The translations under genes were made by a program, and so were the position numbers. A DNA stretch of 64,000 bases from an uncultured Saprospiraceae bacterium (lineage in GTDB: Bacteria; Bacteroidota; Bacteroidia; Chitinophagales; Saprospiraceae). The stretch spans positions 30,826 through 94,825 of the forward strand of contig CAWINN010000006.1 of assembly GCA_963837505.1 (NCBI GenBank), written 5' to 3'. Shown one piece after another: positions 1 to 64,000 of this stretch; within the stretch, counting starts at the first letter, position 1; each line of letters starts with the position of its first letter. The notes beneath the pieces were generated by a model, which worked only from the letters and a program-made list of their open reading frames with translations, made no database searches and was not told where the DNA came from.

Positions 1-903
1 GCGGGTGTTGCGTTTTCACCAGATGAACATTTTCTTTATGGGGACAATGAAAATGGCGTTTGGCAATGGGATCTTCAAGCAAATGATGTAGCTGCTTCTC
101 AAACACTTATAGATACTTTTGATGGTTTTGTTGAGCCTGGCTGGTACAAGACAACGTTTGGTCCTATGGGCCTTGCTCCGGATGGTAGAATATATATTAC
201 TTGTTCTGGTGCGAGCAGTAAGCGACTCCATGTAATTGATAGACCCAACTTATTCTCTCCCTTCTGCCGGCTTCTGCAACGCTTCATTAACCTTGACAAA
301 TGGAATGGCCGTTCTTCCCCTAATTTACCAAATTACAGGCTGGGTCCATTAGATGGAAGTCCCTGTGACACGCTAGGTCTTAATAATATTCCCGTTGCTA
401 AATGGAGATACGAAGAAGATCAACCAGGTTTTCCTACCCTAATAAGGTTTACAGACCAATCTTTTTTTGATCCACATGAGTGGCATTGGGATTTTGATGA
501 TGGCAGCACTAGTGATACAGCGAGTCCGCTGCACACTTTTGAGCCAGGACTTTATCACGTATGCCTTACAGTGAGCAATGAATATGCCACCGACAGTGTT
601 TGCCGTTGGGTAGAGATATTACCGACCGATATCAGGGATGAAATGAACCAAAATAAACCGGAGGTTATCATTCTGCCCAATCCATTTCAGGATCAATTGT
701 TAATCCAGACAAAATCTATTGAATTTCATGACGTCCAGATTCAATTGTACGATATGTATGGCCGGATGGTATTTAATCAACCTTCGGTATTAATTCCATC
801 AAAAATATTTGTTCCTGATTTCCCACCAGGTCTGTACTTGTGTGTTATACTCGAAAAAGAAAAAATTCTGGCAAATATCAAGTTGATGAAAATAGATTTA
901 TAA
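1..903 (+). CDS. Secreted PKD-domain protein with T9SS C-terminal sorting domain (5' partial; frame 1 is open from base 1)
   Basis: Frame 1 has no stop from position 1, upstream of the listed 166..903 ORF. PKD-like motif WDFDDGSTSDTASPLHTFEPGLYHVCLTVSN. C-terminal ILPNPFQDQLLIQ...LYLCVI tail typical of Por_Secre_tail. Confidence 0.8.
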   Translation, partial: AGVAFSPDEHFLYGDNENGVWQWDLQANDVAASQTLIDTFDGFVEPGWYKTTFGPMGLAPDGRIYITCSGASSKRLHVIDRPNLFSPFCRLLQRFINLDKWNGRSSPNLPNYRLGPLDGSPCDTLGLNNIPVAKWRYEEDQPGFPTLIRFTDQSFFDPHEWHWDFDDGSTSDTASPLHTFEPGLYHVCLTVSNEYATDSVCRWVEILPTDIRDEMNQNKPEVIILPNPFQDQLLIQTKSIEFHDVQIQLYDMYGRMVFNQPSVLIPSKIFVPDFPPGLYLCVILEKEKILANIKLMKIDL

Positions 904-939
904 GGTATTTATTAACGGAAAAGCAAAATTTGAATCCTG

Positions 940-1695
940 ATGAAAATAAGAATAACAACATTGCTAATAGGTATGATAATGACAGTCTGTATCAGAGCGC
1001 AACCATTATTCATGTACATTACCAATCCCCAGGTCAATGGTAACAAGGTCACGTACGATATAAAAGTGGCCAATTTTGAAGATGTGGCTGTTATGGCGTA
1101 TAGCGTCTCTTATGATACATCGCAAATGAACTTCGCGTATAATAAGAATTTTGCCATTCCCACCCTGACCATGTATGATTTCCTGAATGAGATCCCTGGC
1201 TATGTGTATTTCTCATGGTTTGATGTCACTTTGGCAGGCGTTACCGAATCCGATTCCATAGTACTTTACCAGATGGTATTCACTATGAAGCATGGCACAT
1301 ACGGGAATGTTTGTTTCTCGACGTATCCAACGGAGCCGCTCTTTACGACCCTGGATTCCACCTTTCATTCGTTTTATGTGACGGATGATTGCCATTCGGA
1401 GCCATTTGAGATTGTTATCGTTACACAGGTGTCTGATATAGCCTCATCTCAAACAGGACTAATAGTTCAGTCTCTTGCTTCAGATGGTTCCATTATATTT
1501 AAACTGGAGAAAGAACAAACTCTCAGCTTTGAACTTGTTAGTCTCAATGGACAGGTAGTAGAATCGTTCAATGAAAATTATTATACTGCGGGTGTTCATA
1601 GCTTGAATATCAATACATCATTGCCCAAAGGACTCTATGTGTTGAAATCGGAATTAAATCATTCTTCATTCGCTGCTCGGGTGATTATTCAGTGA
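940..1695 (+). CDS. Secreted protein with cohesin-like module and T9SS C-terminal sorting domain
   Basis: N-terminal signal peptide MKIRITTLLIGMIMTVCIRAQ. Segment VTYDIKVANFEDVAVMAYSVSYDTSQMNF resembles a cohesin fold signature. The C-terminal ~80 aa (LSFELVSLNGQVV...GLYVLKSEL) resembles a T9SS CTD. Confidence 0.6.
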   Translation: MKIRITTLLIGMIMTVCIRAQPLFMYITNPQVNGNKVTYDIKVANFEDVAVMAYSVSYDTSQMNFAYNKNFAIPTLTMYDFLNEIPGYVYFSWFDVTLAGVTESDSIVLYQMVFTMKHGTYGNVCFSTYPTEPLFTTLDSTFHSFYVTDDCHSEPFEIVIVTQVSDIASSQTGLIVQSLASDGSIIFKLEKEQTLSFELVSLNGQVVESFNENYYTAGVHSLNINTSLPKGLYVLKSELNHSSFAARVIIQ

Positions 1696-1771
1696 TTTTC
1701 CTCCCGGCATCTATCTCTGCACAGTTAAAGATAAGAATGGAAGTGTAAGTAGTGTGAAGTTGATGAAGGAG

Positions 1772-1930
1772 AAGGATTCGCCTTTTTGAAACATAAAGGA
1801 CTTCGCCTTTTTGGTAAACACATAAAGGACTTCGCCTTTTTGGTAAACACATAAAGGACGATGCCTTTTTGGTAAACACATAAAGGACGATGCCTTTTTG
1901 GTAAACACATAAAGGACGATGCCTTTATAG
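1772..1930. repeat. 29-bp tandem repeat, about 5.5 copies (CATAAAGGAC[TT/GA][CG/TG]CCTTTTTGGTAAACA)
   Basis: CATAAAGG recurs at 1792, 1821, 1850, 1879 and 1908, an exact 29-nt period. Each unit contains the small inverted repeat AAAGG..CCTTT. Confidence 0.9.
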
Positions 1931-2462
1931 AAAACTAAATTCGAGGTTCTGATTTCCGAGTCGATGGAGATATTTGATCGGTAGGGGAATATGGTTTTTG
2001 CGGCATATCATTTTCCGCCGAATGATCCGTCGATAGAGATATCCATTACTTCGCAAGATTCTACCCTTTCACCCCGCTGTCGATTCTGTTTGCCGTAGGT
2101 TGCACCTACGCTGCCAGTATGGTTTTCCGCTTGCAGCTGGAAAATTTTAGCGCGCTGAAAACCCTGGGGACAATTAATACTTTCCTTATCGTAGAATACA
2201 AGAGGAAGTCCCCTTCAGGGGATTTAGGGGCAGAACGGGTGATGCGATGAAGCCCCCACACGCAAATCAGATATTTGCTGACACTCCAGCGCAGGCACAG
2301 CCTACGCCGATCATTCGTAATTTTTTTTAATAATAAATCATTGCAGAGGGTCGCGCCGCGATCTTTGAACGACGAAGCTTCTAGCGAAGGCGTTGCGGCT
2401 AATGTAATTAACCAGATAAATGCCGGGGCACGAAAGAAGGGGATTTAGACGATCGATTCATC

Positions 2463-3044
2463 CTATTTCCTCCTTTTAAACCCCGCCGCTTCTTCTTTGG
2501 TATTGATACTTTTTAATATCTGAACATCGTGAGGTTTCACCCGCTTACCATTGCAATTGAGGAGTATCCGATTCACTGACGTCTGGCCGGCCTCAAATGC
2601 TTTCAACATTACCGGATAAATGGCGGGTTCAAAAATAGTGAGCAGGGGCTCCGGAAACAGCGTCTCGGGATCGACATAAAATGTAGCTTCTCGCTTTTCA
2701 TCCCGATTAGTAAGTAAAATGGAAAGCGTTTCCGCATCAACAAATGGCAAGTCGCAGGCAATGACCCACCAGGCACAAGCAGCATCATGTTTAAAAGCAG
2801 ACAGGATACCGGCGAGCGGTCCGATGTCCTGGTATTGATCTTCGATCCTGGGAAGGCCATAGTCATACGACTGATCTGCCCTGCAGGAGATGTACACCTC
2901 CTCTACAAACGGCTGAAGCAGGTGATCGAGGTATTGATACTGCGGCATGCCATGGTAATCCAGCAATGCCTTATCCTCCCCCATCCTGGAACTTAACCCC
3001 CCGGCGAGGATGAGACCTTTGATTGAAGTACCAGCTGATTCCAT
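2463..3044 (-). CDS. mobA: Molybdenum cofactor guanylyltransferase (MobA-like NTP transferase)
   Basis: N-terminal LILAGGLSSRMGEDKALLDYHG and later GPLAGILSAF...WVIACDLPFV match the MobA signature motifs. Length 193 aa is typical. Confidence 0.8.
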   Translation of the reverse strand: MESAGTSIKGLILAGGLSSRMGEDKALLDYHGMPQYQYLDHLLQPFVEEVYISCRADQSYDYGLPRIEDQYQDIGPLAGILSAFKHDAACAWWVIACDLPFVDAETLSILLTNRDEKREATFYVDPETLFPEPLLTIFEPAIYPVMLKAFEAGQTSVNRILLNCNGKRVKPHDVQILKSINTKEEAAGFKRRK

Positions 3045-3115
3045 TTTTTTTTATTTGCAACAATTAAGGGCGCTTCTAATAACTACCCTATTTTTGGATT
3101 CAAGGGCGTGTAAAA

Positions 3116-3445
3116 TATCCAATATATTTTGATATTCACGAAAACTCACGACTCATGCTTCGACCTGCTTATGCTCAACCTTGTGCTACAGCTCAGCAAC
3201 CGCGATTCATGAAAACTCACTACTCACGATTCACGATTCACGATTCACGGAAACTCACGATTCACGACTGACGATTCACGGAGACTCACGACTCACGATT
3301 CACGATGACGATTCACATCGGATCACGACAACTCACGACTCACGACTCACCACGCCCACTCACGACTCCACTACGTCACGACTCACTGCTCACGACTCAC
3401 GACTCACTACTCACACTCACTACTCACCACTCACCACTCAAAAAC
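3116..3445. repeat. Heptanucleotide tandem array (CACGATT/CACGACT)n containing one copy of the conserved ~50-nt element (3154-3204, reverse orientation)
   Basis: Direct reading. The array is the reverse complement of the (AATCGTG)n arrays at 51.8-52.5 kb. It generates the artefactual HDSRLTIHDSR ORFs. Confidence 0.9.
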
Positions 3446-3480
3446 TCTTTTTATCTTCCTCCCAACAAAACAATCCAGCT

Positions 3481-3912
3481 ATGCCTACACGTGTACTTGC
3501 TTTCGTTTTATTCCTCGGCCTTCAGCTCTTTCCAATATCCCCTTCCACCGCTCAGTCCTTTAATGGCCATTGGCAAGGCCTGAGCGAGGGAGAAGTCGGC
3601 AAGATGACCTTTGACAAAAAAGGATATGTCACTTTCATTATCAATGATCAGCCCATGGGTGGAAAAAAATTCACCTCCGAAGGAATAGACATGACCATGC
3701 GCTACGAATATGATGACCACGTGACGCCTCATACCATCGATTTCGTCCTGTCCATGGCCGGCGATGGTACTGAATTGACCCGCATGCTCGGGATCTACCA
3801 ATTTGTCAATGCAAAGACACTGATCATCAACATGGATTTCGAGGGAAAAGCCCGTCCCACTGTTTTTGACCCGGAGGATAAGAACCAGATCCAACTGTCA
3901 AAAATTAAATGA
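3481..3912 (+). CDS. Secreted lipocalin-like / TIGR03067-like small beta-barrel protein
   Basis: In-frame ATG at 3481 gives the signal peptide MPTRVLAFVLFLGLQLFPISPSTAQ. The upstream 100 codons of the listed ORF are repeat-derived. The mature part, FNGHWQG...KMTFDKKGYVTF..., is lipocalin-like. Confidence 0.7.
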   Translation: MPTRVLAFVLFLGLQLFPISPSTAQSFNGHWQGLSEGEVGKMTFDKKGYVTFIINDQPMGGKKFTSEGIDMTMRYEYDDHVTPHTIDFVLSMAGDGTELTRMLGIYQFVNAKTLIINMDFEGKARPTVFDPEDKNQIQLSKIK

Positions 3913-3961
3913 AAGGCTGAAGAGAAGGCTGAGGCTATGGAAATAAGCTAAACTCAACTTT

Positions 3962-4049
3962 CCTTACTCCTTACCCCTTATTACTTACTACTTACTACTT
4001 ACTACTTACTACTTACTACTTACTACTTACTACTTACTACTTACTACTT
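3962..4049. repeat. Heptanucleotide tandem array (CTTACTA)n, about 12 copies
   Basis: Direct reading. The array lies between convergent gene ends 3912 and 4069. Confidence 0.9.
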
Positions 4050-4068
4050 ACTACTTACCCTCTTCGTT

Positions 4069-5106
4069 TTAAGCCATCTTTATCCCTTGCTCCCTGTAAT
4101 AATCAGCAAGCTGTCGGACCTTTCCTTCAAACTGCTGCACAAACCAATCATCATAATAGGCTAAGTGGAAACTGGCTAAATCCGGTTGTTGCAGGCAGGA
4201 TATAATCGTGTTACCAGCTATGATACCGGACCATAGCGCATTAAAAATCCCCTGGCCGGCAGCGGGATCTAATATGCCCGCAGCATCACCACAAAGCACA
4301 ATACCTTCGCTGCATACCGGGCGATACATTCGCCATCGCATATTAGCTACCTCCACCTTTCCTACGGAGACCCAGTCTTTTATTTCCTCAGGAGGCAGAA
4401 AGGTTCTCTCCCCTTTTAAACTCAATCTTGTCCATGCACAATAATCTGGCGGCTGCGGAGCTAACCACGTCCAACCCTGTTGACCCGGAATAAAATGAGC
4501 CGCATTTTGATCAAAAGGAAATGGCTCAACCCATTTTGAAATGCCGGTCCAACACACTAAGGGAGGTGAGAAAAATTGCCTCTTCCATTTTAATTTCTTT
4601 CCCGCTATGGCTTTGTTTCCCGAGGCATCAATGATGTACTTCGCATACCATTCTTGCGATCCGGTTTTTATCCCCACCACTTTTTCCTTCTCCAGAATAA
4701 AATCTTCCACCTTTTCATTAAACAGGACCGAGACTCCTGATTTTTGAATACGATGCAGTAATTGCCAATTAAATATTTCCCGATTAATATGCCTGCCTTC
4801 CCATATTCCATTTTCATCCTGTCCCAGCGGTGCATACGTGTGGCCCGTATAAATGCCGGCATACGTGGATAACGTAGCTGCTTCCTCTGCACCGGCAGCC
4901 CCTATTTTTAGAAGAAGGGAAGAAACACCGGGATGAATACTTTCCAGTGGCGCCGGAGTGGAAACTGTCCATTCACTTTGTTCAGTCTCCGGCGTAACGA
5001 TCATGACTTTCAGGCCGTTCCTGGCACAGGTAGCTGCAGCAGCACAGCCGGCAGGACCGGATCCAATAACGATAACATCCGAGACCGGCAATCCAGCATT
5101 CGTCAT
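4069..5106 (-). CDS. FAD-dependent oxidoreductase (halogenase/geranylgeranyl-reductase-like fold); candidate LodB-like flavoprotein
   Basis: N-terminal dinucleotide-binding motif VIVIGSGPAGCAAAATCARNG. Second FAD motif CGDAAGILDPAAGQGI. It lies immediately downstream, on the same strand, of the 888-aa gene. Confidence 0.75.
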   Translation of the reverse strand: MTNAGLPVSDVIVIGSGPAGCAAAATCARNGLKVMIVTPETEQSEWTVSTPAPLESIHPGVSSLLLKIGAAGAEEAATLSTYAGIYTGHTYAPLGQDENGIWEGRHINREIFNWQLLHRIQKSGVSVLFNEKVEDFILEKEKVVGIKTGSQEWYAKYIIDASGNKAIAGKKLKWKRQFFSPPLVCWTGISKWVEPFPFDQNAAHFIPGQQGWTWLAPQPPDYCAWTRLSLKGERTFLPPEEIKDWVSVGKVEVANMRWRMYRPVCSEGIVLCGDAAGILDPAAGQGIFNALWSGIIAGNTIISCLQQPDLASFHLAYYDDWFVQQFEGKVRQLADYYREQGIKMA

Positions 5107-5136
5107 TGGTCATTCGTCATTCGTCAAAAAGTAATG

Positions 5137-5231
5137 CCGCTAATTATCGCCAATTAGAATTCAATTATTTGTGATCCAAGATCCTGATCAATTGAAGCGC
5201 TGCTAATTTCCGCTAATTATCGCCAATTAGA
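5137..5231. promoter_or_regulatory. Two copies of a 22-nt direct repeat, each containing the dyad CTAATT-N6-AATTAG (candidate operator pair)
   Basis: CCGCTAATTATCGCCAATTAGA occurs at 5137-5158 and again at 5210-5231, 73 nt apart. Both lie in the 162-nt spacer upstream of the flavoprotein gene start (5106). Confidence 0.45.
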
Positions 5232-5268
5232 TTTCAGTTGTCTTCGGACCGTGGTCTGCGGTCCCCTT

Positions 5269-7935
5269 TCACGAAACCATCTTCCAGTCCGCTTTACCTG
5301 ATTTGACGGTAGCTATAGCGAGATGCGGGGAGCCCCCCGGATTATCGACCACCTGGCAGACATACATTTTCGTACAATCTACTCTTCGCCGACCAAATCC
5401 ATCCCAGGTTACCTCTTTACCATTGACATCCACGATGACATACAGGTATCCTTTGCCGGAAACTTTAGCATTGGATTTATCTGTAACCCAACTGGTATCC
5501 ATTCCCACCAGGTTTTTCGGAATTCCCCAACCAACTGCATTTTCTTTTCCAAAATGGACCGGTTCTGCACTGATCAGCCACCACCGGGTCAGGCCTACGA
5601 TTTTGTCCGCATGCTGATATCCTTTAAAATTTATTTTAGGCAGATAATCAATACACTTTTTTAGACACGCCATCCGGGCGATCAGCTCAGCACTGGTGAG
5701 TGTCCTTAATTTTGACATATCGAGATTACCATCCAATGCATTTTGCACCACATCCGCCCGACCCATATCTGCAAAATTGATCTGCCATTTGCCATCATTA
5801 TATTCCAGGAAAGGCCCCTGCACACCATCCCATCCAAAAGTCTCCACATTCAATGCCAATCCGGCAGGGGAATGTTTATGAAACCCAATTTCATCATCTA
5901 ATAAAGGAATGGAGGTTGGATTTCTACTGTATGGATCCAGGGAGCCCTGATAAGTTCTCGCCGCATCCGGTGAAGAGGCCGGCCACATACCGGCGCTGGC
6001 TGCGCACAACTTCATGTCCTCCACAAATGGCGAACCCAATCCTTCCGTACTTAAATACACCTCAGTACTTCCCGGTTTATCTGCCGAATAAGTTATATCC
6101 CATCCTGGCGCGAATACCGAAGAAGCCACATCAGGTAAAAAACCGGAAACCATATACCCTTTCGGCAATGCGGGGTTATTAAAGTGACCGTTTTGCGCGG
6201 CCGGCATCGCTGTCTTTGACTTATAACTCAGGACAGCAGTATACGTATCATTGCAGGCATGATCCATTTGCACCGTCCACTTGGGGTTGGGTGTCAATCT
6301 CGCTGTGGCGAGACTCGCGACTCCACCCTCATAAAAATTACTCTGCCCCTTGGCTGAACCTGGTGCCACATCGAATTCGATCAAATCAAAATTATCCACC
6401 TGCGGAAAAAAATCAGGTGCCGTCACGATGGAAAAGGCAGGCAAACAATCTTTGTAGAGTCCTTTAAGTGACGCTGCATGATCAAGCGTGATCTGAGCCA
6501 TGACCTTTCCGTCGCAAATGCTGTCTTCAAATAACGGCGCCTGAAACATACCGTCATTCAGGCGCTGCTCAAATCCGGCATCTTTAGTAACTTCTGTATA
6601 CCCGGCGGCGATGAGGGTATCCTGCTGATGCGTGATATTCAAAAACAAAGGCTGCGTTCTGGGTTCCGTGTATTCATTCGGAATTTTCTGGTAATTGTTT
6701 TTGCCTTTTACTTTGACCAACAATTCCACATCCTGCACATCCTGGGTATTAAAGCTGGTGAAATACCTGTTTTTTGAATACCCATCTTTACCCGGTATCA
6801 TGGCCGGCACTAAAAAATAGAGTGCTTTATTTCCTTCTTTCGCCAGCCGTATCAATTCTTTAGGTTGCGAAACCACCAGAAAAGAAGCATTGACATGCGT
6901 CGCGGCTGCATCCTGGACAATCAAATAAGAGGAGTCCCGAACTGTGGGCTTGAGATCTTTATAAAATTTAAGATCCGTATGTTCGGCAAGCTTGGCTAAT
7001 TTTTCACTCCTGTGCATTTCATGAAAATCCAGTTGAGCTTCACCGAAGAGCAGATCATGGTGGAACACTTTTCGGATCGGTTGTAAAAATGTCCGCAGAT
7101 TATCTTCTTTATCATCAAACTTATCTCCGGGTTTGTAAATACCTGTCGTCATCAAATCAATTTCACTGGATTTAACCCGCTTGGCAATGAAGAGACCATA
7201 CCGGGCAGGAACCACCGCGACCTTCTGAATAGGTATGCCATCCTTTGGCTGATTCGTGAAGCATCGGTTGATGTGATCATAATTATATTCATACTGACCG
7301 ACCCGGGCAACCCCTGTCCTGGAATACACCAAATCTGCATGTTGATGATGAGGCGTCTTAAAGGCAGGACGATATTCGTATGCAAAAACCGCCAGAATCA
7401 AATCGTCGTTGGATTTGACTTCATAGATCGACTTCAGATGTTCCCATTCGGCTAAGGCATAAATATAGTTTTCCAGGATATCCATTTGTTCCAACGAAGG
7501 ATACGCAGTAAAACCAGTTGACCGCACCCTGGGACTGGCCAGGGCGTGATACAATAAACTGAATGCAGGAAAGCCTGGTTTGATTAAATTCATTCCAGCG
7601 AAATCATCAAAACCCGATTGCGGATTATCGGTTAGTTTCTTTAGGCTGTTGGAATCAAGATCTTTTAGTAATTCGGTCTGAAGGGCTTCCCCGGTCAGCG
7701 CTAAATTGACGCCCAAAGCGTCTTTGAGATAAGCGGCCCAACCATTTTTAGAAAGCCATTGCATCAGCGACATGAATTCCTTTTGCACCTCTTCACTTAC
7801 TTTGGCAATATTCCCCTCATTATTTTCAAGGAATGCAAACAAGTTTATCCTGCTTCTGCCGCTGGAAAAGGTCGAACTTAATGGTCCCAGCAATGTTGCT
7901 ATAGCGCCCAGCTTAATGAACTCTTTACGATTCAT
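5269..7935 (-). CDS. Large hypothetical protein, candidate LodA/GoxA-like CTQ quinoprotein oxidase
   Basis: 888-aa uninterrupted ORF. N-terminus MNRKEFIKLGAIATLLG resembles a degenerate Tat signal. Contains EDMKLC (D640-x3-C644) and a Trp 58 residues later. The operon layout with the downstream flavoprotein matches lodAB. Confidence 0.85.
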   Translation of the reverse strand: MNRKEFIKLGAIATLLGPLSSTFSSGRSRINLFAFLENNEGNIAKVSEEVQKEFMSLMQWLSKNGWAAYLKDALGVNLALTGEALQTELLKDLDSNSLKKLTDNPQSGFDDFAGMNLIKPGFPAFSLLYHALASPRVRSTGFTAYPSLEQMDILENYIYALAEWEHLKSIYEVKSNDDLILAVFAYEYRPAFKTPHHQHADLVYSRTGVARVGQYEYNYDHINRCFTNQPKDGIPIQKVAVVPARYGLFIAKRVKSSEIDLMTTGIYKPGDKFDDKEDNLRTFLQPIRKVFHHDLLFGEAQLDFHEMHRSEKLAKLAEHTDLKFYKDLKPTVRDSSYLIVQDAAATHVNASFLVVSQPKELIRLAKEGNKALYFLVPAMIPGKDGYSKNRYFTSFNTQDVQDVELLVKVKGKNNYQKIPNEYTEPRTQPLFLNITHQQDTLIAAGYTEVTKDAGFEQRLNDGMFQAPLFEDSICDGKVMAQITLDHAASLKGLYKDCLPAFSIVTAPDFFPQVDNFDLIEFDVAPGSAKGQSNFYEGGVASLATARLTPNPKWTVQMDHACNDTYTAVLSYKSKTAMPAAQNGHFNNPALPKGYMVSGFLPDVASSVFAPGWDITYSADKPGSTEVYLSTEGLGSPFVEDMKLCAASAGMWPASSPDAARTYQGSLDPYSRNPTSIPLLDDEIGFHKHSPAGLALNVETFGWDGVQGPFLEYNDGKWQINFADMGRADVVQNALDGNLDMSKLRTLTSAELIARMACLKKCIDYLPKINFKGYQHADKIVGLTRWWLISAEPVHFGKENAVGWGIPKNLVGMDTSWVTDKSNAKVSGKGYLYVIVDVNGKEVTWDGFGRRRVDCTKMYVCQVVDNPGGSPHLAIATVKSGKADWKMVS

Positions 7936-8141
7936 AATGTATAGGTTTGATGGATTTCGTGATCATATTGACATACCTGAAGGGTCGTTTTATCCTGGTT
8001 AGCAGCCCTCCGGGACTAAGACTCCTTCGAATCTGCCTCCATGACTAATCATTAAAAATATAAATTTAGCCCCAACTCTGCCGAATTAACTTTTTTAGGT
8101 ATTCTTGGGCCACCCCCCCTCCTAAATTCGGACTAAAAGCC

Positions 8142-8149
8142 TACCTTTG
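8142..8149 (+). promoter_or_regulatory. Candidate Bacteroidota -7 promoter box (TAnnTTTG)
   Basis: TACCTTTG matches the TAnnTTTG consensus exactly, about 100 nt upstream of the OmpA-family gene ATG in a divergent intergenic region. This is a single-motif match only. Confidence 0.3.
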
Positions 8150-8247
8150 TACGATCAGAAAAGAACCCTGGAGAGCCCGCCATCTTGATATTGACACCCA
8201 TTTGGCATCAGGTTAAAACCAATTAGATCAAATAAATCTTTACTATT

Positions 8248-9159
8248 ATGAATCGTTCTTATTTAAGTATTGTCGCTATGGCAATTCTTTTATTGTCTTC
8301 CTGCGTCAGTAAGAAGAAATTTACCGCCGTGCAATCTGAGCTTTCCGCCTGCAACGAAAAACTCGGCAAGTGTGATGCCGATCTGAAGGACTGCATGTCC
8401 AAGTTACAATCCTGTGAAACTGATCGCAGTTCAGCGAAAACTGAATTGAACAACCTGAAGGCCTCCAATCAAAGCCAAATGGATGATCTGAAGTCTCAGC
8501 TGGCCGATTGTAAATCACAACGGGATAAAATGCTGACACAAGTCGGTGATCTTGCCGTCATGTCACAGTCCTCCACCAAAAATATGGAGATGACGCTGTC
8601 TCAACTTGCTGAGAAAGACAAATACATACACCTGCTCCAGGCTGCCAAGACAAAAGCAGACAGTCTCAATCTCGCATTAGCTGTCAATCTGAAGAGCCAG
8701 CTGAAAGATGGTATTGAAGACCAGGACATCGATATTAAAATTGACAAGACGGTGGTGATGATTAATCTCTCCGACAAGATGTTGTTCCATTCCGGAAGCT
8801 CCAACCTGACTTCTAAAGCTAATGATGTACTGGCTAAAATTGCCCAAATCGTGAAGTCCAAACCAGACTTACAGGTGATGGTGGAAGGCTATACGGACAA
8901 TGTGCCCATTCATACGGATTGTATCAAGGACAACTGGGATCTCAGTGTTCACCGCGCTACTGCCGTTGTAAGGGTTATGCAAGGGAAATACAATATCAAT
9001 CCAGATCAGTTGATCGCCGCCGGCCGCGGAGAATACAACACGCTGACCTCGAACGATACTGCTGACGGTCGTGCTACTAACCGCCGGACCCGCATTATCA
9101 TCATGCCAAAACTGGATCAGTTCTATGATCTGCTGAACCCGGCTACTGCTCCGAAATAG
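8248..9159 (+). CDS. OmpA-family lipoprotein with N-terminal coiled coil
   Basis: Lipobox LLLSSC. The central region is heptad-rich and Cys-containing. C-terminal OmpA_C motifs: VMVEGYTDNVPI, NWDLSVHRA, GRATNRRTRIIIMP. Confidence 0.85.
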   Translation: MNRSYLSIVAMAILLLSSCVSKKKFTAVQSELSACNEKLGKCDADLKDCMSKLQSCETDRSSAKTELNNLKASNQSQMDDLKSQLADCKSQRDKMLTQVGDLAVMSQSSTKNMEMTLSQLAEKDKYIHLLQAAKTKADSLNLALAVNLKSQLKDGIEDQDIDIKIDKTVVMINLSDKMLFHSGSSNLTSKANDVLAKIAQIVKSKPDLQVMVEGYTDNVPIHTDCIKDNWDLSVHRATAVVRVMQGKYNINPDQLIAAGRGEYNTLTSNDTADGRATNRRTRIIIMPKLDQFYDLLNPATAPK

Positions 9160-9189
9160 TATAGAAACGTAAGCCGTACGAAATAAAAA

Positions 9190-9216
9190 AGCCTTTCCAG
9201 TGGGAAGGCTTTTTTA
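9190..9216 (+). terminator. Rho-independent terminator
   Basis: AGCCTTTCC-AGTG-GGAAGGCT stem-loop followed by TTTTT, 30 nt after the OmpA-family stop codon. Confidence 0.75.
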
Positions 9217-9315
9217 TTTGAACTTATTAAAAAAGAATAATCAGTAGCAATCGGGTTTCCCCTTCAGGGGAAAAGGAAATGAGCCATAGCGGCATTTCCA
9301 AAGGGACGGATCACA

Positions 9316-9900
9316 TCAAAACTTAATCCCCTTCACGATCTGATTCATCTTCGTGATCAAAGCCGGATCAGTATCTTCTGCAGCTACCCACACCTGCCAC
9401 ATCGAAGAATCATTCCGCAATAATATATCCTGAAAAAGCCACTTTTGATTGTCCAGCAGGAAGCTTCCGGTAGAATGGCGACCCGGTACTTTCTTCCATT
9501 TAATATCCTTCCCGGTCTGCTCCATCTGCTCTGCCTTGATCATGGTCATCGTGGTGGCGACTTCCTTTTCCAGCAGCTCGGAAGTGGTTTCTTCTATGGT
9601 GGTGTTGTATTGAATGAATTTGAAGACGGCTACCAGTTTACCTTCCGCATGATAAAATCTATAGGTATCAAATCGTTGCAACCGGTTGATCATATCTGAG
9701 GGAACTGAAGCTTCCATTGGGGTGACTTCCCCGGGCAATTTGATTTTAAGCGGAGGATCGCCAAGAGGAAATACCTTCCACTGATCGGTGTCCCCGGCTT
9801 GCGAGAGGCAGGCGGTCTGTAACAACAGGAGGCTGCAACACAGCAAACTCCAGGGCCGAAGCCCCATCCTGCAAAACGGTGTTAAGAATGGTTGCGTCAT
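9316..9900 (-). CDS. Hypothetical secreted protein
   Basis: 194-aa ORF with the signal-like segment RPWSLLCCSLLLLQTACLSQAG. I recognise no domain. The start could instead be the internal Met at 9867. Confidence 0.55.
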   Translation of the reverse strand: MTQPFLTPFCRMGLRPWSLLCCSLLLLQTACLSQAGDTDQWKVFPLGDPPLKIKLPGEVTPMEASVPSDMINRLQRFDTYRFYHAEGKLVAVFKFIQYNTTIEETTSELLEKEVATTMTMIKAEQMEQTGKDIKWKKVPGRHSTGSFLLDNQKWLFQDILLRNDSSMWQVWVAAEDTDPALITKMNQIVKGIKF

Positions 9901-9991
9901 GAATAAGCCACAAAATACTCAATCGAGACACATGAGGGAATTCATCCCGAAATGTTTCCATAGCCTGGAAGGAAAGTTACTTTTGTGCCCA

Positions 9992-11209
9992 GTGGATTCT
10001 ATCACGCACTTGGTCCTGGGAGCAGCTATCGGAGAAGCTACCCTGGGTAAAAAATTGGGCAACCGGGCTCTGATCTGGGGCGCTATCGGGGAGACCATCC
10101 CCGACCTCGATGTATTTGCAGGGCCGTTTATGACCGATCTGCAGGCTATGGCGTTCCACCGGAGTATAACGCATTCTATTGCATTCGCTGTCCTGGCCCC
10201 TTTACTTTTTGGATATTTGGTTCATCGGTTGTATAGCACCGGGTTTCATGCGACAAAAGCATATAAAACCACAATAGCCCTGCTCAATGGCATGATGCTG
10301 TGCGCCATAACCGTAGGGATCAATTATCTCTTTCGTCAACAGGGTCTTTCTCGCTGGGTGATCCTCATGATCACGGCCGCAGCCTCCTTGTTCCTTTTAT
10401 GGCGCCTGCATCAATATTATTGGAAAAAAGACCTGGAACGGCCGGTGATTTCATTCCGGCAATGGTATTGGCTTTTCTTTCTCACCTTCGCTACCCATAT
10501 CCTTTTAGACTGCTGTACAGCTTATGGCACGCAGGTGTTTCAGCCTTTTTCCAACAAGCGTATCGCCTTTGATAATATTGCTGTTGCAGATCCCGCTTAT
10601 ACCATCCCATTTTTGATAGCCGTGGTCATCATGGCATTTCTGCCCAGGAACACGAAGAGGAGGACCATAACGAACTGGGTCGGCATTGGTATCAGTTGCA
10701 CCTATCTTTTATTTACCGTTTTCAATAAAATGCATGTTGATCGCGTTTTTGACAAGGCCCTTGCCCATCGCCATATAGAACCCACCCGTACAAGAGCAAC
10801 GGCTACCATTTTTAATAATATCTTATGGGCCTGCGTGGCAGAAGACCGGAAAAATTATTATATCGGCCAGTATTCATTATTCGATAGCGATCCGAATCTT
10901 CATTATCTCAATGTGTTGCCTAAACATGATTCCATCCGGGCGTTGCTTGCCGATGAAAAGGATTATAAAAAATTGATGTGGTTTTCGAATGGCTACCTGG
11001 CTGACTTTCCCACCGACACCGCAATATTCCTTTCTGATATTCGCTATGGTGGTTTCGGTGATACCATCACCAGTCATACCGATATGTTTATGAATTTTAA
11101 AGTGGTGAATGAAAACGGGGAATGGAAGTTTTCAGAATATCGGGAACCTTTCAAAGGGACGATTGGGGAAGCATTTCGCAAGCTGTGGAAAAGAATCAAG
11201 GGATATTAA
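9992..11209 (+). CDS. Membrane-bound metal-dependent hydrolase (YdjM/YbcI, DUF457-like) with C-terminal extension
   Basis: VDSITHLVLGAAIGEATLGKK...GAIGETIPDLDVF matches the N-terminus of the DUF457 family, which normally begins MDSITH. I therefore prefer the GTG at 9992, with ATG 9932 as the alternative. The listed start at 9788 overlaps the divergent neighbour. Confidence 0.7.
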   Translation: MDSITHLVLGAAIGEATLGKKLGNRALIWGAIGETIPDLDVFAGPFMTDLQAMAFHRSITHSIAFAVLAPLLFGYLVHRLYSTGFHATKAYKTTIALLNGMMLCAITVGINYLFRQQGLSRWVILMITAAASLFLLWRLHQYYWKKDLERPVISFRQWYWLFFLTFATHILLDCCTAYGTQVFQPFSNKRIAFDNIAVADPAYTIPFLIAVVIMAFLPRNTKRRTITNWVGIGISCTYLLFTVFNKMHVDRVFDKALAHRHIEPTRTRATATIFNNILWACVAEDRKNYYIGQYSLFDSDPNLHYLNVLPKHDSIRALLADEKDYKKLMWFSNGYLADFPTDTAIFLSDIRYGGFGDTITSHTDMFMNFKVVNENGEWKFSEYREPFKGTIGEAFRKLWKRIKGY

Positions 11210-11213
11210 ATAA

Positions 11214-12149
11214 TTGACACCATTGAGTTCTCCTGTACCTAATAACCGTAAAGCTTATCTCGCTTTGCTGGTGGTCTGCTTTGTGTGGGGCGTATCCTGG
11301 GTAGGCACCAAGGAAGCCGTCCGGTACATGCCTCCCTTTCAAATGGTAGGTATCCGGCATATCCTGGCCGGACTCTGTTACATTGGTTTTTTCATCATCC
11401 GCGGTGACAGGTTTCCCCGGGGTAAAGAGTGGCAGCCCATCCTCTTGCTCTCCTTTCTGAATTTCATGGTCAGCAATGGGCTGGCTACGTGGGGCGTCAA
11501 ATTAACCACGGCGGGGATCAGTGCGATCCTTGGGGCCATTTTTCCATTATGGATGGTGATCATTATCACCTTCAGAGGAGGAAAACGCATTCCGAAATTA
11601 GCCTGGGCAGGTTTTCTGTCAGGGTTTATCGGTATATGCATCATCTTTTATGATCACCTCCTGTTACTTTTTGATTATTCTTTTTTAGGTGGCATTTTAC
11701 TCGGCCTGATCGCTTCCCTGTCTTGGGCTTTTGGCACGCTGTACACGAAACAATTTGCAATCACTTTTAATCCGTATCACAGTATCGGATGGCAAATGCT
11801 GATCTCCGGCATCACCTTGAATATCATCGCCACGGCCACCGGACAAACCGTTCCACTGATGGACATATCCCTGCATACCTGGGGAGCGATATTATTCCTG
11901 GTTATCATCAGTTCGATCATTGCCTTTGTGGCGTATCTCTATGCGCTGCAGCGATTGCCGGCCAGCCTGGTGTCCACCTATGCTTATATCAATCCGATTG
12001 TGGCGGTCTTTGTCGGTCATTTTTTTATTCATGAGAAGTTATCCCTGCTGATCCTGGAAGGATCAGTAGTGACCCTGACCGGAGTGTATATTGTTAACAG
12101 GGCCTTAAACAAAAGGAAAAAAGAAGAGGTGCCGGAAATTGGATCCTGA
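11214..12149 (+). CDS. EamA-family (DMT superfamily) transporter
   Basis: About 10 predicted TM helices in two EamA-like halves (WGVSWVGTKEAV...; LISGITLNI...ALQRLPASLVSTYAYINPIVA). TTG start 5 nt after the upstream stop. Confidence 0.8.
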   Translation: MTPLSSPVPNNRKAYLALLVVCFVWGVSWVGTKEAVRYMPPFQMVGIRHILAGLCYIGFFIIRGDRFPRGKEWQPILLLSFLNFMVSNGLATWGVKLTTAGISAILGAIFPLWMVIIITFRGGKRIPKLAWAGFLSGFIGICIIFYDHLLLLFDYSFLGGILLGLIASLSWAFGTLYTKQFAITFNPYHSIGWQMLISGITLNIIATATGQTVPLMDISLHTWGAILFLVIISSIIAFVAYLYALQRLPASLVSTYAYINPIVAVFVGHFFIHEKLSLLILEGSVVTLTGVYIVNRALNKRKKEEVPEIGS

Positions 12150-12387
12150 ACAGGTTACCGAATACGTGAAGCCAGGGGTTGGTCAGCTTCAACTGAATAT
12201 AAAATTCACCACCTGGGTAAAATCGTAGACAATATTATTTTCTAAAAAGCAGTGCTCTCCTGTTTCGATTTAATTCCATTCAATTATCTTCCCGTGCGGT
12301 AAGGGAAAACGGATACATTTATCCGGACCTGCAGCCTACCCTCTCTGCCGCCGCCGCCACAACCTGACTTTTTCTTATAAAACCGCT

Positions 12388-15243
12388 ATGTCTATGAAAC
12401 GATTGATTTCCATCCCTTGCCTTTGTCTTGCCCTGATTCATCTGTGTAACGCCCAGATGATCACTCATAAAAAGGAACACCTTTTTCATCATCCTGTGAC
12501 CCGTTCCAGATCTGTCCAAAGTTTTATTTATTCCCTGTCCACTTCCACCGATACCTACACGGACCTGACCGGCGCCATTTCGCTGAACAATGGAGAGATC
12601 TGGGATGATCCCACCTACATCATGCCCATGGCTTTTCCTTTTGAGATCAATGGCAATCCCATTACACAGCTTGAGTTTTACGGAGGTGGTTCATTAATGC
12701 GAGCGCCAACTTCGGATCCGGATTTTTATAATTATCTCTTTTCTTTTGAAGTCGATCTGATTGACAGGGGAGCGAATGGCACCACATCGCTTTCACCAAT
12801 CAGCTACAAGGTGGAAGGTACACCCGGAAATCGCATTCAAAAAGTCGAGTTTAAGAATGCCGGTTCGTATTCTGAAATGGATCAAGAGGGAACATTGAAT
12901 ATGTATGTCAATTTCCAGATGTGGCTGTATGAAGGCAGCCATAAAATCGAATATCATTATGGGCCTAGTTTTATAAATGATCCGGCATTATTTTACGATG
13001 ATGGAGGAGGACCAGGAGTTGGCGTTGCCGATTATGATGAAACAAATGACATCATTAGCAATCCCCATTTTATTATCGGATCCGCCTCCAACCCATTCCT
13101 GTCCGCCAATCCAATCCTGCTGACCGGTACGCCCGCAGAAGGAATGGTGTACAGCCTGACCGTGATCACTCCACTGGAAATCACCCTGGCGAGTGAAAAT
13201 GCGGATTCCTATTGCAGTCCCAATGGCACAGCCTCGGTCACTGCCAGCGGTGGCACTGAGCCCTACACTTACTTTTGGGACAATGGAGAAACTACGCCTG
13301 CCATCATCCATCTTGATGCAGGAACCTACAGTGTTACAGTCACCGATGCTGATGGGTCTTTTTTGACCGGTGCTGTCACTATATCCAATGTGGAGGCGAT
13401 GACGTTGATGGTCACCGGTACAGATGAAACGAGTGCAGGCGCCAATGATGGCATGGCCGAAGTCCAGGCTTCTGGTGGATTATCTCCTTATACCTATTTC
13501 TGGAACACCGGAGAAACGACCAACCTGATCGAAAATTTAGCTCCCGGTATTTACTCCGTTACGGTAACGGATGCCAGCGTCTGCACTGAACAACAAAGTA
13601 TATCCATCAACGCATTTGATTGTCCGGACTTAACCCTGGAAGTCGGCATTACCAACATCAGTTGCTTTGGAGATTGTAACGGCAGTATCAATATATTGCA
13701 AATCGGGCAAGGAACAGCGCCATTCAGCTTCTTGTGGAGCCAGGGAAGTATAACGCCGGTCATCCAGAATCTTTGTTCCGGTGATTACGCTGTCACGGTG
13801 ATTGATGCTAATGGTTGCATAGTCCTCGGCAATTATGTCATCTCTCAACCTGAAGAACTCATTCCAAATGCAGGCTCCACGAATGAAAGTCTGTTAAATC
13901 AACATGACGGCACAGCCTGGGCCGCTCCTTCAGGCGGGACGCCTCCGTATAGCTATGAGTGGAGTACAACCAGCACGGACTCCCTGATTACCGGCCTGAT
14001 GCCGGGTACCTACACGGTCACCGTAACGGACGATAATTCCTGTAGTTCAACGCAATCGGTTACCATAGCTGCGGGACCATGTGGAATACTGACTGATCAA
14101 ATTGTGGGGGTTACTTGCAATGGAAGTTGTGATGGCGCAATTGTTCTGAATTTCCCGAATGGGGAGTCCCCCATACTTTATATCTGGAATACAGGAGACA
14201 CTACTTCCCTGATTTCAAATCTGTGTGCGGGTGATTATAGCGTTACAGCTACAGACAATACAGGTTGTATGGTTTCCGGCAATTATACCCTGCAGGAACC
14301 TTCCGCTTTGGAGACCAATGGCGGAAGTTCAGATGAGACCATGAATCTGAATGACGGCACCGCCTGGGTTGCACCGACGGGGGGCACACCGCCCTATGCT
14401 TATCACTGGGATAATGGCAGTACAGATTCCCTGATTATCAATCTTTCTCCCGGCGAATACGTGGTCAGTGTTTCAGATGCGAATGGATGTGTAGCTGGCG
14501 AAAGTATAGTCGTAAATGCCTATACCTGTCTGCCTGGAATGCTATTCGGGAATACCCCTATAACTTGCTATGGCAACTGTGATGGCTCTGTCAGTTTGTC
14601 CATCATTGGAGGGACTGGTCCTTTCACCTATAGCTGGAGCAACGGTGATACGACGAATATGATCAACCATCTATGCGTTGGAACTTACGAAATAACGGTA
14701 ACGGATGTCGGGCAGAACTGTGTTTCCTCTTCTTCATTTGAACTGGAACAACCGGATTCACTATATGCGGTTGTGGATGAAGTGGTGAATCTGACAGACA
14801 GCACATCCTCTGCGATTAACCTTACGGCCTTTGGAGGAACACCCCCATATGAATATCAATGGATGGGAACCAATGGATTTTCAAGCACCCAGGAAGACCT
14901 GAGTGGAATACCGGAAGGGACTTACTCGGTTGTGGTTTTGGATGCTAACGGATGCCAGAGCGGAATCGATTCCATTCAAATCCTCGATCTGACGGTTGGG
15001 CTCTCTCCTGTTCCTGAATGGGGCCTGTCTTTATTTCCAAATCCGGCACAGGATAAGGTTTTTATCAATGGACTCCACTTCAATGAATATCAAATTCAGT
15101 TAATGACCACGGACGGTCAGCCACGGAAGCTTTGGAAAAATATGTCTGCCCTCGATGTGCATGATGTGGTACCGGGTATGTATATACTTAAATTTATTTC
15201 TGGTAAAAATTCATTGGTTAAACCGCTGCTCATTGTGCGATAA
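12388..15243 (+). CDS. SprB-repeat secreted protein with T9SS C-terminal sorting domain
   Basis: Signal peptide. About 8 repeats of the pattern C.G.CDGS....GGT.PY.Y.W..G.T...I..L..G.Y.VTVTD.NGC. C-terminal LFPNPAQDKVFI...GMYILKF tail. Confidence 0.85.
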   Translation: MSMKRLISIPCLCLALIHLCNAQMITHKKEHLFHHPVTRSRSVQSFIYSLSTSTDTYTDLTGAISLNNGEIWDDPTYIMPMAFPFEINGNPITQLEFYGGGSLMRAPTSDPDFYNYLFSFEVDLIDRGANGTTSLSPISYKVEGTPGNRIQKVEFKNAGSYSEMDQEGTLNMYVNFQMWLYEGSHKIEYHYGPSFINDPALFYDDGGGPGVGVADYDETNDIISNPHFIIGSASNPFLSANPILLTGTPAEGMVYSLTVITPLEITLASENADSYCSPNGTASVTASGGTEPYTYFWDNGETTPAIIHLDAGTYSVTVTDADGSFLTGAVTISNVEAMTLMVTGTDETSAGANDGMAEVQASGGLSPYTYFWNTGETTNLIENLAPGIYSVTVTDASVCTEQQSISINAFDCPDLTLEVGITNISCFGDCNGSINILQIGQGTAPFSFLWSQGSITPVIQNLCSGDYAVTVIDANGCIVLGNYVISQPEELIPNAGSTNESLLNQHDGTAWAAPSGGTPPYSYEWSTTSTDSLITGLMPGTYTVTVTDDNSCSSTQSVTIAAGPCGILTDQIVGVTCNGSCDGAIVLNFPNGESPILYIWNTGDTTSLISNLCAGDYSVTATDNTGCMVSGNYTLQEPSALETNGGSSDETMNLNDGTAWVAPTGGTPPYAYHWDNGSTDSLIINLSPGEYVVSVSDANGCVAGESIVVNAYTCLPGMLFGNTPITCYGNCDGSVSLSIIGGTGPFTYSWSNGDTTNMINHLCVGTYEITVTDVGQNCVSSSSFELEQPDSLYAVVDEVVNLTDSTSSAINLTAFGGTPPYEYQWMGTNGFSSTQEDLSGIPEGTYSVVVLDANGCQSGIDSIQILDLTVGLSPVPEWGLSLFPNPAQDKVFINGLHFNEYQIQLMTTDGQPRKLWKNMSALDVHDVVPGMYILKFISGKNSLVKPLLIVR

Positions 15244-15428
15244 GAAATGATAATACAGTAATCAAATAATGAAAACCGGCGATCACTTAACTGAGGTCGC
15301 CAGTTTAATTTACGCTTTATAGGCTTATCTTGCGCCCTTATTTTTTTGGAGGAACTGCATATTTCACCAGTCCGAAAATTGACTTCTTCCAAAGAATTCA
15401 ACCTCTTTCTTTATTCATTATCCTGTAA

Positions 15429-17834
15429 ATGAAGCGACTGCTTTCTTGTGTCATGCTATGTGGTCTCGTGGTCCAGTGGGGAAGCGCCCAGGGAAACAGC
15501 AAAGATAGTACCGGGAATTCCCAATTTCACAGGCCCAAGGCAAGGGCCCTGGCCAGTTTTAATTATGACTTTACGACCTCCGTGGATCCCTATGCGGACC
15601 TGGTCGGAGCCACCTCCATCAACAATGGAGAAATCTGGGATCAGCCTACCTACACGGTATTCATGGACTTTCCGTTTGAATTAAACGGACATGCGGTTAC
15701 GTCGTTTCATTTTAATGGCAGCGGATCTTCCCTGGCCTCCTACATCCAGGTCCCATTTGTAGTAGCTGAAATATTCCCTTTTGAATCGGACCTCATCGAC
15801 CGGGGCGCGCTTGGCAGTGCATCCCTTTCTCCGATCAGCTATTCAACAGAAGGCCAACCCGGAAGCCGGATCCAAAAAATAGAATTCAATAATGCAGGCT
15901 CTTATTTTGAAATGGATGAACTGGGCACCCTGGATATGTACGTCAATTTTCAGTGCTGGCTCTATGAAGGAAGTAATAACATCGAATTTCATTTCGGACC
16001 CAGTTCGATCCCCAATCCACTTGTTTTTTATGGAGGTGGCAATGGCCCGGAATGTGGACTAACGGATTATGATGAATTCGATAATTTATTTACGAATGGT
16101 CATTTTTTAATGGGTTCCGCCTCGAATCCATTCTTGTCTGAAGATCTCAGCTTTATAAACGGGACACCTGCCTCCGGTACCGTATATCGCTTTACTTATA
16201 TAGCGCCGGTAACCCTAATGGTAACCGGCGAAGAGGGCACTTCCTTTTGCCAACCCAATGGCTCAGCGCAAGTAGAAGCGACCGGTGGAATACTGCCCTA
16301 CGCCTACCTTTGGAGTACAGGGGCCACCACCTCTTCAATTGACAGCCTTGATGCAGGCACTTATCACGTAACCGTAACAGATGCAAACGGATCCTCAGTT
16401 ACGGATAGCGTGACGATAGTCAATGCTCCTCCTATGATCGTCAATGTGACGAGCAGCAATGAAACAGCCCCCGGGGCTAATGATGGGACGGCGCAAGCAT
16501 TCCCCACCGGCGGATCACCCCCGTATATGTTTGCCTGGAGTAATGGAGACACTTCCTCCCTGAATACCGGATTAGCACCGGGCAGTTATGAAGTGACTGT
16601 AACCGATTCCAGTGAATGCGAAATTGTGCAGAGTATATATATAAATGCATTTACCTGTCCCGACCTGGCCCTCGAAGCCAGCATTCTCAATGCCACTTGC
16701 TTTGGTCAATGCAACGGAAGTATCAGTGTCTTGCCCATCGGCCTGGGAACACCTCCATATACTTTCCACTGGAATGAAGGAAGCTCAACACCGGCCATCG
16801 CGGAGCTATGTTGGGGAGATTATTCCGTCATGGTAGTGGATGCCAATGGATGCACCGTCGATGGAAACTACCAGGTTGGACAGCCAGCAGAACTTTTATT
16901 GAGTATAGGTTCGACAAATGAAAGTTCTTCAGAGCAAAATGATGGTACAGTCTGGGCAGCTCCATCAGGGGGTACTCCCCCGTATGCGTATACATGGAAC
17001 AATGGAAGCACGGATTCGCTCATCATTAATTTGACCCCCGGAGAATATGTGGTGACCCTATCCGATGCGTTCGGATGCGATACCAGGGATAGCATCGTAG
17101 TGCATCCTTTCTGCACAGGCTATATGGAAGGATCAATTCAAAATTATTCATGTCTGGATACGTGTCAATGGGGCGTTTCCTATTTTATTGTGGATGGTGG
17201 ATCTGGTCCCTATTCCTATTTATGGAGTACCGGAGATACCACCATCAACTCTCTTGATGGTTTATGTCCCGGTCCTTATGGCCTTACTATAGTTGACATG
17301 TCAACACAATGCATGTATGTTACGGCCTTTTCAATCATTCAGCCTGAACCCATTATCGCTGTGGTAGACACAATAATGAATCTAACTGACAGTTCTGCGG
17401 CAGCAATTTCCATAAGTGTGATTTCCGGTACACCACCATATTTTTTCTCCTGGTATGGTCCGAATGGATATGCAGGGAATGAAGAAGATTTGACAGGAAT
17501 TGAACCCGGATTTTATACCGTTCAGGTTTACAACACCTCCGGCCATTGCGGTGAAATTGACTCTATAGAAGTTCTTGATATGACTGTTGATGTCAGTATC
17601 CTTCCAGTATGGGGTCTGGATATTTATCCAAATCCGGCCCATGACAAAATCTTTGTCCAGGGGATTGATGTCAAAGAATTTCAAATTCAGTTGCTGTCAT
17701 CGGATGGAGTCTCCCTGAGGCAATGGAGAAACACTTCTATCCTGGATATACAAGATCTGGCACCCGGTATGTATTATCTCCAACTGACTTCGGATAGAAA
17801 TTCGGTGACCAGACCCATTCTCATCATGCGATAA
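15429..17834 (+). CDS. SprB-repeat secreted protein with T9SS C-terminal sorting domain (paralog of 12388..15243)
   Basis: The N-terminal ~260 aa are collinear with the upstream paralog (LSPISY..EG.PG.RIQK.EF.NAGSY.EMD..GTL.MYVNFQ.WLYEGS). It has the same SprB repeats. C-terminal IYPNPAHDKIFV tail. Confidence 0.85.
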   Translation: MKRLLSCVMLCGLVVQWGSAQGNSKDSTGNSQFHRPKARALASFNYDFTTSVDPYADLVGATSINNGEIWDQPTYTVFMDFPFELNGHAVTSFHFNGSGSSLASYIQVPFVVAEIFPFESDLIDRGALGSASLSPISYSTEGQPGSRIQKIEFNNAGSYFEMDELGTLDMYVNFQCWLYEGSNNIEFHFGPSSIPNPLVFYGGGNGPECGLTDYDEFDNLFTNGHFLMGSASNPFLSEDLSFINGTPASGTVYRFTYIAPVTLMVTGEEGTSFCQPNGSAQVEATGGILPYAYLWSTGATTSSIDSLDAGTYHVTVTDANGSSVTDSVTIVNAPPMIVNVTSSNETAPGANDGTAQAFPTGGSPPYMFAWSNGDTSSLNTGLAPGSYEVTVTDSSECEIVQSIYINAFTCPDLALEASILNATCFGQCNGSISVLPIGLGTPPYTFHWNEGSSTPAIAELCWGDYSVMVVDANGCTVDGNYQVGQPAELLLSIGSTNESSSEQNDGTVWAAPSGGTPPYAYTWNNGSTDSLIINLTPGEYVVTLSDAFGCDTRDSIVVHPFCTGYMEGSIQNYSCLDTCQWGVSYFIVDGGSGPYSYLWSTGDTTINSLDGLCPGPYGLTIVDMSTQCMYVTAFSIIQPEPIIAVVDTIMNLTDSSAAAISISVISGTPPYFFSWYGPNGYAGNEEDLTGIEPGFYTVQVYNTSGHCGEIDSIEVLDMTVDVSILPVWGLDIYPNPAHDKIFVQGIDVKEFQIQLLSSDGVSLRQWRNTSILDIQDLAPGMYYLQLTSDRNSVTRPILIMR

Positions 17835-17842
17835 TCAAAAAG

Positions 17843-17882
17843 AAGGCGACATCATCTTGTGATCATGTCGCCTTCCATTTTT
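17843..17882. terminator. Bidirectional stem-loop terminator between convergent genes
   Basis: AAGGCGACATCATC..GATCATGTCGCCTT forms a ~14-16 bp stem, followed by CCATTTTT on the + strand and preceded by AAAAAG. Confidence 0.7.
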
Positions 17883-17925
17883 GACTCCCCTGTTCCGGAA
17901 GGATGAGCCGTGTAAAGAAATTATT

Positions 17926-20900
17926 TTATTTCAGCACCACCATTCGCTGCACCATCCTGGCGCCATTAGCTTCCAGTTGACAAATGACAAGTCCGTCATT
18001 GATCCCTAAATCTGCAGTGTGGATGGTAAGCTTATTTGTACCTGGCACGCCGGCTATTTCTTGTTGTCGCAACAAACGCCCGGATGCATCGAAGAATCTG
18101 ATCATGCAGGTTTGTTCGCGATTAAGGGAAAAGAGCAGGTTGGCTTCATTCGTCACGGGATTGGGGAAAATTTCAAAATCATTGGTCACCTCTCCGCTAT
18201 CTGCAGGCCTCGATCCGATTGAAACCGAAGCGAGAGATAAATCGTCACCCTGGTAAGCTTCTGCGTGTAAATGGCTTTCATCAATGTTCAACAGGTTTTG
18301 CAGCCAGGCGCCCTGATCACTCACCAAAGTGATCGTGAATAATGACGTATTTGAGCCAGCAGAAACAGGATGGACTGTGTTCCAGCTGATTTTCAATTCA
18401 CCATTATCGTCGATATAATATTCGGTATCATTCAGATCTAAAATACCTGGATGAACATCCACTATCCTGATATGACCGGCATGTAAAGCCATTTGCAATC
18501 CCATGATATCATTAAAGTCTGTGGCTGTAATAGCGACTTCTACGGGCTGGCCTGCTGCTATCCATTGATTCTCATATTGGAAATGAACCGATGTAGTTGT
18601 CCTGGGCTGAATGGAAGAAGATAAGTTGGTCTTGACATCGCCGTTCAAATCTCCAATCTTAATACCAATAAAATCTACATCTGAAATATCACTGGTCAGG
18701 TATTCAATGCCGATGCATTCCTGCAACGACCATGGATTGCTGATATCCGGTTCCAGTTTAGCATTGCCGAATCGCCAGCTGGTATTCCGGGGCAACGATT
18801 GATATATCCCCAGTATTAATTTCCTGAATTCGATCAGGTCAATAGCCGTCACGCTGTTGCTTCGGTTGGCATCAGCAGCGATATACTCATAAGGGGAAGA
18901 AAAGGGTGTAATCCCCAATAAATGTTTTTGAATGCGGATGAGATCCAGGGTACTGACGCCATTGAGCGGGTCATCATTCTTGTATCCCTTGACATAATGA
19001 TCCATATTTCTTTTTACATGATCAAAAGCATATTGTCCATTTGCATTGGTTGTGCTGGAATTGTATTGTTGTAAACTGGGATCATCCCCCAGGCGAATAT
19101 CTACATTATGCACCGGTTGCAACTGACTTGTTTTGACGACACCGCTGACCAATGGATTCAGTATGGAGGGTGAAATGCAACTGGCCTGAATGCTGATTTC
19201 ATCCATATCATAGGCCGCTACATCGGCTCCATTGCCAAAGAGACAATAGGGCAAAATTTCAAATCTGAACGTGGTCGGGGCATCGACAATAAAATTGTGA
19301 TCATTTTTAAAATCATAATTTTCAAGATTCCAGGTCTGTGTCGTGGGCACATCTTCTATGCGGAAAATCTCTGTCCCGTTTTTCAGGATTCGTAATCCAT
19401 AGAATTTAGGGAAATCATTTGGGCCACTGGGGCCATTGATCCAGTTAAAATTGACCGGTGCCCGGGAATAAAAGGAAAGGCCGGTGATCTGCACGGCAGT
19501 ATCCGGGTCAGGGCTAACCACCAAAGAGAAAATTACAGAGGCATTGTTTCCTGCCTGGTATGTACAATCATCCAGTGCACTCACACACATGGCTATCGAA
19601 TTGTTCACACCCGGAGTACAAGAGTGTTTATTCTCCTGCGGTGGCGACCGGGATACTGTACTCCCGCTGATATCGGCACAACTCAATGGCTCCAGGTAAG
19701 CCGGAACAAATTCACTGTAATCCATAGCTGAATTATCCGCATTAGTCGAATAGCAGGCATCGAGGTTGTAATGCACAACCGTATTCAATTCACGTATAGT
19801 GATATATAAGAGGCTGTCACATCCCGAAGAAGTCGAAAGTGTTTGCACAAACTGGCCGCCGTGATCATAGGTCTCTCCGTTGATTTCAATCACATCACCA
19901 TGCACGATCAGGGTATCTATGCTGGAAGAGGAAGGAGGATCAGTGGTCACCTCATAGCCGCAGGAAGAAGAACAGGTATCGCCTAATCCGGTCAGCCATT
20001 TAAATTCAACCGTATATAAACCTGGCTCATCTACTACCACCGAATTATTATTGTCCGCACCCACTACGCCGGGGCCGGACCAGTGTATGTCCACAATCTC
20101 AGGTTCCTGGGATCCGGCCGGCAGGACATTAGGTTTAATGGTGAGTTCATCTGTCCCGCCCTGGCAAAAATGAGTGGGGCCCTGGATTTCACAGGCATAA
20201 TAAGCAGGAAGGAAAAATACATCCTGGCGAATAATCAATTGGGAGAACCACCACGAATTGATGGTACACAAGTTTCCAAATCCGATGGTGTTGGGTTGCG
20301 TATAATTGGTCCAGGTATGGCAGGGTGTCGTGCATCCTGATAGCTGCATAATGGGCTCACCACTTCCTGAAGGCACCCCTATATTCGAATCATCATAATA
20401 CAGGGAGGGATTGGGTGCTGCCGGACGCACTGCCTGTAGGGTGACGCCGGTGGTCATCAATTCGGCATCATATATTGGAAAATGATAAATGCCTTGTTCA
20501 AAAGCGATGGTCACCGGAATTTGTGTGCCCGGTGCATCGGAGATTAAGTTGCCTAATCCATCCTTGCCATCCCAGGCTATACAGGTTGGAATATTGACTT
20601 CATCCGCCGTAATAGTCTGAGATATCATCAGGTCGGCAGTCCCGGGCGTATAGATATTATCTCCGCCGTCAAAATCCAACAAGAGATCCACTTGTCCGGC
20701 TTTAGAGGCGGAAAACTTAATGCAATAGGAATTTGCATCGCACCGGCTTACACCAAGAAGGTCAATGGAACCAATCTCAGCCGTCTGACAAATCTCTACC
20801 GGATCATTCAGGAAAATGGAATATTCGGATTGTGTTGCATTTTGATTGCGTACACTCTTGCGATCTTCGGCCACATTTCCAGTATTCATGCTTCCGAAAC

Positions 20901-21681
20901 TATTGAAAGCAATATTGAAAGCCGCAGGGCGGAAACCGCTTCCATTAAAATCGATACGGGTAACAAAGGAAGCCTGCATATTGTCGGGATCAGGAGCACA
21001 TACATAAAAGGCGCCATCAAATGGACGGTTCGGAAACCCGAAATCATTGACGGCAAAAATGGACCAGTTGTAGGACCATATCCGGCCTTTCTTTTCGGTT
21101 GGCGTCGCACCTGAACAATCCGCCACCGTGATATCCCAGAAATCGATCAGCAAATCCGAATCAGCGTCATTGCGGAACTCAATGTAGAAATCCCCTTTTC
21201 CGGACCATCCCTGGGAAGCGAGATCAGCTCCCGACACCAGGATGCCGTCATATCCTCCCGCGCCATGGATCTGCATAGGACCGGTAAACCCCTCCGACCA
21301 ATTATGAATATTCACGCCGGATGGATCCATATTCACAGGACCAAACACGACATTGCCATTCGGATCCTTGATGCGGAATTCGAATGGCCGCTGTACCGGG
21401 TTCGGAACATTTTCATTGGCATGAGAGAAACTGAATCCCACATAAATGCATTCCGTTTGCGGATCCAACACATGGATATATAACCGGCTCTTGGGATCCG
21501 GATTGGTATACGAGGCGAAGTTGTTATAACTCGGATGATTGATGTGGAGGGCAGCAAGATCAGTGGTCGTATTGGCACCTATCATAATAGTGCCATTCGG
21601 AGCTAATTCATGTGTGCCTTCGGCAAATAAAAAACTGTTTGCAAAGATCGCAAGACAGACCAGGGGGGAAATGAGTCTCAT
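17926..21681 (-). CDS. Very large secreted protein with dockerin-like repeats, cohesin-like module and T9SS C-terminal sorting domain
   Basis: Signal peptide MRLISPLVCLAIFANSFLFA. Duplicated dockerin-type segments DDPLNGVSTLDLIRIQKHLLG and DANRSNSVTAIDLIEFRKLILG. Cohesin-like VEVAITATDFNDIMGLQMALH. C-terminal IFPNPVTNEANLLF tail. Confidence 0.85.
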   Translation of the reverse strand: MRLISPLVCLAIFANSFLFAEGTHELAPNGTIMIGANTTTDLAALHINHPSYNNFASYTNPDPKSRLYIHVLDPQTECIYVGFSFSHANENVPNPVQRPFEFRIKDPNGNVVFGPVNMDPSGVNIHNWSEGFTGPMQIHGAGGYDGILVSGADLASQGWSGKGDFYIEFRNDADSDLLIDFWDITVADCSGATPTEKKGRIWSYNWSIFAVNDFGFPNRPFDGAFYVCAPDPDNMQASFVTRIDFNGSGFRPAAFNIAFNSFGSMNTGNVAEDRKSVRNQNATQSEYSIFLNDPVEICQTAEIGSIDLLGVSRCDANSYCIKFSASKAGQVDLLLDFDGGDNIYTPGTADLMISQTITADEVNIPTCIAWDGKDGLGNLISDAPGTQIPVTIAFEQGIYHFPIYDAELMTTGVTLQAVRPAAPNPSLYYDDSNIGVPSGSGEPIMQLSGCTTPCHTWTNYTQPNTIGFGNLCTINSWWFSQLIIRQDVFFLPAYYACEIQGPTHFCQGGTDELTIKPNVLPAGSQEPEIVDIHWSGPGVVGADNNNSVVVDEPGLYTVEFKWLTGLGDTCSSSCGYEVTTDPPSSSSIDTLIVHGDVIEINGETYDHGGQFVQTLSTSSGCDSLLYITIRELNTVVHYNLDACYSTNADNSAMDYSEFVPAYLEPLSCADISGSTVSRSPPQENKHSCTPGVNNSIAMCVSALDDCTYQAGNNASVIFSLVVSPDPDTAVQITGLSFYSRAPVNFNWINGPSGPNDFPKFYGLRILKNGTEIFRIEDVPTTQTWNLENYDFKNDHNFIVDAPTTFRFEILPYCLFGNGADVAAYDMDEISIQASCISPSILNPLVSGVVKTSQLQPVHNVDIRLGDDPSLQQYNSSTTNANGQYAFDHVKRNMDHYVKGYKNDDPLNGVSTLDLIRIQKHLLGITPFSSPYEYIAADANRSNSVTAIDLIEFRKLILGIYQSLPRNTSWRFGNAKLEPDISNPWSLQECIGIEYLTSDISDVDFIGIKIGDLNGDVKTNLSSSIQPRTTTSVHFQYENQWIAAGQPVEVAITATDFNDIMGLQMALHAGHIRIVDVHPGILDLNDTEYYIDDNGELKISWNTVHPVSAGSNTSLFTITLVSDQGAWLQNLLNIDESHLHAEAYQGDDLSLASVSIGSRPADSGEVTNDFEIFPNPVTNEANLLFSLNREQTCMIRFFDASGRLLRQQEIAGVPGTNKLTIHTADLGINDGLVICQLEANGARMVQRMVVLK

Positions 21682-21900
21682 GTTACCGTTGATAATAAAG
21701 AATGATCAAATGCCGGGCCCGGGTAGTAGATTAACTACTGAAACACAGGCGTGTAGTCAGGCTTATCATGAGACGGAATGAGGGATAACCACTCCTGGGG
21801 GAGGGCTTCACTCCGAACGCTAAGAAAAGAAAACTTATTAAGATATCCAATAATATAATTAGCTGCCAGATGCCAGACTCATAATGTGAAGACAATCCCA

Positions 21901-22072
21901 CGGTAATCTGTGTTCAGAAATCGGTAGGCAGTAGGCAGTAATCGGTAATCAGTGTTCAGTAATCAGTAATCGGTAAGCAGTAATCGGTAATCAGTGTTCA
22001 GTAATCAGTAATCGGTAAGCAGTGGGCAGTGGCAGTAGGCAGTGGGCAGTGGGCAGTATTCGGTAATCGGTA
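21901..22072. repeat. Heptanucleotide tandem array (CGGTAAT/CAGTAAT/GCAGTGG variants) with an internal ~49-nt duplication
   Basis: Direct reading. The array lies between the start of the 1251-aa gene and the stop of the tricorn gene. Confidence 0.9.
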
Positions 22073-22083
22073 ACCAACATCTG

Positions 22084-22125
22084 ATAGCCTAGCATCTGGA
22101 ATCTGGATGCCAGATGCTAGGCTAT
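22084..22125 (-). terminator. Perfect 16-bp hairpin 4 nt downstream of the tricorn stop codon
   Basis: ATAGCCTAGCATCTGG-N10-CCAGATGCTAGGCTAT. No U-tract follows on the minus strand, so a terminator function is inferred from position only. Confidence 0.45.
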
Positions 22126-22128
22126 ATG

Positions 22129-25100
22129 CTAATTCCTCTTTGGATACGGTGGCGCGGCAGGAACAGGAGGCGCGGTCTTCAATTCTTCCATGATCACTTC
22201 GATTGCTTTATCCAATTGACTGTCTTTGCCCTTGTATTCGTCAGCCGGATTATTGAGGACTTCAATATCCGGATCAACACCATGACTTTCTATGGGCCAG
22301 GATTTACCCTCGATATCAAAGCTGGCAAATTCAGGCTTATAAAGGTATCCTCCATCAACAAACGGCATGGAACCCCGAATACCGGTCACCCCACCCCATG
22401 AACGATGCCCAATGATTTGACCCAGGTGATTGGTTCTGAATCGATAAGGGAAAATATCCCCATCAGAGGCGGAGTATTGATCGATCAACAACACTTTGGG
22501 ACCCACCACCATTTCAGGGTCCGATTTTGGAATGGTGATGTTCCGGGGCAGATCATAGAACACCGGCTTGCGGGCCAGTCTTTCCAAAATCTGCGGAGAT
22601 ACATTTCCTCCTCCATTTCCCCGGTCATCGATGATGATCGCCCGTTTATTCAACTGGGGATAAAAATATTTTACAAATTCATTTAATCCGCCGACACCCA
22701 TGTCCGGAATATGCAGGTAGCCTACCTGGCCATTCGTCTTCTCACTTACATAGGCAATATTCTTCCTCACCCAATTGAGATAATAAAGCTCAGCTTCATC
22801 GCCGATAGGCACGACCAGGGTCTTACGACTGCCTTCGGCTTGCGGCTTTGAATTCACCGTGAGTTCAACGGTTTTGCCGGCCGTGTTGATCAATAATTTA
22901 TAAATATCATCGACCGATTGTGTGCTGACACCGTTGACTTCGATGATATAATCCCCTTCATTGACATTCACCCCGACTTCCGTCAGCGGAGAACGGGTGG
23001 AGGGCGACCAGTTTTCTCCTTTCAAGATTTGATCAATGTGGGTAAAACCTGATGCGTCCCTGCTGAGTTTCGCTCCTAACAATCCGAGCGATATGCGATC
23101 TGCTTTAGGGTAATCACCACCTCCCACATAAGCATGCCCGATACTCAGTTCACCGATCATCTCGCCTATGATATACGTTAGGTCAGCCCGGTGATTAACA
23201 TAAGGCACCAGGGGCTGATACTTCGCCTTGATGGCGGGCCAGTCCACCCCACTCATGCCTGGATCATAAAAGAAATCCCGCATCTGGCGCCAGGCTTCAT
23301 TGAAGATTTGCTGCCATTCTTCTTTCCGGTTCACCAGCACTTTCATATCGCCCAGGTTCACTTTCTTATCCATGTTGAGTTTGTCTTTCGGCAAATCCAC
23401 GACGGCAAAATCTTTGGCCTTATGGAGCAACATTTTCTTATGATCAGCGGAAAGGATAAAGTTGTCGATCTCTCCAATCTCGGTTTCCTTTTTATCCTTC
23501 AGATTGAAAAACTTGAGTTTATTTGTTGGATCGTCGGTAGCGCTGGCCAGATAGTATATACCATCTTCAGTAGCGCCGAGGTTGTAATAATTTCCGGCAC
23601 TTACCGGCAGCGCGGCTACACGGCTTTGAATACCGTCCAGGTCAATGACCGTCATTTCATTTTTAACTTCGCCGGCCGGTTTGGGTTCTTCTTTCTTTCC
23701 TTTTGATTTAGCCTCCTTGCCGGCATCTGCTGTTTCACTTCCACTCTTTGTAGAATCCACTTTTATCTGCACCTCATCATTCTCGGGGCCCAATGGATTG
23801 GCGGTTGCTTTTGCCAGCGTCACGAGATATACTTTGGACATATCTGAATAGCTATGATTCCATTCTGTACTGCTAAATGTTGGATTGAAATCACGATCCG
23901 ATATGAAATAAAGGTATTTTCCATCCGGGCTGAATACGGCGCCATAAGCCTGGTACCAATTATCCGAAACCAGTGTATTGACATGAGTATCCAGACTATA
24001 CAGGAATGTTTTGACCCTGTAATCATCATCGGTCCTGGTATAAGCTATCCATTTACTATCGGGCGACCAGGCAGCACCGCCATGCTCCCAGGCATGGGCC
24101 TGATCGATCAGCGTAGTTTGTTTGGTCTGGACATCTATATACTGGAGCCTCAGTTTTTTATCCCCCCAAACAATCTTCTTACTATCCGGTGACCACGTAA
24201 GGGAATATTTATAAGTATCACTGTTGCTCGTCAGTTGTACCGGCGTTCCGGTGCCATCCTGATTACGGATATAGATTTCATCCTCACCGGTAGCGTCACA
24301 GATATAGGCGATATTTTTTCCATCGGGTGACCATACCGCGGATCTTTCATGGGCTCCCGGGGTTTTTGAAAGATTCCTCGTGATACCTTCTTTCGCCGGT
24401 ATGGTCCAGGTATCGCCACGTGCAGTCATCACCAGCCTGTTGCCATCAGGTCCGAGATCATAATCTCCCGGTTCGATATATTCAGCCGCATTGACCCATT
24501 CATCTCTGCCTATGACGGCATCATCTGCGATAGTGATGGTGACTTTAGCGGTATTACCGGTCAGGAGATCATAGACGTAGATAAATCCGCCATTTTCAAA
24601 CACAATAGCATCAGGTCCAAGCGATGGGAATTTGACATCATACGTTGTGAAATTGGTGATTTTGCGAACCTGTTTAGTCGGGATATCATATTCAAACAAA
24701 TTCATGATGCGATCGCGATCACTGCAGAAATAAATCTTGTCTTTGTACCACATCGGGAAAATATCCTGTGCGGGATTGTTGGTGATATTGTCCATTTGGC
24801 CAGAGGTGAAATCATAAATCCAGATATCATCCGCCATTCCTCCTCTGTAGTATTTCCAGGTACGGAATTCACGGAACACCTGGTTCATGGCGAGTTTGGT
24901 ATTATCCGGAGAATAGGAACAAAATCCGGCCACGGATAAAGGCAATTCCTGGGACATCCCGCCCCTGACATCGGCTACATATAATTGGCCTTTAAAATCA
25001 TTAAAGGATGTTTTACGGCTGCGATAGATGACACCTGAATTATCATTTTTCCAGGTCATGACAATATTATTGGGCCCCATCCGGTCACTGACATCATCGC

Positions 25101-25428
25101 GGCCTAAGGTTGCGCTATACGTTAATCGTTGAGGTATTCCTCCTTCCGAAGGCATGGTATATACCTCTGAGTTGCCATCATACTGACCGGTGAAGGCGAG
25201 GGTTTTGCCATCGGGAGAAAACCTGGCAAACAATTCATTTCCTTTATCATTCGTCAGTTTGCGGGCCAGGCCATTTCCGGTGCGGGCAACGGTATACAAA
25301 TCACCGGCATAGGTAAATACAATGGCATCCTTTGAAATAGTCGGAAACCGCAGTAAGCGGGCTTCAGATTGGGCATGGGCAGACTGACCGGCTACGACCA
25401 GCAAAAAGCAAAAGATTAGAATTCGCAT
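22129..25428 (-). CDS. Tricorn protease homolog (S41 family, beta-propellers + PDZ + peptidase core)
   Basis: 1099 aa with a signal peptide. TolB-like propeller repeats (FSPDG..LAF, WSPDGK.IAY, WSPDSK). PDZ segment (GDYIIEVNG). C-terminal VLLIDQYSASDGDIF...GHRSWGGVTG matches the tricorn catalytic core. Confidence 0.9.
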   Translation of the reverse strand: MRILIFCFLLVVAGQSAHAQSEARLLRFPTISKDAIVFTYAGDLYTVARTGNGLARKLTNDKGNELFARFSPDGKTLAFTGQYDGNSEVYTMPSEGGIPQRLTYSATLGRDDVSDRMGPNNIVMTWKNDNSGVIYRSRKTSFNDFKGQLYVADVRGGMSQELPLSVAGFCSYSPDNTKLAMNQVFREFRTWKYYRGGMADDIWIYDFTSGQMDNITNNPAQDIFPMWYKDKIYFCSDRDRIMNLFEYDIPTKQVRKITNFTTYDVKFPSLGPDAIVFENGGFIYVYDLLTGNTAKVTITIADDAVIGRDEWVNAAEYIEPGDYDLGPDGNRLVMTARGDTWTIPAKEGITRNLSKTPGAHERSAVWSPDGKNIAYICDATGEDEIYIRNQDGTGTPVQLTSNSDTYKYSLTWSPDSKKIVWGDKKLRLQYIDVQTKQTTLIDQAHAWEHGGAAWSPDSKWIAYTRTDDDYRVKTFLYSLDTHVNTLVSDNWYQAYGAVFSPDGKYLYFISDRDFNPTFSSTEWNHSYSDMSKVYLVTLAKATANPLGPENDEVQIKVDSTKSGSETADAGKEAKSKGKKEEPKPAGEVKNEMTVIDLDGIQSRVAALPVSAGNYYNLGATEDGIYYLASATDDPTNKLKFFNLKDKKETEIGEIDNFILSADHKKMLLHKAKDFAVVDLPKDKLNMDKKVNLGDMKVLVNRKEEWQQIFNEAWRQMRDFFYDPGMSGVDWPAIKAKYQPLVPYVNHRADLTYIIGEMIGELSIGHAYVGGGDYPKADRISLGLLGAKLSRDASGFTHIDQILKGENWSPSTRSPLTEVGVNVNEGDYIIEVNGVSTQSVDDIYKLLINTAGKTVELTVNSKPQAEGSRKTLVVPIGDEAELYYLNWVRKNIAYVSEKTNGQVGYLHIPDMGVGGLNEFVKYFYPQLNKRAIIIDDRGNGGGNVSPQILERLARKPVFYDLPRNITIPKSDPEMVVGPKVLLIDQYSASDGDIFPYRFRTNHLGQIIGHRSWGGVTGIRGSMPFVDGGYLYKPEFASFDIEGKSWPIESHGVDPDIEVLNNPADEYKGKDSQLDKAIEVIMEELKTAPPVPAAPPYPKRN

Positions 25429-25685
25429 GAGCAGAGAATTATGAATGAGTACAGATATATTGGAGAATTCTGGATGGGATAAAATGCAATAGAAGATTTT
25501 TGCAGCAATCCGGCTGCGAAGTAAATAAATCTCCGCTATATGACCAACTCCGGATGGCTGGAATCATGGGATGGCGATAAAAGGAAGAAGGATACCCGGG
25601 TTTATATAGAGCAGCAGAGGCCGCATGCAGAGCATATCATCAACCTATTAAATATCAGTTCAACAGGGTTGCATCGAGTCAAGGG

Positions 25686-25716
25686 CATAAAAAAAGCCCG
25701 GATATCGCTCCGGGCT
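25686..25716 (-). terminator. Rho-independent terminator
   Basis: On the minus strand, AGCCCGGA-GCGATA-TCCGGGCT is followed by TTTTTTT, 37 nt after the stop of 25753..26256. Confidence 0.75.
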
Positions 25717-25752
25717 TATGGCGTTTCTATGAGGAAGAATTCAACCTCATGT

Positions 25753-26256
25753 TTATTTTCCAATAATCGTGTACCTGTAGTAAAAATCGGTGTTTACCAG
25801 ACTGATTTCCGGATTCGTGGCATGGAGAGCTGCATTCAATTCGTCCACAGACGTAAATTGATGAGCGGTAAATCCGGGGTTAAAAACAATATCTATTTCC
25901 CGCCAGATTGGATTAGTGGCGATGTCGTCTGTCAGCGGAAGAAACTGAGCAGGCATATGCAGGTTACTATATGAATAAATAGTACTGACCGGAACATGTT
26001 TGCCTACGACGTAAGAAATTTCATTTTGCGTCAGTCCCAGGAGGAATGCTCTCACCAGTTTCTCCTGGATGTATACTGATGTCGTCACCGTGTCCCCACG
26101 TGTGGCATCAGGATCAGGATTAATACCGAAACCTCCGTTGTTACCTCCGCCGGTGGTAGACTTGGTCAATTGGAAATCTTCTGTGAATGAGGATTTGTCG
26201 CATGATACAAAGAAGAATAGGCTAAAAAATGCGATCCAGGCAGTTACTTTTTTCAT
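25753..26256 (-). CDS. Hypothetical lipoprotein
   Basis: Lipoprotein signal MKKVTAWIAFFSLFFFVSC. No recognisable domain. Confidence 0.65.
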   Translation of the reverse strand: MKKVTAWIAFFSLFFFVSCDKSSFTEDFQLTKSTTGGGNNGGFGINPDPDATRGDTVTTSVYIQEKLVRAFLLGLTQNEISYVVGKHVPVSTIYSYSNLHMPAQFLPLTDDIATNPIWREIDIVFNPGFTAHQFTSVDELNAALHATNPEISLVNTDFYYRYTIIGK

Positions 26257-26423
26257 AGTTGTGAATTTATTTTAGGTTAATAGATTATATCGGACTCGTT
26301 CCATTGGTAAATATCGGAGTCCTGTTCTCCCCAAACATCAAGGAATTCCCCCATTTTTTCGGCTCGCCATTGGAAGCTAAAGCCCAATAAAAACCAGTGT
26401 TTTCCCTTAAAAAACGCTACAAC

Positions 26424-26543
26424 TCAATGACAATGGCCTAAGAGCCAATATAAAATCAGGAAGACCACGATGGTTCCCAGGCAGCCGCCTCCCCATTTGT
26501 ACGCCGCATATCCGGCGATCAGGGTTCTGAAAAAATTATTCAT
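26424..26543 (-). CDS. Candidate 39-aa small membrane protein (below the ORF-track cutoff)
   Basis: The minus strand reads ATG AAT AAT TTT TTC ... TGA, giving MNNFFRTLIAGYAAYKWGGGCLGTIVVFLILYWLLGHCH. There is one clear TM helix. It sits 72 nt downstream of the K+ channel gene on the same strand. Confidence 0.4.
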   Translation of the reverse strand: MNNFFRTLIAGYAAYKWGGGCLGTIVVFLILYWLLGHCH

Positions 26544-26615
26544 ACCATTATCATTTTAACTCCATTATGCATTCCACGCTGCAAAAACAAAAAACAGGTT
26601 GGGTGGTTGCGGATA

Positions 26616-27566
26616 TCACGCGAGCACTTCGTATTCATCAATTTTATCCAGTACAAATACCGTCATGCCATCATCTCGAAAGTGGTAGGGCAAACTGAAC
26701 CTGGCATTCCATACAATTTCATTGAAGGTATAAGACGATTTAGCATGAAAACTCTGGGCAGCAGTTTCGTTGTAGCCTTTGATCATGATCATCATCTCCA
26801 GGTCCGTCCCTTCAAAATCAGCTTTGGTCATGCCATAGATGGGGCTCTTCTCATCAATGTAATGGACGAGTGTCCAGTTGAGGGGGAAATAAGTAATACG
26901 GCTGTTTTCAAGCTCCAAATTCTGGTATCTCCTCGTGCTCCTTCCATTATCATTCACGATCACGCTCATCAGAATGCGAGCTTCCAGTTCGGTGAGATTA
27001 TGATTGCGCTCGTTCGCCACGCGGAACATGAGGGCCTGATTTTGCTTGTAGGGAGCATATAACATGTTTTTTGAAAACCGGATACCGTGATAGGGTTTTG
27101 AAAAACGGCCATACATCAGGCCGGTAAAAATGGCGAAGATCATCAGGCCGGTGAGAGCCTCAACGGACGAGATCAGGCTGGCCGTGGCTGAAAGCGGATA
27201 TAAAGAACCATATCCCACCGTGGTGAGCGTCTGGGCGCTGAAAAAAGTGGCGATTAAGAAAGGATTGGTCTCTCCATAATCCTTGACCACCCCGATCCCC
27301 TGGAAATCGATCAACAGGTAGAGTGAAGCAAAAAACATGTTGACCACGATATACGTCACCAGGATGACCAGGATGAAGGAAAACCAGTTCATCGTCACAA
27401 GGGAATGGAAGAGTGATTTCTTTTCTCCAACGCGTATAAGATTGAAGTTCCCGTTCTTATTGATGACACGTTTATTATTTTGATTGGCCTGGTTGGTGTA
27501 GCCAAATTCATCCCCTTTATTTTCGGGTCGGTTGAGCCTGGATTGAAGGATATCACTGAATTTCAT
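26616..27566 (-). CDS. Inward-rectifier-type potassium channel (KirBac-like)
   Basis: Selectivity filter TLTTVGYGSLYP flanked by two TM helices. N-terminal RVINKNGNFNLIRVG and the C-terminal cytoplasmic Ig-like domain are typical of the IRK family. Confidence 0.85.
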   Translation of the reverse strand: MKFSDILQSRLNRPENKGDEFGYTNQANQNNKRVINKNGNFNLIRVGEKKSLFHSLVTMNWFSFILVILVTYIVVNMFFASLYLLIDFQGIGVVKDYGETNPFLIATFFSAQTLTTVGYGSLYPLSATASLISSVEALTGLMIFAIFTGLMYGRFSKPYHGIRFSKNMLYAPYKQNQALMFRVANERNHNLTELEARILMSVIVNDNGRSTRRYQNLELENSRITYFPLNWTLVHYIDEKSPIYGMTKADFEGTDLEMMIMIKGYNETAAQSFHAKSSYTFNEIVWNARFSLPYHFRDDGMTVFVLDKIDEYEVLA

Positions 27567-27652
27567 AAGCTTCCATTTAACGTATTGGCCACGAATTAAA
27601 AGGTAAATATTTACATCTGCTAATTCAAGCCAATTTTGCGAAAATTTTTACA

Positions 27653-27822
27653 GTTGGAGTTCCGCCGTGGTGAGTGAAGCGGTGCACTGGGCAAAGTCGA
27701 AGTGTCGAACTATCACCAACGGCTAACGAAAATACAAATGATACATTCAAAGAATCAACCTATTGTATTTTACTGGTTGTTGGAGATAGTTCGACTGCGC
27801 TCACTACAGGAAACTCCAACAA
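27653..27822. repeat. About 170-nt imperfect long hairpin (nested inverted repeats), MITE-like or structured RNA
   Basis: Outer arms GTTGGAGTTCC (27653) and GGAAACTCCAAC (27811-27822). Inner arms TCGAACTATCACCAAC and GTTGGAGATAGTTCGA. A partial copy of the right arm (ATAGTTCGACTGGCTCACTA) occurs near 52670. Confidence 0.6.
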
Positions 27823-27837
27823 GAACAACTGCACCTT

Positions 27838-27896
27838 GCTCAGCCTCAGCCTCCAGCCTTAGCCTTAGCCTTAGCCTCAGCCTTAGCCTTAGCCTG
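27838..27896. repeat. Hexanucleotide tandem array (GCCTTA/GCCTCA)n
   Basis: Direct reading. It belongs to the same hexamer family as the array at 38207-38262 in reverse complement. Confidence 0.9.
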
Positions 27897-27980
27897 TACT
27901 TCCACCTTTTCCCATGGATGAAAGGCCTTCATGATGATGGGAGATAAAAATTCCTCCTCTGAACAATGCATCCGGATATA

Positions 27981-28022
27981 AAAATAAAGCCGCCTCAAAC
28001 TAATGAGACGGCTTTATTTTTA
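27981..28022 (-). terminator. Stem-loop terminator downstream of the SusD-like gene
   Basis: AAAGCCGCCTCA-N6-TGAGACGGCTTT is flanked by A/T runs on both sides, 20 nt beyond the stop at 28042. Confidence 0.65.
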
Positions 28023-28041
28023 CTATTAAATTAACGCGGTG

Positions 28042-29385
28042 TTAATTATCCCACCATACAGGTGTATATAAATTAACCTGGGTCGGGTCCGGACAGTTGT
28101 TGTTATACAACACTTCGGTTTCCGGATAGGGAAGACGTCTTGGAATTTGATTTCCGCTATTGGGCGTGAGTGCAGGAATATTGGTCCGCCTCCAATCCGC
28201 AAAGGCTTCCGGATCCAAAAACATGGCCAGATATTTTTGCGTCATGATCATATCCAGGGTCAGGTTGGCACTTCCGTTAGCCACAGCAGGTTGGGCGATA
28301 TACGTATTGTACATGGTGGTATCCGATATTTGGGCATCCCCAAACGAACTCTTTATACCGTCCAAATAAGCGTCATACGCGCCTCCTGTGTCACCAGTCC
28401 TGAATTTGGCTTCAGCTACCATAAATTCCTGTTCCGTGTAGGTAAGGAATGGCAGGGCATAATCACCTGTCAAAATCGGGTGGTCAGTATTCAGCGGAGC
28501 TCCATAGGTAGCATCCCTGGGATCATTCAAAGAAGTCAGAATCTCTTTATAGCGAATTCCGATAGCAATATCATTACGCTGCTCATTGTATTGATACCAG
28601 GGTCCATTAGCTGTTGAATTGGATCCGTAGGGTAACCGGGCATCATTACCCTGCTGAATACCACCCTGTGCAATTGCATCGACAACAGCTTGATAATTGC
28701 CTGACTTCTTGGCCAATCTCAAATTCACTCTACCTTGAAGTGCATTGACGAAACCGGACCATTTAGCCACGCTTCCTCCATAGACCAGGTCATCTGCGCC
28801 CGGTTTTTTGGATGAAGTCCCTTTAGCAAATTCAGTTCTGGCCGAATTCAGCAGGCTATTAATGGAATTGAAAATATCCTGTTGCGTATCGAATAGGGGC
28901 TGGGGCACATCGAGACCCTGAAGTGCATCCGAATATGGAATATCCCCGAAACAATCTGTCGTAAAGAGCAGGGTATAGGCTTCAATAGCATCAGCTATAC
29001 CTAAATAGGTAAACTCAGTTTCCGGATCGGCGATCGCTCTCAATTCCTTCAGGTTGTTCAGCACTTTAGGGTAAATCAACCCGATCCACATATTATCGAC
29101 CGTATTGCCGACAATGGAATAGTTGTTGAAGGCCACAAATTGCCGGCTAACTCCGGTAAGGTGTTGACTAAACAATCCCAAGAACCTGGACCCATCTCCC
29201 CAGTATACATAGCTTAAGGCTAATTGTGTGGTGGGCAGCAATACACTGACCGGCACTACATTGGGTGAGTTGGGATTTGTATTTGAATCTTCTAGAAATT
29301 TATCGCATGAAGTGATAAAAACAGAGAAGCAAATTAAGATCAATATAAATATCTTATTTGTTTTCATTTTTCTGATTTTTGTCAT
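28042..29385 (-). CDS. SusD/RagB-family nutrient-binding outer-membrane lipoprotein
   Basis: Lipobox FITSCDKF. It sits immediately downstream of the SusC-like gene (7-nt gap). About 440 aa, with a composition and C-terminal WWDN-type ending consistent with SusD-like_2 proteins. Confidence 0.8.
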   Translation of the reverse strand: MTKIRKMKTNKIFILILICFSVFITSCDKFLEDSNTNPNSPNVVPVSVLLPTTQLALSYVYWGDGSRFLGLFSQHLTGVSRQFVAFNNYSIVGNTVDNMWIGLIYPKVLNNLKELRAIADPETEFTYLGIADAIEAYTLLFTTDCFGDIPYSDALQGLDVPQPLFDTQQDIFNSINSLLNSARTEFAKGTSSKKPGADDLVYGGSVAKWSGFVNALQGRVNLRLAKKSGNYQAVVDAIAQGGIQQGNDARLPYGSNSTANGPWYQYNEQRNDIAIGIRYKEILTSLNDPRDATYGAPLNTDHPILTGDYALPFLTYTEQEFMVAEAKFRTGDTGGAYDAYLDGIKSSFGDAQISDTTMYNTYIAQPAVANGSANLTLDMIMTQKYLAMFLDPEAFADWRRTNIPALTPNSGNQIPRRLPYPETEVLYNNNCPDPTQVNLYTPVWWDN

Positions 29386-29392
29386 TACTGAA

Positions 29393-32300
29393 TTAGAATT
29401 TAAGTCCTATACTGATCGTATAACTCTTCGTATTCGGACCCTGGAAATAATCCAGCCCCTGACCATTTGAATTAGATCCAACCAAGCTGGTCTCCGGATC
29501 AACGCCGTCATACGGTGTGCTTAACCACAGGTTATTACCTGACAAAGTAACATACAGATCATCGAGTGACTTATTATTCTTCAGCATAGAGTTGAAAGAA
29601 TAGGTCAGTGAAATGGTTCTCAGCCTTACAAAAGAAGCATCTTCGATGAAATCTTCAGCGACTACACCAAACCCACCTCCGTTGTCCTGATACCATCCCT
29701 GATCCAGGGAGGCTGTGATATCGTTGGTCTTGCCGGCGAGTACCAGATTGCCATCAGCATCAAGATGACCATTTACGCCATCGAATACTGTAGTTGTGCC
29801 CCGGTTGAGCGTATTGGCTGATCTTCCGAAGAAGGTAAGCGCTCCTTTGGTACCGTTCCACATTTGGCCGCCTGACTTAATATCGAATAAAAAGCCAAGA
29901 CTTAAATTCCTAAAGGAAATATGATTGTCGATACCCAGTAAGAAGTCAGGATTAGGATTGCCCAGGTGGCGCTGAATCGGATCGGCCAGCGGGTATCCAT
30001 AGTAATCACTGTTCGGGTCGTCATCAATGACAATATGTCCATTGCCATCTCTGAGCCATACACCGCCATATAATTGACCATATTCATAGATTGTCTTATT
30101 CCCGTTGGCATCGGTCTCAGGACCCAGGTTATATACAGAAGATCCTTCGAATCCATCCAGGTATATCTGATTGACTCCTTCGGCAATGGAGAGTACATTC
30201 GTTTTCCATTTTGTAAAGTTGAATCCAATATCCCAGTTGAAATCGGTACTCCGTACAATGCCTAAGGTTAAATTGAGATCAATACCTTTGGTTTCCAATT
30301 CACCTGAATTAATGGTAGCCCGCTGATACCCGGTGGAGGCAGCAATAGGAACCGTCACGATCTGATCTACTGAATTTCTCTTATACACCGACAGATCCAA
30401 TCCCAATCGATTGTTGAACATTTTCATTTCCAATCCAAGTTCGGTTTCTTTTGATCGGGATGGTTTGAGCTTAGTTGCACCGAGTACATTGTCTTTCTCA
30501 AAACCGGTCACACTGCCATTGAATGGAAATCCGATACCATTGGTCCATCCGTCATTTAAGTCATTGACCGTACCGGCTGTGGGTGGCACTACAAATGTAG
30601 TAGAGGTCAAATAGGCTGCCGGAGCTCCGGCACCAATTTCAGCATAGGAGACCCGGAACTTTCCATAATTGATCATGTCTGATTTCAGCAATTCGGAGAA
30701 AATGAAACCCAATGACACTGAAGGATAAAAGACAGCAATGTCACTCAGGTTGAGATTCCGGGCAGGATCAATCAAGGAGGATAACCAGTCTTGTCTTCCG
30801 GTAACGTTCAGGAACAATAAATTATTAAATCCCAGGGATGCACTACCAAAAGCGGAAACGGATCTGCTGTTGGTAATGTTTTTCGTTGTGGAAATGGTAG
30901 AAGCGTTAGCCAGATTAGGAAATCCGGGAAAACTGAATCCATCGCCCTGGATATAATTATTGACTATTTTGGTTTTGTTCAGATTAGATCCCAGGGTATA
31001 GTCCAGATTGAATTTATCTGAGAGCGATCCTTTTCCTGACAGGGTAAGATACCAGTCCAGATTGCCGTAGATGTATGTATCGTCAAAAATTCTTCCGCTT
31101 GGAAATGCTCTGGAGTTGATTTCAAAGGATTGAACGCGATTATCGGAATAATCATCGATACCAATATTGGTCCCCAGGGTAAACCAATGGCTGAAATCAT
31201 AGGAACCGTTGAACGAACCGATAATTCTATTGACATTGTCGTTGAAAGGATTGTTGGCAATAACCCAGAAAGGATTATCGTATCCACCACCACCCCGGTA
31301 ATTCCGCTGCTTTCCATTGTCCTGATAATAGGCATCCGTAAAGGAAGCTGCATCCGAGCCATGGCCGTTGCTATTGTCAAAAGAAATAGGAGTTCTTAAC
31401 AAACCAAGCATGAGTCCTGACGTATTGGATCCCTGCTGAATTCTTCTGCCGCCGGAATTGGAATAATTGGCATTAACCGTCATATGCAATCTTTTATCCA
31501 TCAGGTTTGTTCCTAATGAAGCGCTTGCATTTGTCCGTCTGAACGTATTCTCCGGCGTGATTCCATCTTCCGTGGTATTTCCACCAGAAATTTTGAAATT
31601 GACCACGTCCGTACCACCATATACATTGATATAGTTATTGTACGTCATACCGGTTTTAAACAGGTTATAGTTATCATATGGACTGAATTGAGTCTTAGCG
31701 TTCGGATTACTTTGTCCTACTAGTTTTCCATGCGAATCAAAAGCATAGTCTGTAGCGCCATCCCAATACATGGTATCGGCTGCAGGTCCCCAGCTTCCGC
31801 TTTGACCGGTTTCAGGACCCTGGTAATGCCCGCCTGAACCCTGGAGGTAGAGATTCTGTAATTCGGGTAACTGGCTTGCTTCCACAAGGGAAAGGGACGT
31901 ATTAAAGTCCATTTTTATTTTTCCCTGCGTGTCTTTACCTTTTTTAGTGGTTATGAGCAACACTCCGTTAGCACCGTCGGCTCCATACAAAGCGGATGCA
32001 GCGCCTCCCTTCAGAATGGAAATGGACTCAATATCATTAGGGTTAATATCCATACCCCGGTTGGAATTGGATACACCGCCTAATGACCTTTCTGAATGGT
32101 TTTCGGCATTATTTACTACTGCACCGTCCACCACAATAAGGGCTTCATTATTGCCATCAAACGTGGTGGGGCCTCTCAGGACAACCCTGGTGGGAGCCCC
32201 TGCATTGCCATTTGATTTGATGGCTTGCAAACCGGCAACTTTACCTTCGAGAGCTTCTAATGCGCTGGTAGCATGGGATTCAACCAATGCATTTCCGCTG

Positions 32301-32665
32301 ACTTCCTGGACTGAATAGCCCAGGGATTTCTTTTCCCGGGTGACACCAAGAGCGGTAACTACTGCCTCGGAGAGCTCAAGACCTTCTGTCATCGTGATGT
32401 TTAATTCACTTGACTGGCCTGGGGATAACTCCTGGGTAGCGTAACCAGTATAACTGATGACCAGCTGATCATATCCCTGCGGGATAGTGACGCTGTACAT
32501 CCCATTAAAGTCCGTGACAGTACCGACTGTCGAGCCTTTAACAAAGATGTTAGCTCCGATTAAGGGCTCGCCTGCCTGGTCAGTAACCTTACCGGTTACC
32601 ATCCGCTGGCCAAAAAGCCCCATGGTCAGAAGCAACAAAGGAAATAAAAGTAAGAACTTCCTCAT
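29393..32665 (-). CDS. SusC/RagA-family TonB-dependent outer-membrane transporter
   Basis: N-terminal carboxypeptidase-regulatory-like domain VTGKVTDQAGEPLIGANIFVKGSTVGTVTDFNGMYSV. Plug motifs (RVVLRGPTT, ALIVVDG, ILKGGAASALYG). C-terminal beta-barrel ending ...SIGLKF. Confidence 0.9.
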   Translation of the reverse strand: MRKFLLLFPLLLLTMGLFGQRMVTGKVTDQAGEPLIGANIFVKGSTVGTVTDFNGMYSVTIPQGYDQLVISYTGYATQELSPGQSSELNITMTEGLELSEAVVTALGVTREKKSLGYSVQEVSGNALVESHATSALEALEGKVAGLQAIKSNGNAGAPTRVVLRGPTTFDGNNEALIVVDGAVVNNAENHSERSLGGVSNSNRGMDINPNDIESISILKGGAASALYGADGANGVLLITTKKGKDTQGKIKMDFNTSLSLVEASQLPELQNLYLQGSGGHYQGPETGQSGSWGPAADTMYWDGATDYAFDSHGKLVGQSNPNAKTQFSPYDNYNLFKTGMTYNNYINVYGGTDVVNFKISGGNTTEDGITPENTFRRTNASASLGTNLMDKRLHMTVNANYSNSGGRRIQQGSNTSGLMLGLLRTPISFDNSNGHGSDAASFTDAYYQDNGKQRNYRGGGGYDNPFWVIANNPFNDNVNRIIGSFNGSYDFSHWFTLGTNIGIDDYSDNRVQSFEINSRAFPSGRIFDDTYIYGNLDWYLTLSGKGSLSDKFNLDYTLGSNLNKTKIVNNYIQGDGFSFPGFPNLANASTISTTKNITNSRSVSAFGSASLGFNNLLFLNVTGRQDWLSSLIDPARNLNLSDIAVFYPSVSLGFIFSELLKSDMINYGKFRVSYAEIGAGAPAAYLTSTTFVVPPTAGTVNDLNDGWTNGIGFPFNGSVTGFEKDNVLGATKLKPSRSKETELGLEMKMFNNRLGLDLSVYKRNSVDQIVTVPIAASTGYQRATINSGELETKGIDLNLTLGIVRSTDFNWDIGFNFTKWKTNVLSIAEGVNQIYLDGFEGSSVYNLGPETDANGNKTIYEYGQLYGGVWLRDGNGHIVIDDDPNSDYYGYPLADPIQRHLGNPNPDFLLGIDNHISFRNLSLGFLFDIKSGGQMWNGTKGALTFFGRSANTLNRGTTTVFDGVNGHLDADGNLVLAGKTNDITASLDQGWYQDNGGGFGVVAEDFIEDASFVRLRTISLTYSFNSMLKNNKSLDDLYVTLSGNNLWLSTPYDGVDPETSLVGSNSNGQGLDYFQGPNTKSYTISIGLKF

Positions 32666-33012
32666 AACAATCTGATTTTAAGTTAATTAATTAATCGCTT
32701 AGTCTTGTTTGACTTGAACTGACGCCAAGTTAACAATTTCTTAATTCAAACGATAGCAAGTAATGGATAGCTGCTAAAAAGAAAATTTAGTCTATGAATA
32801 ACATGAAATGGTAGAATAAACGATGGCAGACTTGCCTAATAGCCAAAGGATTATGGAGTAAAAAAGTATGTAAATTTTGTTTACAAAGGCAATGCTTTGA
32901 GCCTAAAATATTTATCCCTGGACACGCTAAATATTGTTCCTCTAGAATTCTGGAGGATCGTTTTTCAAAGTTTCCGCTAGATTGCCGGGGACCTGCTTCT
33001 ACCCTAAAAACT

Positions 33013-33100
33013 GGGGCGGAAGGGGCGGAAGGGGCGGAAGAGGTGGAAGAGGCGGAAGGGGCGGAAAGGGCGGAAGGGGCGGAGGGGCAAGGGCGGAAAA
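33013..33100. repeat. Nonanucleotide tandem array (GGGGCGGAA)n
   Basis: Direct reading. It is followed by the palindrome CCCCACCTTTAAAGGTGGGG at about 33121-33140. Confidence 0.9.
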
Positions 33101-33166
33101 TTAAAGAGGGATTCGTGTTACCCCACCTTTAAAGGTGGGGAAGGAGCAGAAAGGAAGTCCCCCAGG

Positions 33167-33673
33167 TTACAATTCCTTTATATACAGGTTCAATTCTTCC
33201 CCTTCCAGGACTAAGGGGTGGTCAAAATGAAAACCCAGTTTCACCAGGAGTTTGATAGAGGATGCATTATCCCTGGTGGTAAAAGCCATCAGCCGGGAAT
33301 GGTTCAATTGTTCTTTTGCATATAGAACAATAGCATGAGCTACCTCATACGCATAGCCCTGCCCCGTGAACTCCGGCAAAAAAGCAAAACCTAAATCAAT
33401 ATCCTCGAGATACTCCCTTTTGGCAAGACCTGCTGAACCCATTGCCTCGCCTGTACTTTTTAATTCCACTTTCCAAAAGCCAAATCCAAAATCCTTGTAA
33501 CTCTTTATGGAACCCTCCGCTAAATAACGCTCAGCATCAGCCAGGGTGTAGACTTTTCGATCACCGATGTACTGCAACCACGACGGCTCATTGGCCAGCC
33601 GAAACATGAAGCCTGCATCATCGATAGTGAATTCGCGGAGACGAATTCTTTCCGTTTCAAGGATAAGACGCAT
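33167..33673 (-). CDS. GNAT-family N-acetyltransferase (RimJ/RimL-like)
   Basis: 168 aa. N-terminal LETERIRLREFTIDDA and central FAFLPEFTGQGYAYEVAHAIVLYA are typical of the Acetyltransf_3 family. Confidence 0.75.
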   Translation of the reverse strand: MRLILETERIRLREFTIDDAGFMFRLANEPSWLQYIGDRKVYTLADAERYLAEGSIKSYKDFGFGFWKVELKSTGEAMGSAGLAKREYLEDIDLGFAFLPEFTGQGYAYEVAHAIVLYAKEQLNHSRLMAFTTRDNASSIKLLVKLGFHFDHPLVLEGEELNLYIKEL

Positions 33674-33685
33674 AAATGGTTTTGA

Positions 33686-35299
33686 TCAATAACGCGGATC
33701 ATACATATACGCTGCAATTTGTGCTCTTAAATCCTGCGGCCTGTCTATTCCTGCCAGGCCATCCTCAAATAGCTTATTCGCCACAGCGGTGGCAATGTCC
33801 AATGAAATCTTTCGTATGTTTTTAAATGGAGGGTATACGGATCCTTCTTCAATATCCTGGTCCACGACACTATTCGCCAGGGCCTTGGCGGCGGTGAGGA
33901 AAATATCATCTCTGATCATAGATGCTTTGCAAATGATCGCGCCCAGGCCGACCCCCGGAAAAATGTAAACATTGTTTCCCTGACCGGGTTTGATTATGCG
34001 TCCTTCATACTCCACCGGTTTGAAAGGACTGCCGCTGGCAAATACGGCGCGGCCACCACTCCATCGATAAGCTTCTTCTGCAGTGCATTCTGCCCTGTCC
34101 GTCGGATTTGACAAGGCGAAAATCACGGGTCGTTCATGATATGTAGCCATGCGTTCAATAACCTCCTGTGTAAATGACCTGCCGGCACCCGTGGCTCCGA
34201 TCAAAACATTCGGTTTAATTTTTTCCAGTGCTTCCATAAAAGGAAGGTGCTCAAAATCCTGAGCAAAACGTTTCTTGTGTTCCGCCAGATCAGATCTTCC
34301 CGACACTACCAGGCCGTGTCCATCCGCATACCACAGACGTTTTACGGCTTCCGCTTTTGACAAACCTTCTTCCATGAATGCACTCACCATCAGATCCCCG
34401 ATGCCAATAGCTGCAGAGCCGGCACCTAAAAACATAATGGTAAGATCTTTATAAGGCGTACCGGTTATCCTCGTACAATTCAGAATACCGGAAAGCGCTA
34501 CGGCCGATGTCCCCTGAATATCATCATTAAAGCACAATACTTTCTCCTGGTATTTAGCCAGCAACCGGAAGGCATTCGCGGTCTGGAAATCTTCGAACTG
34601 GATCAATGCCTCCGGGTATTTGACCTGAACCGTATTTACAAATTCATCTAACAGCTCATCATATTGTTCACCCTTGATCCGCTCATGAGGATATCCGATA
34701 TACAGCGGATCTTCCAATAATTCCTGATTATTGGTTCCTACATCTAACATCACCGGCAGGCACTGCTCCGGGCGGATTCCTGCGCAGGTAGTATATAGTG
34801 CGAGTTTACCAATGGGTATGCCCATGCCGTTGGCGCCCAGATCTCCCAAACCAAGAATGCGCTGGCCATCCGTAATCACAATGATGCGAATATCTTTTTC
34901 CGGCCAGTTGTCCAATATCTGACTAATGGAACCTCGATCGTCCGGGTTAATATAAAATCCATGCGCATGCCGGAAAATATGAGAAAACTCTTTGCAGGCC
35001 TGACCAACGGTAGGTGTATAGATCAGTGGGGTGATCTCGTCTATATGTTCGATAGCGGTCTGGTAGAAGAGCCGCTCATTGCGCTCCTGCAGGGAAGACA
35101 GGAAGATATAGCGTTCAATATCATATTCTTTTCTTCGCAGATTGCCCATGATCCGGGTGATCTGTGTCTTCTGGTCCGAAATGAAGTATGGTAATAGTCC
35201 CCGAAGGCCGTATTGCTCCCTTTCTTCCCGGGAAAAGGCGGTTGATTTATTTAGCGCCGGGTCATGTAACAACTCCACGCTTCTTTTGGAAATGGGCAT
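33686..35299 (-). CDS. maeA: NAD(P)-dependent malic enzyme
   Basis: Motifs LNKSTAFSREEREQYGLRGLLP, YTPTVGQAC, FNDDIQGTSAVALSG and FLGAGSAAIGI are classical full-length malic enzyme signatures. I prefer the ATG at 35299 over the listed TTG at 35329. Confidence 0.9.
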   Translation of the reverse strand: MPISKRSVELLHDPALNKSTAFSREEREQYGLRGLLPYFISDQKTQITRIMGNLRRKEYDIERYIFLSSLQERNERLFYQTAIEHIDEITPLIYTPTVGQACKEFSHIFRHAHGFYINPDDRGSISQILDNWPEKDIRIIVITDGQRILGLGDLGANGMGIPIGKLALYTTCAGIRPEQCLPVMLDVGTNNQELLEDPLYIGYPHERIKGEQYDELLDEFVNTVQVKYPEALIQFEDFQTANAFRLLAKYQEKVLCFNDDIQGTSAVALSGILNCTRITGTPYKDLTIMFLGAGSAAIGIGDLMVSAFMEEGLSKAEAVKRLWYADGHGLVVSGRSDLAEHKKRFAQDFEHLPFMEALEKIKPNVLIGATGAGRSFTQEVIERMATYHERPVIFALSNPTDRAECTAEEAYRWSGGRAVFASGSPFKPVEYEGRIIKPGQGNNVYIFPGVGLGAIICKASMIRDDIFLTAAKALANSVVDQDIEEGSVYPPFKNIRKISLDIATAVANKLFEDGLAGIDRPQDLRAQIAAYMYDPRY

Positions 35300-35522
35300 A
35301 ATTCGCTTATTGGTCAAAAAGTTTGCCAAGATAACTGAATTGAAATTCAGGCCCCATGCAGGAGACCTGTTTATCCTTTTAAACTTCTTTGCATTACTAT
35401 AAAAGAAGAATATTATGTTGTATATTCCAATAAAACATTGAGGATAAAGAGGGATAAAGGGAGAAAAAGCAATTTATTTTTCAACCCGGGAAAAGTTAAA
35501 CTGCATCAGGCGCGAAAAATAA

Positions 35523-36023
35523 TTATTTTTCCTTATCCAGGATCAACTTTCCATGCGCATCTATCATCCTTCGGGCCATTTTAAATTTTCTTTTCCAATA
35601 CCGGTCCTTCAGACTGGATATCATCACGCCGCGGCTACTGGAAGCGTGCATAAAATTCAGATCGGAAATATGAATGCCGATATGCGGACGACCGAAGAGG
35701 GAACCTTTGAACACGATAAGATCGCCCGGCTGCAGGGAATCAATCGGTACGTTAATCCCCTCCACCCGCTGTTCAACCACCCGCCTGGGCAACTCGAGGT
35801 GAAACACATCCCGATAACATTGCCTGGTCAGCGCCGAACAATCGATGCCCGTTTTATCTGTTCCGCCAAGCTTGTATGGAACGCCTTTCCATATCCCGTA
35901 AAAATCCATGATCGATTGTTCCGTAGTAGTCACTACATGATGGGTATGACTTCCGCAGGAAAACAATCCCATGGGTATCCACATGAACAGCAATAACCAT
36001 CCTGAATAACGACGATGAAACAT
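35523..36023 (-). CDS. NlpC/P60-family (C40) peptidoglycan peptidase
   Basis: Signal peptide. Catalytic-type motifs GGTDKTGIDCSALTRQCY and PGDLIVF...HIGIHI. Confidence 0.75.
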   Translation of the reverse strand: MFHRRYSGWLLLFMWIPMGLFSCGSHTHHVVTTTEQSIMDFYGIWKGVPYKLGGTDKTGIDCSALTRQCYRDVFHLELPRRVVEQRVEGINVPIDSLQPGDLIVFKGSLFGRPHIGIHISDLNFMHASSSRGVMISSLKDRYWKRKFKMARRMIDAHGKLILDKEK

Positions 36024-36084
36024 GAAAAGGGGTTGAGGTATAAAATTAAAAAAAAGAAAAAATACCAGCTGGTCATTATTTTCT

Positions 36085-38290
36085 TTATAAAATAATAATT
36101 CGTTTCCGATAGGTTATCCCCTCCTGGTGAATGATCAGGGAATACACTCCGGCATTCAACCTGGAAATATTGACAGACTCGTTCTGACCTACATTTGATT
36201 TTTCCAAAACTAATTTTCCATCCATGGTAAACAGCAGGAGTTGAAATGAAGCATTTACATGTAATGGTAAGGCCATTTTAATTTCATCCCGTGCAGGATT
36301 TGGCCAAACTAACATTTGAGGGTCCGCCTGGATATCTTTCGTTCCCGTTAAAATCAACACGCTCAAATAGAAAGTATCCGATTGGCATTCATTACTGATG
36401 ATTAAGGTCGCCTCATACGCTCCGTCATTGTATTGATGAACCGGGTTTTGTTCCTCGCTCATGTCTCCGTCTCCGAACAACCACAGGACATGGTCAACTG
36501 CCCCAAGGGAGGTATTGGTAAATGTAACTACCTGCCCTTCCTGAGTAAAGGTGGCATCTGCTGATAACTCAGGACTTCCCAGGTGGTTCACCATTTGCTG
36601 TACCCCTTCGCTCATATTATAGTACGTTCCGCTGGGTGTACGTTGTAAATTCATCGCCCGGACCATATAGGTGATGTCCCCTTCAAAAGCAAGACAGGAA
36701 TCAGTATATTCCTCTTTGGTGATTGGGTCAGCGTTGAGGCGAATGAAGTCCTCCTCATTTGCACCTTTGCGATAGACATTGTAGCCCATGATTGAATCCG
36801 GTGAAGGCTCCCAGGTTAACCGGACATGGTAGCCTGCATTGGATACATCCAGTTTGGAAACCGGGGCAATGATATCATTACGCAACGTCGGATCACCCAT
36901 CAGCCCGATGCTTACGAAGCGGGCACCATAACTCGCGAAATAAGTACTGCTGTTATTTTGCGTGGTCCGAGCACAATAGCCGATCGTTTCGCCCATGGCC
37001 ATTTGATGAAACACCCAATGTGGTCTTCCGCTCCAGGCATTAGTCAGGGTCAATCCCTGGGCCAGCGGTGCGCGCAGGAAATTGTTCTGCGAATCCCAGT
37101 CCCCGAAATAACTGCCGAATAACATGGTGAACACAGATTGTGTGTGAGAATTGGCAAAATCTGCGGTGCTGCCAATGCCGCCGGCGCCCTGGAACCATCC
37201 GCCACCACAACCATAGGACCATAAATAACTACTGTCGGCCATAGTGGTGAGATAATCACTGGCTGTTACCCTTTCAGGACTGACAATAGGACCGATGTTT
37301 TTATATCCGCTGGAAGCGAAGGCTTCTCCACTGAAATAGCCGAAATTATCATCTATCAAACCCCTTGACATGGGTGTAAACAATTTCTGCCGAAAGGCGT
37401 GATCTTTATTTAAATAGTTACGCAGCAATTCCACTTCACTGGCAGCGAAGGCAGGCATGTTGGCAAAATCAACGCGACCTATTTGCAATTCTATGTCACT
37501 TGGAATCAAACTTTGATCAAATTTTCCATCTCCGGGAATATTGCGATTGCGTACATCACCGGCCACTGTATCATTGACCGTGACATCAGTCCAGGTACCG
37601 TTCATGTCGCCGTAATAGGTATCCGTAGGCCACGCACCCAGATGATCGGGGTGACCATCAGGATTCAGTTCTCCACTGTACGGGACAGGCACATGACCGA
37701 GGATAAATACGCACTTTGCTTTCGGGCTGCTGGCATCGTATACTTGTTTGATTTGTGTTTTCACTTCAGTTGCTGAAGCTGAGCGATCGGCTTCAATGGT
37801 GGTTACCCGCCATCCATCTCCTTCAGCATCCTTGATCCATTGATCTGTTTCCGGTTGAAGGGAATCCACCATCGTCCGGTCTACGACGAGAATGAGATTT
37901 CCTCTTGACTCTACCAGGGGCACTTCAATGCCTGAATTGATATAACCATAGCCGGTGTAAGCAGCTGCTGATCGTATCACTCTGTATTCGTAGCTGGTCC
38001 CGATGCTAACCGTTGAATCAATGAAGGTGGTTGCATCTCCTGTTAGTGTTCCTATGGTTCCACTCCAGTTAGTGGAGTTTTTTGGTTTTCTGGCTACCGT
38101 GTATTGTGTAGCTCCTGCATTAGGAATCCAATGCAGGGTAATGCGTGGAGGATTTTTCTGGACTTCAGCACTGAGTTCTACGCTGGCATCCTGGCAGGAT
38201 TGGGAGTAGCAGAGGCTGAGGCTGAGACTGAGGCTGAGGCTGAGAGCTGAGGCTAAGGCTGAGGAAATATTTAGGAGAGAGTGATTTCAT
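36085..38290 (-). pseudogene. Secreted FN3 + caspase-fold (gingipain/C25-like) + PKD protein with T9SS CTD. The 5' end is frameshifted inside a hexanucleotide repeat (or the assembly has an indel)
   Basis: The reading frame of 36085..37980 stays open upstream to 38286 (..ALASALSLSLSLSLSLCYSQSCQDASVELSAEVQKNPPRITLHW..) but has no start codon there. ATG at 38290 (MKSLSPKYFLSLSLS...) is in the -1 frame and terminates at 38165. One 7-nt unit (CTGAGAG, 38240-38246) interrupts the 6-nt array. Downstream motifs: ILGHVPVPYSG, SYGCGGGW, a PKD domain, and a VWPNPARDEI tail. Confidence 0.6.
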
Positions 38291-38331
38291 GGCGATGGAT
38301 TGAGTGGTTTTCAAAGATATGTTTTCTATGG

Positions 38332-38487
38332 CCACAGGTACAACCTGTGGCAAAGGATGTTGGATCCCTTCGGGATGCGCCACGGGTACAACCCGTGGGT
38401 GATAATGTTGCATCCCTTCGGGATGCTGGTAAGATCCCTTCGGGATCATTCTCTTATCCTTCGGGATCAATCTCTTATCCTTCGGGA
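38332..38487. repeat. Array of 7 short GC-rich stem-loops from two families (CCACRGGTACAACCYGTGG and GATCCCTTCGGGATC), including a 20-nt tandem duplication
   Basis: Hairpins at 38332-50, 38364-76, 38380-98, 38410-26, 38433-47, 38456-67 and 38476-87. The A>G change in one arm is matched by T>C in the other. Confidence 0.85.
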
Positions 38488-40936
38488 TCATTGGACAGAC
38501 AGGGTGATTTTTTGTTCAATCAGGCCGGGGGAGGTTGCTTTGACTTCGATATTTCCTGGTGTGTAAGATGCACGAAGGATCAGCATCGCTTCTCCGTAAA
38601 AGGTCTTTATGTGATCGCTTTGAAAGGATTCCATGGCTTGTGGATTTCCGTTGCCGACACCGGCGATCGATCCTGCGCCTGAAATCTCCAGGCGGATATC
38701 ATTATCCGCAGCGGGACATACATTACCGTCTTCATCGGTCACTTGAATAGTTACATAAGACAAATCAAGTCCATCGGCATGAATGGTTTTCCGGTCCGTC
38801 ATAAGCTTAATCGCATATGGCTTACCTGTCGTGACTATTTTTTCCTCTCCTATTTTCACCCCCTCTTTGTACGCCACTGCTTTCAATTCACCGGGTTGAT
38901 AAGTCACATCGTTCCATCTCAGGCGAAATCGTTCTGTGGATTTTGGTGAGTCCGGAACTTTACATTTTGTCCCCAATGATTTTCCATTCAGAAAAAGTTC
39001 AGCACAATCTCCGCTGGTGTACACAAACACGGGAATGGTTTTTCCTTCCATACCCGGCCAGGTCCAATGTGGTAAAATATGAATGGTCGTGTCCTGTTGA
39101 TCCCAATAACTTTTATAGAGATAATAGCGATCCTTGGGCAAGCCGACCAGATCGAAGATGCCGAAGTAGGAACTTACGGAAGCTTCTTTATCTGTCATTC
39201 CCATTCGCCTGACGACCTGCATTATCGTAAGGCGTAGGTTCGCCGAGATAATCAAAACCTGTCCAGACAAATTCACCGGCGACATAATTTTCTTCCTGCT
39301 GCCACATGAAATCATCATCCGGAATCTCTGCCCAATCCGGTGCATTCAGATCGTAGGAACTGACTTGCAACGATGTCGTAAAATCGGTTTTCTTCTCAGG
39401 GAGGGGCCATTCATAAAATCCTCTTGTGCTCACCGTCGATGCGGATTCTGAGATGATCACTGCCTTATTGGGTTCCAATTGACGGGCGAGATCATAGCGG
39501 CGTCCATAATTCCAGCTATGCACATCGTAATAATCAAAGTGACGGAGAGCGGCACTGTTACGACTATCACAAACTAAAGTGACCGGACGGGACATGTCAT
39601 AGTGTCGAACCGCATTGACCATCGTCCGGAGTTTTTCAAAGCCACCATTTTTATTCCATTGCACATCCCCGATTTCATTGCCGACGCTCCAGAGAAAAAT
39701 GCAGGGATGATTGCGATCGCGCATGACAAAATTCCGAACATTTCGATTCGAGAAGGATTCGAAACCGGTAGTATCCAAAATGTCTGCTTTACGATCGTAT
39801 TTATCAAAAATCTCATCCAGTACGAGGATACCCATTTTATCACACAGCTCCAGCAGTTCGGGCGCGGGACAGTTGTGGCTGGTCCGGATGGCATTGCATC
39901 CCATGGATTGTAACAACTCCAGCTGGCGTTGCATGGCGCGGGGATAAAATGCTGCGCCCAGTGGACCCTGATCGTGGTGAAGACATACGCCTTTCAGTTG
40001 CACGCGGTGGTCGTTGAGATAAAAACCGTCATCGGAGGTGAATCGAATCGACCTTACGCCGAAAGGAGTCGAATACTCATCCAGCACCACATCATTCTTT
40101 CGCACGAAGGTTTTCAACGTGTACATCACCCCGTGATTGATTTCCCATCGGTCGGGATTTGTGAGGGTGATCGTGCCTTCAAAATTTTTAGCAGCATTTG
40201 CGGAAAGGCTTCCTTTACTACTAATGGAAGAAACCATATTTCCATTTGGGCTATATATACTTTGTTCAATTTCTATATCCTCCGCTACTGCGGCAGATTG
40301 ATTAACAATCGTGGTAATGAAGTTTACGCTGGCATAGTTTGGTTTAATAACAGGCGTCGTGACTTGTGTACCCCAGATATCCACATGAACCGGATTGACG
40401 GCGATCAATTGGACCTTGCGATATATGCCGGCTCCGGGGTACCATCGGCTGTCATGTTGACGTGTATCCGCGTGGATGGCGAAAACATTTTTATCCTTCC
40501 CTTTGACCTGGTCGGTGATATCGATATAAAAGGAATTATAGCCGTAGTCCCATTTTCCCGTGAGTACTTCGTTTACATATACTTGTGGGAAAGCCATGAC
40601 GCCATCGAAAAGAAGAAAGATTCGTTTCCCCTGCATGGAAGGCGGCATGGTCCAGGTGTACCGGTACCAGCCTTCCCCTTTCCAGGGAAGTTTCGCGGTA
40701 TTGCCATCGCCATCGGGATCAAACGGGCCGGTGATGGCCCAGTCGTGAGGAATCGAAATGGATTGCCAGTCGGATTCATCGCAATTGATGCTGGCTGCAT
40801 TTTCATTGGGGCCTGAATAAAATTTCCATCCAGTAGTCAGGGTTTGTATTTCCCGTGGTTGCGCACGAAGGGGAAATGAAATGCAGGTACAACTTATCCA
40901 AAAGGCAAGCACCATATTTCGAAGGAAAAAAGTCAT
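38488..40936 (-). pseudogene. Glycoside hydrolase family 2 (beta-galactosidase-like), split by a 1-nt frameshift near 39195-39215
   Basis: ORF 39188..40936 carries the signal peptide, sugar-binding and TIM-barrel parts (NAIRTSHNCPAPE, NHPCIFLWSVGNEIG, GEFVWTGFDYLGEPTPY). ORF 38488..39345 continues in another frame with SSYFGIFDLVGLPKDRYYLYKSYW and the Ig-like C-terminal domains. Confidence 0.8.
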
Positions 40937-41127
40937 GTACGGCAGGATTAGGATGCCTAAGGTAGAAAATCAGGCAGAAGATTTGATTTTCCAAAAATGT
41001 GGCTGGAAAAGCTTCAGCCTTTTACCATGTTCGTTTTGACTTTGCCAGAAAGGATTTCGCCTTTCAGGTAAACTCAGCGAATTAAGAAAGAACACTATTG
41101 GTATAGTTTCACATAAAAGATATTCTT

Positions 41128-42564
41128 TTATTGGAAAATGATCTTACCTCTTCCTCTAACATGGTCATCATATAGTAATTTGAAAAAATAAATACCACTC
41201 AACAGATCTCCTCGATCCACGCGAAAAGAATGGGAGTCCTGGCTATCCATATTCCGAATCCACTTACCATCAATGCTGTATAACAGTAAAGTGAATTTCG
41301 AAGAAATTAAATCCCCAACTTCAACTATGGCATACTCCGTGGCCGGATTTGGAAAAACATTGGGTATCATTTCCTTTAGCGACAAAGAAGAAGATAGAAT
41401 TTTGCCAAAAGGATCAATCTTAACCAGGTACATATCCGAAGTAAACCCATTGAGCGTGTCGTAAGTAGCAGATCCCAATAAAGCATATCCGCCATCTGTA
41501 GTCTGGCAAACGGAAGTTGCATCATTCAGGTATCCTTCCCGAAAGGAAGCCTCCCATTCCATACTTCCCTCATTGTCAGTTTTCAGGCAATACATATCTG
41601 TTGGTTGCGAATTGCCATTACTCCTACTTCCAGCTAAAATAAATCCTTCGTCGGATGTCATCTCAATAGCATATCCGGATTCCCGGTTATCATCTCCATA
41701 ATATTTATGCCATAGTTCATCACCATTGGAGTCAGTTCTGACTAAATACATATCGCCATCACTTGTTTCTTCATCTCCAAAAAGTATAAATCCGCCATCC
41801 GGGGTCACATCGAAAGATCTGCCGGTTTCAGGAAGATCAGTGCCATAGGTTTTAGTCCAGAGTGTATCTCCATCCCTATCTAATCGCAGCAAATACATAT
41901 CGGTATTTCCATGACCCCTGCTGTTGGTCTCCCCCAGAACCGCATATCCGTCATCCGCCAATTGTTGTACACAAACTCCCTCCTCCCTTCCATTACCGCC
42001 AAATGTCTTTTCCCATTGTTTATCACCATTAGCGTTCGTTTTCAAAAGAAATACATCCTCCACAAAACTTCCCCCGGAATATCCAGTTACAATAAAGCCT
42101 TCATCATTGGTCTGCTGAACAAAACGTCCTACGTTTCTGAATATCGAGCCCCTATATCTATTATTCCATATTTCATTACCTGAAGCATCTGTCTTAATTA
42201 AGGTAAGGGAATCATTTCCCAGCCCTCCAAAGGCCCCGGAAAGAATAAATCCCCCATCGGTGGTCTGTTCCACAGAACCGGCCACTTCATAAGCCACACT
42301 CCCGTAAGTTTTCTCCCATTCCGTATTACCTAAAGAATCTGTTTTGATAAGATACATGTCCCAGCCTCCCTGCCCATAACTTTCAGTCAAGCCGAACAAA
42401 ATATACCCTCCGTCGAGAGTCTGCTGAATAGAATTCCCAAAATCATTTTTGGGGCCACCAAATGTTTTTTCAAAAGTGATTTGTCCGAAGAGATTGAAAA
42501 CCGTAAAAGAGGAGAGTAATTGAATAATAAAAATAGTTACAACGGTGAAATAAGAACGATTCAT
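41128..42564 (-). CDS. Secreted repeat protein (about 7-8 beta-propeller-like repeats) with T9SS C-terminal sorting domain
   Basis: Preferred ATG at 42564 gives MNRSYFTVVTIFIIQLLSSF. Repeat pattern DGGYIL.G.T.S.G.G..DMYL.KTD..G...W.KTYG. C-terminal VFPNPATEYAIV...GIYFFKL tail. Confidence 0.75.
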   Translation of the reverse strand: MNRSYFTVVTIFIIQLLSSFTVFNLFGQITFEKTFGGPKNDFGNSIQQTLDGGYILFGLTESYGQGGWDMYLIKTDSLGNTEWEKTYGSVAYEVAGSVEQTTDGGFILSGAFGGLGNDSLTLIKTDASGNEIWNNRYRGSIFRNVGRFVQQTNDEGFIVTGYSGGSFVEDVFLLKTNANGDKQWEKTFGGNGREEGVCVQQLADDGYAVLGETNSRGHGNTDMYLLRLDRDGDTLWTKTYGTDLPETGRSFDVTPDGGFILFGDEETSDGDMYLVRTDSNGDELWHKYYGDDNRESGYAIEMTSDEGFILAGSRSNGNSQPTDMYCLKTDNEGSMEWEASFREGYLNDATSVCQTTDGGYALLGSATYDTLNGFTSDMYLVKIDPFGKILSSSLSLKEMIPNVFPNPATEYAIVEVGDLISSKFTLLLYSIDGKWIRNMDSQDSHSFRVDRGDLLSGIYFFKLLYDDHVRGRGKIIFQ

Positions 42565-42647
42565 AGCTACATTATTTAATTGGAAAGATAGATGATCAAA
42601 GTAAAAAGAAAAATTCCGCATCGGTGTTGCCAACCACTGTCCGCCTT

Positions 42648-43370
42648 TTACTTCGGCATTGAAGGACGCACTTCAATTTTACTTGGCAGGGTGCGCGGGT
42701 TCATCTTCAACAAATCAATGACGATCTGGCCGATATCTTCCGGTTGTATTTTCCAGTCATCTTCAGTGGAAGGAATATGATGATTGAAATGAGTGGCTAC
42801 TGATCCTGGCATGATGGTGCTCACTTTGATGCCATATTTACGGAGATCGAGCATAGCGGCCTGTGTAAAACCTACGAGACCAAATTTACTGGCGTTATAA
42901 GCGGCTCCATTGGCAAAGAAATTAGTTCCGGCGAGACTGGCTATGGTGATGAAATATCCTTTGCTTTGTTTAAGTGCCTCAATGGAGGCTTGCAACGAAT
43001 AGAAAACGCCAGTGAGATTGGTATCGATGATCTCATGCCATTGATCGTGGGGTATGGTTTCGATGGGGCCGAAGTAGCCAACGCCGGCATTGGCAATCAC
43101 GACGTCAAGCGATTTCCATTGCTCTGTAATGTTTGCCACGGCTTTCTGCTGTGCAGCAAAGTCACGTGCATCTGCCTCTATTGCAAGAGCATCAGGTGCT
43201 CCAAGCTTTTGCAATTCATCGGCAGCCTGTTGAGCGTCGGCCAGATGGCGGCTGGTAATGGCCACTTTCATATGCTCTGCGGCCATGGCTTTGGCAATGC
43301 CAAGACCGATGCCTTTGGAACCTCCGGTGATTAATGCAGTCTTTTGTTGAAGTGGAAGAAGTGTGCTCAT
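42648..43370 (-). CDS. Short-chain dehydrogenase/reductase (SDR) family oxidoreductase
   Basis: TGGSKGIGLGIA cofactor motif, NAG motif (IANAGVG) and catalytic YNASK. Confidence 0.85.
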   Translation of the reverse strand: MSTLLPLQQKTALITGGSKGIGLGIAKAMAAEHMKVAITSRHLADAQQAADELQKLGAPDALAIEADARDFAAQQKAVANITEQWKSLDVVIANAGVGYFGPIETIPHDQWHEIIDTNLTGVFYSLQASIEALKQSKGYFITIASLAGTNFFANGAAYNASKFGLVGFTQAAMLDLRKYGIKVSTIMPGSVATHFNHHIPSTEDDWKIQPEDIGQIVIDLLKMNPRTLPSKIEVRPSMPK

Positions 43371-43400
43371 AGGGGTGAAATTAGGGAGAAAGGAGCAGAG

Positions 43401-43455
43401 AGTATGAGAGGTATGAGCGGTATGAGCGGTATGAGCGGTATCAGCAGTATGAGAG
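43401..43455. repeat. Nonanucleotide tandem array (GGTATGAGC)n
   Basis: Direct reading. It begins about 30 nt upstream of the SDR start codon. Confidence 0.85.
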
Positions 43456-43529
43456 GGACGAGAGGAAGTCAGGATTATTATACAATTAGCAGCTGTTGAG
43501 AAAGAATTGAGTGTTCGTCAATCGTCAAT

Positions 43530-44380
43530 CGCGGTTGCTGAACTGTAGCACAAGGTTGAGCATAAGCAGGTCGATGCATTGACGCTTATGGAAAAAGAGT
43601 TGGCCTCTTTGCTTGCGGAAAACTCACCCCCATCCCCTCTCTTTAAATTTTGACTTTCGGAACGGAAAAGTTTTTCGCAGAAGAGAGGGGAGTCATATCT
43701 CCCCCTCTATTTTGGCACATCAATTCGCATTTCTGCACATTCATTTCGAAAAGAGAGGGGGGCGGGGGGTGAGTTAATACAGGCCGCTGATTTTCGCCAT
43801 GTTGCTGAACTGTAGCACAAGGTTGAGCATAAGCAGGTCGATGCATTGACGCTTATGGAAAAAGAGTTGGCCTCTTTGCTTGCGGAAAACTCACCCCCAT
43901 CCCCTCTCTTTAAATTTTGACTTTCGGAACGGAAAAGTTTTTCGCAGAAGAGAGGGGAGTCATATCTCCCCCTCTATTTTGGCACATCAATTCGCATTTC
44001 TGCACATTCATTTCGAAAAGAGAGGGGGGCGGGGGGTGAGTTAATACAGGCCGCTGATTTTCGCCATGTTGCTGAACTGTAGCACAAGGTTGAGCATAAG
44101 CAGGTCGAAGCATTGACGCTTATGGAAAAAGAGTTGGCCTCTTTGCTTGCGGAAAACTCACCCCCATCCCCTCTCTTTAAATTTTGACTTTCGGAACGGA
44201 AAAGTTTTTCGCAGAAGAGAGGGGAGTCATATCTCCCCCTCTATTTTGGCACATCAATTCGCATTTCTGCACATTCATTTCGAAAAGAGAGGGGGGCGGG
44301 GGGTGAGTTAATACAGGCCGCTGATTTTCGCCATGTTGCTGAACTGTAGCACAAGGTTGAGCATAAGCAGGTCGATGCAT
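43530..44380. repeat. 267-bp tandem repeat, 3 near-identical copies plus a terminal partial copy; noncoding
   Basis: Identical 67-aa artefact ORFs at 43643, 43910 and 44177 show an exact 267-nt period. Each unit is the ~46-50-nt conserved element plus a ~155-nt segment bounded by ~24-nt inverted repeats (AACTCACCCCCATCCCCTCTCTTT ... AAAGAGAGGGGGGCGGGGGGTGAGTT) with a central 11-bp hairpin. Confidence 0.9.
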
Positions 44381-44479
44381 GAATCGTGAATTGTGAGTGT
44401 TCGTGAGGCGTGAATCGTGAGGCATGAAACGAAGTCCGAACTTAGCCTTTTGTCCGCCTGTTAAAAAAAACAGAAAAAA

Positions 44480-44925
44480 CGGTAACATTTAGGAATCTCG
44501 GGACACTTACACCTGGCAGGGGTTTTCGACGAAATCTAAACGATAAAGCGTAAGGTCCTCCTTATGTCCCGTCCTGAACTTGAAAAGTCCTTAATATCGG
44601 TGTTTGGCAACCGCCTTTGGTCTTACCTCTCCCTGGTCCTGAAAAAATAATGCCGAATAAACGGTAACATTTCGGTATCTCAAGACACTTACATGTGGCA
44701 GGGGTTTTCTACGAAATCTAAACGATAAAGCGTAAGGTCCTCCTTATGTCCCGTCCTGAGCTTGAAAAGTCCTTAATATCGGTGATTGGCAACCGCCTTT
44801 GGTCTTACCTCTCCCTGGTCCTGAAAAAATAATGCCGAATAAACGGTAACATTTCGGCATCTCAAGACACTTACACCTCGCAGGGGTTTTCGACGAAATC
44901 TAAACGATAAAGCGTAAGGTCCTCC
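44480..44925. repeat. 182-bp tandem repeat, about 2.5 copies; noncoding, directly upstream of gene 45021
   Basis: CGGTAACATTT recurs at 44480, 44662 and 44844, an exact 182-nt period. The copies differ by scattered point substitutions. The third copy diverges after GTAAGGTCCTCC into the upstream region of the lipocalin-like gene. Confidence 0.9.
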
Positions 44926-45020
44926 GTATACCTGCTCGTCAGCTATAACCTCCTCCATCACGGGTCTTTAGTCCCTCGTCACCATCAAATTGCTTAATTT
45001 GAGCGCACAATCCACCGATT

Positions 45021-45389
45021 ATGCTGAATTCCCGAATTGCCACATTGACTATTTTTACATTCCTTTTCCTGGTCTCGTGTGATGACGACAAACAAAATAA
45101 ACTCATCGTCGGTCACTGGACAGGCGTAGAGTGGCTGGAGGAAGGCGCCCCCTCCATTTACACTCCTGCAGATGCCTCGTTTCAATTTGATTCCACCGGC
45201 AACTATGGCTTCACTTATGCCGGGAATACCGAAAATGGAAAGTATTATGTAAGGAACCATCAATTATTCACTACGCCGGAAGGGGGTATCAAAATGATGG
45301 TCAAGGTGATCAAACTGGATCAGGATACGTTGCGGTTTGATATGAATCGCGGAGGGAAAGCAGAACGGTTAACGCTTATAAAAAAATAG
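45021..45389 (+). CDS. Lipocalin-like lipoprotein
   Basis: Lipobox FLFLVSCDDD. LIVGHWTGVEW...GKYYV.NHQLF...MVKVIKLDQDTLRF matches the lipocalin-like domain pattern. It is distantly similar to 3481..3912. Confidence 0.7.
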   Translation: MLNSRIATLTIFTFLFLVSCDDDKQNKLIVGHWTGVEWLEEGAPSIYTPADASFQFDSTGNYGFTYAGNTENGKYYVRNHQLFTTPEGGIKMMVKVIKLDQDTLRFDMNRGGKAERLTLIKK

Positions 45390-45628
45390 GAGCAAGGGGA
45401 AATGGATGAAGAAAAAATTATTTTTTTCTTCAGGCCTGAAAGGCCAGCATCAATTGGATTGCGTGTAGATCAATGCAGAACTTGTGAGAAGATGATATCG
45501 TGGATCAATTTCATGAAAGTTTTTTGGGCAGCAGAAAAAAGGAGTTGGTATCTGGAAAAAAGAAAATCATTCTAAAATTTCAAGCAGGAAAGAATAACCT
45601 ATTTAGCCACTAATCATCTCCAGCACTC

Positions 45629-47302
45629 ATGAAGAATAAAGACTTTTTTCTTGCCCTTCTTCTTCTTGCCACTTGTATCAATTTTTCGCACGCAAAATTA
45701 ATTTCTGCAACACCAGCCGATTACACCTCCTTTATCAGCGGACTTAAGCCCGATGATACGTTGTTCCTGGCTGCCGGCGATTATATGAACAGGCTCAATC
45801 TCAACAATCTGAGCGGTACTGCCGGTCACCCGATCGTGATCATGGGCAGCGGAAATTCCACAATATTCTTTGCCAATGCCTGTTGCAATACGGTTGACAT
45901 GACGAATGTTGCTTACATCGTTCTCCGGGATTTCATGATCGACGGCCAGGACATCAATTATGTCGATGGCGTAAAAGCCAGTGGCGGAGGAAACAAATAT
46001 GCTCACCACATCACGTTAGAAAATGTAGTGATCGTCCATAATGGCGGTAATATCATAGGCGATAATCAAACCGATGGCATCAGCACGAAATGCGCGGCCT
46101 GGAACTGGATCATCCGTGGATGCACCATCATTGCTGCCGGCACCGGAATCTATCTCGGCAATTCGGATGGCACCTCGCCTTTTGTCAGCGGACTCATTGA
46201 AAACAACCTGGTCATCAATACCCGCGGATACAACATGCAGATCAAAGCTCAAAATGATAACGTCCGCCAATTATTTCCGGAAACGTCAACTGATTCCCAA
46301 ACCACTATCATCCGTTATAATGTGTGGAGCAAAGACACCGGCGCTACACCTATTGGTGTGGGAGACGGATCCCGACCTTGCCTGTTGATGGATAATTTCC
46401 CTTCCACCGGGTATGGTTCGCATGATCACTATGAAGTGTATGGCAATTTCTTTTACAACAATCCAACCGAAGCCTTGATGCAAGTCACCGGAAATACTAC
46501 AGCCTACAGCAATGTATTTGTCAATCAAGTTGCCCCGAACGGATATCCTGCTGTGGTCATGAACAGCCACAATGGATTTCCGCCTCGTGAAATGAATATG
46601 TTTCACAATACGGTGCTGACTAATTCGGATGATGCAGGCATAGGGCTCTACGGAGCGAATGTTAACTATGATCAATATTGTTATGCCAATGCGGTATTTA
46701 GCCATGGAACCCCGATCGTTGGATTTAAGGTTGCCAATACCGTAGATAACATTACAGACAATTATACCAATGCCGATCAGTATGTTCATTCGCCCTCCAC
46801 TACCCTTTCGTTGCTGGATCTTTATCCGTTAGCCGGCCAATTGCAGGGATCATTGACAAGCGATGCGTTATTTACCAGGTATACCGATTATGATATCGAT
46901 TTCAATGGTCATGTATATGACGGCACATTTCGAGGTGCGTATTCAGGTGATGGAGTGAATCCGGGCTGGCCACTGCAATTGGATATCCGTCCGTCGCCGC
47001 CACAGGATACGATCACCGGAATAGAGAATAATCCCGGGCACCCTGATTTTGCCGGGGTGATCTACCCAAACCCGACAAACAATAGCTTTCAGGTAACTGT
47101 ATACGCTGACCGGAATACAACATTAATGGCCACCTTATTGGACCTGGAGGGAAATATTATAAAGTCCTTATTCAGTGGAGAAATTAATTCAGGTAACCCT
47201 ACATTTACAGCAGTGATTAACGGACTGCCATCAGGATTTTACCTCGTAAAATTGCAAATGGAGGGCAGCGTGGTTATTACAAAGGTTTTGATTCAATATT
47301 GA
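45629..47302 (+). CDS. Secreted right-handed parallel beta-helix protein with T9SS C-terminal sorting domain
   Basis: Signal peptide. Repetitive Asn/Gly-rich beta-helix rungs (ITLENVVIVHNGGN, IRGCTIIAAGTGIYLGN, LIENNLVINTRGYN). C-terminal IYPNPTNNSFQV...GFYLVKL tail. Confidence 0.75.
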   Translation: MKNKDFFLALLLLATCINFSHAKLISATPADYTSFISGLKPDDTLFLAAGDYMNRLNLNNLSGTAGHPIVIMGSGNSTIFFANACCNTVDMTNVAYIVLRDFMIDGQDINYVDGVKASGGGNKYAHHITLENVVIVHNGGNIIGDNQTDGISTKCAAWNWIIRGCTIIAAGTGIYLGNSDGTSPFVSGLIENNLVINTRGYNMQIKAQNDNVRQLFPETSTDSQTTIIRYNVWSKDTGATPIGVGDGSRPCLLMDNFPSTGYGSHDHYEVYGNFFYNNPTEALMQVTGNTTAYSNVFVNQVAPNGYPAVVMNSHNGFPPREMNMFHNTVLTNSDDAGIGLYGANVNYDQYCYANAVFSHGTPIVGFKVANTVDNITDNYTNADQYVHSPSTTLSLLDLYPLAGQLQGSLTSDALFTRYTDYDIDFNGHVYDGTFRGAYSGDGVNPGWPLQLDIRPSPPQDTITGIENNPGHPDFAGVIYPNPTNNSFQVTVYADRNTTLMATLLDLEGNIIKSLFSGEINSGNPTFTAVINGLPSGFYLVKLQMEGSVVITKVLIQY

Positions 47303-47415
47303 AGACCCTTCGCATGTTGCATATATTTTTTTATACCCTGACTGAAAGAGTTGTCCATCCAATAGCTTTACTTGCCAGGAGGTTTTTTGCATTGCCTCCA
47401 CGAATCACTTTGAAG

Positions 47416-49113
47416 ATGAAATATATTTTCCTGGTTACCATTTCTTTTTGCTTTGTAACGGTCGTCACGGCTCAGGACAAAACCGGCGGCCCTGTCAGCA
47501 GCATCGATTCGATAGCTACTGATTCAACTACTATAGATAACCTGAACGTATTGGGATTGGTATGGGGGTTTCTCAAATATTATCATCCGCGAGTGATGAA
47601 AGGAGAATACCATTGGGATGACGAGCTCATCAAAGTAATCCCCCAGGTCCTCAAAGCCCGGGATACCAGGCAAAGAAATAAAGTGCTGATGGAATGGATC
47701 GCCGGGTTAGGAAATGTTGAGCCCGGCAAACAGACGGATCTTCCGGCGCTGGATATTCCGCTGCATCCGGATCTGGACTGGTTGGAGCATTCCGGATTTT
47801 CTCCGGAACTCAATGTGCTGCTGTATAAAATATTAAATGCGAAGAAACCTGAAAGCTCCTACTATGTGCAGCTTGCCCCATTCATAGGCAATCCGGAATT
47901 CACCCATGAAGATCCCTATGAAAAGATGACTTTTCCGGACGCCGGCTACCGGCTATTGGCTTTATTCCGCTATTGGAACATGATTCAATATTATTATCCC
48001 TATAAATACCTGATCGGAGAAGACTGGAAAAAAGTGTTACCAGAATTCATCCCCAAATTTATCGGGGATCGAAATGAATTGGCCTACCTGACCACGACCC
48101 TCGAACTCATCGCCCGCGTGCATGACACCCATGCCAATATCTGGGGAGCCAATGAAACCCTGCGGCAGGCAAGAGGGATTTATTATGCTCCGCTGGAACT
48201 AAAATTTATTGAAAACAAAGCTGTGGTTACCGGTTTTTACGGAGACACTATTGGTCAGCGCACCGGTATGAAAATCGGTGACGTCATCACCAGCATCAGG
48301 GACGTACCGGTAGCCACCATCATTCAAAACAAACTCAGTACAACGCCGGCTTCCAATTATGCCACACAGCTTCGCGATATTGCCTATACGCTTCTCAGAA
48401 CCAATGATTCCATCCTGCCGGTCACTTTCACCAGGAACGGGGAAATGTTTTCTAAAAATCTGATCACTTTTCCGCCGGACAAAATCAATCTTTACAATCA
48501 AAATCAAAAGCCCGACACCTGTTTTAAAATGATCACCCCGCAGATCGCTTATTTGTATCCGGGCTCCATTCGAAATGCTTATCTGCCGGCATTGTGGAAG
48601 CAAATACAACATACAGATGGCTTAATCATTGACCTGCGATGTTATCCTTCGGAATTTATAGTCTTCACCCTTGGCGCATATTTAATGCCCCGAAGCACGA
48701 ATTTTGTGAAATTTTCAAACGGCAGCCTGGATCATCCCGGACTTTTCATGATCGGTCCGGTATTACAGGTTGGCAACACCAGTCCCAACTATTATAAAGG
48801 CAAGGTCGTCATCCTGGTCAATGAGACCACCCAAAGCCAGGCGGAATATACGGCCATGGCCTTTCGCGTGGCCCCGCATGCCATGGTGATTGGCTCCACA
48901 ACAGCAGGCGCAGACGGGAATGTCTCGCGTATTTTTTTCCCCGGAAATATCATGACCATGATCAGTGGAATCGGCGTGTATTATCCGGATGGATCAGAAA
49001 CACAACGCGTAGGGATCGTTCCTGATATTGATTGCAAGCCTACTATTGAAGGGATTAAAGAGGGAAAAGACGAATTACTGGAAAAAGCTATCGAGGTGAT
49101 TAATCAAAATTAA
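47416..49113 (+). CDS. S41-family peptidase-like protein
   Basis: ATG at 47416 gives the signal peptide MKYIFLVTISFCFVTVVTAQ. A PDZ-like segment (GMKIGDVITSIRDVPV). C-terminal KVVILVNETTQSQAEYTAMAF...IGSTTAGADGNV...GIVPDI resembles the tricorn-type S41 core. Confidence 0.6.
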   Translation: MKYIFLVTISFCFVTVVTAQDKTGGPVSSIDSIATDSTTIDNLNVLGLVWGFLKYYHPRVMKGEYHWDDELIKVIPQVLKARDTRQRNKVLMEWIAGLGNVEPGKQTDLPALDIPLHPDLDWLEHSGFSPELNVLLYKILNAKKPESSYYVQLAPFIGNPEFTHEDPYEKMTFPDAGYRLLALFRYWNMIQYYYPYKYLIGEDWKKVLPEFIPKFIGDRNELAYLTTTLELIARVHDTHANIWGANETLRQARGIYYAPLELKFIENKAVVTGFYGDTIGQRTGMKIGDVITSIRDVPVATIIQNKLSTTPASNYATQLRDIAYTLLRTNDSILPVTFTRNGEMFSKNLITFPPDKINLYNQNQKPDTCFKMITPQIAYLYPGSIRNAYLPALWKQIQHTDGLIIDLRCYPSEFIVFTLGAYLMPRSTNFVKFSNGSLDHPGLFMIGPVLQVGNTSPNYYKGKVVILVNETTQSQAEYTAMAFRVAPHAMVIGSTTAGADGNVSRIFFPGNIMTMISGIGVYYPDGSETQRVGIVPDIDCKPTIEGIKEGKDELLEKAIEVINQN

Positions 49114-49189
49114 GGAGCCCTCCGACTACTAAAAATTTACGGATCAAAGCAGCGACCCTGTTTAATGCAGTATCATTACCTGTCCTTTA

Positions 49190-51820
49190 GTGATTGATGA
49201 TTATTGTTTTAATAAAACCAATTTGAAATTCCTTTTTCCTATATTATTTCTATTCCTGGTCAGCGTTAACTCCCGGGCGCAGCCCTGGATGTCGGAGCCC
49301 TATCTGAAAATAAAGAAGCCGGCCGACACGCTGAAGCAAACCAATTTCTACGAAATTCAGAAAGCCTTTGAACGCTATGAAAAAAAGGAATTGCGTAAAA
49401 AGGATAAACGTGAAAAAATAACAGGCGAAGAAGAGGAAGGTGAATTTCCCGGCGACGCCCAATTTCATCGCTGGGAAAATCACATGATGCCCAGGGTTTA
49501 TCCATCCGGAGATATTACACTCCCCTCAACAGCTTTTACTGAATTCCAGAAATACCTGGCCTCGCCTCTTCACCAGGCACGATCTGTATTACTCGCGGAT
49601 TGGACCTCCCTGGGGCCGACTGGTACCGTGACCAACGGAGATTTCGCCGGTGCCGGCAGAGTAAATTTTTTACGCTTTGATCCGGTCGACCCGGATAAAA
49701 TGTGGACAATGTCTCCTTTGGGCGGACTATGGAAATCTATCAATGGTGGTCAAACCTGGACCACGAACACTGACCTCCTGCCGATCATAGGTTGCTCCGA
49801 TATTGCCATCGATCCACAAAATACTCAGATCATGTACCTCGCTACGGGTGACGCCAATGGCACCGGTTCTCAACTCACGATAGCTTCCATTGGGATATTG
49901 AAATCAACAGATGGTGGAGTGACCTGGCCCCCGTCAAGTAACACGATGAACTGGGATGTCAGCACGAACCGCGGCATATATAAACTATTAATCCACCCCA
50001 CTCACCCAGACACTGTTTTTGCCGCCACCAGCGTAGGTGTCTACCGAACTGTGAATGGCGGCGGTGATTGGATACAGATGATTGCAGGTGCTTTCACCGA
50101 TGTGGAATTCAAACCAGGCCATCCGTCAACAGTGTATGCCGCTGCTGGTATTAAATACGGTGGTACGTTTTACAAATCCGTCGATGATGGTGTCACTTTC
50201 AATCCCATCAGTGCCGGACTCCCCTCGTCGGGCAGTGTGGCGCGTTTTGAAATTGGGGTCACCCCTGCTGATTCCAACTATGTATATGTCGTAGCCGTAA
50301 AGAAAAACAGTTATGACTTCTATGGATTCTATCGCTCCGTAAATGGCGGCGATCAATTCAACCTGCAAGCTAATACGCCTGATATTCTGTTCGGCACACC
50401 GAGTTCACAAGCCTGGTATAATTTAAGCATGGCCGTTTCGCCTTTGCACAAGGATACCATCCTCGTAGGTGCCACCAACATCTGGCGGAGCCTGGACGGC
50501 GGACTGACCTGGACCAAACACACCAGTGAAAATGGAGGTTTCATTCCTTTCGTTCATCCGGATCATCATTCGATTACTTTCTATCCCGGAACCGATTCGA
50601 TCTACTATTCCGGTAATGATGGTGGAGTATTTAAAACCACTGATCGAGGTGTGACGTGGACGACAATGAATGAAGGATTGCAGATTTCGCAGATGTATAA
50701 ATTTGGCGTATCGCCATTAGATCCATATACGATCATGACGGGCCACCAGGACATGGCGACAGAAATCCTGCGGGATACGGTGTGGAATATGTTTACGATC
50801 AACACCGGCGATGGGATGGAAAATATATATGAACATGACAACGACACGATCCGTTACCTGGAGTCGTATAAGGGAAACATCAGGGTCACCTATAATAATT
50901 ACCCGCTATATACCATCATTTGCAAGACCACGGGAAGTGGCGTGGATACTATCGGAAGCTGGATCACTCCTTTTATCATGAATCCGAGACATGATTCCAC
51001 GTTGCTGGTAGGAAAAACCCAGGTGTGGCGCACTGTGGATGGAGGGCAATCCTTTACCCAGGTCGGGAATGTCAGCGGAGGCAATACCTACCTCATCGCG
51101 CTGGCTTATGCTGAGTCCGATACCAATTACATCTATGCAGCTAAGTCCGATAAATTTTTCGCAACTGAAGACGGGACCAATTTCTATGACAGGACCGGCC
51201 TTCTGCCTGTTGCTTCCGCCAGCATAACCGCCATCGCGGTGAGTAATGCAGATCCTAAAAAAGTATGGGTAACCTTTTCCGGGTACAGTGCTGCCAATAA
51301 AGTCTGGTATTCTCCTGATGCGGGAGTAACGTGGAGTAATTATTCAACGGGCTTACCTAATCTTCCGGTCAATTGCATTACTTATCAGCATGCTTCGGAT
51401 GATGGTTTGTATGTGGGCACGGATGTGGGTGTTTACTATATTGATCAATCCTATAGTTCGTGGCAATCCTTTTTTACCGGATTACCAAATGTGGATGTAG
51501 AAGAACTTGAAATTTCTTATCCGATCGGAAAGATCCGGGCGGCAACGAATGGAAGAGGCCTTTGGGAATCCGATGTCGCTGTTCCCATACCAACCAGCTT
51601 CACCTGGGTGGGAAGTGTTTCTGCAGACTGGAATAATCCGGCTAACTGGAATCCACATGGTGTGCCAACAATATTGCAGGACGTGATCATTCCCGATGTC
51701 AATCCACCAAATCATGATCCGATTGTCAATGTGACGGGACTGGGCTGCCGGGATTTGACTTTACTGCCCGGGGCGAATATGAAAGTGATGCAGGGGAAGG
51801 TGTTTAGGAGTGAAAAGTGA
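49190..51820 (+). CDS. BNR/Asp-box repeat (sortilin/Vps10-like or GH74-like beta-propeller) protein, apparently lacking the expected C-terminal sorting domain
   Basis: At least 9 Asp-box motifs (SINGGQTW, STDGGVTW, SLDGGLTW, TTDRGVTW, SPDAGVTW and others). The likely true start is the TTG at 49223 (MKFLFPILFLFLVSVNSRAQ). The ORF ends right at the edge of the heptamer array. Confidence 0.8.
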   Translation: MIDDYCFNKTNLKFLFPILFLFLVSVNSRAQPWMSEPYLKIKKPADTLKQTNFYEIQKAFERYEKKELRKKDKREKITGEEEEGEFPGDAQFHRWENHMMPRVYPSGDITLPSTAFTEFQKYLASPLHQARSVLLADWTSLGPTGTVTNGDFAGAGRVNFLRFDPVDPDKMWTMSPLGGLWKSINGGQTWTTNTDLLPIIGCSDIAIDPQNTQIMYLATGDANGTGSQLTIASIGILKSTDGGVTWPPSSNTMNWDVSTNRGIYKLLIHPTHPDTVFAATSVGVYRTVNGGGDWIQMIAGAFTDVEFKPGHPSTVYAAAGIKYGGTFYKSVDDGVTFNPISAGLPSSGSVARFEIGVTPADSNYVYVVAVKKNSYDFYGFYRSVNGGDQFNLQANTPDILFGTPSSQAWYNLSMAVSPLHKDTILVGATNIWRSLDGGLTWTKHTSENGGFIPFVHPDHHSITFYPGTDSIYYSGNDGGVFKTTDRGVTWTTMNEGLQISQMYKFGVSPLDPYTIMTGHQDMATEILRDTVWNMFTINTGDGMENIYEHDNDTIRYLESYKGNIRVTYNNYPLYTIICKTTGSGVDTIGSWITPFIMNPRHDSTLLVGKTQVWRTVDGGQSFTQVGNVSGGNTYLIALAYAESDTNYIYAAKSDKFFATEDGTNFYDRTGLLPVASASITAIAVSNADPKKVWVTFSGYSAANKVWYSPDAGVTWSNYSTGLPNLPVNCITYQHASDDGLYVGTDVGVYYIDQSYSSWQSFFTGLPNVDVEELEISYPIGKIRAATNGRGLWESDVAVPIPTSFTWVGSVSADWNNPANWNPHGVPTILQDVIIPDVNPPNHDPIVNVTGLGCRDLTLLPGANMKVMQGKVFRSEK

Positions 51821-51822
51821 TG

Positions 51823-52520
51823 AGTTGTGAGTTGTGAGTGGTGATGTGAGTCGTGAATCGTGAATCGTGAATCGTGAGTTTTCGTGAATCGTGAATCGTG
51901 AATCGTGAGTTTTCGTGAATCGGGTGAGCTGAGTTGTGAGCATAAGCGGTGAATCGTGAATCGTGAGTTTTCGTGAATCGTGAATCGTGAATCGTGAGTT
52001 TTCGTGAATCGCGGTTGCTGAGCTGTAGCACAAGGTTGAGCATAAGCAGGTCGAAGCATGAATCGTGAGTTTTCGTGAATCGTGAATCGTGAATCGTGAG
52101 TTTTCGTGAGTCGCGGTTGCTGAGCTGTAGCACAAGGTTGAGCATAAGCAGGTCGAAGCATGAATCGTGAATCGTGAATCGTCAGTCGTGAATCGTGAGT
52201 TTTCGTGAATCGTGAATCGTGAATCGTGAGTTTTCGTGAATCGTGAATCGTGAATCGTGAGTTTTCGTGAATCGCGGTTGCTGAGCTGTAGCACAAGGTT
52301 GAGCATAAGCAGGTCGAAGCATGAATCGTGAGTTTTCGTGAATCGTGAATCGTGAATCGTGAGTTTTCGTGAATCGTGAATCGTGAATCGTGAGTTTTCG
52401 TGAATCGTGAATCGTGAATCGTGAGTTTTCGTGAATCGTGAATCGTGAATCGTGAGTTTTCGTGAGTTTTCGTGAGTCGTGAGTCGTGAATCGTGAGTGG
52501 TGAGTTTTCGTCAGTCGTCA
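51823..52520. repeat. About 700-nt heptanucleotide array (AATCGTG)n with a 31-nt higher-order period and three copies of the conserved ~50-nt element
   Basis: Direct reading. Elements lie at 52010-52060, 52112-52162 and 52273-52323. The array produces three overlapping artefactual ORFs (HDSRFTIHDSRKLTIH...). Confidence 0.95.
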
Positions 52521-52806
52521 ATGGTCCTTCTCGAAAAATACAATATATATGTTCGTCGTAGATTCATCTACGTGGGTGTGTTTGCAAAGCTGAGCTTTGC
52601 CCATGACAACCTATATTTCACTTCTCTGCTCAAAGCACAGCTTTGATGACACCAAATCGTGGGTTAATAGTTCGACTGGCTCACTAACCGCCGACGCTTA
52701 CCATTACGTTTTTTTAGTTTTCATTGGCGTTCCTTCTGTATATTTCGCAGATCATGTTCCCATTTAGTAAAAGCGAACAACGAATACGTAATCAGATTCC
52801 AGTAGC

Positions 52807-53802
52807 ATGAAACACCCATCTTCCTGGACGAAAGCGGACCTGCATCACCATCTCCAGCATGCGATGGACCTGGAATTGTGGACCATACCTCTATACCTGA
52901 CCGCCCTGTACAGCATTAAAGGATTGCATAAACTGAAGCATGCCGATTTTCCTGAAGCGGCCAAGCTTATCTTTTCCGTGGTGGTCCAGGAGATGCTACA
53001 CCTGGAACTCGTGTGCAATCTTACCAATGCTTTGGGATTCTCCCCAAAATTTTTGGTTCCGTCCTATGATGAAAAAGCGGGGATTCCTTTTATTCATCCA
53101 TTGCATGATGCCTTGCCCGCTTATTTGCACGGCTATAGCATCAGGCCACAGGCTTTACATAAAGATAGTCTCCGTTTGTTTTGTGCGATAGAATTGCCGC
53201 ATACCAGAAGAGAAACGATATGGGAAAAGCAGAACACCTGCCACAGTATCGCCAATCTCTATGAAGCATTACAACTGGGCATCGCGGCACTTTGGGAGGA
53301 ATGCTATGTCGGAGATGGCCGCAACACCAGGCAGAAAAATACTTTTCATGAGTACCACAACCAGGACGGCCGTCATCATGGTTTCAGTCAGCGCGTTCAT
53401 TCCGTATCCACGGCCATGAAAGCGATTGATGCGATCATCGAACAGGGAGAAGGTGCTGATACCAGGAATGTTCCTGTAGCTTTTCGCGGAGCAGATTCAG
53501 CAGAAGAAAAGGAATTTGAAACCTCGTGGTTTAAAAGTCATCTCAGCCATTTTCAAAAATTCAGGATGTTGCTGCACGCACACCATCGGTTGCCCGAGGT
53601 GTACCGGGAAGATCCTGACGCCACAGACCTGACAGCTCAACTGCATATGGAAAATGTGTTTGTAGATTTTCTTGGCGATCTGCAAGTCTATTTCAATAGT
53701 GAAGGAGAATCCTTTCCCATGACTTTCTGGCAAAAGATGAATTCGCTCGGCCCGGCGATAGGGGCTGTGTGGGAATCGGGAAGATGTCCAAGCTTTGGTT
53801 AG
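52807..53802 (+). CDS. Ferritin-like domain protein (PF12902-type, VioB C-terminal-like)
   Basis: LQHAMDLELWTIPLYLTALYSIK....VVQEMLHLELVCNLTNALG matches the ferritin-like family motif (E..T.P.YL.A.YS... EEM.H. ..NL.NA.G). Confidence 0.7.
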   Translation: MKHPSSWTKADLHHHLQHAMDLELWTIPLYLTALYSIKGLHKLKHADFPEAAKLIFSVVVQEMLHLELVCNLTNALGFSPKFLVPSYDEKAGIPFIHPLHDALPAYLHGYSIRPQALHKDSLRLFCAIELPHTRRETIWEKQNTCHSIANLYEALQLGIAALWEECYVGDGRNTRQKNTFHEYHNQDGRHHGFSQRVHSVSTAMKAIDAIIEQGEGADTRNVPVAFRGADSAEEKEFETSWFKSHLSHFQKFRMLLHAHHRLPEVYREDPDATDLTAQLHMENVFVDFLGDLQVYFNSEGESFPMTFWQKMNSLGPAIGAVWESGRCPSFG

Positions 53803-53891
53803 CTGCCGGCGCTTCCTTTGCTGTGCCGGGAATAACCCTGAATGAATCGAAGTATCACCAACAACCAGTAGATTAGACTTTTATTCTGCAT

Positions 53892-55295
53892 ATGTCTTAT
53901 CCTGGAGAAATCGAACAGCTTATTAAGCAGCTTAAAACCAGCCCACCTGATAAAGCCGGCTTACATGCTGCTGATATTATTGAGTCCTTTTTGACACTGG
54001 ACCGGTCCCAACAAAAAGAGGTTGCTGAAACGATTTACGCGTGGGCCAAACAACACGCCCGTCAAAAACCGGTACAGTTCCGGTATGGGAAATTGATTCT
54101 TGCCTTCAGTTATTTCTACACCGAACAATATGACAAGGCATTACCGCTCCTGACTGAGCTTACCCATTTATTTGAAGAAGAACATGATCCTGAAGGAGCT
54201 GCTATTTGCCTGAATTTCCAGGGAAGCATCTACCGTACTTTTGGCAATGTCGACCTGGCCCTGAAGTCCTGCTGGTCGGCTCATGCCGAGTTAAAAAAAT
54301 CAGGTAATTTTCCCTTCTTCTACCTGGCCAACAATATCAATCTCGCCGGTATTTATTTTGACCGGAACCATTATGAGGAGGCTATCCCCCATTACGAGGA
54401 AGCCTTGGACATGGCCCAGAAATTGGATAAATACTACATGGTGATCTATGCCATGCATGGCCTGGGTAAAGTGTACCTCGCGCAGCAAAATTATCCGGAG
54501 GCCAAAGATTGGCTGGAAAAAGCCATGAAGGTTGCAGAGGAATATGGCGTACCGCTTTCCGTATCCAATTCCCTTACCGAACTGGGTACTTATTATTTCA
54601 CCCTGAAACAATATGCCGAAGCTGAAGAGTATAATAAACAGTCGCTGGACATCCGGGAGAAAAATCATCTCACCGGTGCGGCCGTGACCAATTGCATCCG
54701 GCTTGGGGAAATCTATCTCCAACTGGCCAACTATGAAGCCGGCATAGCGATCCTGGAACGGGGCCTTCACCTGGCAGAACAAATCCACGTCAAACCCAAG
54801 ATGTACCAGGTTGAAATGCTGCTGTCGGAAATATATGAACGAAAAAACGAGATGGCCAAAAGCCTGGCTCATTACAAATCCTATTATGCCCTTCGGGAGC
54901 AGGTAGAAGTAGAGGATAATGAGAGGAAAATTAAAAATGCACACCTGGTCTTTGAAGCCGAACAGACCAAAAAAGAGAACATCATCATCAAAAAACAAAA
55001 AGCGGAAATAGAAAAGAAAAATATAGAACTCCAGGAAACCATAGACGAATTAACACGGGCCAGGATAGGCAAGAAGGCCCGTGCGATTACACTTGGCATT
55101 GCGATTGTACTCTTCATTATGGAAGACACGATTCTCCATTTTGCTTTAAAGATTTTCTCCACCGACAATTACTTTATATCGCTTTCCGTCAAGGGCGTCA
55201 TCATCTTCTCCCTGAGTCCGATCAATAAAGCGGTGGAACATTATTTGTTCAGCCGGATCGTCAGGAAAGAAAAGATAATGGAAGTGGTGGTATAA
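53892..55295 (+). CDS. TPR-repeat protein with coiled coil and C-terminal transmembrane segments
   Basis: About 6 TPR-like repeats (AI.HYEEALDMAQK, YPEAKDWLEKAMKVAEE, and others). Then a charged coiled coil (EQTKKENIIIKKQKAEIEKKNIELQETIDEL) and 2 hydrophobic helices. No output domain. Confidence 0.7.
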   Translation: MSYPGEIEQLIKQLKTSPPDKAGLHAADIIESFLTLDRSQQKEVAETIYAWAKQHARQKPVQFRYGKLILAFSYFYTEQYDKALPLLTELTHLFEEEHDPEGAAICLNFQGSIYRTFGNVDLALKSCWSAHAELKKSGNFPFFYLANNINLAGIYFDRNHYEEAIPHYEEALDMAQKLDKYYMVIYAMHGLGKVYLAQQNYPEAKDWLEKAMKVAEEYGVPLSVSNSLTELGTYYFTLKQYAEAEEYNKQSLDIREKNHLTGAAVTNCIRLGEIYLQLANYEAGIAILERGLHLAEQIHVKPKMYQVEMLLSEIYERKNEMAKSLAHYKSYYALREQVEVEDNERKIKNAHLVFEAEQTKKENIIIKKQKAEIEKKNIELQETIDELTRARIGKKARAITLGIAIVLFIMEDTILHFALKIFSTDNYFISLSVKGVIIFSLSPINKAVEHYLFSRIVRKEKIMEVVV

Positions 55296-55307
55296 AATAA
55301 AATAACC

Positions 55308-55994
55308 ATGAGTAAAAAAGCCGAATTAGTCGGTAGTCATTTTCCTACCATCTACCTGACAGTCATATCCCTTTTACAAGGCATTGCGCTGTCGCAACTG
55401 GTGCCGGACATCCTGGCTTACCTGGACCTGGCGCCTCAGCCCTGGTCCCATATCGAAGTCGTCCCTATGGTACTCATGTTGCTCATCATTTTTATCGTGT
55501 GGCATCATTACGCCATCGGTATTTTTTTCCTGCGCTGGTTTCCTAATATTATTGATACGATCATTCCCTTCGTCGTCAGCATAGGCCAATTTTACCTGAT
55601 GTCCTTTTTAGTGATCAAAACCTCGGTCTCCGATATTAATATCCAGGCCTGGAACCAGGGGTTTGCTTTTTTCCTGATGATTGGATCCCTCGCCTATTTT
55701 GCGGCCTCCTGGAGGGTGGACGCTGACCTATTCACCAACCTCATGAGTAAGTCTAACGCGATCATTCACTGCATTGTCACTAAAAAATATTTCCTGATTG
55801 CGGGGTTTTCGATTTTATTCCAGGGACTTTTGGCTTTGGTCATCTTCCTGATGCATCGACCCGAATGGCTGGTGCTATCTTTGTTCCTTTTAATGTCCCA
55901 CCTTGTGATCTTTGAGTACTTTCTGCTGCATTCGATCAAGCCGCATTTTATCCGATCGCTGGATGAATCGGAGGAAGATGCAAATCCGCAATAA
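55308..55994 (+). CDS. Hypothetical integral membrane protein (about 6 TM)
   Basis: Six hydrophobic stretches. It sits 13 nt after the TPR gene. No recognisable family. Confidence 0.65.
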   Translation: MSKKAELVGSHFPTIYLTVISLLQGIALSQLVPDILAYLDLAPQPWSHIEVVPMVLMLLIIFIVWHHYAIGIFFLRWFPNIIDTIIPFVVSIGQFYLMSFLVIKTSVSDINIQAWNQGFAFFLMIGSLAYFAASWRVDADLFTNLMSKSNAIIHCIVTKKYFLIAGFSILFQGLLALVIFLMHRPEWLVLSLFLLMSHLVIFEYFLLHSIKPHFIRSLDESEEDANPQ

Positions 55995-56034
55995 AGCTTG
56001 TATTTTAGAACCGACGATTTTCTCCACCACTTCA

Positions 56035-57456
56035 ATGAACAAAATGAAAAATGTATTACCGGCAGTCCTGCTGCTGCTGCTATCCCTCTGCGGACGCATG
56101 GAAGCCCAGGTTCCCGGCACCCCGGAAGGCAACACCTCAACGGAAGTAGCCCACTCCATCCTGCCGGTCGATGGAATCATTACCTATTTACCCAAAGACA
56201 CGACCTTCCTGCCGGCTGCCAGTGCGCTTTCGAATGACCAAATCACCTTTAAGCCGACGGCCAATTTTTTCTTCCGCCCGGAAGGCACTTCGAATTATAA
56301 AGAAGCCGGCCTCCCGATTGATACCGGTGGTCTGAATTTTTACCTGCGCGGTGATTTTGGAGCGAGGATTTCGCTTCCGAAAAACATCGACATGGTATTC
56401 AACCTGCAATCCTATGGAACCTACAGCAGAAGCCTGGGGCCCCTGGATCCGAATCTGTCCTTATACGAGGCGTATGTCGATATGAAAAAACTGGACAAGA
56501 ACAATAAAATGTCTTTACGTTTCGGACGCATGTGCCTCGGCAAATATGGTAATGAAATTATTGTCGGGGATGATGACTTCATCAAAGGAAGAAGTTTTGA
56601 AAGCGTGCGGTATCGCTATCATACGGATAAATGGACCAGCGACCTCATGTGGGTGCAGCTCTATCAGCAGGCTCCGGATTCCGCTAATTTCAAATGGAAC
56701 CATCCGATCTTCCTTGCCACCTTCAACACCTTCCATTTTTCGAAGGCAGTGAACTTCGATGCCAACCTGCCTTTTGTCATCGACCAATATAACAGTGGCT
56801 TTCAGACCACCGTATTTATGCCTGATCTGAGGTTTTTCGGTCAGGTGGGCAATATTCGCTATTCTGCAGAGTACATACTGCAGACCGGAACTGCACACAA
56901 GATTTTAGTGGACAGTATCACCGGCAAAGTAAATGCCTCTGCCATGGAAATCGGCCTGGGATATAGTTCGGATGATCGGCGCATGAATATTGACGTATCT
57001 TATTACCGTGGCAGCGGAGATGATAATCCGAATGATACGGATCTGAAATCCTACAATGTACTTTGGCAAAATGAACATCGTCGTTTTGGCTATATCGATG
57101 CTTTTAAAGGATCCAACGTACAGGCCACTACGTTGCATTTTGACTGGCTGTTTGGAAGGCTGTTGTCAGCGGGTTTTCACGGCGTCATTGCCAATGTGTT
57201 GGAAGTGAAAGACAAATCGACCGGCATCGCGACGATTCCCCCGGGATCCGTTACCACGACCAGCACCGATATTGGTGCCGGAGGGGATGTGTATCTAAAT
57301 TACTTTTACAATCACAACCTCAATTTTCAACTTTCGTTGTCCATGTTTAGTCCGGGAGAATATTTCACCGCTGTGAATGGCGTGGATAATACCGGGGCGA
57401 ATAACATTGAGAAGACCATGATGAGGATTTATTTGATGATGGCGTTGAGGATTTAG
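56035..57456 (+). CDS. Outer-membrane beta-barrel porin (alginate-export-family-like)
   Basis: In-frame ATG at 56035 gives the signal MNKMKNVLPAVLLLLLSLCGRMEAQ. Alternating beta-strand pattern. LRFGRMCLGKYGNEIIVGDDDF..GRSFESVRYRY resembles the Alginate_exp core motif (LGRQ.L.YG..RLIG...W.N..R.FDG). The listed start at 55912 overlaps the upstream gene. Confidence 0.6.
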   Translation: MNKMKNVLPAVLLLLLSLCGRMEAQVPGTPEGNTSTEVAHSILPVDGIITYLPKDTTFLPAASALSNDQITFKPTANFFFRPEGTSNYKEAGLPIDTGGLNFYLRGDFGARISLPKNIDMVFNLQSYGTYSRSLGPLDPNLSLYEAYVDMKKLDKNNKMSLRFGRMCLGKYGNEIIVGDDDFIKGRSFESVRYRYHTDKWTSDLMWVQLYQQAPDSANFKWNHPIFLATFNTFHFSKAVNFDANLPFVIDQYNSGFQTTVFMPDLRFFGQVGNIRYSAEYILQTGTAHKILVDSITGKVNASAMEIGLGYSSDDRRMNIDVSYYRGSGDDNPNDTDLKSYNVLWQNEHRRFGYIDAFKGSNVQATTLHFDWLFGRLLSAGFHGVIANVLEVKDKSTGIATIPPGSVTTTSTDIGAGGDVYLNYFYNHNLNFQLSLSMFSPGEYFTAVNGVDNTGANNIEKTMMRIYLMMALRI

Positions 57457-57571
57457 CAATGCCCCTAAATCCCCTAAAGGGGACTTCGCTGACACCATGA
57501 CGTAGGTCAACCTACGCCAAACAACCGCTGTTTCCACGGCTCCATGGCCATGGCCATGATCGAATAATAAC

Positions 57572-58673
57572 CTATGTTGTTTTGGCGTATTCGAGGGCGG
57601 CTTCCGTCTGGGAGAAACACATTTTGCACACCCGCTTTTGGGCTCCAAAACTCAGTAACTCAATATCGGAAGATAGAAACCCATCCTTAACGGGTTCTTC
57701 TTTCAGCAGATCGGTGCTCAGATATTTCTTATTACTGTCCGGAAAAACAGTGACTACTATTTTATCCTTGCCCCATTGGTTTTGTGCTTTAAGCGCCCCA
57801 AGAAAATTAGCGCCGGAAGAAATGCCCACTGCTAATCCCAACTGAGAGGCGAGTTGCTGCGCCATGAGGATGGCATCACCATCATCCACAGATATCACTT
57901 CATCCAGGTGGTCAAGATGGACAATGGCCGGAATGAATTCATCAGAGATGCCCTGAATTCTGTGTTTGCCCACTTTATATCCCGTCGTCAGGGTCGGAGA
58001 ATTGGCTGGTTCGAGCGGATGAATTTTGATGCGGGGGTCTTGTTCTTTCAAAAACCTACCCACGCCCATGACCGTGCCACCGGATCCAACACCGGCGACA
58101 AAAGCATGCGGGGCCTCATCATTGACTTTCATCTGGTACCAGATTTCCGGTCCCGTCGTTTGATAATGCGCTTCGGAGTTGTCTTCATTGGAAAACTGGC
58201 TGGAGACAAAACCGTCCTGTTTCTGCTGCAGCCTGATTGGCCATCTCGATACTGCCGAGAAAACCGCCTTCCTCTTTACTGACCAATGTAATTTTAGCCC
58301 CCATGCTCTTGATGAGGTTGATCCGTTCCACGCTCATCCAGTCCGGCATGAATATATGGACCTGGTGGCCTAATGCTCTGCCGATCGATGCTATGGAGAT
58401 GCCGGTATTGCCACTGGTCGCTTCGTAGATCGGCATGCCGGGTTGCAGCGTTCCTTTTTCGTAGCCATGGGTAATAATGTAATACGCCATGCGATCCTTG
58501 ATGCTGCCGGTCATGTTGAGACTTTCTGCTTTGGCATAGATCGTTCTATGCTCCCCTTTATACCTGAGCTGAATGGCCAATAGCGGTGTATTGCCGATTA
58601 AGCTTTTGAGTTCCCGGGCGCGATCAAATTTCATGTTTATGTTTTTTGGCGATAAATTATTTATCGATTGCAC
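57572..58673 (-). pseudogene. cysK: Cysteine synthase (PLP-dependent CysK/CysM family), split by a 1-nt frameshift near 58222-58240
   Basis: ORF 58185..58673 has NTPLL...[14 protein letters not shown] (PLP lysine) and [12 protein letters not shown]. The frame of 57572..58132 extends upstream as [31 protein letters not shown]...[12 protein letters not shown]. The two parts join if one G in AATCAGGCTGCAG is removed. Confidence 0.8.
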
Positions 58674-58960
58674 TGACTGCGGACTCTAAACTATTTAGTA
58701 GCTGCCGGGCAGGGCAGAACACAGGTCAGTGCGTGGTGTGATCTGGGTCAACCCCATCCCATTCATCGATATACTCGAATGGATCACCCCTGTGTTTTGA
58801 AATCCGAAAATTTCGTTGCCCTTATTTTCTCTTTCAACCACCCCGGTGAAAGAGGAATGATTACCATAAGTTACTGGTGTTGGTGGAGCATGATGACGCC
58901 ACCAGCGTGATAAGCGCAGTAGCACAGGGTAGAGCCCTGTAGGGCGAAGGGGTGGAAGGA

Positions 58961-59659
58961 TTACGCTATCTCCAGCGCCAGCAGCATCTGGGCCATACTC
59001 GCCTCTTCCCGGTCGACGGCCGATTGTTCGGCATGGGTGATGATATTGTCGCTGACGGAAAGGATGGAAAGAGCTTCAATATGATATTTCCTCGCGAGTG
59101 CATAGAGGATACTGGATTCCATCTCGATAGCTAACAGACCACGCCGCGTCCAGTCATCCCATCGATGGGGGTTATCATCATAAAAGATATCGGTACTAAA
59201 TATTTCACCCGACGTCACCCGGATATCCAGCCGGGCTGCGGCTTCAATCGCCTGGTTCAACAATCCTTCATGACAGCGGGCCGGTTGATCCATCGATGGA
59301 TGGAATAATAAATGAGTATGAGAATCGGTGTAGGCAGCAGTCCCCAGGATAAGCTGGTCGAGTTGGAGTCCGGGCTGAATAGCGCCGCAAGTACCGATGC
59401 GAATGATTTTTTTAACCCCATAAGCCACGATAAGCTCCTGTACATAAATAGCCGTCGATGGAATACCTATGCCGGTGCCCTGCACAGAAATGCGTTTGCC
59501 TTTGTACATGCCGGTATAGCCCAGCATATTCCGTATTTCCGAATAGCTTTTGACCTCCGTCAACATTTTTTCCGCCAGGTAGCGGGCCCGCAACGGATCG
59601 CCGGCTATGAGAACGGTTTCGGCAATATCGCCGGGCGCGGCACCAAGGTGTAGGCTCAT
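58961..59659 (-). CDS. deoD: Purine nucleoside phosphorylase, DeoD type
   Basis: HLGAAPGDIAETVLIAGDPLRARY, GKRISVQGTGIGIPSTAIYVQELI and LAIEMESSILYALA are classical DeoD motifs. 232 aa. Confidence 0.9.
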   Translation of the reverse strand: MSLHLGAAPGDIAETVLIAGDPLRARYLAEKMLTEVKSYSEIRNMLGYTGMYKGKRISVQGTGIGIPSTAIYVQELIVAYGVKKIIRIGTCGAIQPGLQLDQLILGTAAYTDSHTHLLFHPSMDQPARCHEGLLNQAIEAAARLDIRVTSGEIFSTDIFYDDNPHRWDDWTRRGLLAIEMESSILYALARKYHIEALSILSVSDNIITHAEQSAVDREEASMAQMLLALEIA

Positions 59660-59953
59660 CAGGCTTGTGTTTAGGTTGCTAATTACGATTAAGGGCGTCC
59701 CTATTAACCTATTTTCGATTAAAGAGCCCCTTTGATTATCAGCACTTTGTAAGAATTAAACATAAACAAATATTGGTTATTAGAAGCGCTCTTACTACTA
59801 AAAATTCTGGTTTAACCACAGGCCTAATGTCCTCAAAAATTCATATTAAAAACACTTAAATGAATTTTATTTTTACCCACTTTCCCTGAACACTCAACTG
59901 ATCAACATCTGAACCGTCAAGCAAATCAACCAACGCAAAAAGCAAAACCCAAA

Positions 59954-60601
59954 ATGATAAAACAACGATCAGCCGAACAAAGAAAACTCATCCATGTCAC
60001 CTGGGTGACCGGGTATTCCTTCCTGGCATCTGTCCTCGTGTTTACCTCCTCCATTTTTCTCGCCCCTATGCCTGATTTTTCCAAGGACCCGCCTATTATT
60101 TCGCAGTTGTTGATGACGTTTGGACAGATCAGCACCTCCCTGCTGATTATGGGATGCGTCGCATATGCTACCAAATTGACGGAAGAACGAAAAACGATGA
60201 GTTCGATCGGGTTCACCCTCATGTCCGTAGCCCAGGGCATTATCTTTGTGCTCTATCTCTTTTCCTTCAATGGGATTGAAAAATTTGAAGAAGCCTACCG
60301 GATATTTTCAGCGAGTATGTACCTGCTCGTTTTTGCTATATTATTAATTGCCTTCTTCAGTGAATTTCCTACCTGGCTAAAAATCGGGGGGATCATTTCC
60401 TGTCTTCCCTATGCAGTGGAAAATATTATTTACGCGATCGAAGGAAAAATCACCCCCATACTTCTTCATATTGACGGGATCGGAAACCTGCTTTTCAATT
60501 TTACGGTAGCCTGCTGGGGGATCATTATCCTGCGCCGGCTAAAGGTGGAATTAAACAAATTGGATCCATCGACAGGCATTGAACCATTGGCAGATCACTA
60601 A
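59954..60601 (+). CDS. Hypothetical integral membrane protein (about 6 TM)
   Basis: 215-aa ORF with 6 hydrophobic helices. No recognisable family. Confidence 0.6.
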   Translation: MIKQRSAEQRKLIHVTWVTGYSFLASVLVFTSSIFLAPMPDFSKDPPIISQLLMTFGQISTSLLIMGCVAYATKLTEERKTMSSIGFTLMSVAQGIIFVLYLFSFNGIEKFEEAYRIFSASMYLLVFAILLIAFFSEFPTWLKIGGIISCLPYAVENIIYAIEGKITPILLHIDGIGNLLFNFTVACWGIIILRRLKVELNKLDPSTGIEPLADH

Positions 60602-60754
60602 TCGTGAGGATTAATTTTAAGTTATTCATTGTTTCGGCTTAAACAACCCAAATACCTTAATCAGCAAAGTGAAATATGATTCCTGTTCAACTTCGCCCTT
60701 GAAGCAAATACCCAGGCTGATTATTACCTGGCCGAATAAAAAATATCATTGACC

Positions 60755-61156
60755 ATGTCTTTTTTCTCCAACCTTTTCTTCAATAACCGAGCCTCGGGAG
60801 AAACCGAGGTCCTGAATGCCGGCCTGGATATGGCCATGGAGTTCGGTGAAAATTTCCGGCAACCTATCCAGCAACGGCTGGCCAAAAAATTCAAATCACT
60901 GCGTCCGGAACAATTGGATCACTATCAGTCCGAATGCAGTACCGCTATGCACGCCGGGAATAATTTCGTCAATGAGGTGCTTGAAAAATTATGTGCGGCT
61001 CATCAAAAGATAAGGGAAGCGGAGCTGAAAAAACAATTGTCCGCTTTCATGACGAGCCGGTATCCCTGGATAAATAAAAACAACCTGGACCGGCTCTATA
61101 GTCAAAGCTGTTACTATGCATTTCGAAATGGGTATGATTCGGCTATACAATCGTGA
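60755..61156 (+). CDS. Hypothetical cytoplasmic protein
   Basis: 133-aa ORF from the ATG at 60755 (the listed start at 60749 is TTG). Helical, charged composition. No recognisable family. Confidence 0.5.
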   Translation: MSFFSNLFFNNRASGETEVLNAGLDMAMEFGENFRQPIQQRLAKKFKSLRPEQLDHYQSECSTAMHAGNNFVNEVLEKLCAAHQKIREAELKKQLSAFMTSRYPWINKNNLDRLYSQSCYYAFRNGYDSAIQS

Positions 61157-61426
61157 AATCAGGTACTAAAAACTGCAGCAAAAGGAGTCCGCATTTCCTG
61201 AGAAAAAAGTATTAATTACCCGAATACTGCGTCCCTTTCGGGGCTGCCGACCGCCTGCTACCTCCTGTCCGCGGTAGTCACGGGCTTTCAGTGCCAAAAC
61301 TATTTCCTGTCCGGGCTATGGAATTCTTCAGCCTTGCGGTACCTTCGGGCAGCATTCCCTCCCACCTGGTATCTCTAATAAAGGACCTTTATCTTCATTT
61401 TTATCGAACAGAACCAAATTTAAAAT

Positions 61427-64000
61427 ATGAAACGACTGTTAATTCTCTCTACTGTCTTGTTTTTTGGCGCCAGTGCCTTCGCCTGCCAGGCAGGTTTCAA
61501 CTGGGAACAACTCCCCAATACGCTGACCATACATTTTACCAGTACCTCTACGAGCGATCACGAGATTGTATCGTATGTATGGCATTTTGGTGATGGGCAA
61601 GACGGGGATGGCCAAAATCCTAACCATACCTACGCCCAGTCGGGCACCTATAACGCCTGCCTGATCATCACGGATAACGTGGGTTGTGTGAGTGACATTT
61701 GCCACATGGTTATGGTGGCTGCCGTATCGGGCGGGTGCCAGGCAAATTTTGGATATCAACAATTGCCCGGAACGCTGACCATCAATTTCAACAGCACCTC
61801 CACCAGCGAACATGAAATCATTTCCTATTTGTGGGATTTCGGTGACAATCATAGCGCCGACGGACCTAATCCAAGTCACACTTATTCCGAACCAGGAAAT
61901 TATACCGTTTGCCTGACCATCACCGATAATACCGGATGTGTGGATGAGGAATGTAATCTGGTTGTTGTTCAGCCCATTACTCCCGGCAATTGCGAAGCCG
62001 GTTTCAACTGGGAACAATTGCCGAATACCCTCACCATTCATTTTGCTAATACATCCACGAGTGAACATGACATCATCTCCTATATGTGGAATTTCGGGGA
62101 TGGACATAACGGTGACGGACAAAATCCAAATCATACCTATACACAATCCGGTACCTATACGGTATGTCTGACGATCACCGACAATACCGGATGCACAGAC
62201 TCTGTGTGCCACCAGGTGACGGTGGCCCCGGTTTCCTCCGGTGGTTGCCAATCTGATTTTGGATACCAGCAATTAGGGGGAACACTAACTATAAATTTCA
62301 CCAGTACGTCCACCAGTGAACATGAGATCATTTCCTATCTATGGAACTTTGGTGATGGACATACCGGCGACGGACCCAATCCAAGTCATACTTATTCCGA
62401 ACCTGGAAATTATACGGTTTGTCTGACGATTACGGATAATACCGGATGTGTGGATGAGGAATGTAACCTGGTCGTTGTTCAGCCCATTACGCCCGGCGAT
62501 TGTGAAGCCGGATTTACCTGGGAGCAAAGTCCTAATACGCTAACCATTAATTTCACCAGTACCTCGACGAGCGATCACGATATCACTTCCTACTTTTGGA
62601 ATTTCGGCGACAATCATACCGGTGACGGACAAAATCCTCATCATACCTATGCTCAACCCGGCACCTATACGGTTTGCCTGACGATCACGGATAATACCGG
62701 ATGCTCGAGTACGGTTTGTCATGAAGTGGTGGTTGAACAGATAGCTCCCGGAAATTGCATGGCCGATTTCAACTGGGAACAACTCAACAATACCTTAACC
62801 GAACATTTCCATAGTCTTTCTACCAGTGAACATGATATCACTTCTTATCTATGGGATTTCGGAGACGGGCATACCGGCGACGGACAAAATCCTTATCATA
62901 CGTATGATCAAGCCGGCACGTATACCGTATGTCTGACCATCACGGATAATACCGGGTGCACCAGCACCACTTGCCATGAGGTAGTGGTCAATCCTATTAC
63001 TCCGGGCAATTGTGAAGCTGGTTTTAATTGGGAACAATCCCCCAATACCCTGACCATTAATTTCAATAGTACGTCAACGAGCGAACACGACATCATCTCT
63101 TATATGTGGGATTTCGGAGACGGCCATAATGGTGACGGACAAAATCCTCACCATACATATGGAGAACCCGGCACCTACACCGTATGCCTGACCATAACCG
63201 ATAACACCGGTTGCACCAGTACGGTATGTCACGAAGTAGTGGTTGAACAAATAACTCCGGGCGATTGCCAGGCCGAGTTCAACTGGGAGCAACTCACGAA
63301 TACGCTCACAGAACATTTCCACAGTCTCTCTACCACGCAGCATGATATCACTTCCTACCTGTGGGACTTCGGAGATGGTCATACAGGAGATGGAGCCTTT
63401 CCGTATCACACGTATGATTCTGCAGGCGTATATACGGTTTGTCTGACTATCACGGACAATTCAGGTTGTGTCAGCACGATATGCCATGAGGTGGTGGTGA
63501 ATCCGTTTACTCCGGGCAATTGCCAGGCCGGATTCAACTGGGAGCAATATTCCGGTATATACACTGTCCATTTTACCAATACCTCCACGAGTGAACATGA
63601 GATCATTTCTTACCTGTGGAATTTTGGTGACGGCCATACCGGTGACGGACAAAATCCGAATCACATCTATGCCATGCCGGGCACGTACACAGTATGCCTG
63701 ACCATCGCGGACAATACGGGATGCACCAGCACCTTCTGCCAGGATATAGTGGTTCAACAAGTTCCGCCGGGAGATTGCCATGCAGAGTTTAACTGGGAGC
63801 AGTCCAATAATTCACTGACTGAATATTTCCATAGCCTATCTACCACGCAGCACGATATCACATCCTACCTGTGGGATTTTGGAGATGGCCACATGGGCGA
63901 CGGAGCAAATCCTCACCATACATATGAGCAACCTGGCACCTACACCGTATGCCTGACCATCACCGATAATTCAGGATGTACCAGTACGACATGCCATGAG
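61427..64000 (+). CDS. Secreted protein made of at least 10 tandem PKD-like repeats (3' partial, runs off the window)
   Basis: ATG at 61427 gives MKRLLILSTVLFFGASAFA. The frame then stays open to the window end, so it is absent from the ORF track. About 85-aa units: FNWEQLPNTLTIHF.STSTSEHDI.SY.WDFGDGH.GDGQNP.HTY..PGTYTVCLTITDNTGC....C..VVV. Confidence 0.85.
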   Translation, partial: MKRLLILSTVLFFGASAFACQAGFNWEQLPNTLTIHFTSTSTSDHEIVSYVWHFGDGQDGDGQNPNHTYAQSGTYNACLIITDNVGCVSDICHMVMVAAVSGGCQANFGYQQLPGTLTINFNSTSTSEHEIISYLWDFGDNHSADGPNPSHTYSEPGNYTVCLTITDNTGCVDEECNLVVVQPITPGNCEAGFNWEQLPNTLTIHFANTSTSEHDIISYMWNFGDGHNGDGQNPNHTYTQSGTYTVCLTITDNTGCTDSVCHQVTVAPVSSGGCQSDFGYQQLGGTLTINFTSTSTSEHEIISYLWNFGDGHTGDGPNPSHTYSEPGNYTVCLTITDNTGCVDEECNLVVVQPITPGDCEAGFTWEQSPNTLTINFTSTSTSDHDITSYFWNFGDNHTGDGQNPHHTYAQPGTYTVCLTITDNTGCSSTVCHEVVVEQIAPGNCMADFNWEQLNNTLTEHFHSLSTSEHDITSYLWDFGDGHTGDGQNPYHTYDQAGTYTVCLTITDNTGCTSTTCHEVVVNPITPGNCEAGFNWEQSPNTLTINFNSTSTSEHDIISYMWDFGDGHNGDGQNPHHTYGEPGTYTVCLTITDNTGCTSTVCHEVVVEQITPGDCQAEFNWEQLTNTLTEHFHSLSTTQHDITSYLWDFGDGHTGDGAFPYHTYDSAGVYTVCLTITDNSGCVSTICHEVVVNPFTPGNCQAGFNWEQYSGIYTVHFTNTSTSEHEIISYLWNFGDGHTGDGQNPNHIYAMPGTYTVCLTIADNTGCTSTFCQDIVVQQVPPGDCHAEFNWEQSNNSLTEYFHSLSTTQHDITSYLWDFGDGHMGDGANPHHTYEQPGTYTVCLTITDNSGCTSTTCHE

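Follow-up and report, generated by a model that had tools for sequence, protein, structure and literature searches.

A flavoprotein-linked gene pair of an uncultured Saprospiraceae bacterium points to a large, unnamed sister family of the LodA/GoxA quinone-cofactor amino-acid oxidases

Two neighboring genes in a 64,000-nucleotide stretch of DNA from an uncultured Saprospiraceae bacterium (here referred to as the window) suggest that the LodA/GoxA amino-acid oxidases, which carry a quinone cofactor, have a large sister family that still lacks a name. The reading that we favor, at a probability of roughly 55%, is that the pair is a self-contained cassette of enzyme and maturase, in which the flavoprotein would build a CTQ-type quinone in the large protein and the product, exported through the Tat pathway, would act as an H2O2-releasing amine or amino-acid oxidase. 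The features, in window positions, are as follows.

5269..7935 (-): large-protein gene, an 888-aa ORF for a putative protein-derived-quinone oxidase related to LodA/GoxA
7846..7935 (-): Tat-type signal (residues 1-30, MNRKEFIKLGAIATLLGPL...), with R-K for the R-R of the family consensus M-x-R-R-x-F-L
6292..7332 (-): residues 202-548, homologous by hhalign to the N-terminal domain of LodA
6397..6537 (-): best-conserved shared motif, residues 467-513, FEDSICDGKVMA...PAFSIVTAPDFFPQVD
5812..6138 (-): candidate cofactor region, residues 600-708, from the alignment, conservation in 233 sequences, and the C-terminal hhalign comparison
6004..6018 (-): D640-M-K-L-C644, which would correspond to LodA D512...C516 and PlGoxA D678...C682
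5983..5985 (-): W651 (C644+7), aligned with W557, which is invariant in the FWPAxxP of the LodA family; second candidate for the quinone Trp, by analogy with QhpC
5830..5832 (-): W702 (C644+58) in an invariant G-W-D-G; candidate quinone Trp by its LodA-like spacing
5107..5268 (-): intergenic gap, 162 nt, containing CTAATTGGCGATAATTAG twice and, where the flavoprotein starts, a run of GACGAAT heptamers
4069..5106 (-): flavoprotein gene, a 345-aa ORF for an FAD-dependent putative cofactor maturase related to QhpG/GoxB/LodB
5047..5064 (-): GxGxxG dinucleotide-binding motif, G15-S-G17-P-A-G20, in the flavoprotein translation
4459..4476 (-): G211-W-T-W-L-A216, WxWxIP-like and near-invariant among partner flavoproteins

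A preliminary description of the locus had reported an 888-aa ORF followed on the same strand by a 345-aa GxGxxG flavoprotein ORF, and the ORF list and translations confirm this layout, with the large gene first and 162 nt between the two. The flavoprotein N-terminus, MTNAGLPVSDVIVIGSGPAGC, holds G15-x-G17-x-x-G20, each glycine of which is conserved in at least 65 of 67 partner flavoproteins. Residue n of the large protein begins at 7935-3(n-1); by this codon arithmetic on the 888-aa ORF, the C644 codon is 6004-6006 and that of W702 is 5830-5832. The translation reads ...SPFVE-D640-M-K-L-C644-AAS... and ...TFG-W702-DG..., so that D640, C644, and W702 lie at the codons first given for them. Of the 71 genome loci that could be assessed, 68 have a flavoprotein homolog adjoining the large gene on the same strand; the loci come from Bacteroidota, Pseudomonadota, Myxococcota, Acidobacteriota, Verrucomicrobiota, Cyanobacteria, and Binatia, and the three loci without an adjoining homolog keep every candidate residue. 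The linkage is thus conserved, and the immediately downstream position of the flavoprotein gene in the window is shared with LodA/GoxA systems. The 162-nt gap is not conserved; the two genes of relatives usually abut or overlap, often by a few bases.

Curated models do not place the large protein in the LodA family. The 888-aa protein has no sequence match in Pfam, NCBIfam, or PDB, LodA_N and LodA_C included; hmmsearch with these two models was negative for the window protein and 44 relatives, and PF17990, PF18417, and all NCBIfam models (LodA/GoxA models among them) found no match in 34 members even at an E value of 10. The protein therefore belongs to a separate family, and its earlier designation as a divergent, longer LodA-family member in a Bacteroidota host has to be given up under any curated definition. 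Its superfamily is unnamed, comprises 627 clusters at 50% identity, and extends over at least six phyla rather than Bacteroidota alone.

Comparison of profiles nevertheless revealed a significant, remote relationship to LodA/GoxA, for which 128 true LodA/GoxA proteins served as the reference set. When 234 family sequences were aligned to these with hhalign, the match spanned 426 columns (P=4.7e-5), and its score of 52.05 compares with 17.2±2.7 (maximum, 25) for 40 column shuffles; built-in hhalign gave a P value of 4.9e-4. The family HMM matches 128/128 LodA proteins, the LodA HMM matches family member P0184 at 5.5e-9, and GoxA chains are the sole PDB matches of the family profile. For the GoxA fragment, the sole database relative is P0252, which carries PF17990. 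The hhalign column pairs between the family and GoxA include G208/R211/G213 with G54/R57/G59, D471/G476 with D241/G246, and P507/P511 with P272/P276, and the motifs IGxARxG and DDxxDGxVxA...PPxYAP are common to both N-terminal regions. The motif at residues 467-513 corresponds to W-x-DD-x-x-DG-x-V-x-A...A-W-V-V-x-P-P-x-Y-A-P of LodA_N and is matched by 8/8 and 128/128 LodA proteins. Judged from its sequence, the large protein is a genuine, remote LodA/GoxA homolog; the proposed LodA-type oxidase thus gains significant profile-profile homology but no curated family match.

Structural comparison, suggested at the outset as a check, gave a divided answer. Foldseek searches with two independent models returned LodA and GoxA alone below an E value of 0.05, but with TM-scores of 0.10-0.22, even for a model with a pLDDT of 92, indicating that the overall folds do not superpose. 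The AF2 models have pTM values of 0.86 (full length) and 0.94 (core). At ~10% identity to the solved LodA/GoxA structures, the window protein also differs in having an extra N-terminal helical domain of ~170 aa and a C-terminal beta domain of ~100 aa.

The candidate cofactor region reads LPD-x-x-S-x-x-FAPGWD ... GLGSPF-x-E-D640-M-K-L-C644-AA in its first half and M-W651-P-A-S-S-P656-D657 ... E-I-G-F-H686 ... G-W702-D-G in its second. Across the superfamily, D640 is conserved in 232/233 sequences, C644 in 232/233, and W702 in 229/231, far above chance; the three positions do not vary among the 78 intact genome copies. C644 is the sole near-invariant Cys of the family. LodA itself uses C516 and W581 for CTQ (PMC4417212). 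The D-x3-C spacing noted earlier is visible in PDB sequences, where PlGoxA reads P-W675-Q-S-D678-A-A-S-C682 (D678N and D678A variants are also present), and D640-x3-C644 can be aligned to this cofactor Asp and Cys. In a C-terminal-only hhalign comparison with the LodA family (P=0.015; its score was attained by 0/150 shuffles), FAPGWD pairs with FHPGCE, P636/D640/C644 with P534/D538/C542 (the LodA D512/C516 positions), and W651-P-A-x-x-P656 with W557-P-A-x-x-P562. Here P636-F-x-x-D640-x3-C644 falls on the LodA-family cofactor motif PWQxDxxxC, and 10 identical and 3 similar conserved columns pair with conserved LodA-family columns. The two families would thereby share the chain F-x-P-G-x-[DE], P-[WF]-x-x-D-x-x-x-C, W-P-A-x-x-P, with much shorter spacers in the window protein. 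The full-length hhalign takes another path through residues 600-660, on which C644 is not paired with the CTQ Cys, and alignment to the LodA family past WPAxxP is not significant. Residues 637-646 form one helix in the AF2 model, which would put positions i and i+4 on the same side.

The Trp that partners C644 may be W702 or W651. W702, first proposed as the CTQ Trp, is conserved and has a spacing within the C+44 to +73 of LodA-family proteins, but it lies off the LodA CTQ Trp column, which falls on P673-T674, where the 888-aa family has no Trp; W651, conserved to the same degree, is the other candidate.

The partner matches FAD-binding Pfam families and, in NCBIfam, QhpG (2.2e-30, full length; 106 bits against a cut-off of 240), GoxB (1e-16; 61 bits against 400), and LodB (7e-14; 52 bits against 400). 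QhpG is the best NCBIfam model for the window flavoprotein and for 9/10 diverse partners, and every set of matches includes GoxB and LodB. The original LodB-type assignment therefore stands only in part, since QhpG is nearer and all three models score below cut-off. Partners of true LodA-family oxidases match the same five models at 107-244 bits, above the window flavoprotein. In PDB, QhpG (7ctq) is matched over the full length at 6e-9.

At the N-terminus of the large protein (MNRKEFIKLGAIATLLG), the suspected degenerate Tat signal proved to be an R-K variant of a family-wide motif, MxRRxFL, in which R3 and F6 are invariant. Among 148 long forms, 84 carry a strict RR motif and 142 a loose one; one relative matches PF10518 TAT_signal, and one carries the database name [quoted passage not shown] GoxA group II likewise has a Tat motif (PMC4417212). 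The flavoprotein has no signal peptide, and the combination fits cytoplasmic maturation ahead of export.

It is unlikely, though worth weighing, that the flavoprotein modifies the large protein to something other than a LodA-type CTQ. The site might be QhpC-like, with QhpG-style double hydroxylation of an unmodified Trp in a flexible loop, or the product might be a Trp-Trp (TTQ-like) quinone or another Cys/Trp modification; electrons might then go to a periplasmic acceptor, which would make the enzyme a dehydrogenase rather than an H2O2-forming oxidase. Such a product would suit the preference of the flavoprotein family for QhpG over LodB/GoxB, the missing Trp in the LodA CTQ column, the presence of three near-invariant Trp residues (W612, W651, and W702), the pLDDT below 50 of loop 647-664 in the first AF2 model, the matches of 4/34 members to PF08992 QH-AmDH_gamma, and the resemblance of D640-x3-C644-x6-W651, all near-invariant, to QhpC D33-x3-C37-x5-W43 (PMC7876137). 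The mature QhpC enzyme is periplasmic, as predicted for the window protein. W651, however, pairs with a LodA-family Trp that is not the quinone Trp there; the PF08992 matches are weak (E=0.018); and the cofactor-segment profile has no match in PDB, QHNDH gamma chains included. Unlike the QhpC/QhpG amine dehydrogenase (PDB 1JMX, 7CTQ), the gene pair has nearby neither a gene for a small gamma-subunit or a diheme subunit nor one for radical-SAM QhpD or the protease QhpE; its Trp and Cys are part of an 888-aa protein rather than an ~80-aa peptide with thioether cross-links, and its flavoprotein is ~80 residues below the QhpG model length. Methylamine dehydrogenase (TTQ) likewise has a tryptophylquinone, set before or around export by an enzyme dedicated to it, and a conserved Asp near the cofactor (putative in the window), but its maturase, MauG, is a diheme protein, and there is no sequence relationship to the window proteins. 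H2O2 release, like a putative antimicrobial activity, is favored, though only indirectly, by the heme peroxidase gene, of the animal-peroxidase type and not MauG, that directly adjoins the cassette of relatives in at least six loci from four phyla. These neighbors parallel the catalase fusions of LodA-family proteins (PMC4417212) and the Dyp peroxidase gene beside one LodA-family gene, an association with H2O2-removing enzymes common to both families.

We consider it distinctly improbable that the two proteins are functionally coupled other than as enzyme and maturase, e.g., in a two-step pathway, the flavoprotein being a small-molecule monooxygenase or halogenase and the large protein an ordinary enzyme or binding protein whose conserved Cys, Asp, and Trp are catalytic or structural, with no cross-link. 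Flavin-dependent halogenases (PltA, CmlS, CndH type) are the best PDB sequence matches of the flavoprotein (PltA, 3e-13), its GWxWxA motif resembles WxWxIP and is absent from 7 LodB/GoxB-type partners, every maturase model scores below cut-off, and the fold match of the large protein is weak. Halogenase matches are nevertheless expected of CTQ maturases, since the nearest structure to QhpG is CmlS (PMC7876137), and the position of the essential halogenase Lys (PltA alignment) is not conserved in the partners, which have Q/K/R/H. The 345-aa flavoprotein also lacks a C-terminal substrate domain, the gene pair lacks the context of a biosynthetic gene cluster, and beyond the flavoprotein no neighbor gene is common to loci across six or more phyla. 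Moreover, a Tat-type signal on the large protein would split the two steps between compartments, and the LodA/GoxA homology is statistically robust. That this homology stops at an ancient N-terminal beta-rich domain, the C-terminal motif match being coincidental and the function unrelated, deserves very little credence. The modest C-terminal P value, the insignificant segment past WPAxxP, the low TM-scores, and the fact that HMM-versus-sequence methods find the N-terminal hairpin motif alone significant would agree with it, but the C-terminal score exceeds 150/150 shuffles, the columns it matches keep the same order in both families and set conserved residues against conserved residues, Asp and Cys among them, and a chance match does not explain why the same type of flavoprotein is kept as partner.

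Most likely, the cassette represents a new family of tryptophylquinone-type oxidases, sister to LodA/GoxA, that has a maturase of its own. In the reading we favor, the 888-aa protein would be made as an inactive precursor in the cytoplasm, where the co-encoded FAD protein, of the peptidyl-tryptophan-modifying QhpG/GoxB/LodB group, would oxygenate one invariant Trp, W702 or W651. The modified Trp would cross-link to C644 to yield a CTQ-type quinone, and D640, invariant and a single helical turn from C644, would serve as the conserved cofactor-site Asp. In Bacteroidota, the folded, cofactor-bearing protein would then leave the cytoplasm via Tat, and the exported enzyme would oxidize a primary amine or an amino acid with O2 as electron acceptor, so that H2O2 would be released.

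The gene pair comprises the gene for an 888-aa protein (the large protein) and that for a 345-aa flavoprotein, which lie on the same strand and 162 nt apart. Because both flanking genes are on the opposite strand, the unit in the window consists of these two genes alone:

3181-3912, plus strand (opposite to the pair): ORF flanking the pair
4069-5106, minus strand: flavoprotein gene, 345 aa (ORF call)
5269-7935, minus strand: large-protein gene, 888 aa (ORF call)
8248-9159, opposite strand to the pair: OmpA-family gene flanking the pair

Both proteins are deposited in NCBI and ENA without any name, and GC content is unremarkable. Translation of the ORF confirmed the residues and codons singled out in the preliminary description, namely, D640, C644 (6004-6006), and W702 (5830-5832). 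In the flanking ORF at 3181-3912, the 5' part consists of low-complexity HDSRLT-type repeats that are probably translated tandem DNA repeats; the true start likely lies further in, with a signal peptide (MPTRVLAFVLFLGLQLF...), and a Pfam search with this ORF returned no match. This same ORF separates the cassette from a MobA-like molybdenum-cofactor guanylyltransferase (2463-3044, minus strand; PF12804, 1e-32), which is unlinked to the cassette in other genomes. By eye, the C-termini of the ORFs at 166-903, 940-1695, and 12388-15243 (plus strand) resemble T9SS (Por) sorting domains, and a 951-aa ORF among these neighbors contains many repeated Cys-containing modules of ~90 aa each, consistent with a Bacteroidota host whose secretome is rich.

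The intergenic gap (5107-5268, read on the minus strand) contains two exact copies, at 5140-5157 and 5213-5230, of the palindrome-containing 18-mer CTAATTGGCGATAATTAG, a duplication that arose in 0 of 100 shuffles, and a run of GACGAAT heptamers adjoins the flavoprotein start codon. We considered the palindromic repeat as an operator and rejected this role: there is no further copy in the window and none in the intergenic gaps of relatives, and a repeat that is unique to the window and unconserved is not part of the system. The same gap in the Saprospiraceae relatives L025 (6646-7000) and L027 (6661-7000) contains other short tandem repeats (GTGAGAGC, CAGTGGT, and AAAATCC), and in lineages other than Saprospiraceae the two genes abut or overlap. 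Repeat-rich intergenic DNA looks like a habit of the lineage.

The preliminary description had proposed that the large protein belongs to the LodA/GoxA family of cysteine tryptophylquinone (CTQ) oxidases. Searches of the large protein against Pfam and NCBIfam returned no family at an E value of ≤0.1, and a phmmer search of PDB sequences gave no meaningful match, though LodA (3WEU) and GoxA (6BYW) have PDB entries. Unlike the bona fide LodA-family proteins that we retrieved, all of which (120/120) carry both LodA_N (PF17990) and LodA_C (PF18417), the window protein matches neither model, and both are also absent from 34 aligned relatives (E ≤ 10) and 10 distant ones (E ≤ 1). The large protein therefore lies outside the curated LodA/GoxA family. 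Pfam analysis of these 34 and 10 relatives detected fusions to Ferritin-like (P0177) and Laminin_G_3 (P0181) domains. The former is a 1,291-aa family member with the Ferritin-like domain (PF12902) at its N-terminus, and a Hymenobacter plasmid encodes a ferritin-like protein (L007, 1913-3004) beside a LodA/GoxA-family gene, so that a ferritin-like association recurs in both families.

Relatives of the large protein numbered 494 in a word-seeded search, an exhaustive HMMER scan (E ≤ 1e-3) delineated a superfamily of 627 clusters at 50% identity, and a genome scan located 79 loci in species-representative genomes. The nearest relatives (75 to 88% identity) are from metagenome-assembled genomes (MAGs) of Saprospiraceae and "Candidatus Opimibacter," which identifies the host as a Bacteroidota of the Saprospiraceae type. 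Loci were found in Bacteroidota (Saprospiraceae, Chitinophagaceae, Mucilaginibacter, Pedobacter, Flavobacterium, Sphingobacterium, Roseivirga, Lewinella, and Spirosoma), Pseudomonadota (Pseudomonas frederiksbergensis, P. migulae, Massilia, Duganella, Brevundimonas, Methylocapsa, and Kangiella), Myxococcota (Archangium and Polyangiaceae), Acidobacteriota, Verrucomicrobiota, Cyanobacteria (Nostoc and Prochloraceae), and Binatia; the family is common in Bacteroidota of soil and water. By length, we distinguished a long form (≥850 aa, mostly Bacteroidota) from a short form (600 to 849 aa, mostly other phyla). Long forms begin with M-x-R-[RK]-[DE]-F-[LIV]-[KR] and continue into a hydrophobic segment; this Tat-type motif is present with a strict RR in 84 of 148 sequences and in a loose version in 142 of 148. 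Since the long forms share the M-x-R-[RK] motif, the NRKEF of the window protein, previously read as a degenerate Tat signal, can be recognized as the R-K version of a Tat-type signal found family-wide. Short forms lack about the first 50 to 100 residues, and the motif occurs in just 5 of 82 of them. At two Saprospiraceae loci (L038, 3980-8498, and L035, 3377-6187), the best large-gene ORF covers part of the gene only and the flavoprotein ORF begins 820 to 2,198 nt past it; these large genes may be pseudogenes or assembly errors.

The lodA/lodB-like layout was retained at nearly all loci. A missing link to a flavoprotein gene among homologs would have counted against the preliminary reading, and this is clearly not the case. 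At 71 of the 79 loci there was enough flanking DNA to judge linkage, and at 68 of these a homolog of the window flavoprotein adjoins the large gene on the same strand (E values from 1e-159 to 8e-15). The flavoprotein gene is mostly downstream, abutting or overlapping the large gene, and is upstream at 3 loci (two in Pseudomonas and one in Spirosoma). In three further, unrelated contexts (Mucilaginibacter, Pinibacter, and a Chitinophagaceae MAG), a ~340-aa flavoprotein directly follows the large gene and the other neighbors all differ, and clustering of all flanking ORFs from the 79 loci found no universal neighbor besides the flavoprotein. At the three loci that have no flavoprotein gene next to the large gene, every candidate cofactor residue is retained, ruling out a loss of these residues where the flavoprotein is missing. 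In Mucilaginibacter sp. cycad4 (L001), the large gene is preceded at a distance of 25 bp by a same-strand 230-aa ORF (7284-7976), which had no match in a Pfam search and could be a lineage-specific third component.

Recurrent-neighbor clusters were mostly antisense shadow ORFs, the only real one being an animal-type haem peroxidase (PF03098, 1.4e-21) that adjoins short-form members at no fewer than six loci from four phyla:

6503-8233 in L075: haem peroxidase gene (PF03098)
2284-3879 in L064: haem peroxidase gene (PF03098)
L066, L073, L084, and L089: one haem peroxidase gene each (PF03098)

Three Archangium genomes, a Rhodospirillales MAG, and a cyanobacterium carry this gene immediately 5' of the large gene in the same orientation; at the Pyrinomonadaceae locus that has no flavoprotein (L075), it is directly downstream, in the slot of the flavoprotein. 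The peroxidase could scavenge H2O2 or act as an alternative maturase, and it might replace or assist the flavoprotein in some lineages. Fusions of LodA-family proteins to catalase are known (PMC4417212); among the LodA-family records compared here, L012 is annotated as "catalase," and one LodA-family gene has a Dyp peroxidase upstream. The haem peroxidase neighbors parallel this catalase/peroxidase association, an indirect hint, short of proof, of H2O2 production by the window family.

Sequence profiles connected the two families at a distance. In a search of the whole PDB with a 34-member family profile, GoxA chains were the sole matches (E ~ 0.1), through a motif common to both families (FEDSICDGKV-A...AFSIVTAPDFFPQ in the window family and WFDDICDGRVTA...AWVATTPPDYAPQ in GoxA). 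A homolog search seeded with a 60-aa GoxA fragment returned the single match P0252, a 103-aa protein carrying PF17990, which places the shared motif within LodA_N. We assembled a LodA set from eight genes annotated as "LodA/GoxA family CTQ-dependent oxidase" on plasmid records, along with their partners, and enlarged it by a profile search with 120 family proteins, for a total of 128. Comparison of 234 window-family sequences to these 128 by hhalign gave a single 426-column alignment (P = 4.7e-5, probability of 68%) that spans query positions 202-760 and GoxA positions 48-590 at ~10% identity. Its score of 52.05 compares with 17.2 ± 2.7 (maximum of 25.0) in 40 column shuffles of the query profile (z ~ 13), and a second run with small profiles recovered the same motif (P = 4.9e-4). 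In addition, the LodA HMM matches a family member, P0184, at 5.5e-9, which itself matches the window protein at an E value of 2e-79, and the family HMM matches 128 of 128 LodA proteins. Conserved columns paired in the N-terminal part include G208/R211/G213 with G54/R57/G59 (an IGxARxG motif), D471/G476 with D241/G246, and P507/P511 with P272/P276. The suggested kinship with LodA/GoxA thus survives as remote homology, with no match to PF17990, PF18417, or a curated NCBIfam model.

Structure prediction pointed to the same family. The full-length AF2 model had a pTM of 0.86 and a mean pLDDT of 80.5, with a weak region at residues 647-664, and a model of the core (residues 175-800) built from a deeper alignment reached a pTM of 0.94 and a pLDDT of 92.1. 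Foldseek searches of the PDB with the full-length model returned only LodA chains below an E value of 1 (E = 0.007 to 0.010), and those with the core model returned six LodA and GoxA chains at E values of 0.008 to 0.046, the next match being at 0.52; for both models, these matches have TM scores of just 0.10 to 0.22 and an rmsd of >14 Å. As judged from the models, LodA/GoxA is uniquely the nearest solved family, and the folds do not appear to superpose globally. By every curated criterion, the large protein falls outside the LodA/GoxA family, and its fold match is weak.

The window flavoprotein contains the FAD-binding GxGxxG motif and has general FAD-family Pfam matches, and G15/G17/G20, G273-D274, and D280-P281 are conserved among partners, i.e., the flavoproteins encoded beside relatives of the large protein. 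Its top NCBIfam model is the CTQ maturation flavoprotein QhpG (NF049967; 2.2e-30 and 105.9 bits over the full length, with a cut-off of 240), followed by the geranylgeranyl-reductase superfamily, CmlS, and then the maturation flavoproteins GoxB (NF038174; 60.9 bits) and LodB (NF038171; 51.7 bits), each with a cut-off of 400. No CTQ-maturase equivalog cut-off was reached by the window flavoprotein or by ten diverse partners from six phyla, for which QhpG was the top model in 9 of 10 cases and GoxB or LodB, usually both, was matched in all. Of the initial assignment as a LodB-type flavoprotein, what remains is that CTQ maturases are the nearest curated relatives; QhpG ranks first among them, and all scores are below cut-off. 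As a control, flavoproteins beside bona fide LodA-family genes matched the same five models, with 107 to 244 bits for LodB/GoxB and 136 to 190 bits for QhpG, likewise below cut-off except for a true GoxB at 466 bits. Since these LodA-family partners match the same models more strongly, the window partner belongs to this group as a branch that has diverged further.

A flavin-dependent halogenase was the competing reading of this protein. Its PDB sequence matches are to halogenases (PltA, 3e-13) and to QhpG (7ctq, 6e-9, full length), and a G-W-x-W-x-A motif resembling the halogenase WxWxIP is near-invariant in window-family partners and absent from seven LodB/GoxB-type partners. Based on the PltA alignment, we take K67 of the window flavoprotein to occupy the position of the essential halogenase Lys; this position is Q, K, R, or H across 67 partners, and its lack of conservation disfavors a halogenase. 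Halogenase-like matches are in any case expected for this flavoprotein group, because QhpG itself is structurally nearest to the halogenase CmlS (PMC7876137). The window flavoprotein has no signal peptide, as would be expected if it acts in the cytoplasm before the large protein is exported through Tat.

For the candidate cofactor site, the reference points are the solved and annotated LodA-family proteins. PDB sequences of PlGoxA contain P-W675-Q-S-D678-A-A-S-C682, with D678N and D678A variants from which we derived the numbering, and Asp678 is confirmed as the conserved cofactor-site Asp (PMC7876137). The equivalent D512/C516 of LodA are D538/C542 in the Martelella LodA-family numbering. The conserved C-terminal chain of the LodA family runs F-H-P-G-C-E, P-W-Q-x-D-x-x-x-C, F-W-P-A-R-V-P, and a later invariant Trp (Martelella W594) that lies 44 to 73 residues past the Cys, in agreement with LodA W581 at C+65. 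The window family has a chain in the same order:

F608-A-P-G-W-D613
P636-F-x-E-D640-M-K-L-C644
M-W651-P-A-S-S-P656-D
G-W702-D-G

When the C-terminal halves alone were compared, the best hhalign alignment was exactly this motif chain (P = 0.015), with a score of 23.2 that was reached by 0 of 150 shuffles (14.0 ± 2.6, maximum of 21.7). In this alignment D640 falls on D538 and C644 on C542, and there are 10 identical and 3 similar paired columns, each ≥90% conserved in both families. The full-length alignment takes another path, with 6 identical columns and 1 similar column, in which the D640/C644 pairing is absent. Among superfamily members, D640 and C644 are each conserved in 232 of 233 sequences, C644 being the sole near-invariant Cys; W612 (233/234), W651 (232/233), and W702 (229/231) are similarly retained, and D657 and D703 are invariant. 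Residues 637-646 form one helix in both AF2 models, so D640 and C644 (i, i+4) would face the same side.

The candidate for the quinone Trp is W702 or, alternatively, W651. W702 is at C+58, a LodA-like spacing, and is not aligned to the LodA CTQ Trp column, which falls on P673-T674 in a nonsignificant alignment of the segment past WPAxxP. W651, at C+7, is matched to W557, an invariant Trp of the LodA family that does not serve as the quinone Trp in those proteins. The setting of W651, D640-x3-C644-x6-W651, resembles that of the QHNDH gamma-subunit, in which CTQ is made from C37 and W43 with D33 nearby (D-x3-C-x5-W; PMC7876137). A profile of the cofactor segment had no match in the PDB at an E value of ≤10, neither to LodA/GoxA nor to QHNDH gamma. 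Separately, PF08992 (QH-AmDH_gamma, the CTQ-bearing QHNDH gamma-subunit) matched 4 of 34 family members weakly (best E = 0.018). As for the rest of the qhp system, QhpC, the radical-SAM QhpD, and the dihaem QhpA are not encoded near the pair, the window neighbors being OmpA-like, MobA-like, and unrelated ORFs, and the large-protein sequence contains no CxxCH motif.

The LodA/LodB analogy provides a good functional hypothesis for the cassette, based on the robust remote homology, the near-universal flavoprotein linkage, the plausible Asp-x3-Cys motif, and the Tat-type signal. Our estimate of the probability that the large protein acquires a protein-derived Cys/Trp quinone is roughly 0.55. A more specific proposal is that the cassette encodes a third, unrecognized tryptophylquinone enzyme type combining traits of both known CTQ systems, in which a LodA-like scaffold would carry either a QhpC-like site (D640-x3-C644-x6-W651) or a C644-W702 pairing, an unmodified Trp would undergo QhpG-like direct hydroxylation, and the product would be exported by Tat; in this full form we consider it unlikely.

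CTQ is known in three enzyme types only, QHNDH, LodA, and GoxA (Chem Soc Rev 2025, PMC11951088). A 2015 survey delimited the LodA-like group through BLAST-level similarity (PMC4417212) and for this reason would not have reached the window family. Our literature search found known tryptophylquinone systems only and no paper on this family, for which neither Pfam nor NCBIfam has a model and no source gives a name. What is new here is a sister family whose members are putative tryptophylquinone oxidases, each with a presumed maturase of QhpG-like type. The cassette marks this large sister family, with ~630 clusters at 50% identity, and its immediate practical use is to guide the annotation of thousands of entries now labeled "hypothetical protein." If the third-type proposal were true, these ~630 clusters in at least six phyla would be undiscovered quinoproteins. 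If a protein-derived quinone is present, the distribution and sequence space of tryptophylquinone enzymes would be wider, the family would supply new amine or amino acid oxidases of ecological and biotechnological interest, for example in H2O2-mediated competition and for biosensors, and it would offer a natural experiment on protein-substrate recognition by QhpG-type versus LodB-type maturases.

Follow-up and report, generated by a model that had tools for sequence, protein, structure and literature searches.

The window, meaning the whole 64-kb stretch of DNA analysed, contains a tandem array at 43534–44380 in the spacer between two divergently transcribed genes. An SDR oxidoreductase gene on the left (42648–43370, minus strand) and a lipoprotein-like gene of 122 aa on the right (45021–45389, plus strand) are both transcribed away from it. 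Degenerate heptamer tracts abut the array on the plus strand, the left one of the TCGTCAA/TCGTGAA type (43508–43533, family D4) and the right one of GAATCGT/GAGGCGT (44381–44428, families D4–D6). The spacer (43371–45020) is 1650 nt long versus 181 nt in the syntenic relative L253, and the relative L252 has two additional genes in between and just 123 nt upstream of its SDR gene.

Anatomy of the array

TRF reports a period of 267 nt at 43534–44380, with 3.2 copies, 99% matches and a score of 1687. Direct comparison of the units shows that these limits are exact, with the periodicity starting at 43534 and ending at 44380. The array consists of three 267-nt units and a 46-nt partial copy, as the first-pass annotation had it, and the partial copy exactly equals E, a 46-nt lineage-specific repeat (GTTGCTGAACTGTAGCACAAGGTTGAGCATAAGCAGGTCGATGCAT). 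Thus the array starts and ends with E in the order of E-X'-E-X'-E-X'-E.

The same annotation described each unit as a ~50-nt element plus a ~155-nt module. Both parts are there, but the full unit is made of 46 nt of E, a 41-nt linker, a 155-nt module (X) and a 25-nt linker. E lies at 43534–43579 (plus strand), 43801–43846, 44068–44113 and 44335–44380, and the palindromic X at 43621–43775 (plus strand), 43888–44042 and 44155–44309. The linker from E to the module (43580–43620, plus strand) is repeated at +267 and +534, and that from the module to the next E first occurs at 43776–43800 (plus strand).

Units 1 and 2 have the same sequence, from which unit 3 departs at one base, A at 44109 in the third E versus T at 43575, 43842 and 44376. 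This is the only substitution, as had been noticed, and one difference in 847 nt agrees with the recent amplification then proposed. In the predicted fold, the first ~15 nt of the 41-nt linker pair with the 3′ end of E as an imperfect inverted repeat centred on ATGCAT, and this linker has no match in any retrieved locus. The 25-nt linker ends with GATTTTCGCCAT, which resembles the heptamer-derived sequence preceding E elsewhere. The 54-, 67- and 103-aa ORFs of the array have no Pfam match, in keeping with the earlier judgement that the 67-aa ones are non-coding, and no tRNA or tmRNA was found.

E and its heptamer setting

Elsewhere in the window, E is embedded in TCGTGAA heptamer arrays. One extra copy (3155–3200, minus strand) lies within ACTCACG/ATTCACG heptamers, in the same orientation relative to them as at the other sites. 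Three more make a cluster on the plus strand (52014–52322; copies at 52014–52059, 52116–52161 and 52277–52322), between which heptamers fill spacers of about 56 and 115 nt. This cluster illustrates the E...E arrangement that we propose below as the ancestor of the array.

An exact 26-mer of E has no match in 185,579 species genomes or in IMG/VR, so E was rejected as a widespread element. It was also rejected as a CRISPR repeat, since the would-be spacers are three identical 221-nt segments, or heptamer runs at 52014–52322. The setting is similar to that of the STRR heptanucleotide repeats, which fill intergenic spacers of heterocystous cyanobacteria as heptamer tandem repeats. However, the array belongs to Bacteroidota (Saprospiraceae-like), its heptamers differ, and the embedded 46-nt E has no described counterpart. 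Among the relatives with an orthologous SDR gene, neither E nor the element occurs in the spacers read. These were the spacers upstream of that gene and, for L252, its other inspected gaps.

The palindromic module

X is bounded by 22-nt inverted repeats (43621–43642 and 43754–43775) that are 86% complementary and 111 nt apart, close to the ~24-nt repeats first reported. Its inner hairpin GGGGAG-TCATAT-CTCCCC is present as well but is not the clean 11-bp stem first described, having six perfect pairs, or about nine with a bulge. A T-rich run follows, so that the hairpin looks like a terminator on both strands.

The module is built of two halves around a 6-nt centre. The left half (43621–43692, minus strand) reads CTCCCCTCTCT - 38-nt loop - AAGAGAGGGG-AT-GGGGGTGAGTT, and its loop is of type B, as in the left halves of the loci L010 and L135. 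The right half (43699–43775, plus strand) reads CTCCCCCTCT - 43-nt loop - AAGAGAGGGG-GGCG-GGGGGTGAGTT, and its loop is of type A with the conserved motif ATCA..CG(C/T)A..(A/T)TCA. The centre TCATAT (43693–43698) occupies the slot that holds a DUF559 gene, or a remnant of 25–60 nt, in longer members of the family.

The two mutually exclusive pairings of the arms, suspected from the start, are real and arise from the make-up of X, two hairpin half-modules that are inverted relative to each other. The 267-nt unit folds much better than its shuffles on both strands (z = −4.4 each), and such strong folding of both strands is expected for palindromic DNA.

A widespread family of palindromic elements

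X is a gene-less member of a family with the conserved ends AACTCACCCC-N-CCCCTCTCT ... AGAGAGGGG-N-GGGGTGAGTT. It aligns over its full length with L010:3097-3254 at 77% identity (alignment score 83.5 versus 33 ± 4.8 for shuffled-interior controls), and elements in Saprospiraceae MAGs have type A and type B halves that match its half-modules. A BLAST search of cultured-strain plasmids and phages with X gave no match, and within the window X is confined to the array. The general layout is AACTCACCCC-N2-4-CCCCTCTCT [loop 1] AGAGAGGGG - centre - CCCCTCTCT [loop 2] AGAGAGGGG-N2-4-GGGGTGAGTT.

The end motif AGAGAGGGG-N2-4-GGGGGTGAGTT was found in at least 120 metagenome and at least 119 genome loci from about 20 phyla, where about three loci are expected by chance in our own estimate. 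Some genomes have several loci each (e.g. OY762937.1, JADKHH01 and JALHRR01), and IMG/VR has the motif in eight stretches from six contigs. Only 19% of the motif centres fall in ORFs of at least 150 aa, versus 82% of the background bases, and the motif is thus mostly intergenic. Tandem arrays overlap it in 12 of the 239 loci, and also occur at L130 and L135.

The end forms vary by group. The AACTCACCCC/CCCCTCTCT form occurs in Bacteroidota, Ignavibacteriota and other phyla, and the cyanobacterial Synechocystis B12 plasmid has similar ends, while other cyanobacteria have GCCCCCTA/CCCCC. The terminal inverted repeats AACTCACCCC / GGGGTGAGTT are conserved in 83 complete elements, with the termini AA|CTCACCCC...GGGGTGAG|TT and without GTAG or CGTC.

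Target-site duplications, proposed earlier as the mark of an ordinary MITE, were absent from all 83 complete elements in a direct-repeat test (n = 2–8, two offsets). Palindromic CATG flanks in one subfamily are the sole exception in that test. A search for empty sites among the 239 motif loci gave too few homologous pairs.

An attC-like reading of the elements was rejected from their sequence, since AAC/GTT lies at the outer rather than the inner pairing edge and no R''/R' box pairing follows beyond. Annotation pipelines call the elements as spurious small ORFs, with peptides like 'THPLAPSLKKRGG'. We found no description of this family in the open-access literature.

A DUF559 nuclease gene as the recurrent cargo

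DUF559 is a large protein family of unknown function. In longer members of the family, the same pair of end modules encloses a gene some 400 nt long for a DUF559 (Vsr-like PD-(D/E)XK) endonuclease, the one cargo that recurs. Of the 239 loci, 14 (~6%) have a DUF559 ORF (PF04480; Pfam E 1e-28 to 1e-33) no more than about 250 nt away from the exact motif. Most of these ORFs sit between a left and a right module with their sense strand reading from AACTCACC to GGTGAGTT, with exceptions such as L035. Some DUF559 genes (L051 and L245) are beside a complete module, not inside one.

Among 11 module pairs that are 300–3000 nt apart, 7–8 enclose the DUF559 gene and no other cargo recurs. Besides DUF559, only generic ABC ATPases recur near the motif, and no other nuclease or transposase family does. 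The catalytic-type motifs are intact in all 20 of the cargo proteins, whose nearest solved structure is 3HRL.

Side by side on the Saprospiraceae contig L135 are a copy of 815 nt with DUF559 and one of 164 nt without a gene. Both halves are common to the two, and an internal deletion is all that distinguishes them.

Conversely, when six DUF559 homologues were picked by protein similarity, all had variant hairpin-plus-tail modules within about 60 nt. The three DUF559 genes on plasmids of cultured cyanobacteria are all flanked by modules too, one canonical-like and two of a different sequence in the same nested layout. No DUF559 gene is present in the 64-kb window itself.

Insertion boundaries between cas1 and cas2

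Some DUF559 genes are wedged between operon genes, such as cas1 and cas2 or the ResIII and methylase genes. Among the type II cas operons, L265/L266 have cas1 next to cas2 (empty), and extra DNA separates the two genes in L242, L245 and L093 (filled). The extra DNA starts exactly at AACTCACC, or a variant of it, in all three filled sites and ends at GGGGGATGAGTT, abutting the cas2 start, in L242 and L093.

As read from these sequences, the insertion boundaries are the conserved termini of the element, in a comparison of diverged operons whose Cas1 proteins are about 72% identical. One old insertion may be the common origin of all three filled sites. The insertions of this family overlap the ends of cas1 and cas2.

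Discussion

The array is probably a gene-less palindromic element amplified in tandem. The element would be the non-autonomous offshoot of a mobile element associated with DUF559 and similar to the REPIN/RAYT or homing-endonuclease systems. The array looks like ordinary selfish or junk DNA without a dedicated cellular function.

In a plausible course of events, a gene-less 155-nt X would have come to lie between two E copies in an intergenic spacer rich in heptamers, in a Saprospiraceae-like genome. Its centre would have shrunk to 6 nt from the ~400-nt slot of the DUF559 gene, and this makes X an apparent internal-deletion, non-autonomous derivative. Unequal crossing-over or slippage between the flanking E direct repeats would then have turned E-X'-E into E-(X'-E)3. 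This second step would be very recent, or the copies still homogenised, because they differ so little.

We infer the ancestral E-X'-E state from the array boundaries. An array running from E to E is consistent with a single module that had an E copy on either side and with unequal crossing-over between these copies. As unequal exchange would have it, the same short repeat is at both array ends and also exists independently.

As to the spread, the DUF559 nuclease would recognise the conserved end modules and drive it. One route would be nicking followed by gene conversion, i.e. 'homing' into related palindromes. In the other, the gene-less copies would be mobilised in trans in a REPIN/RAYT-like manner.

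A wider proposal is made tentatively, and we regard it as possible but somewhat doubtful. An undescribed class of bacterial mobile elements may exist whose non-autonomous partners are X and its relatives, and in which the DUF559 nuclease, in place of any known type of transposase, recognises the nested G/C-tract palindromic ends and copies itself and gene-less derivatives between intergenic sites. This class would be REPIN/RAYT-like or homing-like and extend over about 20 phyla, with enzyme clades and ends co-varying.

Several known systems share parts of this picture. The REP/REPIN-RAYT and BIME repeats of E. coli and Pseudomonas are likewise short, palindromic, intergenic and present in many copies. 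REPINs are inverted doublets as functional units that form long hairpins mostly between genes, the enzyme gene is itself flanked by the repeats, and the gene-less copies far outnumber it. BIME-2 makes local tandem clusters, and the REP systems also lack target-site duplications.

However, RAYT is an HUH/Y1 (IS200-like) enzyme while the present gene encodes a Vsr-like PD-(D/E)XK nuclease and lies inside the element between two half-modules. The conserved 5′ tetranucleotide GTAG/CGTC of REP is absent here. Moreover, REPs are species- or genus-specific, whereas the end modules of this family are conserved across about 20 phyla.

The first-pass annotation suggested a MITE amplified in tandem, which is nearly right. 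In its favour, the family is dispersed and has terminal inverted repeats and larger gene-bearing members, and X, which lacks the gene, resembles Correia/NEMIS, Nezha and RPE in being about 150 nt long, non-coding and mostly intergenic, with stable hairpins, and derived by internal deletion from a longer gene-carrying element with the same ends. X is no classical MITE, in that no target-site duplication was detected in the family, neither a DDE nor any other known transposase is its partner, and its ends are nested double palindromes, not simple inverted repeats.

The IS200/IS605 elements and their PATE derivatives also have hairpin ends, no target-site duplications and gene-less miniatures. 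Yet this family has no TnpA(Y1) or TnpB gene, and its left and right ends are mutual reverse complements, unlike those of IS200/IS605.

Free-standing homing endonuclease genes, like the DUF559 cargo, are small nuclease genes wedged between operon genes. They too leave no target-site duplications, as expected for recombination-dependent copying. The gene present or absent at homologous sites with precise boundaries, a hallmark of homing, is seen at cas1-cas2, though in diverged lineages. The EDxHD family of homing endonucleases, to which I-Bth0305I belongs, has a Vsr-like catalytic core, and the DUF559 cargo is likewise of the Vsr/DUF559 fold group (PMC3239194, PMC3424549). In contrast to homing endonuclease genes, the family's gene is not in an intron or intein, and its flanking palindromic modules are abundant without the gene.

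The alternative that survives best, although unlikely, is that the family was domesticated in the manner of REP/BIME. The elements would serve as bidirectional terminators, mRNA stabilisers or sites for nucleoid proteins or gyrase, and the array would tune its two divergent neighbours, with DUF559 only a maintenance enzyme or irrelevant. The strong intergenic bias, the terminator-like inner hairpin and the array's place in a divergent promoter region suit such a role, as does the analogy with BIME-2 arrays of REPs. That the 22-nt end module is conserved across phyla could also be due to a host function and not to selfish spread. But the relatives with the orthologous SDR gene manage without the element, and terminators are unneeded between divergently transcribed genes where copies do lie. 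The overlap with the cas1 and cas2 ends looks opportunistic rather than regulatory, and the near-identical copies point to recent expansion, not long upkeep.

It is improbable that the modules spread without DUF559, by an unidentified transposase, host recombination at the hairpins or phage transfer, with the gene as a passenger, preferred neighbour or target. To our knowledge, there is no demonstrated case of DUF559 mobilising DNA, and the gene could be a passenger. The low share of motif loci with the gene, its absence from the window, its place beside complete modules in L051 and L245 and the IMG/VR occurrences all agree with that. Nonetheless, DUF559 is the only recurrent cargo, in a mostly constant orientation relative to the ends, and the gene-first sampling led back to modules every time. 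The cyanobacterial modules, differing in sequence but keeping the layout, suggest that enzyme and ends co-vary. Near the motif, no nuclease or transposase family other than DUF559 recurs, only the generic ABC ATPases.

The units were also thought to be an array of structured RNA genes, a reading that fares badly and now seems very improbable. They would encode small or cis-regulatory RNAs, the four G/C-rich arms making an alternative-pairing switch and the array raising the dosage. The strong folding on two strands may be compatible with a transcript having a role, and the exclusive pairings, the terminator-like hairpin with its T-rich run and the loop motifs conserved among type A halves fit it too. 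Both strands fold equally well, however, as for a DNA palindrome, and the same ends bracket a protein-coding gene. Rfam has no match to the window at the gathering threshold and none at E ≤ 10 to 43300–45100, and its matches in related loci are spurious ones to miRNA hairpins.

The stems are conserved across phyla as primary sequence without covariation, and none of 11 predicted pairs has changes on both sides among 21 half-elements of one half-module subfamily. The two arms often have linker trinucleotides that are not complementary, and the arm mismatches (79 T:G versus 61 C:A) have no strand preference, which is uninformative or negative as to a role at the RNA level.

An assembly artefact, i.e. 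a mis-assembled or over-expanded repeat, is hardly credible even though the near-identical 267-nt units are comparable to short-read lengths and the source is apparently an environmental assembly, since a substitution sets unit 3 apart, assemblers usually collapse such repeats instead of expanding them, and independent assemblies have comparable arrays of the same family.

With the DUF559-associated element as the preferred reading, the array itself is a routine product of direct-repeat recombination and it is the building block that matters. This block brings to light a palindromic element that is very widespread, conserved in sequence and consistently tied to DUF559. By recurring on short contigs and in tandem arrays, the family probably contributes to assembly breaks. 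The recurrent site of the cassette between cas1 and cas2 of the type II systems is noteworthy.

DUF559 genes are enriched among the predicted targets of 'programmed inversion' (PMC9881135), and the proposed mobility, if true, may explain this enrichment. If DUF559 is the mobilising nuclease, the domain would gain a biological role and a new enzyme class would join the short list of those driving small bacterial repeats.

Tandem array

The array extends from 43534 to 44380, where the 267-nt periodicity exactly starts and stops, with 3.2 copies and 99% matches (TRF). Base by base, units 1 and 2 are identical and unit 3 differs at one position, having A at 44109 against T at 43575, 43842 and 44376. 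This bears out the near-identical 267-nt tandem array of the first-pass annotation, and its view that the 67-aa ORFs have no credible coding features agrees with the lack of any Pfam match for ORFs of 54, 67 and 103 aa.

Each unit consists of a 46-nt lineage-specific repeat (E), 41 nt, a 155-nt palindromic module (X) and 25 nt. The outer inverted repeats and inner hairpin described for X were both found, the repeats at 43621-43642 and 43754-43775 being 22 nt long and 86% complementary. The array begins with E and closes with a partial copy that is E and nothing more, so the layout is E-X'-E-X'-E-X'-E, where X' is X plus its two linkers (221 nt). Degenerate heptamers flank it on the left and right.

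Thus bounded by E, the array is what unequal exchange between direct repeats flanking one X' would produce, from which we infer an ancestral E-X'-E state. It is an ordinary amplification product. Its growth would proceed by RecA-type unequal exchange between the 46-nt E repeats or, alternatively, by hairpin-promoted slippage.

Further copies of E lie at 3155-3200 on the minus strand and at 52014-52059, 52116-52161 and 52277-52322 on the plus strand. Each lies within an array of TCGTGAA-type heptamers and keeps one orientation relative to them. The 52-kb cluster means that E-spacer-E arrangements are present in the source genome. A degenerate copy is seen near 51923-51945. Neither the 185,579 species genomes searched nor IMG/VR gave an exact match to a 26-mer of E.

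Module family

The pattern AGAGAGGGG-N2-4-GGGGGTGAGTT, covering both arms of X with 20 specified bases, occurs in at least 120 stretches of metagenome contigs and at least 119 of GTDB species genomes, the latter against about 3 chance matches expected by our estimate. The listed genomes belong to Bacteroidota (several Saprospiraceae, Ca. Opimibacter), Ignavibacteriota, Calditrichota, Latescibacterota, Zixibacteria, Cloacimonadota, many Patescibacteria, Margulisbacteria, Cyanobacteria, Bacillota, Spirochaetota, Armatimonadota, Acidobacteriota, Omnitrophota and some Proteobacteria.

The common architecture reads AACTCACCCC-N-CCCCTCTCT, loop 1, AGAGAGGGG, a centre, CCCCTCTCT, loop 2 and AGAGAGGGG-N-GGGGTGAGTT. 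Most copies have loops of 4-10 nt; a Saprospiraceae-type subfamily has loops of 34-45 nt. X fits this layout exactly with a loop 1 of 38 nt, the centre TCATAT and a loop 2 of 43 nt. X is hence two hairpin half-modules in inverted orientation, which explains the four arms with two exclusive pairings noticed earlier.

X aligns over its full length with a module of another contig (L010:3097-3254) at 77% identity, scoring 83.5 against 33 +/- 4.8 with the interior shuffled. The loop motif of its right half (loop class A) is conserved in 20 other type A halves, and its left half (type B) resembles the left halves of L010 and of L135, a Saprospiraceae contig. Within the 64-kb window, no X-type element was found outside the array.

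Members of the family are dispersed and intergenic, end in conserved termini and tend to duplicate locally in tandem. AA/CTCACC...GGTGAG/TT is conserved at the element termini, with weak further palindromy outside. ORFs of 150 aa or more contain 19% of the motif centres, compared with 82% of background bases. Tandem arrays overlap the motif in 12 of the 239 listed loci (period 54-166, 1.8-3 copies) and occur also in contig L130, in L135 and in a Pseudanabaena plasmid, so the tandem habit recurs in the family, and the window array is its largest example among those seen. In IMG/VR, the end motif was seen in 8 stretches from 6 viral-contig records (L254-L261), with up to 3 copies per stretch.

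Nuclease cargo and insertion boundaries

When the ORFs near the motif at the listed loci were compared all against all, just two families recurred, one of generic ABC ATPases and one of a small protein. The latter is DUF559 (PF04480; E 1e-28 to 1e-33 by Pfam), whose nearest solved structure is 3HRL and whose conserved motifs RQ.P, ADF.C and E.DG..H are intact in all 20 cargo proteins. In 14 of the 239 listed loci, tblastn places its gene no more than about 250 nt from the motif, mostly between a left and a right module with the sense strand reading AACTCACC -> GGTGAGTT. Conversely, 7-8 of the 11 left/right module pairs spaced 300-3000 nt apart enclose DUF559, and no second recurrent cargo was found among them.

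The long members of the family carry DUF559, and X is a gene-less form of them produced by internal deletion. L135 holds both forms, a gene-less 164-nt element (4011-4174) and an 815-nt one (4263-5077), with the same left and right halves. They differ by an internal segment of ~650 nt with DUF559, and the deletion joint is at a short direct repeat.

Starting from the gene, six DUF559 homologues were picked on protein similarity alone, and every one has modules of the variant form CCC(C)T(T)CTCT-loop-AGAG(A)AGGG-N-GGG(G)(A)TGAGTT no farther than ~60 nt away. In cultured cyanobacteria, 3/3 plasmid-borne DUF559 genes are module-flanked, canonical-like in Synechocystis B12. The other two, Picosynechococcus PCC 7002 pAQ6 (L267) and a Pseudanabaena ABRG5-3 plasmid (L268), have a different sequence in the same nested layout, again with tandem gene-less copies. 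Their palindrome arrays around DUF559 read GCCCCCTA-N-CCCCC-loop-GGGGG ... CCCCC-loop-GGGGG-N-TAGGGGGC. This AACTCACCCC-family layout in other letters suggests co-variation between enzyme clade and end sequence.

Ignavibacteria- and Melioribacter-like contigs offer empty and filled sites in their type II cas operons. In the empty ones (L265, L266), cas1 and cas2 are adjacent with gaps of 5-29 nt. In L245, L242 and L093, the extra DNA starts exactly at AACTCACC or a variant, inside the last codons of cas1; its other end, in L242 and L093, is GGGGGATGAGTT, immediately before the TTG start of cas2. Because the operons compared are diverged (Cas1 ~72% identical), all three filled sites may go back to one old insertion; this divergence notwithstanding, the insertion boundaries coincide with the conserved termini.

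The type II (cas9) operons of L242, L245-L248 and L093 have the DUF559 cassette between their cas1 and cas2 genes, where it supplies the cas1 stop and adjoins the start of cas2. DUF559 and Cas4 belong to the same PD-(D/E)XK superfamily. Other contexts are ResIII/methylase, dnaE-like/imuB-like and beside an IS110.

Repeat-rich spacers

The array sits in a spacer of 1650 nt whose neighbouring genes are transcribed divergently, an SDR gene (42648-43370, minus strand) on its left and a 122-aa lipoprotein-like gene (from 45021, plus strand) on its right. The same spacer holds 9-mer repeats and, adjoining the array, a 182-bp tandem repeat at 44463-45008 (three copies; 100, 92 and 66% identity). In each copy, ~80 nt that include the near-palindrome TTTCG(T/A)CGAAA have a homologue in a relative, an intergenic segment present there in single copy (L252:1127-1207). 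The repeat may be a duplicated operator/promoter element upstream of the 45021 gene.

The SDR protein has its named best matches in Saprospiraceae. In the syntenic relative L253 (SDR 81% identical), the spacer is 181 nt of (CCCTTCCG)n repeats, and in L252 (87%) 123 nt lie upstream of the SDR gene. Neither E nor an X-type element was seen in the spacers read in either relative, so the repeat-rich spacer, array included, is recent and peculiar to the source lineage.

Window spacers are packed with short tandem repeats, the heptamers TCGTGAA/ACTCACG, CTTACTA, GTAATCA and GCAGTGG, hexamers and 9-mers (3214-3440, 3963-4058, 5097-5126, 21901-22058, 27842-27895, 38212-38264, 43397-43465, 51821-52505). 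These repeats resemble cyanobacterial STRR repeats, although the host here is Saprospiraceae-like. Relatives share the habit with other units, (CCCTTCCG)n in L253, (TTCATTC)n in L135 and (CCTCAG)n in L130. TRF also reports small tandem repeats at 1772-1926 and 38331-38492, with a 29-nt unit in five copies and a 48-nt and a 21-nt unit with a hairpin-like GCATCCCTTCGGGATGC. The 255-bp repeats at 61772-63999 (~69% identity), reaching the window edge, have the look of PKD-like domain repeats encoded within a gene for a large surface protein.

Known systems and mechanism

The earlier proposal of a MITE amplified in tandem stands as to the gene-less element and the tandem amplification and fails as to target-site duplications, not seen in 83 complete elements, and transposase. 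The family also differs from REP/RAYT in lacking the Y1 enzyme and the GTAG tag, and from IS200/IS605 in lacking TnpA. Membership in each of the three was rejected on these features. We found no description of the family in the open-access papers searched.

The other proposal, an array of genes for structured RNA, is not supported. Either strand of the unit folds well (z = -4.4 for each), but the same is expected of any palindrome. Rfam gave no family at gathering thresholds in the window or at E <= 10 in 43300-45100, and no tRNA or tmRNA genes were found. Moreover, RNAalifold found no compensatory change in 21 type A halves, T:G mismatches are balanced by C:A ones, the two arms often have linker trinucleotides that are not complementary, and what is conserved in the arms is their sequence rather than their pairing.

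The Vsr fold group includes both DUF559 and the EDxHD homing endonuclease I-Bth0305I (PMC3239194, PMC3424549, PMC9403480). The nuclease would act on the end modules, and the cassette could spread by break- or nick-induced copying into related palindromes or, REPIN/RAYT-like, with gene-less copies mobilised in trans. Predicted inversion targets are enriched in DUF559 genes (PMC9881135), which fits the inverted repeats on either side of these genes. In its working, the family is closest to REPIN/RAYT, or to a free-standing homing endonuclease with miniature derivatives. If the putative role of DUF559 is confirmed, the building block of the array would matter more.

What the first reader, a model, noticed from the sequence alone, without database searches (positions are those of the whole stretch)
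52010..52323. Conserved ~50-nt element always embedded in (AATCGTG)n heptamer arrays; 8 copies in this window
CGCGGTTGCTGAGCTGTAGCACAAGGTTGAGCATAAGCAGGTCGAAGCATG occurs eight times.

- Forward copies: 52010-52060, 52112-52162, 52273-52323, 43530-43579, 43801-43846, 44068-44113 and 44335-44380.
- Reverse-complement copy: 3154-3204.

The copies differ only at a few positions (GAGCTG versus GAACTG, GAAGCAT versus GATGCAT). Each copy is flanked by AATCGTG-type heptamers. I could find only a weak internal stem (TGCT-N7-AGCA), so it does not look like a REP hairpin. High conservation against a degenerate simple-repeat background suggests a sequence-specific function. Possibilities include a protein-binding site, a recombination or transposition target, a small RNA core or an origin of heptamer expansion.
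Basis: seen in the sequence. Interest (0 to 1): 0.65.

Follow-up and report, generated by a model that had tools for sequence, protein, structure and literature searches.

The report
Tiny 46-base insertion repeat in Saprospiraceae
The repeated ~50-base sequence is real. It is a discrete 46-base element that behaves like a very small mobile insertion, dropped into simple-repeat arrays and hairpin loops in several Saprospiraceae genomes and then copied locally by tandem duplication.

Summary
In detail: a 26-nt core occurs 8 times in the window and 0 are expected by chance. The common unit E is 46 nt (GTTGCTGA[A/G]CTGTAGCACAAGGTTGAGCATAAGCAGGTCGA[A/T]GCAT). The eight copies represent only three loci, because copies within a locus are recent tandem duplicates. 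At 43.5-44.4 kb the inner copies are separated by an identical 221-nt spacer that carries a MITE-like palindrome, not by heptamers.

E is not private to this genome. E-like copies with 75-85% identity, the same sharp boundaries and unrelated flanks occur in at least four other Saprospiraceae. One soil MAG holds about 40 copies.

Two filled-versus-empty comparisons show E as a clean 45-46-nt insertion without target duplication or terminal inverted repeats. One lies in a heptamer array upstream of mfd and is absent in four sister lineages. The other lies in the loop of a hairpin repeat whose other copies are empty.

There is no RNA structure, no Rfam match, and no recombinase or cas gene in the window.

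Best reading: a very small non-autonomous insertion element, analogous to the cyanobacterial small dispersed repeats. The insertion mechanism is unknown. A cis-regulatory role is not excluded.

The parts
3155..3200 (-). E copy, locus 1 (GAGCTG/GAAGCAT variant). It lies 110 nt upstream of, and in the same orientation as, the MobA-like gene 2463-3044(-).
3205..3440 (-). Heptamer array of locus 1 (GTGAATC/GTGAGTC/GTGAGTG on the minus strand), with traces of a 31-nt higher-order unit. It is more degenerate towards the gene at 3481.
43534..44380 (+). Locus 2: E-S-E-S-E-S-E, a 267-bp unit repeated 3.2 times. E copies lie at 43534-43579, 43801-43846, 44068-44113 and 44335-44380. The third copy has GAAGCAT and the others GATGCAT.
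   Evidence: (D4, D6)
43580..43800 (+). Spacer S (221 nt), repeated identically at 43847-44067 and 44114-44334. Its core 43621-43775 is a ~155-nt palindromic MITE-like element with the terminal inverted repeat AACTCACCCCCATCCCCTCTC / GAGAGGGGGGCGGGGGGTGAGTT. The first ~18 nt of S are an imperfect inverted copy of the last ~18 nt of E.
43511..43533 (+). Short degenerate heptamer flank (GTTCGTCAATCGTCAATCGCG) to the left of locus 2.
44381..44425 (+). Degenerate heptamer flank (GAATCGTGAATTGTGAGTG...) to the right of locus 2.
51821..52505 (+). Locus 3 host array: heptamers organised in a 31-nt higher-order unit, (GTGAATC)3GTGAGTTTTC. It lies between the stop of the sortilin-like gene (51820) and the ferritin-like gene (52807).
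   Evidence: (D3)
52014..52059 (+). E copy, locus 3, first of three.
52116..52161 (+). E copy, locus 3, second of three (102 nt after the first).
52277..52322 (+). E copy, locus 3, third of three (161 nt after the second). Its flanks are 99% identical to those of the first copy over 165 nt.
   Evidence: D5
51923..51949 (+). Shortened, decayed E copy (GGGTGAGCTGAGTTGTGAGCATAAGCGG), one 102-nt unit upstream of the first intact copy.
   Evidence: (period-102 row)
57460..57486 (-). Empty copy of the hairpin repeat AAGTCCCCTTTAGGGGATTTAGGGGCA. A copy of this family in another Saprospiraceae genome (L085) carries an E-like insert in its loop.
58908..58950 (+). Possible old decayed E relic (TGATAAGCGCAGTAGCACAGGGTAGAGCCCTGTAGGGCGAAGG). 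Not statistically significant.
   Evidence: (E = 2.8)

Best explanation
E is a 46-nt, non-coding, non-autonomous dispersed insertion element of Saprospiraceae (Bacteroidota).

Shown:
- It is a discrete module with fixed ends (GG)TTGCTGAG...GTCGAAGCA(T).
- It occurs at unrelated intergenic sites in several genera, with about 40 copies in one genome.
- It appears as a clean insertion, without target-site duplication or terminal inverted repeats, inside short tandem-repeat arrays and in the loop of a hairpin repeat.
- Once inside an array it is multiplied locally when the host repeat unit is tandemly duplicated. That accounts for the eight copies at three loci in this window.

Inferred:
- A trans-acting factor encoded elsewhere recognises the primary sequence of E and inserts it. 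That would explain its conservation across genera.
- The preferred targets are DNA that tends to form single-stranded or slipped structures (tandem repeats, hairpin loops).
- E-S-E arrays such as locus 2 grow by unequal recombination between E copies.

The enzyme and the chemistry of insertion are unknown.
For: Discreteness and spread:
- nhmmer with an E profile finds five full-length copies outside the window (E = 1e-9 to 5e-13): L122, L085, L193, L082 and L081.
- In alignment A1 the flanks are unrelated and similarity stops exactly at the E ends.
- All of these contigs are Saprospiraceae.

Copy number:
- In soil runs that hold the L085/L122 MAG at 7-10x, 36-39 contigs in total (the L085 contig among them) carry a full E-like. 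The longest contigs listed have depths of about 7-11x.
- Summed depth over E is 404, 291 and 311 against baselines of 9.9, 7.2 and 6.8.
- Most alignments stop at or within a few bases of the E ends and run on into diverse flanks. A minority share part of the L085 hairpin flank.
- Activated-sludge runs show 5-14 further contigs with E-like at exactly 8275-8320 of L193.

Insertion:
- The E-like 25 nt upstream of mfd in L193 is missing at the same place in L206 (95% Mfd identity), L207/L208 (91%), L209/L210 (86%) and L211 (84%).
- With E removed, L193 aligns colinearly with L206 across CTTCACT|TTCACTT.
- The hairpin AAAGTCCCCT(T)TAGGGGA is empty in L085:9301, L063, L205 and window 57460-57486, but is filled with a 46-nt E-like in its loop at L085:9341.
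- L081 has an E-like between two genes whose orthologous spacer in the window has none.

Local amplification:
- Units are 99-100% identical at loci 2 and 3.
- One soil contig carries an E-E tandem.

Not RNA, not coding:
-.
- A 1-nt indel between variants breaks every reading frame.
Against: - No transposase, recombinase, reverse transcriptase or HUH gene lies in the window, and no candidate mobilising enzyme was identified anywhere.
- No insertion event was seen within a population: all eight sludge runs of the L193 species carry the filled allele.
- E has neither terminal inverted repeats, nor target duplication, nor subterminal hairpins, nor a clearly conserved target (5' flanks end in CT or GC). 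It therefore fits no known transposition chemistry.
- Conservation of the whole 46 nt across genera is more than most selfish miniature elements show. It could instead reflect a host function.
- Within the window, loci 1 and 3 share flanks, so spread together with the heptamer array cannot be separated from independent insertion.
- The copy-number estimate assumes that the equal-depth contigs belong to one genome.
Confidence: 0.6

Rival explanations
1. E is primarily a host cis-acting site: an operator or protein-binding site, a promoter module, or a 5'-UTR element. It is kept by selection upstream of genes, and its insertion-like appearance is secondary, for example a promoter-carrying cassette.
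For: - Primary-sequence conservation across genera, with about 23 invariant positions.
- Five of the six informative loci have E in the sense orientation of an adjacent gene. This covers window locus 3, L122, L085, L193 and L082; L081 is antisense.
- E lies 25-110 nt upstream of the start codon in L193, L122, L085 and window locus 1.
- In L193 the E variant places a TTTG 19 nt upstream of a TAACTTTG box. From my own knowledge this matches the Bacteroidetes -33/-7 promoter pattern.
Against: - L082 lies between convergent gene ends, and L081 is antisense to both neighbouring genes.
- The downstream genes are unrelated in function: mfd, a MobA-like gene, a ferritin-like gene, a lipocalin-like gene.
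- E is absent upstream of mfd in four sister lineages.
- Tandem multiplication with 56-221-nt spacers is unlike an operator.
- Five of six is not significant (binomial p about 0.11).
- No sigma-54, ECF or -33/-7 consensus is conserved within E (read).
Confidence: 0.2
2. E is a passive passenger: a stretch of unique sequence caught in a higher-order repeat and spread only by segmental duplication or gene conversion between heptamer arrays of this one genome.
For: - Copies within a locus are identical together with their flanks.
- Loci 1 and 3 share 110 nt at 96% (pair I1).
- The exact 23-mer core is absent from 185,579 species-representative genomes and from the metagenome contig collection.
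Against: - E-like copies sit in other genera inside different repeats ((TTCACTC)n, (AAGGCT)n, (GGCAGA)n, a hairpin loop) or with no repeat at all (L122, L081). Homology between arrays cannot explain that.
- One other genome carries about 40 copies with diverse flanks.
Confidence: 0.04
3. E is (part of) a small RNA or another structured RNA element, and the arrays are multi-copy RNA genes.
For: It is intergenic, mostly oriented like neighbouring genes, and conserved across genera.
Against: - No Rfam match even at E <= 5.
- Single-sequence folds are no better than shuffles (z from -1.25 to +0.82).
- RNAalifold gives -6 kcal/mol with 0 compensatory pairs.
- The element has no terminator.
Confidence: 0.07
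4. E is a solo end, or the repeat, of a larger system: the terminal repeat of an IS or MITE whose body lies elsewhere, or an orphan CRISPR-like repeat.
For: - The repeat-spacer-repeat layout at loci 2 and 3.
- Its length of 46 nt and its GTTG start recall the long Bacteroidetes CRISPR repeats (my own recollection).
- In the soil MAG about 10 copies share a partly similar upstream flank (57% agreement).
Against: - The spacers are identical (221 nt) or simple repeats of 56 and 115 nt, and the spacing is irregular.
- No cas or transposase gene lies in the window.
- Most copies elsewhere are singletons.
- In most copies both ends of E abut unrelated sequence.
- Nothing turned up in plasmid or phage records or in viral contigs.
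Confidence: 0.05

Closest known systems
Small dispersed repeats (SDR1-8) of Nostoc punctiforme and relatives (Elhai et al. 2008, Genome Res 18:1484). Cited from memory; the paper is not held in the library. Its citation was seen in PMC3116915.
   Same: Very small, non-coding, dispersed and nearly identical copies. They sit in intergenic DNA, nested inside tandem heptamer repeats, hairpins and other repeats. Comparison of related genomes shows them as insertions. There is no associated transposase and the mechanism is unknown. The host genome is also rich in heptamer arrays.
   Different: E is 46 nt rather than 21-27 nt and belongs to a different phylum (Bacteroidota, Saprospiraceae). It has no sequence similarity to the SDRs. 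E is not itself part of a conserved hairpin, and it is conserved across genera.
REP / REPIN elements mobilised by RAYT (IS200-like Y1 transposases) (PMC3116915; PMC3733652)
   Same: Short, intergenic, multi-copy and non-autonomous. Often clustered. Presumed to be mobilised in trans.
   Different: REPs are 20-40-nt imperfect palindromes with a terminal GTAG or CGTC tag, often in inverted pairs. E has no palindrome, its GTAG is internal and not conserved, and its copies are in direct orientation. No RAYT gene was seen.
MITEs, including the ~160-nt palindromic family to which the spacer S belongs
   Same: Non-autonomous, dispersed and intergenic, showing presence/absence differences between relatives.
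   Different: MITEs have terminal inverted repeats and target-site duplications and are usually longer than 100 nt. E has neither. S does have 21-25-nt terminal inverted repeats.
IS200/IS605-derived palindrome-associated transposable elements (from my own knowledge)
   Same: No terminal inverted repeats, no target duplication, and insertion into single-stranded DNA or hairpin-prone DNA would fit the targets seen.
   Different: These elements need subterminal hairpins and a fixed 4-5-nt target 5' of the left end. E shows neither: 5' flanks end in CT or GC, and there are no stable hairpins.
Intergenic heptamer arrays: LSSR (Mrazek 2007), cyanobacterial STRR, and TAACTGA repeats (MacGregor 2015, PMC4679880)
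   Same: The host arrays of E are of this kind: intergenic tandem heptamers with strain-specific length, known in some Bacteroidetes.
   Different: Those reports describe the arrays, not a conserved unique element inserted in them.

Membership tests
REP/REPIN (RAYT-associated) | 20-40-nt imperfect palindrome forming a stable hairpin | tested here: not met
   Fold z-scores from -1.25 to +0.82 on both strands. The consensus fold is -6 kcal/mol with no covariation.
REP/REPIN (RAYT-associated) | Conserved GTAG or CGTC tetranucleotide at one end; frequent inverted pairs | tested here: not met
   GTAG is internal (positions 12-15) and varies between genomes (GTCG, GCAG, GAAG). Copies within a locus are all direct.
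REP/REPIN (RAYT-associated) | A RAYT (IS200-like Y1) gene in the same genome | not testable with these tools
   None in the 64-kb window. The rest of the genome is not available.
MITE | Terminal inverted repeats | tested here: not met
   The ends GGTTGCTGAG and GTCGAAGCAT share only TGCT/AGCA.
MITE | Target-site duplication flanking the insert | tested here: not met
   Filled versus empty sites CCCCT|TAGGGG and CTTCACT|TTCACTT show no duplication.
MITE | Many dispersed copies with presence/absence between relatives | tested here: met
   About 40 copies in one MAG. Absent at the mfd site in four sister lineages.
CRISPR array | Regularly spaced repeats separated by unique spacers of similar length | tested here: not met
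   Spacers are three identical 221-nt units, or simple repeats of 56 and 115 nt.
CRISPR array | Adjacent cas genes | tested here: not met
   No Cas domain in any window ORF scanned. Elsewhere in the genome was not testable.
IS200/IS605-type miniature element | No terminal inverted repeats and no target duplication | tested here: met
IS200/IS605-type miniature element | Subterminal hairpins and a fixed tetra- or pentanucleotide target 5' of the left end | tested here: not met
   No stable hairpins. The 5' flanks are ...CCCCT...TCACT...TGCCT...ATCGC...CCCGC and ...GCAGC.
Cyanobacterial small dispersed repeats (SDR; a kind, not a homologous family) | Very small dispersed repeat nested in tandem heptamers, hairpins or other repeats, seen as an insertion between related genomes | tested here: met
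   The definition of SDR itself is recalled from memory.
Cyanobacterial small dispersed repeats (SDR; a kind, not a homologous family) | Length 21-27 nt; cyanobacterial host; sequence families SDR1-8 | tested here: not met
   E is 46 nt and its host is Saprospiraceae. Sequence comparison with SDR1-8 was not possible because the paper is not held.
Described structured RNA (Rfam 15) | Match to a covariance model, or conserved base pairs with covariation | tested here: not met
   No match at the gathering threshold in the window, nor at E <= 5 in 43350-45050. No compensatory pairs.
Intergenic heptamer arrays (LSSR/STRR type), for the host array only | Tandem 7-nt units in intergenic DNA | tested here: met
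   TRF rows at 3215-3440 and 51821-52505, plus at least 5 other arrays in the window. Literature.

The most novel reading that the evidence does not exclude
E is the mobile unit of an undescribed insertion system shared by the family Saprospiraceae. On this reading, a 46-nt element without inverted repeats, target duplication or hairpins is recognised along its whole sequence by a conserved trans-acting factor. That factor could be a DNA- or RNA-templated enzyme. It would place E into slipped-strand or hairpin DNA of short tandem repeats. This would be a new transposition-like mechanism, and it would explain the equally unexplained cyanobacterial small dispersed repeats by analogy.
Probability: 0.2. 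Interest if true: 0.8.

Novelty: new variant of a known kind. Interest (0 to 1): 0.6.

Why it matters
Very small dispersed repeats that behave as insertions but match no known transposition chemistry have been described, as far as I know, only in cyanobacteria, and they remain unexplained.

A second case now exists in an unrelated phylum. It shows the same habit of nesting in heptamer arrays and hairpin loops, its sequence is conserved across genera, and it has tens of copies per genome.

That makes the question tractable by comparative genomics: which gene family co-occurs with E? Saprospiraceae are abundant in activated sludge, so population data are plentiful.

Practically, these elements and their host arrays break short-read assemblies and inflate intergenic regions in such MAGs.

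Tried and rejected
- Exact 23-mer core scans of the genome and metagenome contig collections found nothing. The window's own species is essentially absent from public data. Two soil runs hold it only at trace depth.
- Rfam found nothing, either at gathering or at permissive thresholds.
- Plasmid and phage BLAST, and a degenerate E pattern on viral contigs, gave only chance-level matches or none.
- RNA or DNA structure was rejected.
- Coding potential was rejected. There are stops in two forward frames, and a 1-nt indel between variants breaks the frames. The long minus-strand ORFs across the arrays are artefacts of stop-free repeats.
- Sigma-54, ECF and -33/-7 promoter readings of E were compared by eye with the alignment. 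None has a conserved fit.
- An integron attC-like or G|TT crossover reading does not fit.
- A linked recombinase, RAYT or cas gene was not found in the window.
- Three further Saprospiraceae loci (L203-L205, about 50 kb) and five mfd loci (about 95 kb) contain no E-like, so E is not uniformly dense.
- No empty mfd allele was found within the L193 species in 8 runs.
- The Elhai 2008 paper could not be read.
- MAFFT misaligned the mfd upstream repeats, so a pairwise alignment with E removed was used instead.

Full report
**Observation.** Its 26-nt core is exact at eight places. No shuffle of 100 gave a single match.

Reading the three regions and the repeat tables shows that the unit common to all copies is 46 nt: E = GTTGCTGA[A/G]CTGTAGCACAAGGTTGAGCATAAGCAGGTCGA[A/T]GCAT.

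- Locus 3 (51821-52505) is a heptamer array organised in a 31-nt higher-order unit. It carries three E copies 102 and 161 nt apart, plus a shortened, decayed copy at 51923-51949.
- Locus 1 (3134-3440, minus strand) has one copy.
It is E-S-E-S-E-S-E with three identical 221-nt spacers (267-bp tandem repeat, 99-100% identical). Heptamers occur only on its outer flanks.

Copies within a locus are identical together with their flanks: 165 nt at 99% in locus 3 and 300 nt at 100% in locus 2. Loci 1 and 3 share 110 nt at 96%, with all 4 differences in the flanks. High conservation inside the window is therefore mostly recent duplication. The eight copies represent three loci. GTGA[AG]TN arrays occur in the window only at these loci.

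**Surroundings.** The window is from a Bacteroidota organism with type IX secretion (T9SS) cargo proteins, SusC/D-like pairs and PKD repeats. The closest proteins are from Saprospiraceae at no more than 72% identity. No transposase, integrase, RAYT, reverse transcriptase or cas gene is present in the window.

Intergenic DNA in the window is unusually rich in short tandem repeats. Such heptamer arrays are documented in some Bacteroidetes, Cyanobacteria and Beggiatoaceae (PMC4679880).

The spacer S contains a ~155-nt palindromic core (43621-43775). Its terminal inverted repeat AACTCACCCCCWTCCCCTCTC occurs in at least 120 metagenome contigs, typically as ~160-nt palindromic units. S is therefore a MITE-like element, and locus 2 is a nest of repeats.

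**E outside this genome.** The exact 23-mer core is absent from the genome and metagenome collections. However, BLAST and an nhmmer profile over the 2.1-2.2 Mb of fetched loci found five full-length E-like copies (E = 1e-9 to 5e-13):

- L122 and L085, two contigs of one Saprospiraceae MAG;
- L193, a Saprospiraceae of activated sludge;
- L082, Saprospiraceae MAG GCA_040004485.1;
- L081, a syntenic relative of the window.

In alignment A1 about 23 positions are invariant. A 4-5-nt central patch is variable and includes a 1-nt indel. Similarity ends exactly at the E ends, and the flanks are otherwise unique.

Public runs extend this picture. In soil runs that hold the L085/L122 MAG at 7-10x, 36-39 contigs in total (the L085 contig among them) carry a full E-like. 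The longest contigs listed have depths of about 7-11x. Summed depth over E is about 40 times the baseline, and most alignments end at or within a few bases of the E boundaries and run on into diverse flanks. One contig has two E copies in tandem.

In sludge runs, 5-14 further contigs match L193 exactly over 8275-8320. Several of their flanks are hexamer arrays, (AAGGCT)n and (GGCAGA)n. The association with short tandem repeats is therefore general, though not obligatory: L122 and L081 have none.

**Insertion.** Two comparisons show E as an insert.

1. In L193, E lies 25 nt upstream of the mfd start codon inside a (TTCACTN)n array. The same site lacks E in sister lineages whose Mfd is 95, 91, 86 and 84% identical, and these lineages still carry repeat arrays there. 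With the 45 nt removed, L193 aligns colinearly with L206 across CTTCACT|TTCACTT.
2. The hairpin repeat AAAGTCCCCT(T)TAGGGGA is intact in L085:9301, L063, L205 and window 57460-57486. The copy at L085:9341 has a 46-nt E-like exactly in its loop, CCCCT|...|TAGGGG.

In addition, L081 carries an E-like in a spacer whose ortholog in the window has none.

There is no target-site duplication and there are no terminal inverted repeats. In the window the insert sits at GTGAATCG(C)|...|TGAATCG.

**What it is not.**
- Not a structured RNA. There is no Rfam match, folds are no better than shuffles, and RNAalifold finds no compensatory pairs.
- Not coding. There are stops, and the indel shifts the frame.
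- Not CRISPR. Spacers are identical or simple repeats, spacing is irregular, and there are no cas genes.
- Not REP/REPIN. There is no palindrome, no terminal tag and no inverted pairs.
- Not a classical MITE. It lacks both terminal inverted repeats and target duplication.
- Nothing similar in plasmid or phage records or in viral contigs.

**Mechanism.**

Shown:
- E is a discrete, multi-copy element that appears as a precise insertion at unrelated sites in several genera.
- It is locally multiplied by tandem duplication of the host unit.

Inferred:
- A trans-acting factor recognises the primary sequence of E. This would explain why the whole 46 nt stays conserved between genera whose proteins are only 65-70% identical.
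- The factor inserts E preferentially into DNA prone to slipped or hairpin structures.
- E-S-E arrays grow by unequal recombination between E copies. The E-S junction is an imperfect palindrome, CATAAGCAGGTCGATG|CATTGACGCTTATG.

The enzyme is unknown.

A host cis-regulatory role remains possible. E is in the sense orientation of a neighbouring gene in 5 of 6 informative loci, and it is often 25-110 nt upstream of a start codon. Against this, E lies between convergent genes in L082, is antisense in L081, precedes unrelated genes, and is dispensable upstream of mfd in sister lineages.

**Comparison and novelty.** The closest analogue I know is the small dispersed repeats of Nostoc punctiforme (Elhai et al. 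2008). I recall this from memory, because the paper could not be read. Those are tiny repeats nested in heptamer arrays and hairpins, seen as insertions, with no known mechanism.

E differs in length (46 versus 21-27 nt), in phylum, and in its conservation across genera. I found no description of it. I therefore rate it a new variant of a known kind.

**Verdict.** The interpretation needs revising in part: the element is an insert into the arrays, not their origin. Interest is moderate to high (0.6).

Noticed in passing
window 1772-1926, 3963-4058, 5097-5126, 21901-22058, 27842-27895, 33013-33088, 38212-38264, 43397-43465: Many other intergenic short tandem arrays with different units: a 29-mer, CTTACTA, CATTCGT, GTAATCA, GCAGTGG, AGCCTT, GGGGCGGAA, GAGGCT and AGAGGTATG. 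In round numbers this is about 10 arrays in 64 kb, against about 15 in 1.4 Mb of other Bacteroidota loci. None of them carries E.
   Followed up: partly
window 43621-43775 (and +267, +534); loci L083-L202: The core of spacer S belongs to a widespread ~160-nt palindromic MITE-like family. Its terminal inverted repeats are AACTCACCCCCWTCCCCTCTC...GAGAGGGGAAGGGGGTGAG.
   Followed up: partly
window 44463-45008: A 182-bp unit is repeated about 2.5-3 times (92-94% identity) directly after locus 2, upstream of the lipocalin-like gene at 45021. There is no Rfam match and no other copy in the window or the loci.
   Followed up: partly
window 57460-57486(-), 52583-52645; L085, L063, L205: Small hairpin modules are shared between distant Bacteroidota genomes. 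Examples are AAAGTCCCCTTTAGGGGAT.TAGGGGC, and CAAAGCTG.GCTTTG-type hairpins after gene ends.
   Followed up: partly
L193 8320-8359; L206-L208 upstream of mfd; window loci 1 and 3: The same heptamer family (CACGACT/CACGATT, the reverse complement of GTGAGTC/GTGAATC) lies upstream of mfd in sludge Saprospiraceae. In activated-sludge metagenomes the repeat stretch next to E (L193 8320-8359) reaches 65-120 times the depth of the flanking single-copy DNA.
   Followed up: partly
window 38488-40936 and 57572-58673: Two genes appear to be split. A GH2 glycosidase is divided into overlapping ORFs 38488-39345 and 39188-40936. A PLP-dependent enzyme is divided into 57572-58132 and 58185-58673. These are frameshifts, pseudogenes or assembly indels.
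   Followed up: no
window 51820-52807 versus the P0002 contig and L081: In relatives, one or two genes lie between the sortilin-like and ferritin-like genes: a 270-aa protein plus PhzF in the P0002 contig, and a 272-aa protein in L081. In the window that interval is filled by the E/heptamer array.
   Followed up: no
L193 8254-8300(-): The E variant upstream of mfd places a TTTG exactly 19 nt before a TAACTTTG box that sits 7 nt from the start codon. This resembles the Bacteroidetes -33/-7 promoter pattern (my own knowledge). The empty allele in L206 has no TTTG at that spacing.
   Followed up: no
window 38331-38492: A 48-nt unit repeated twice and a 21-nt unit repeated 2.7 times, with hairpins (GCCACAGGTACAACCTGTGGC and GCATCCCTTCGGGATGC), lie downstream of the GH2 gene.
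   Followed up: no
window 61490-64000: A 255-bp periodicity (63-82% identity) reflects PKD-domain repeats of a large secreted protein. It is coding and unrelated to E.
   Followed up: no
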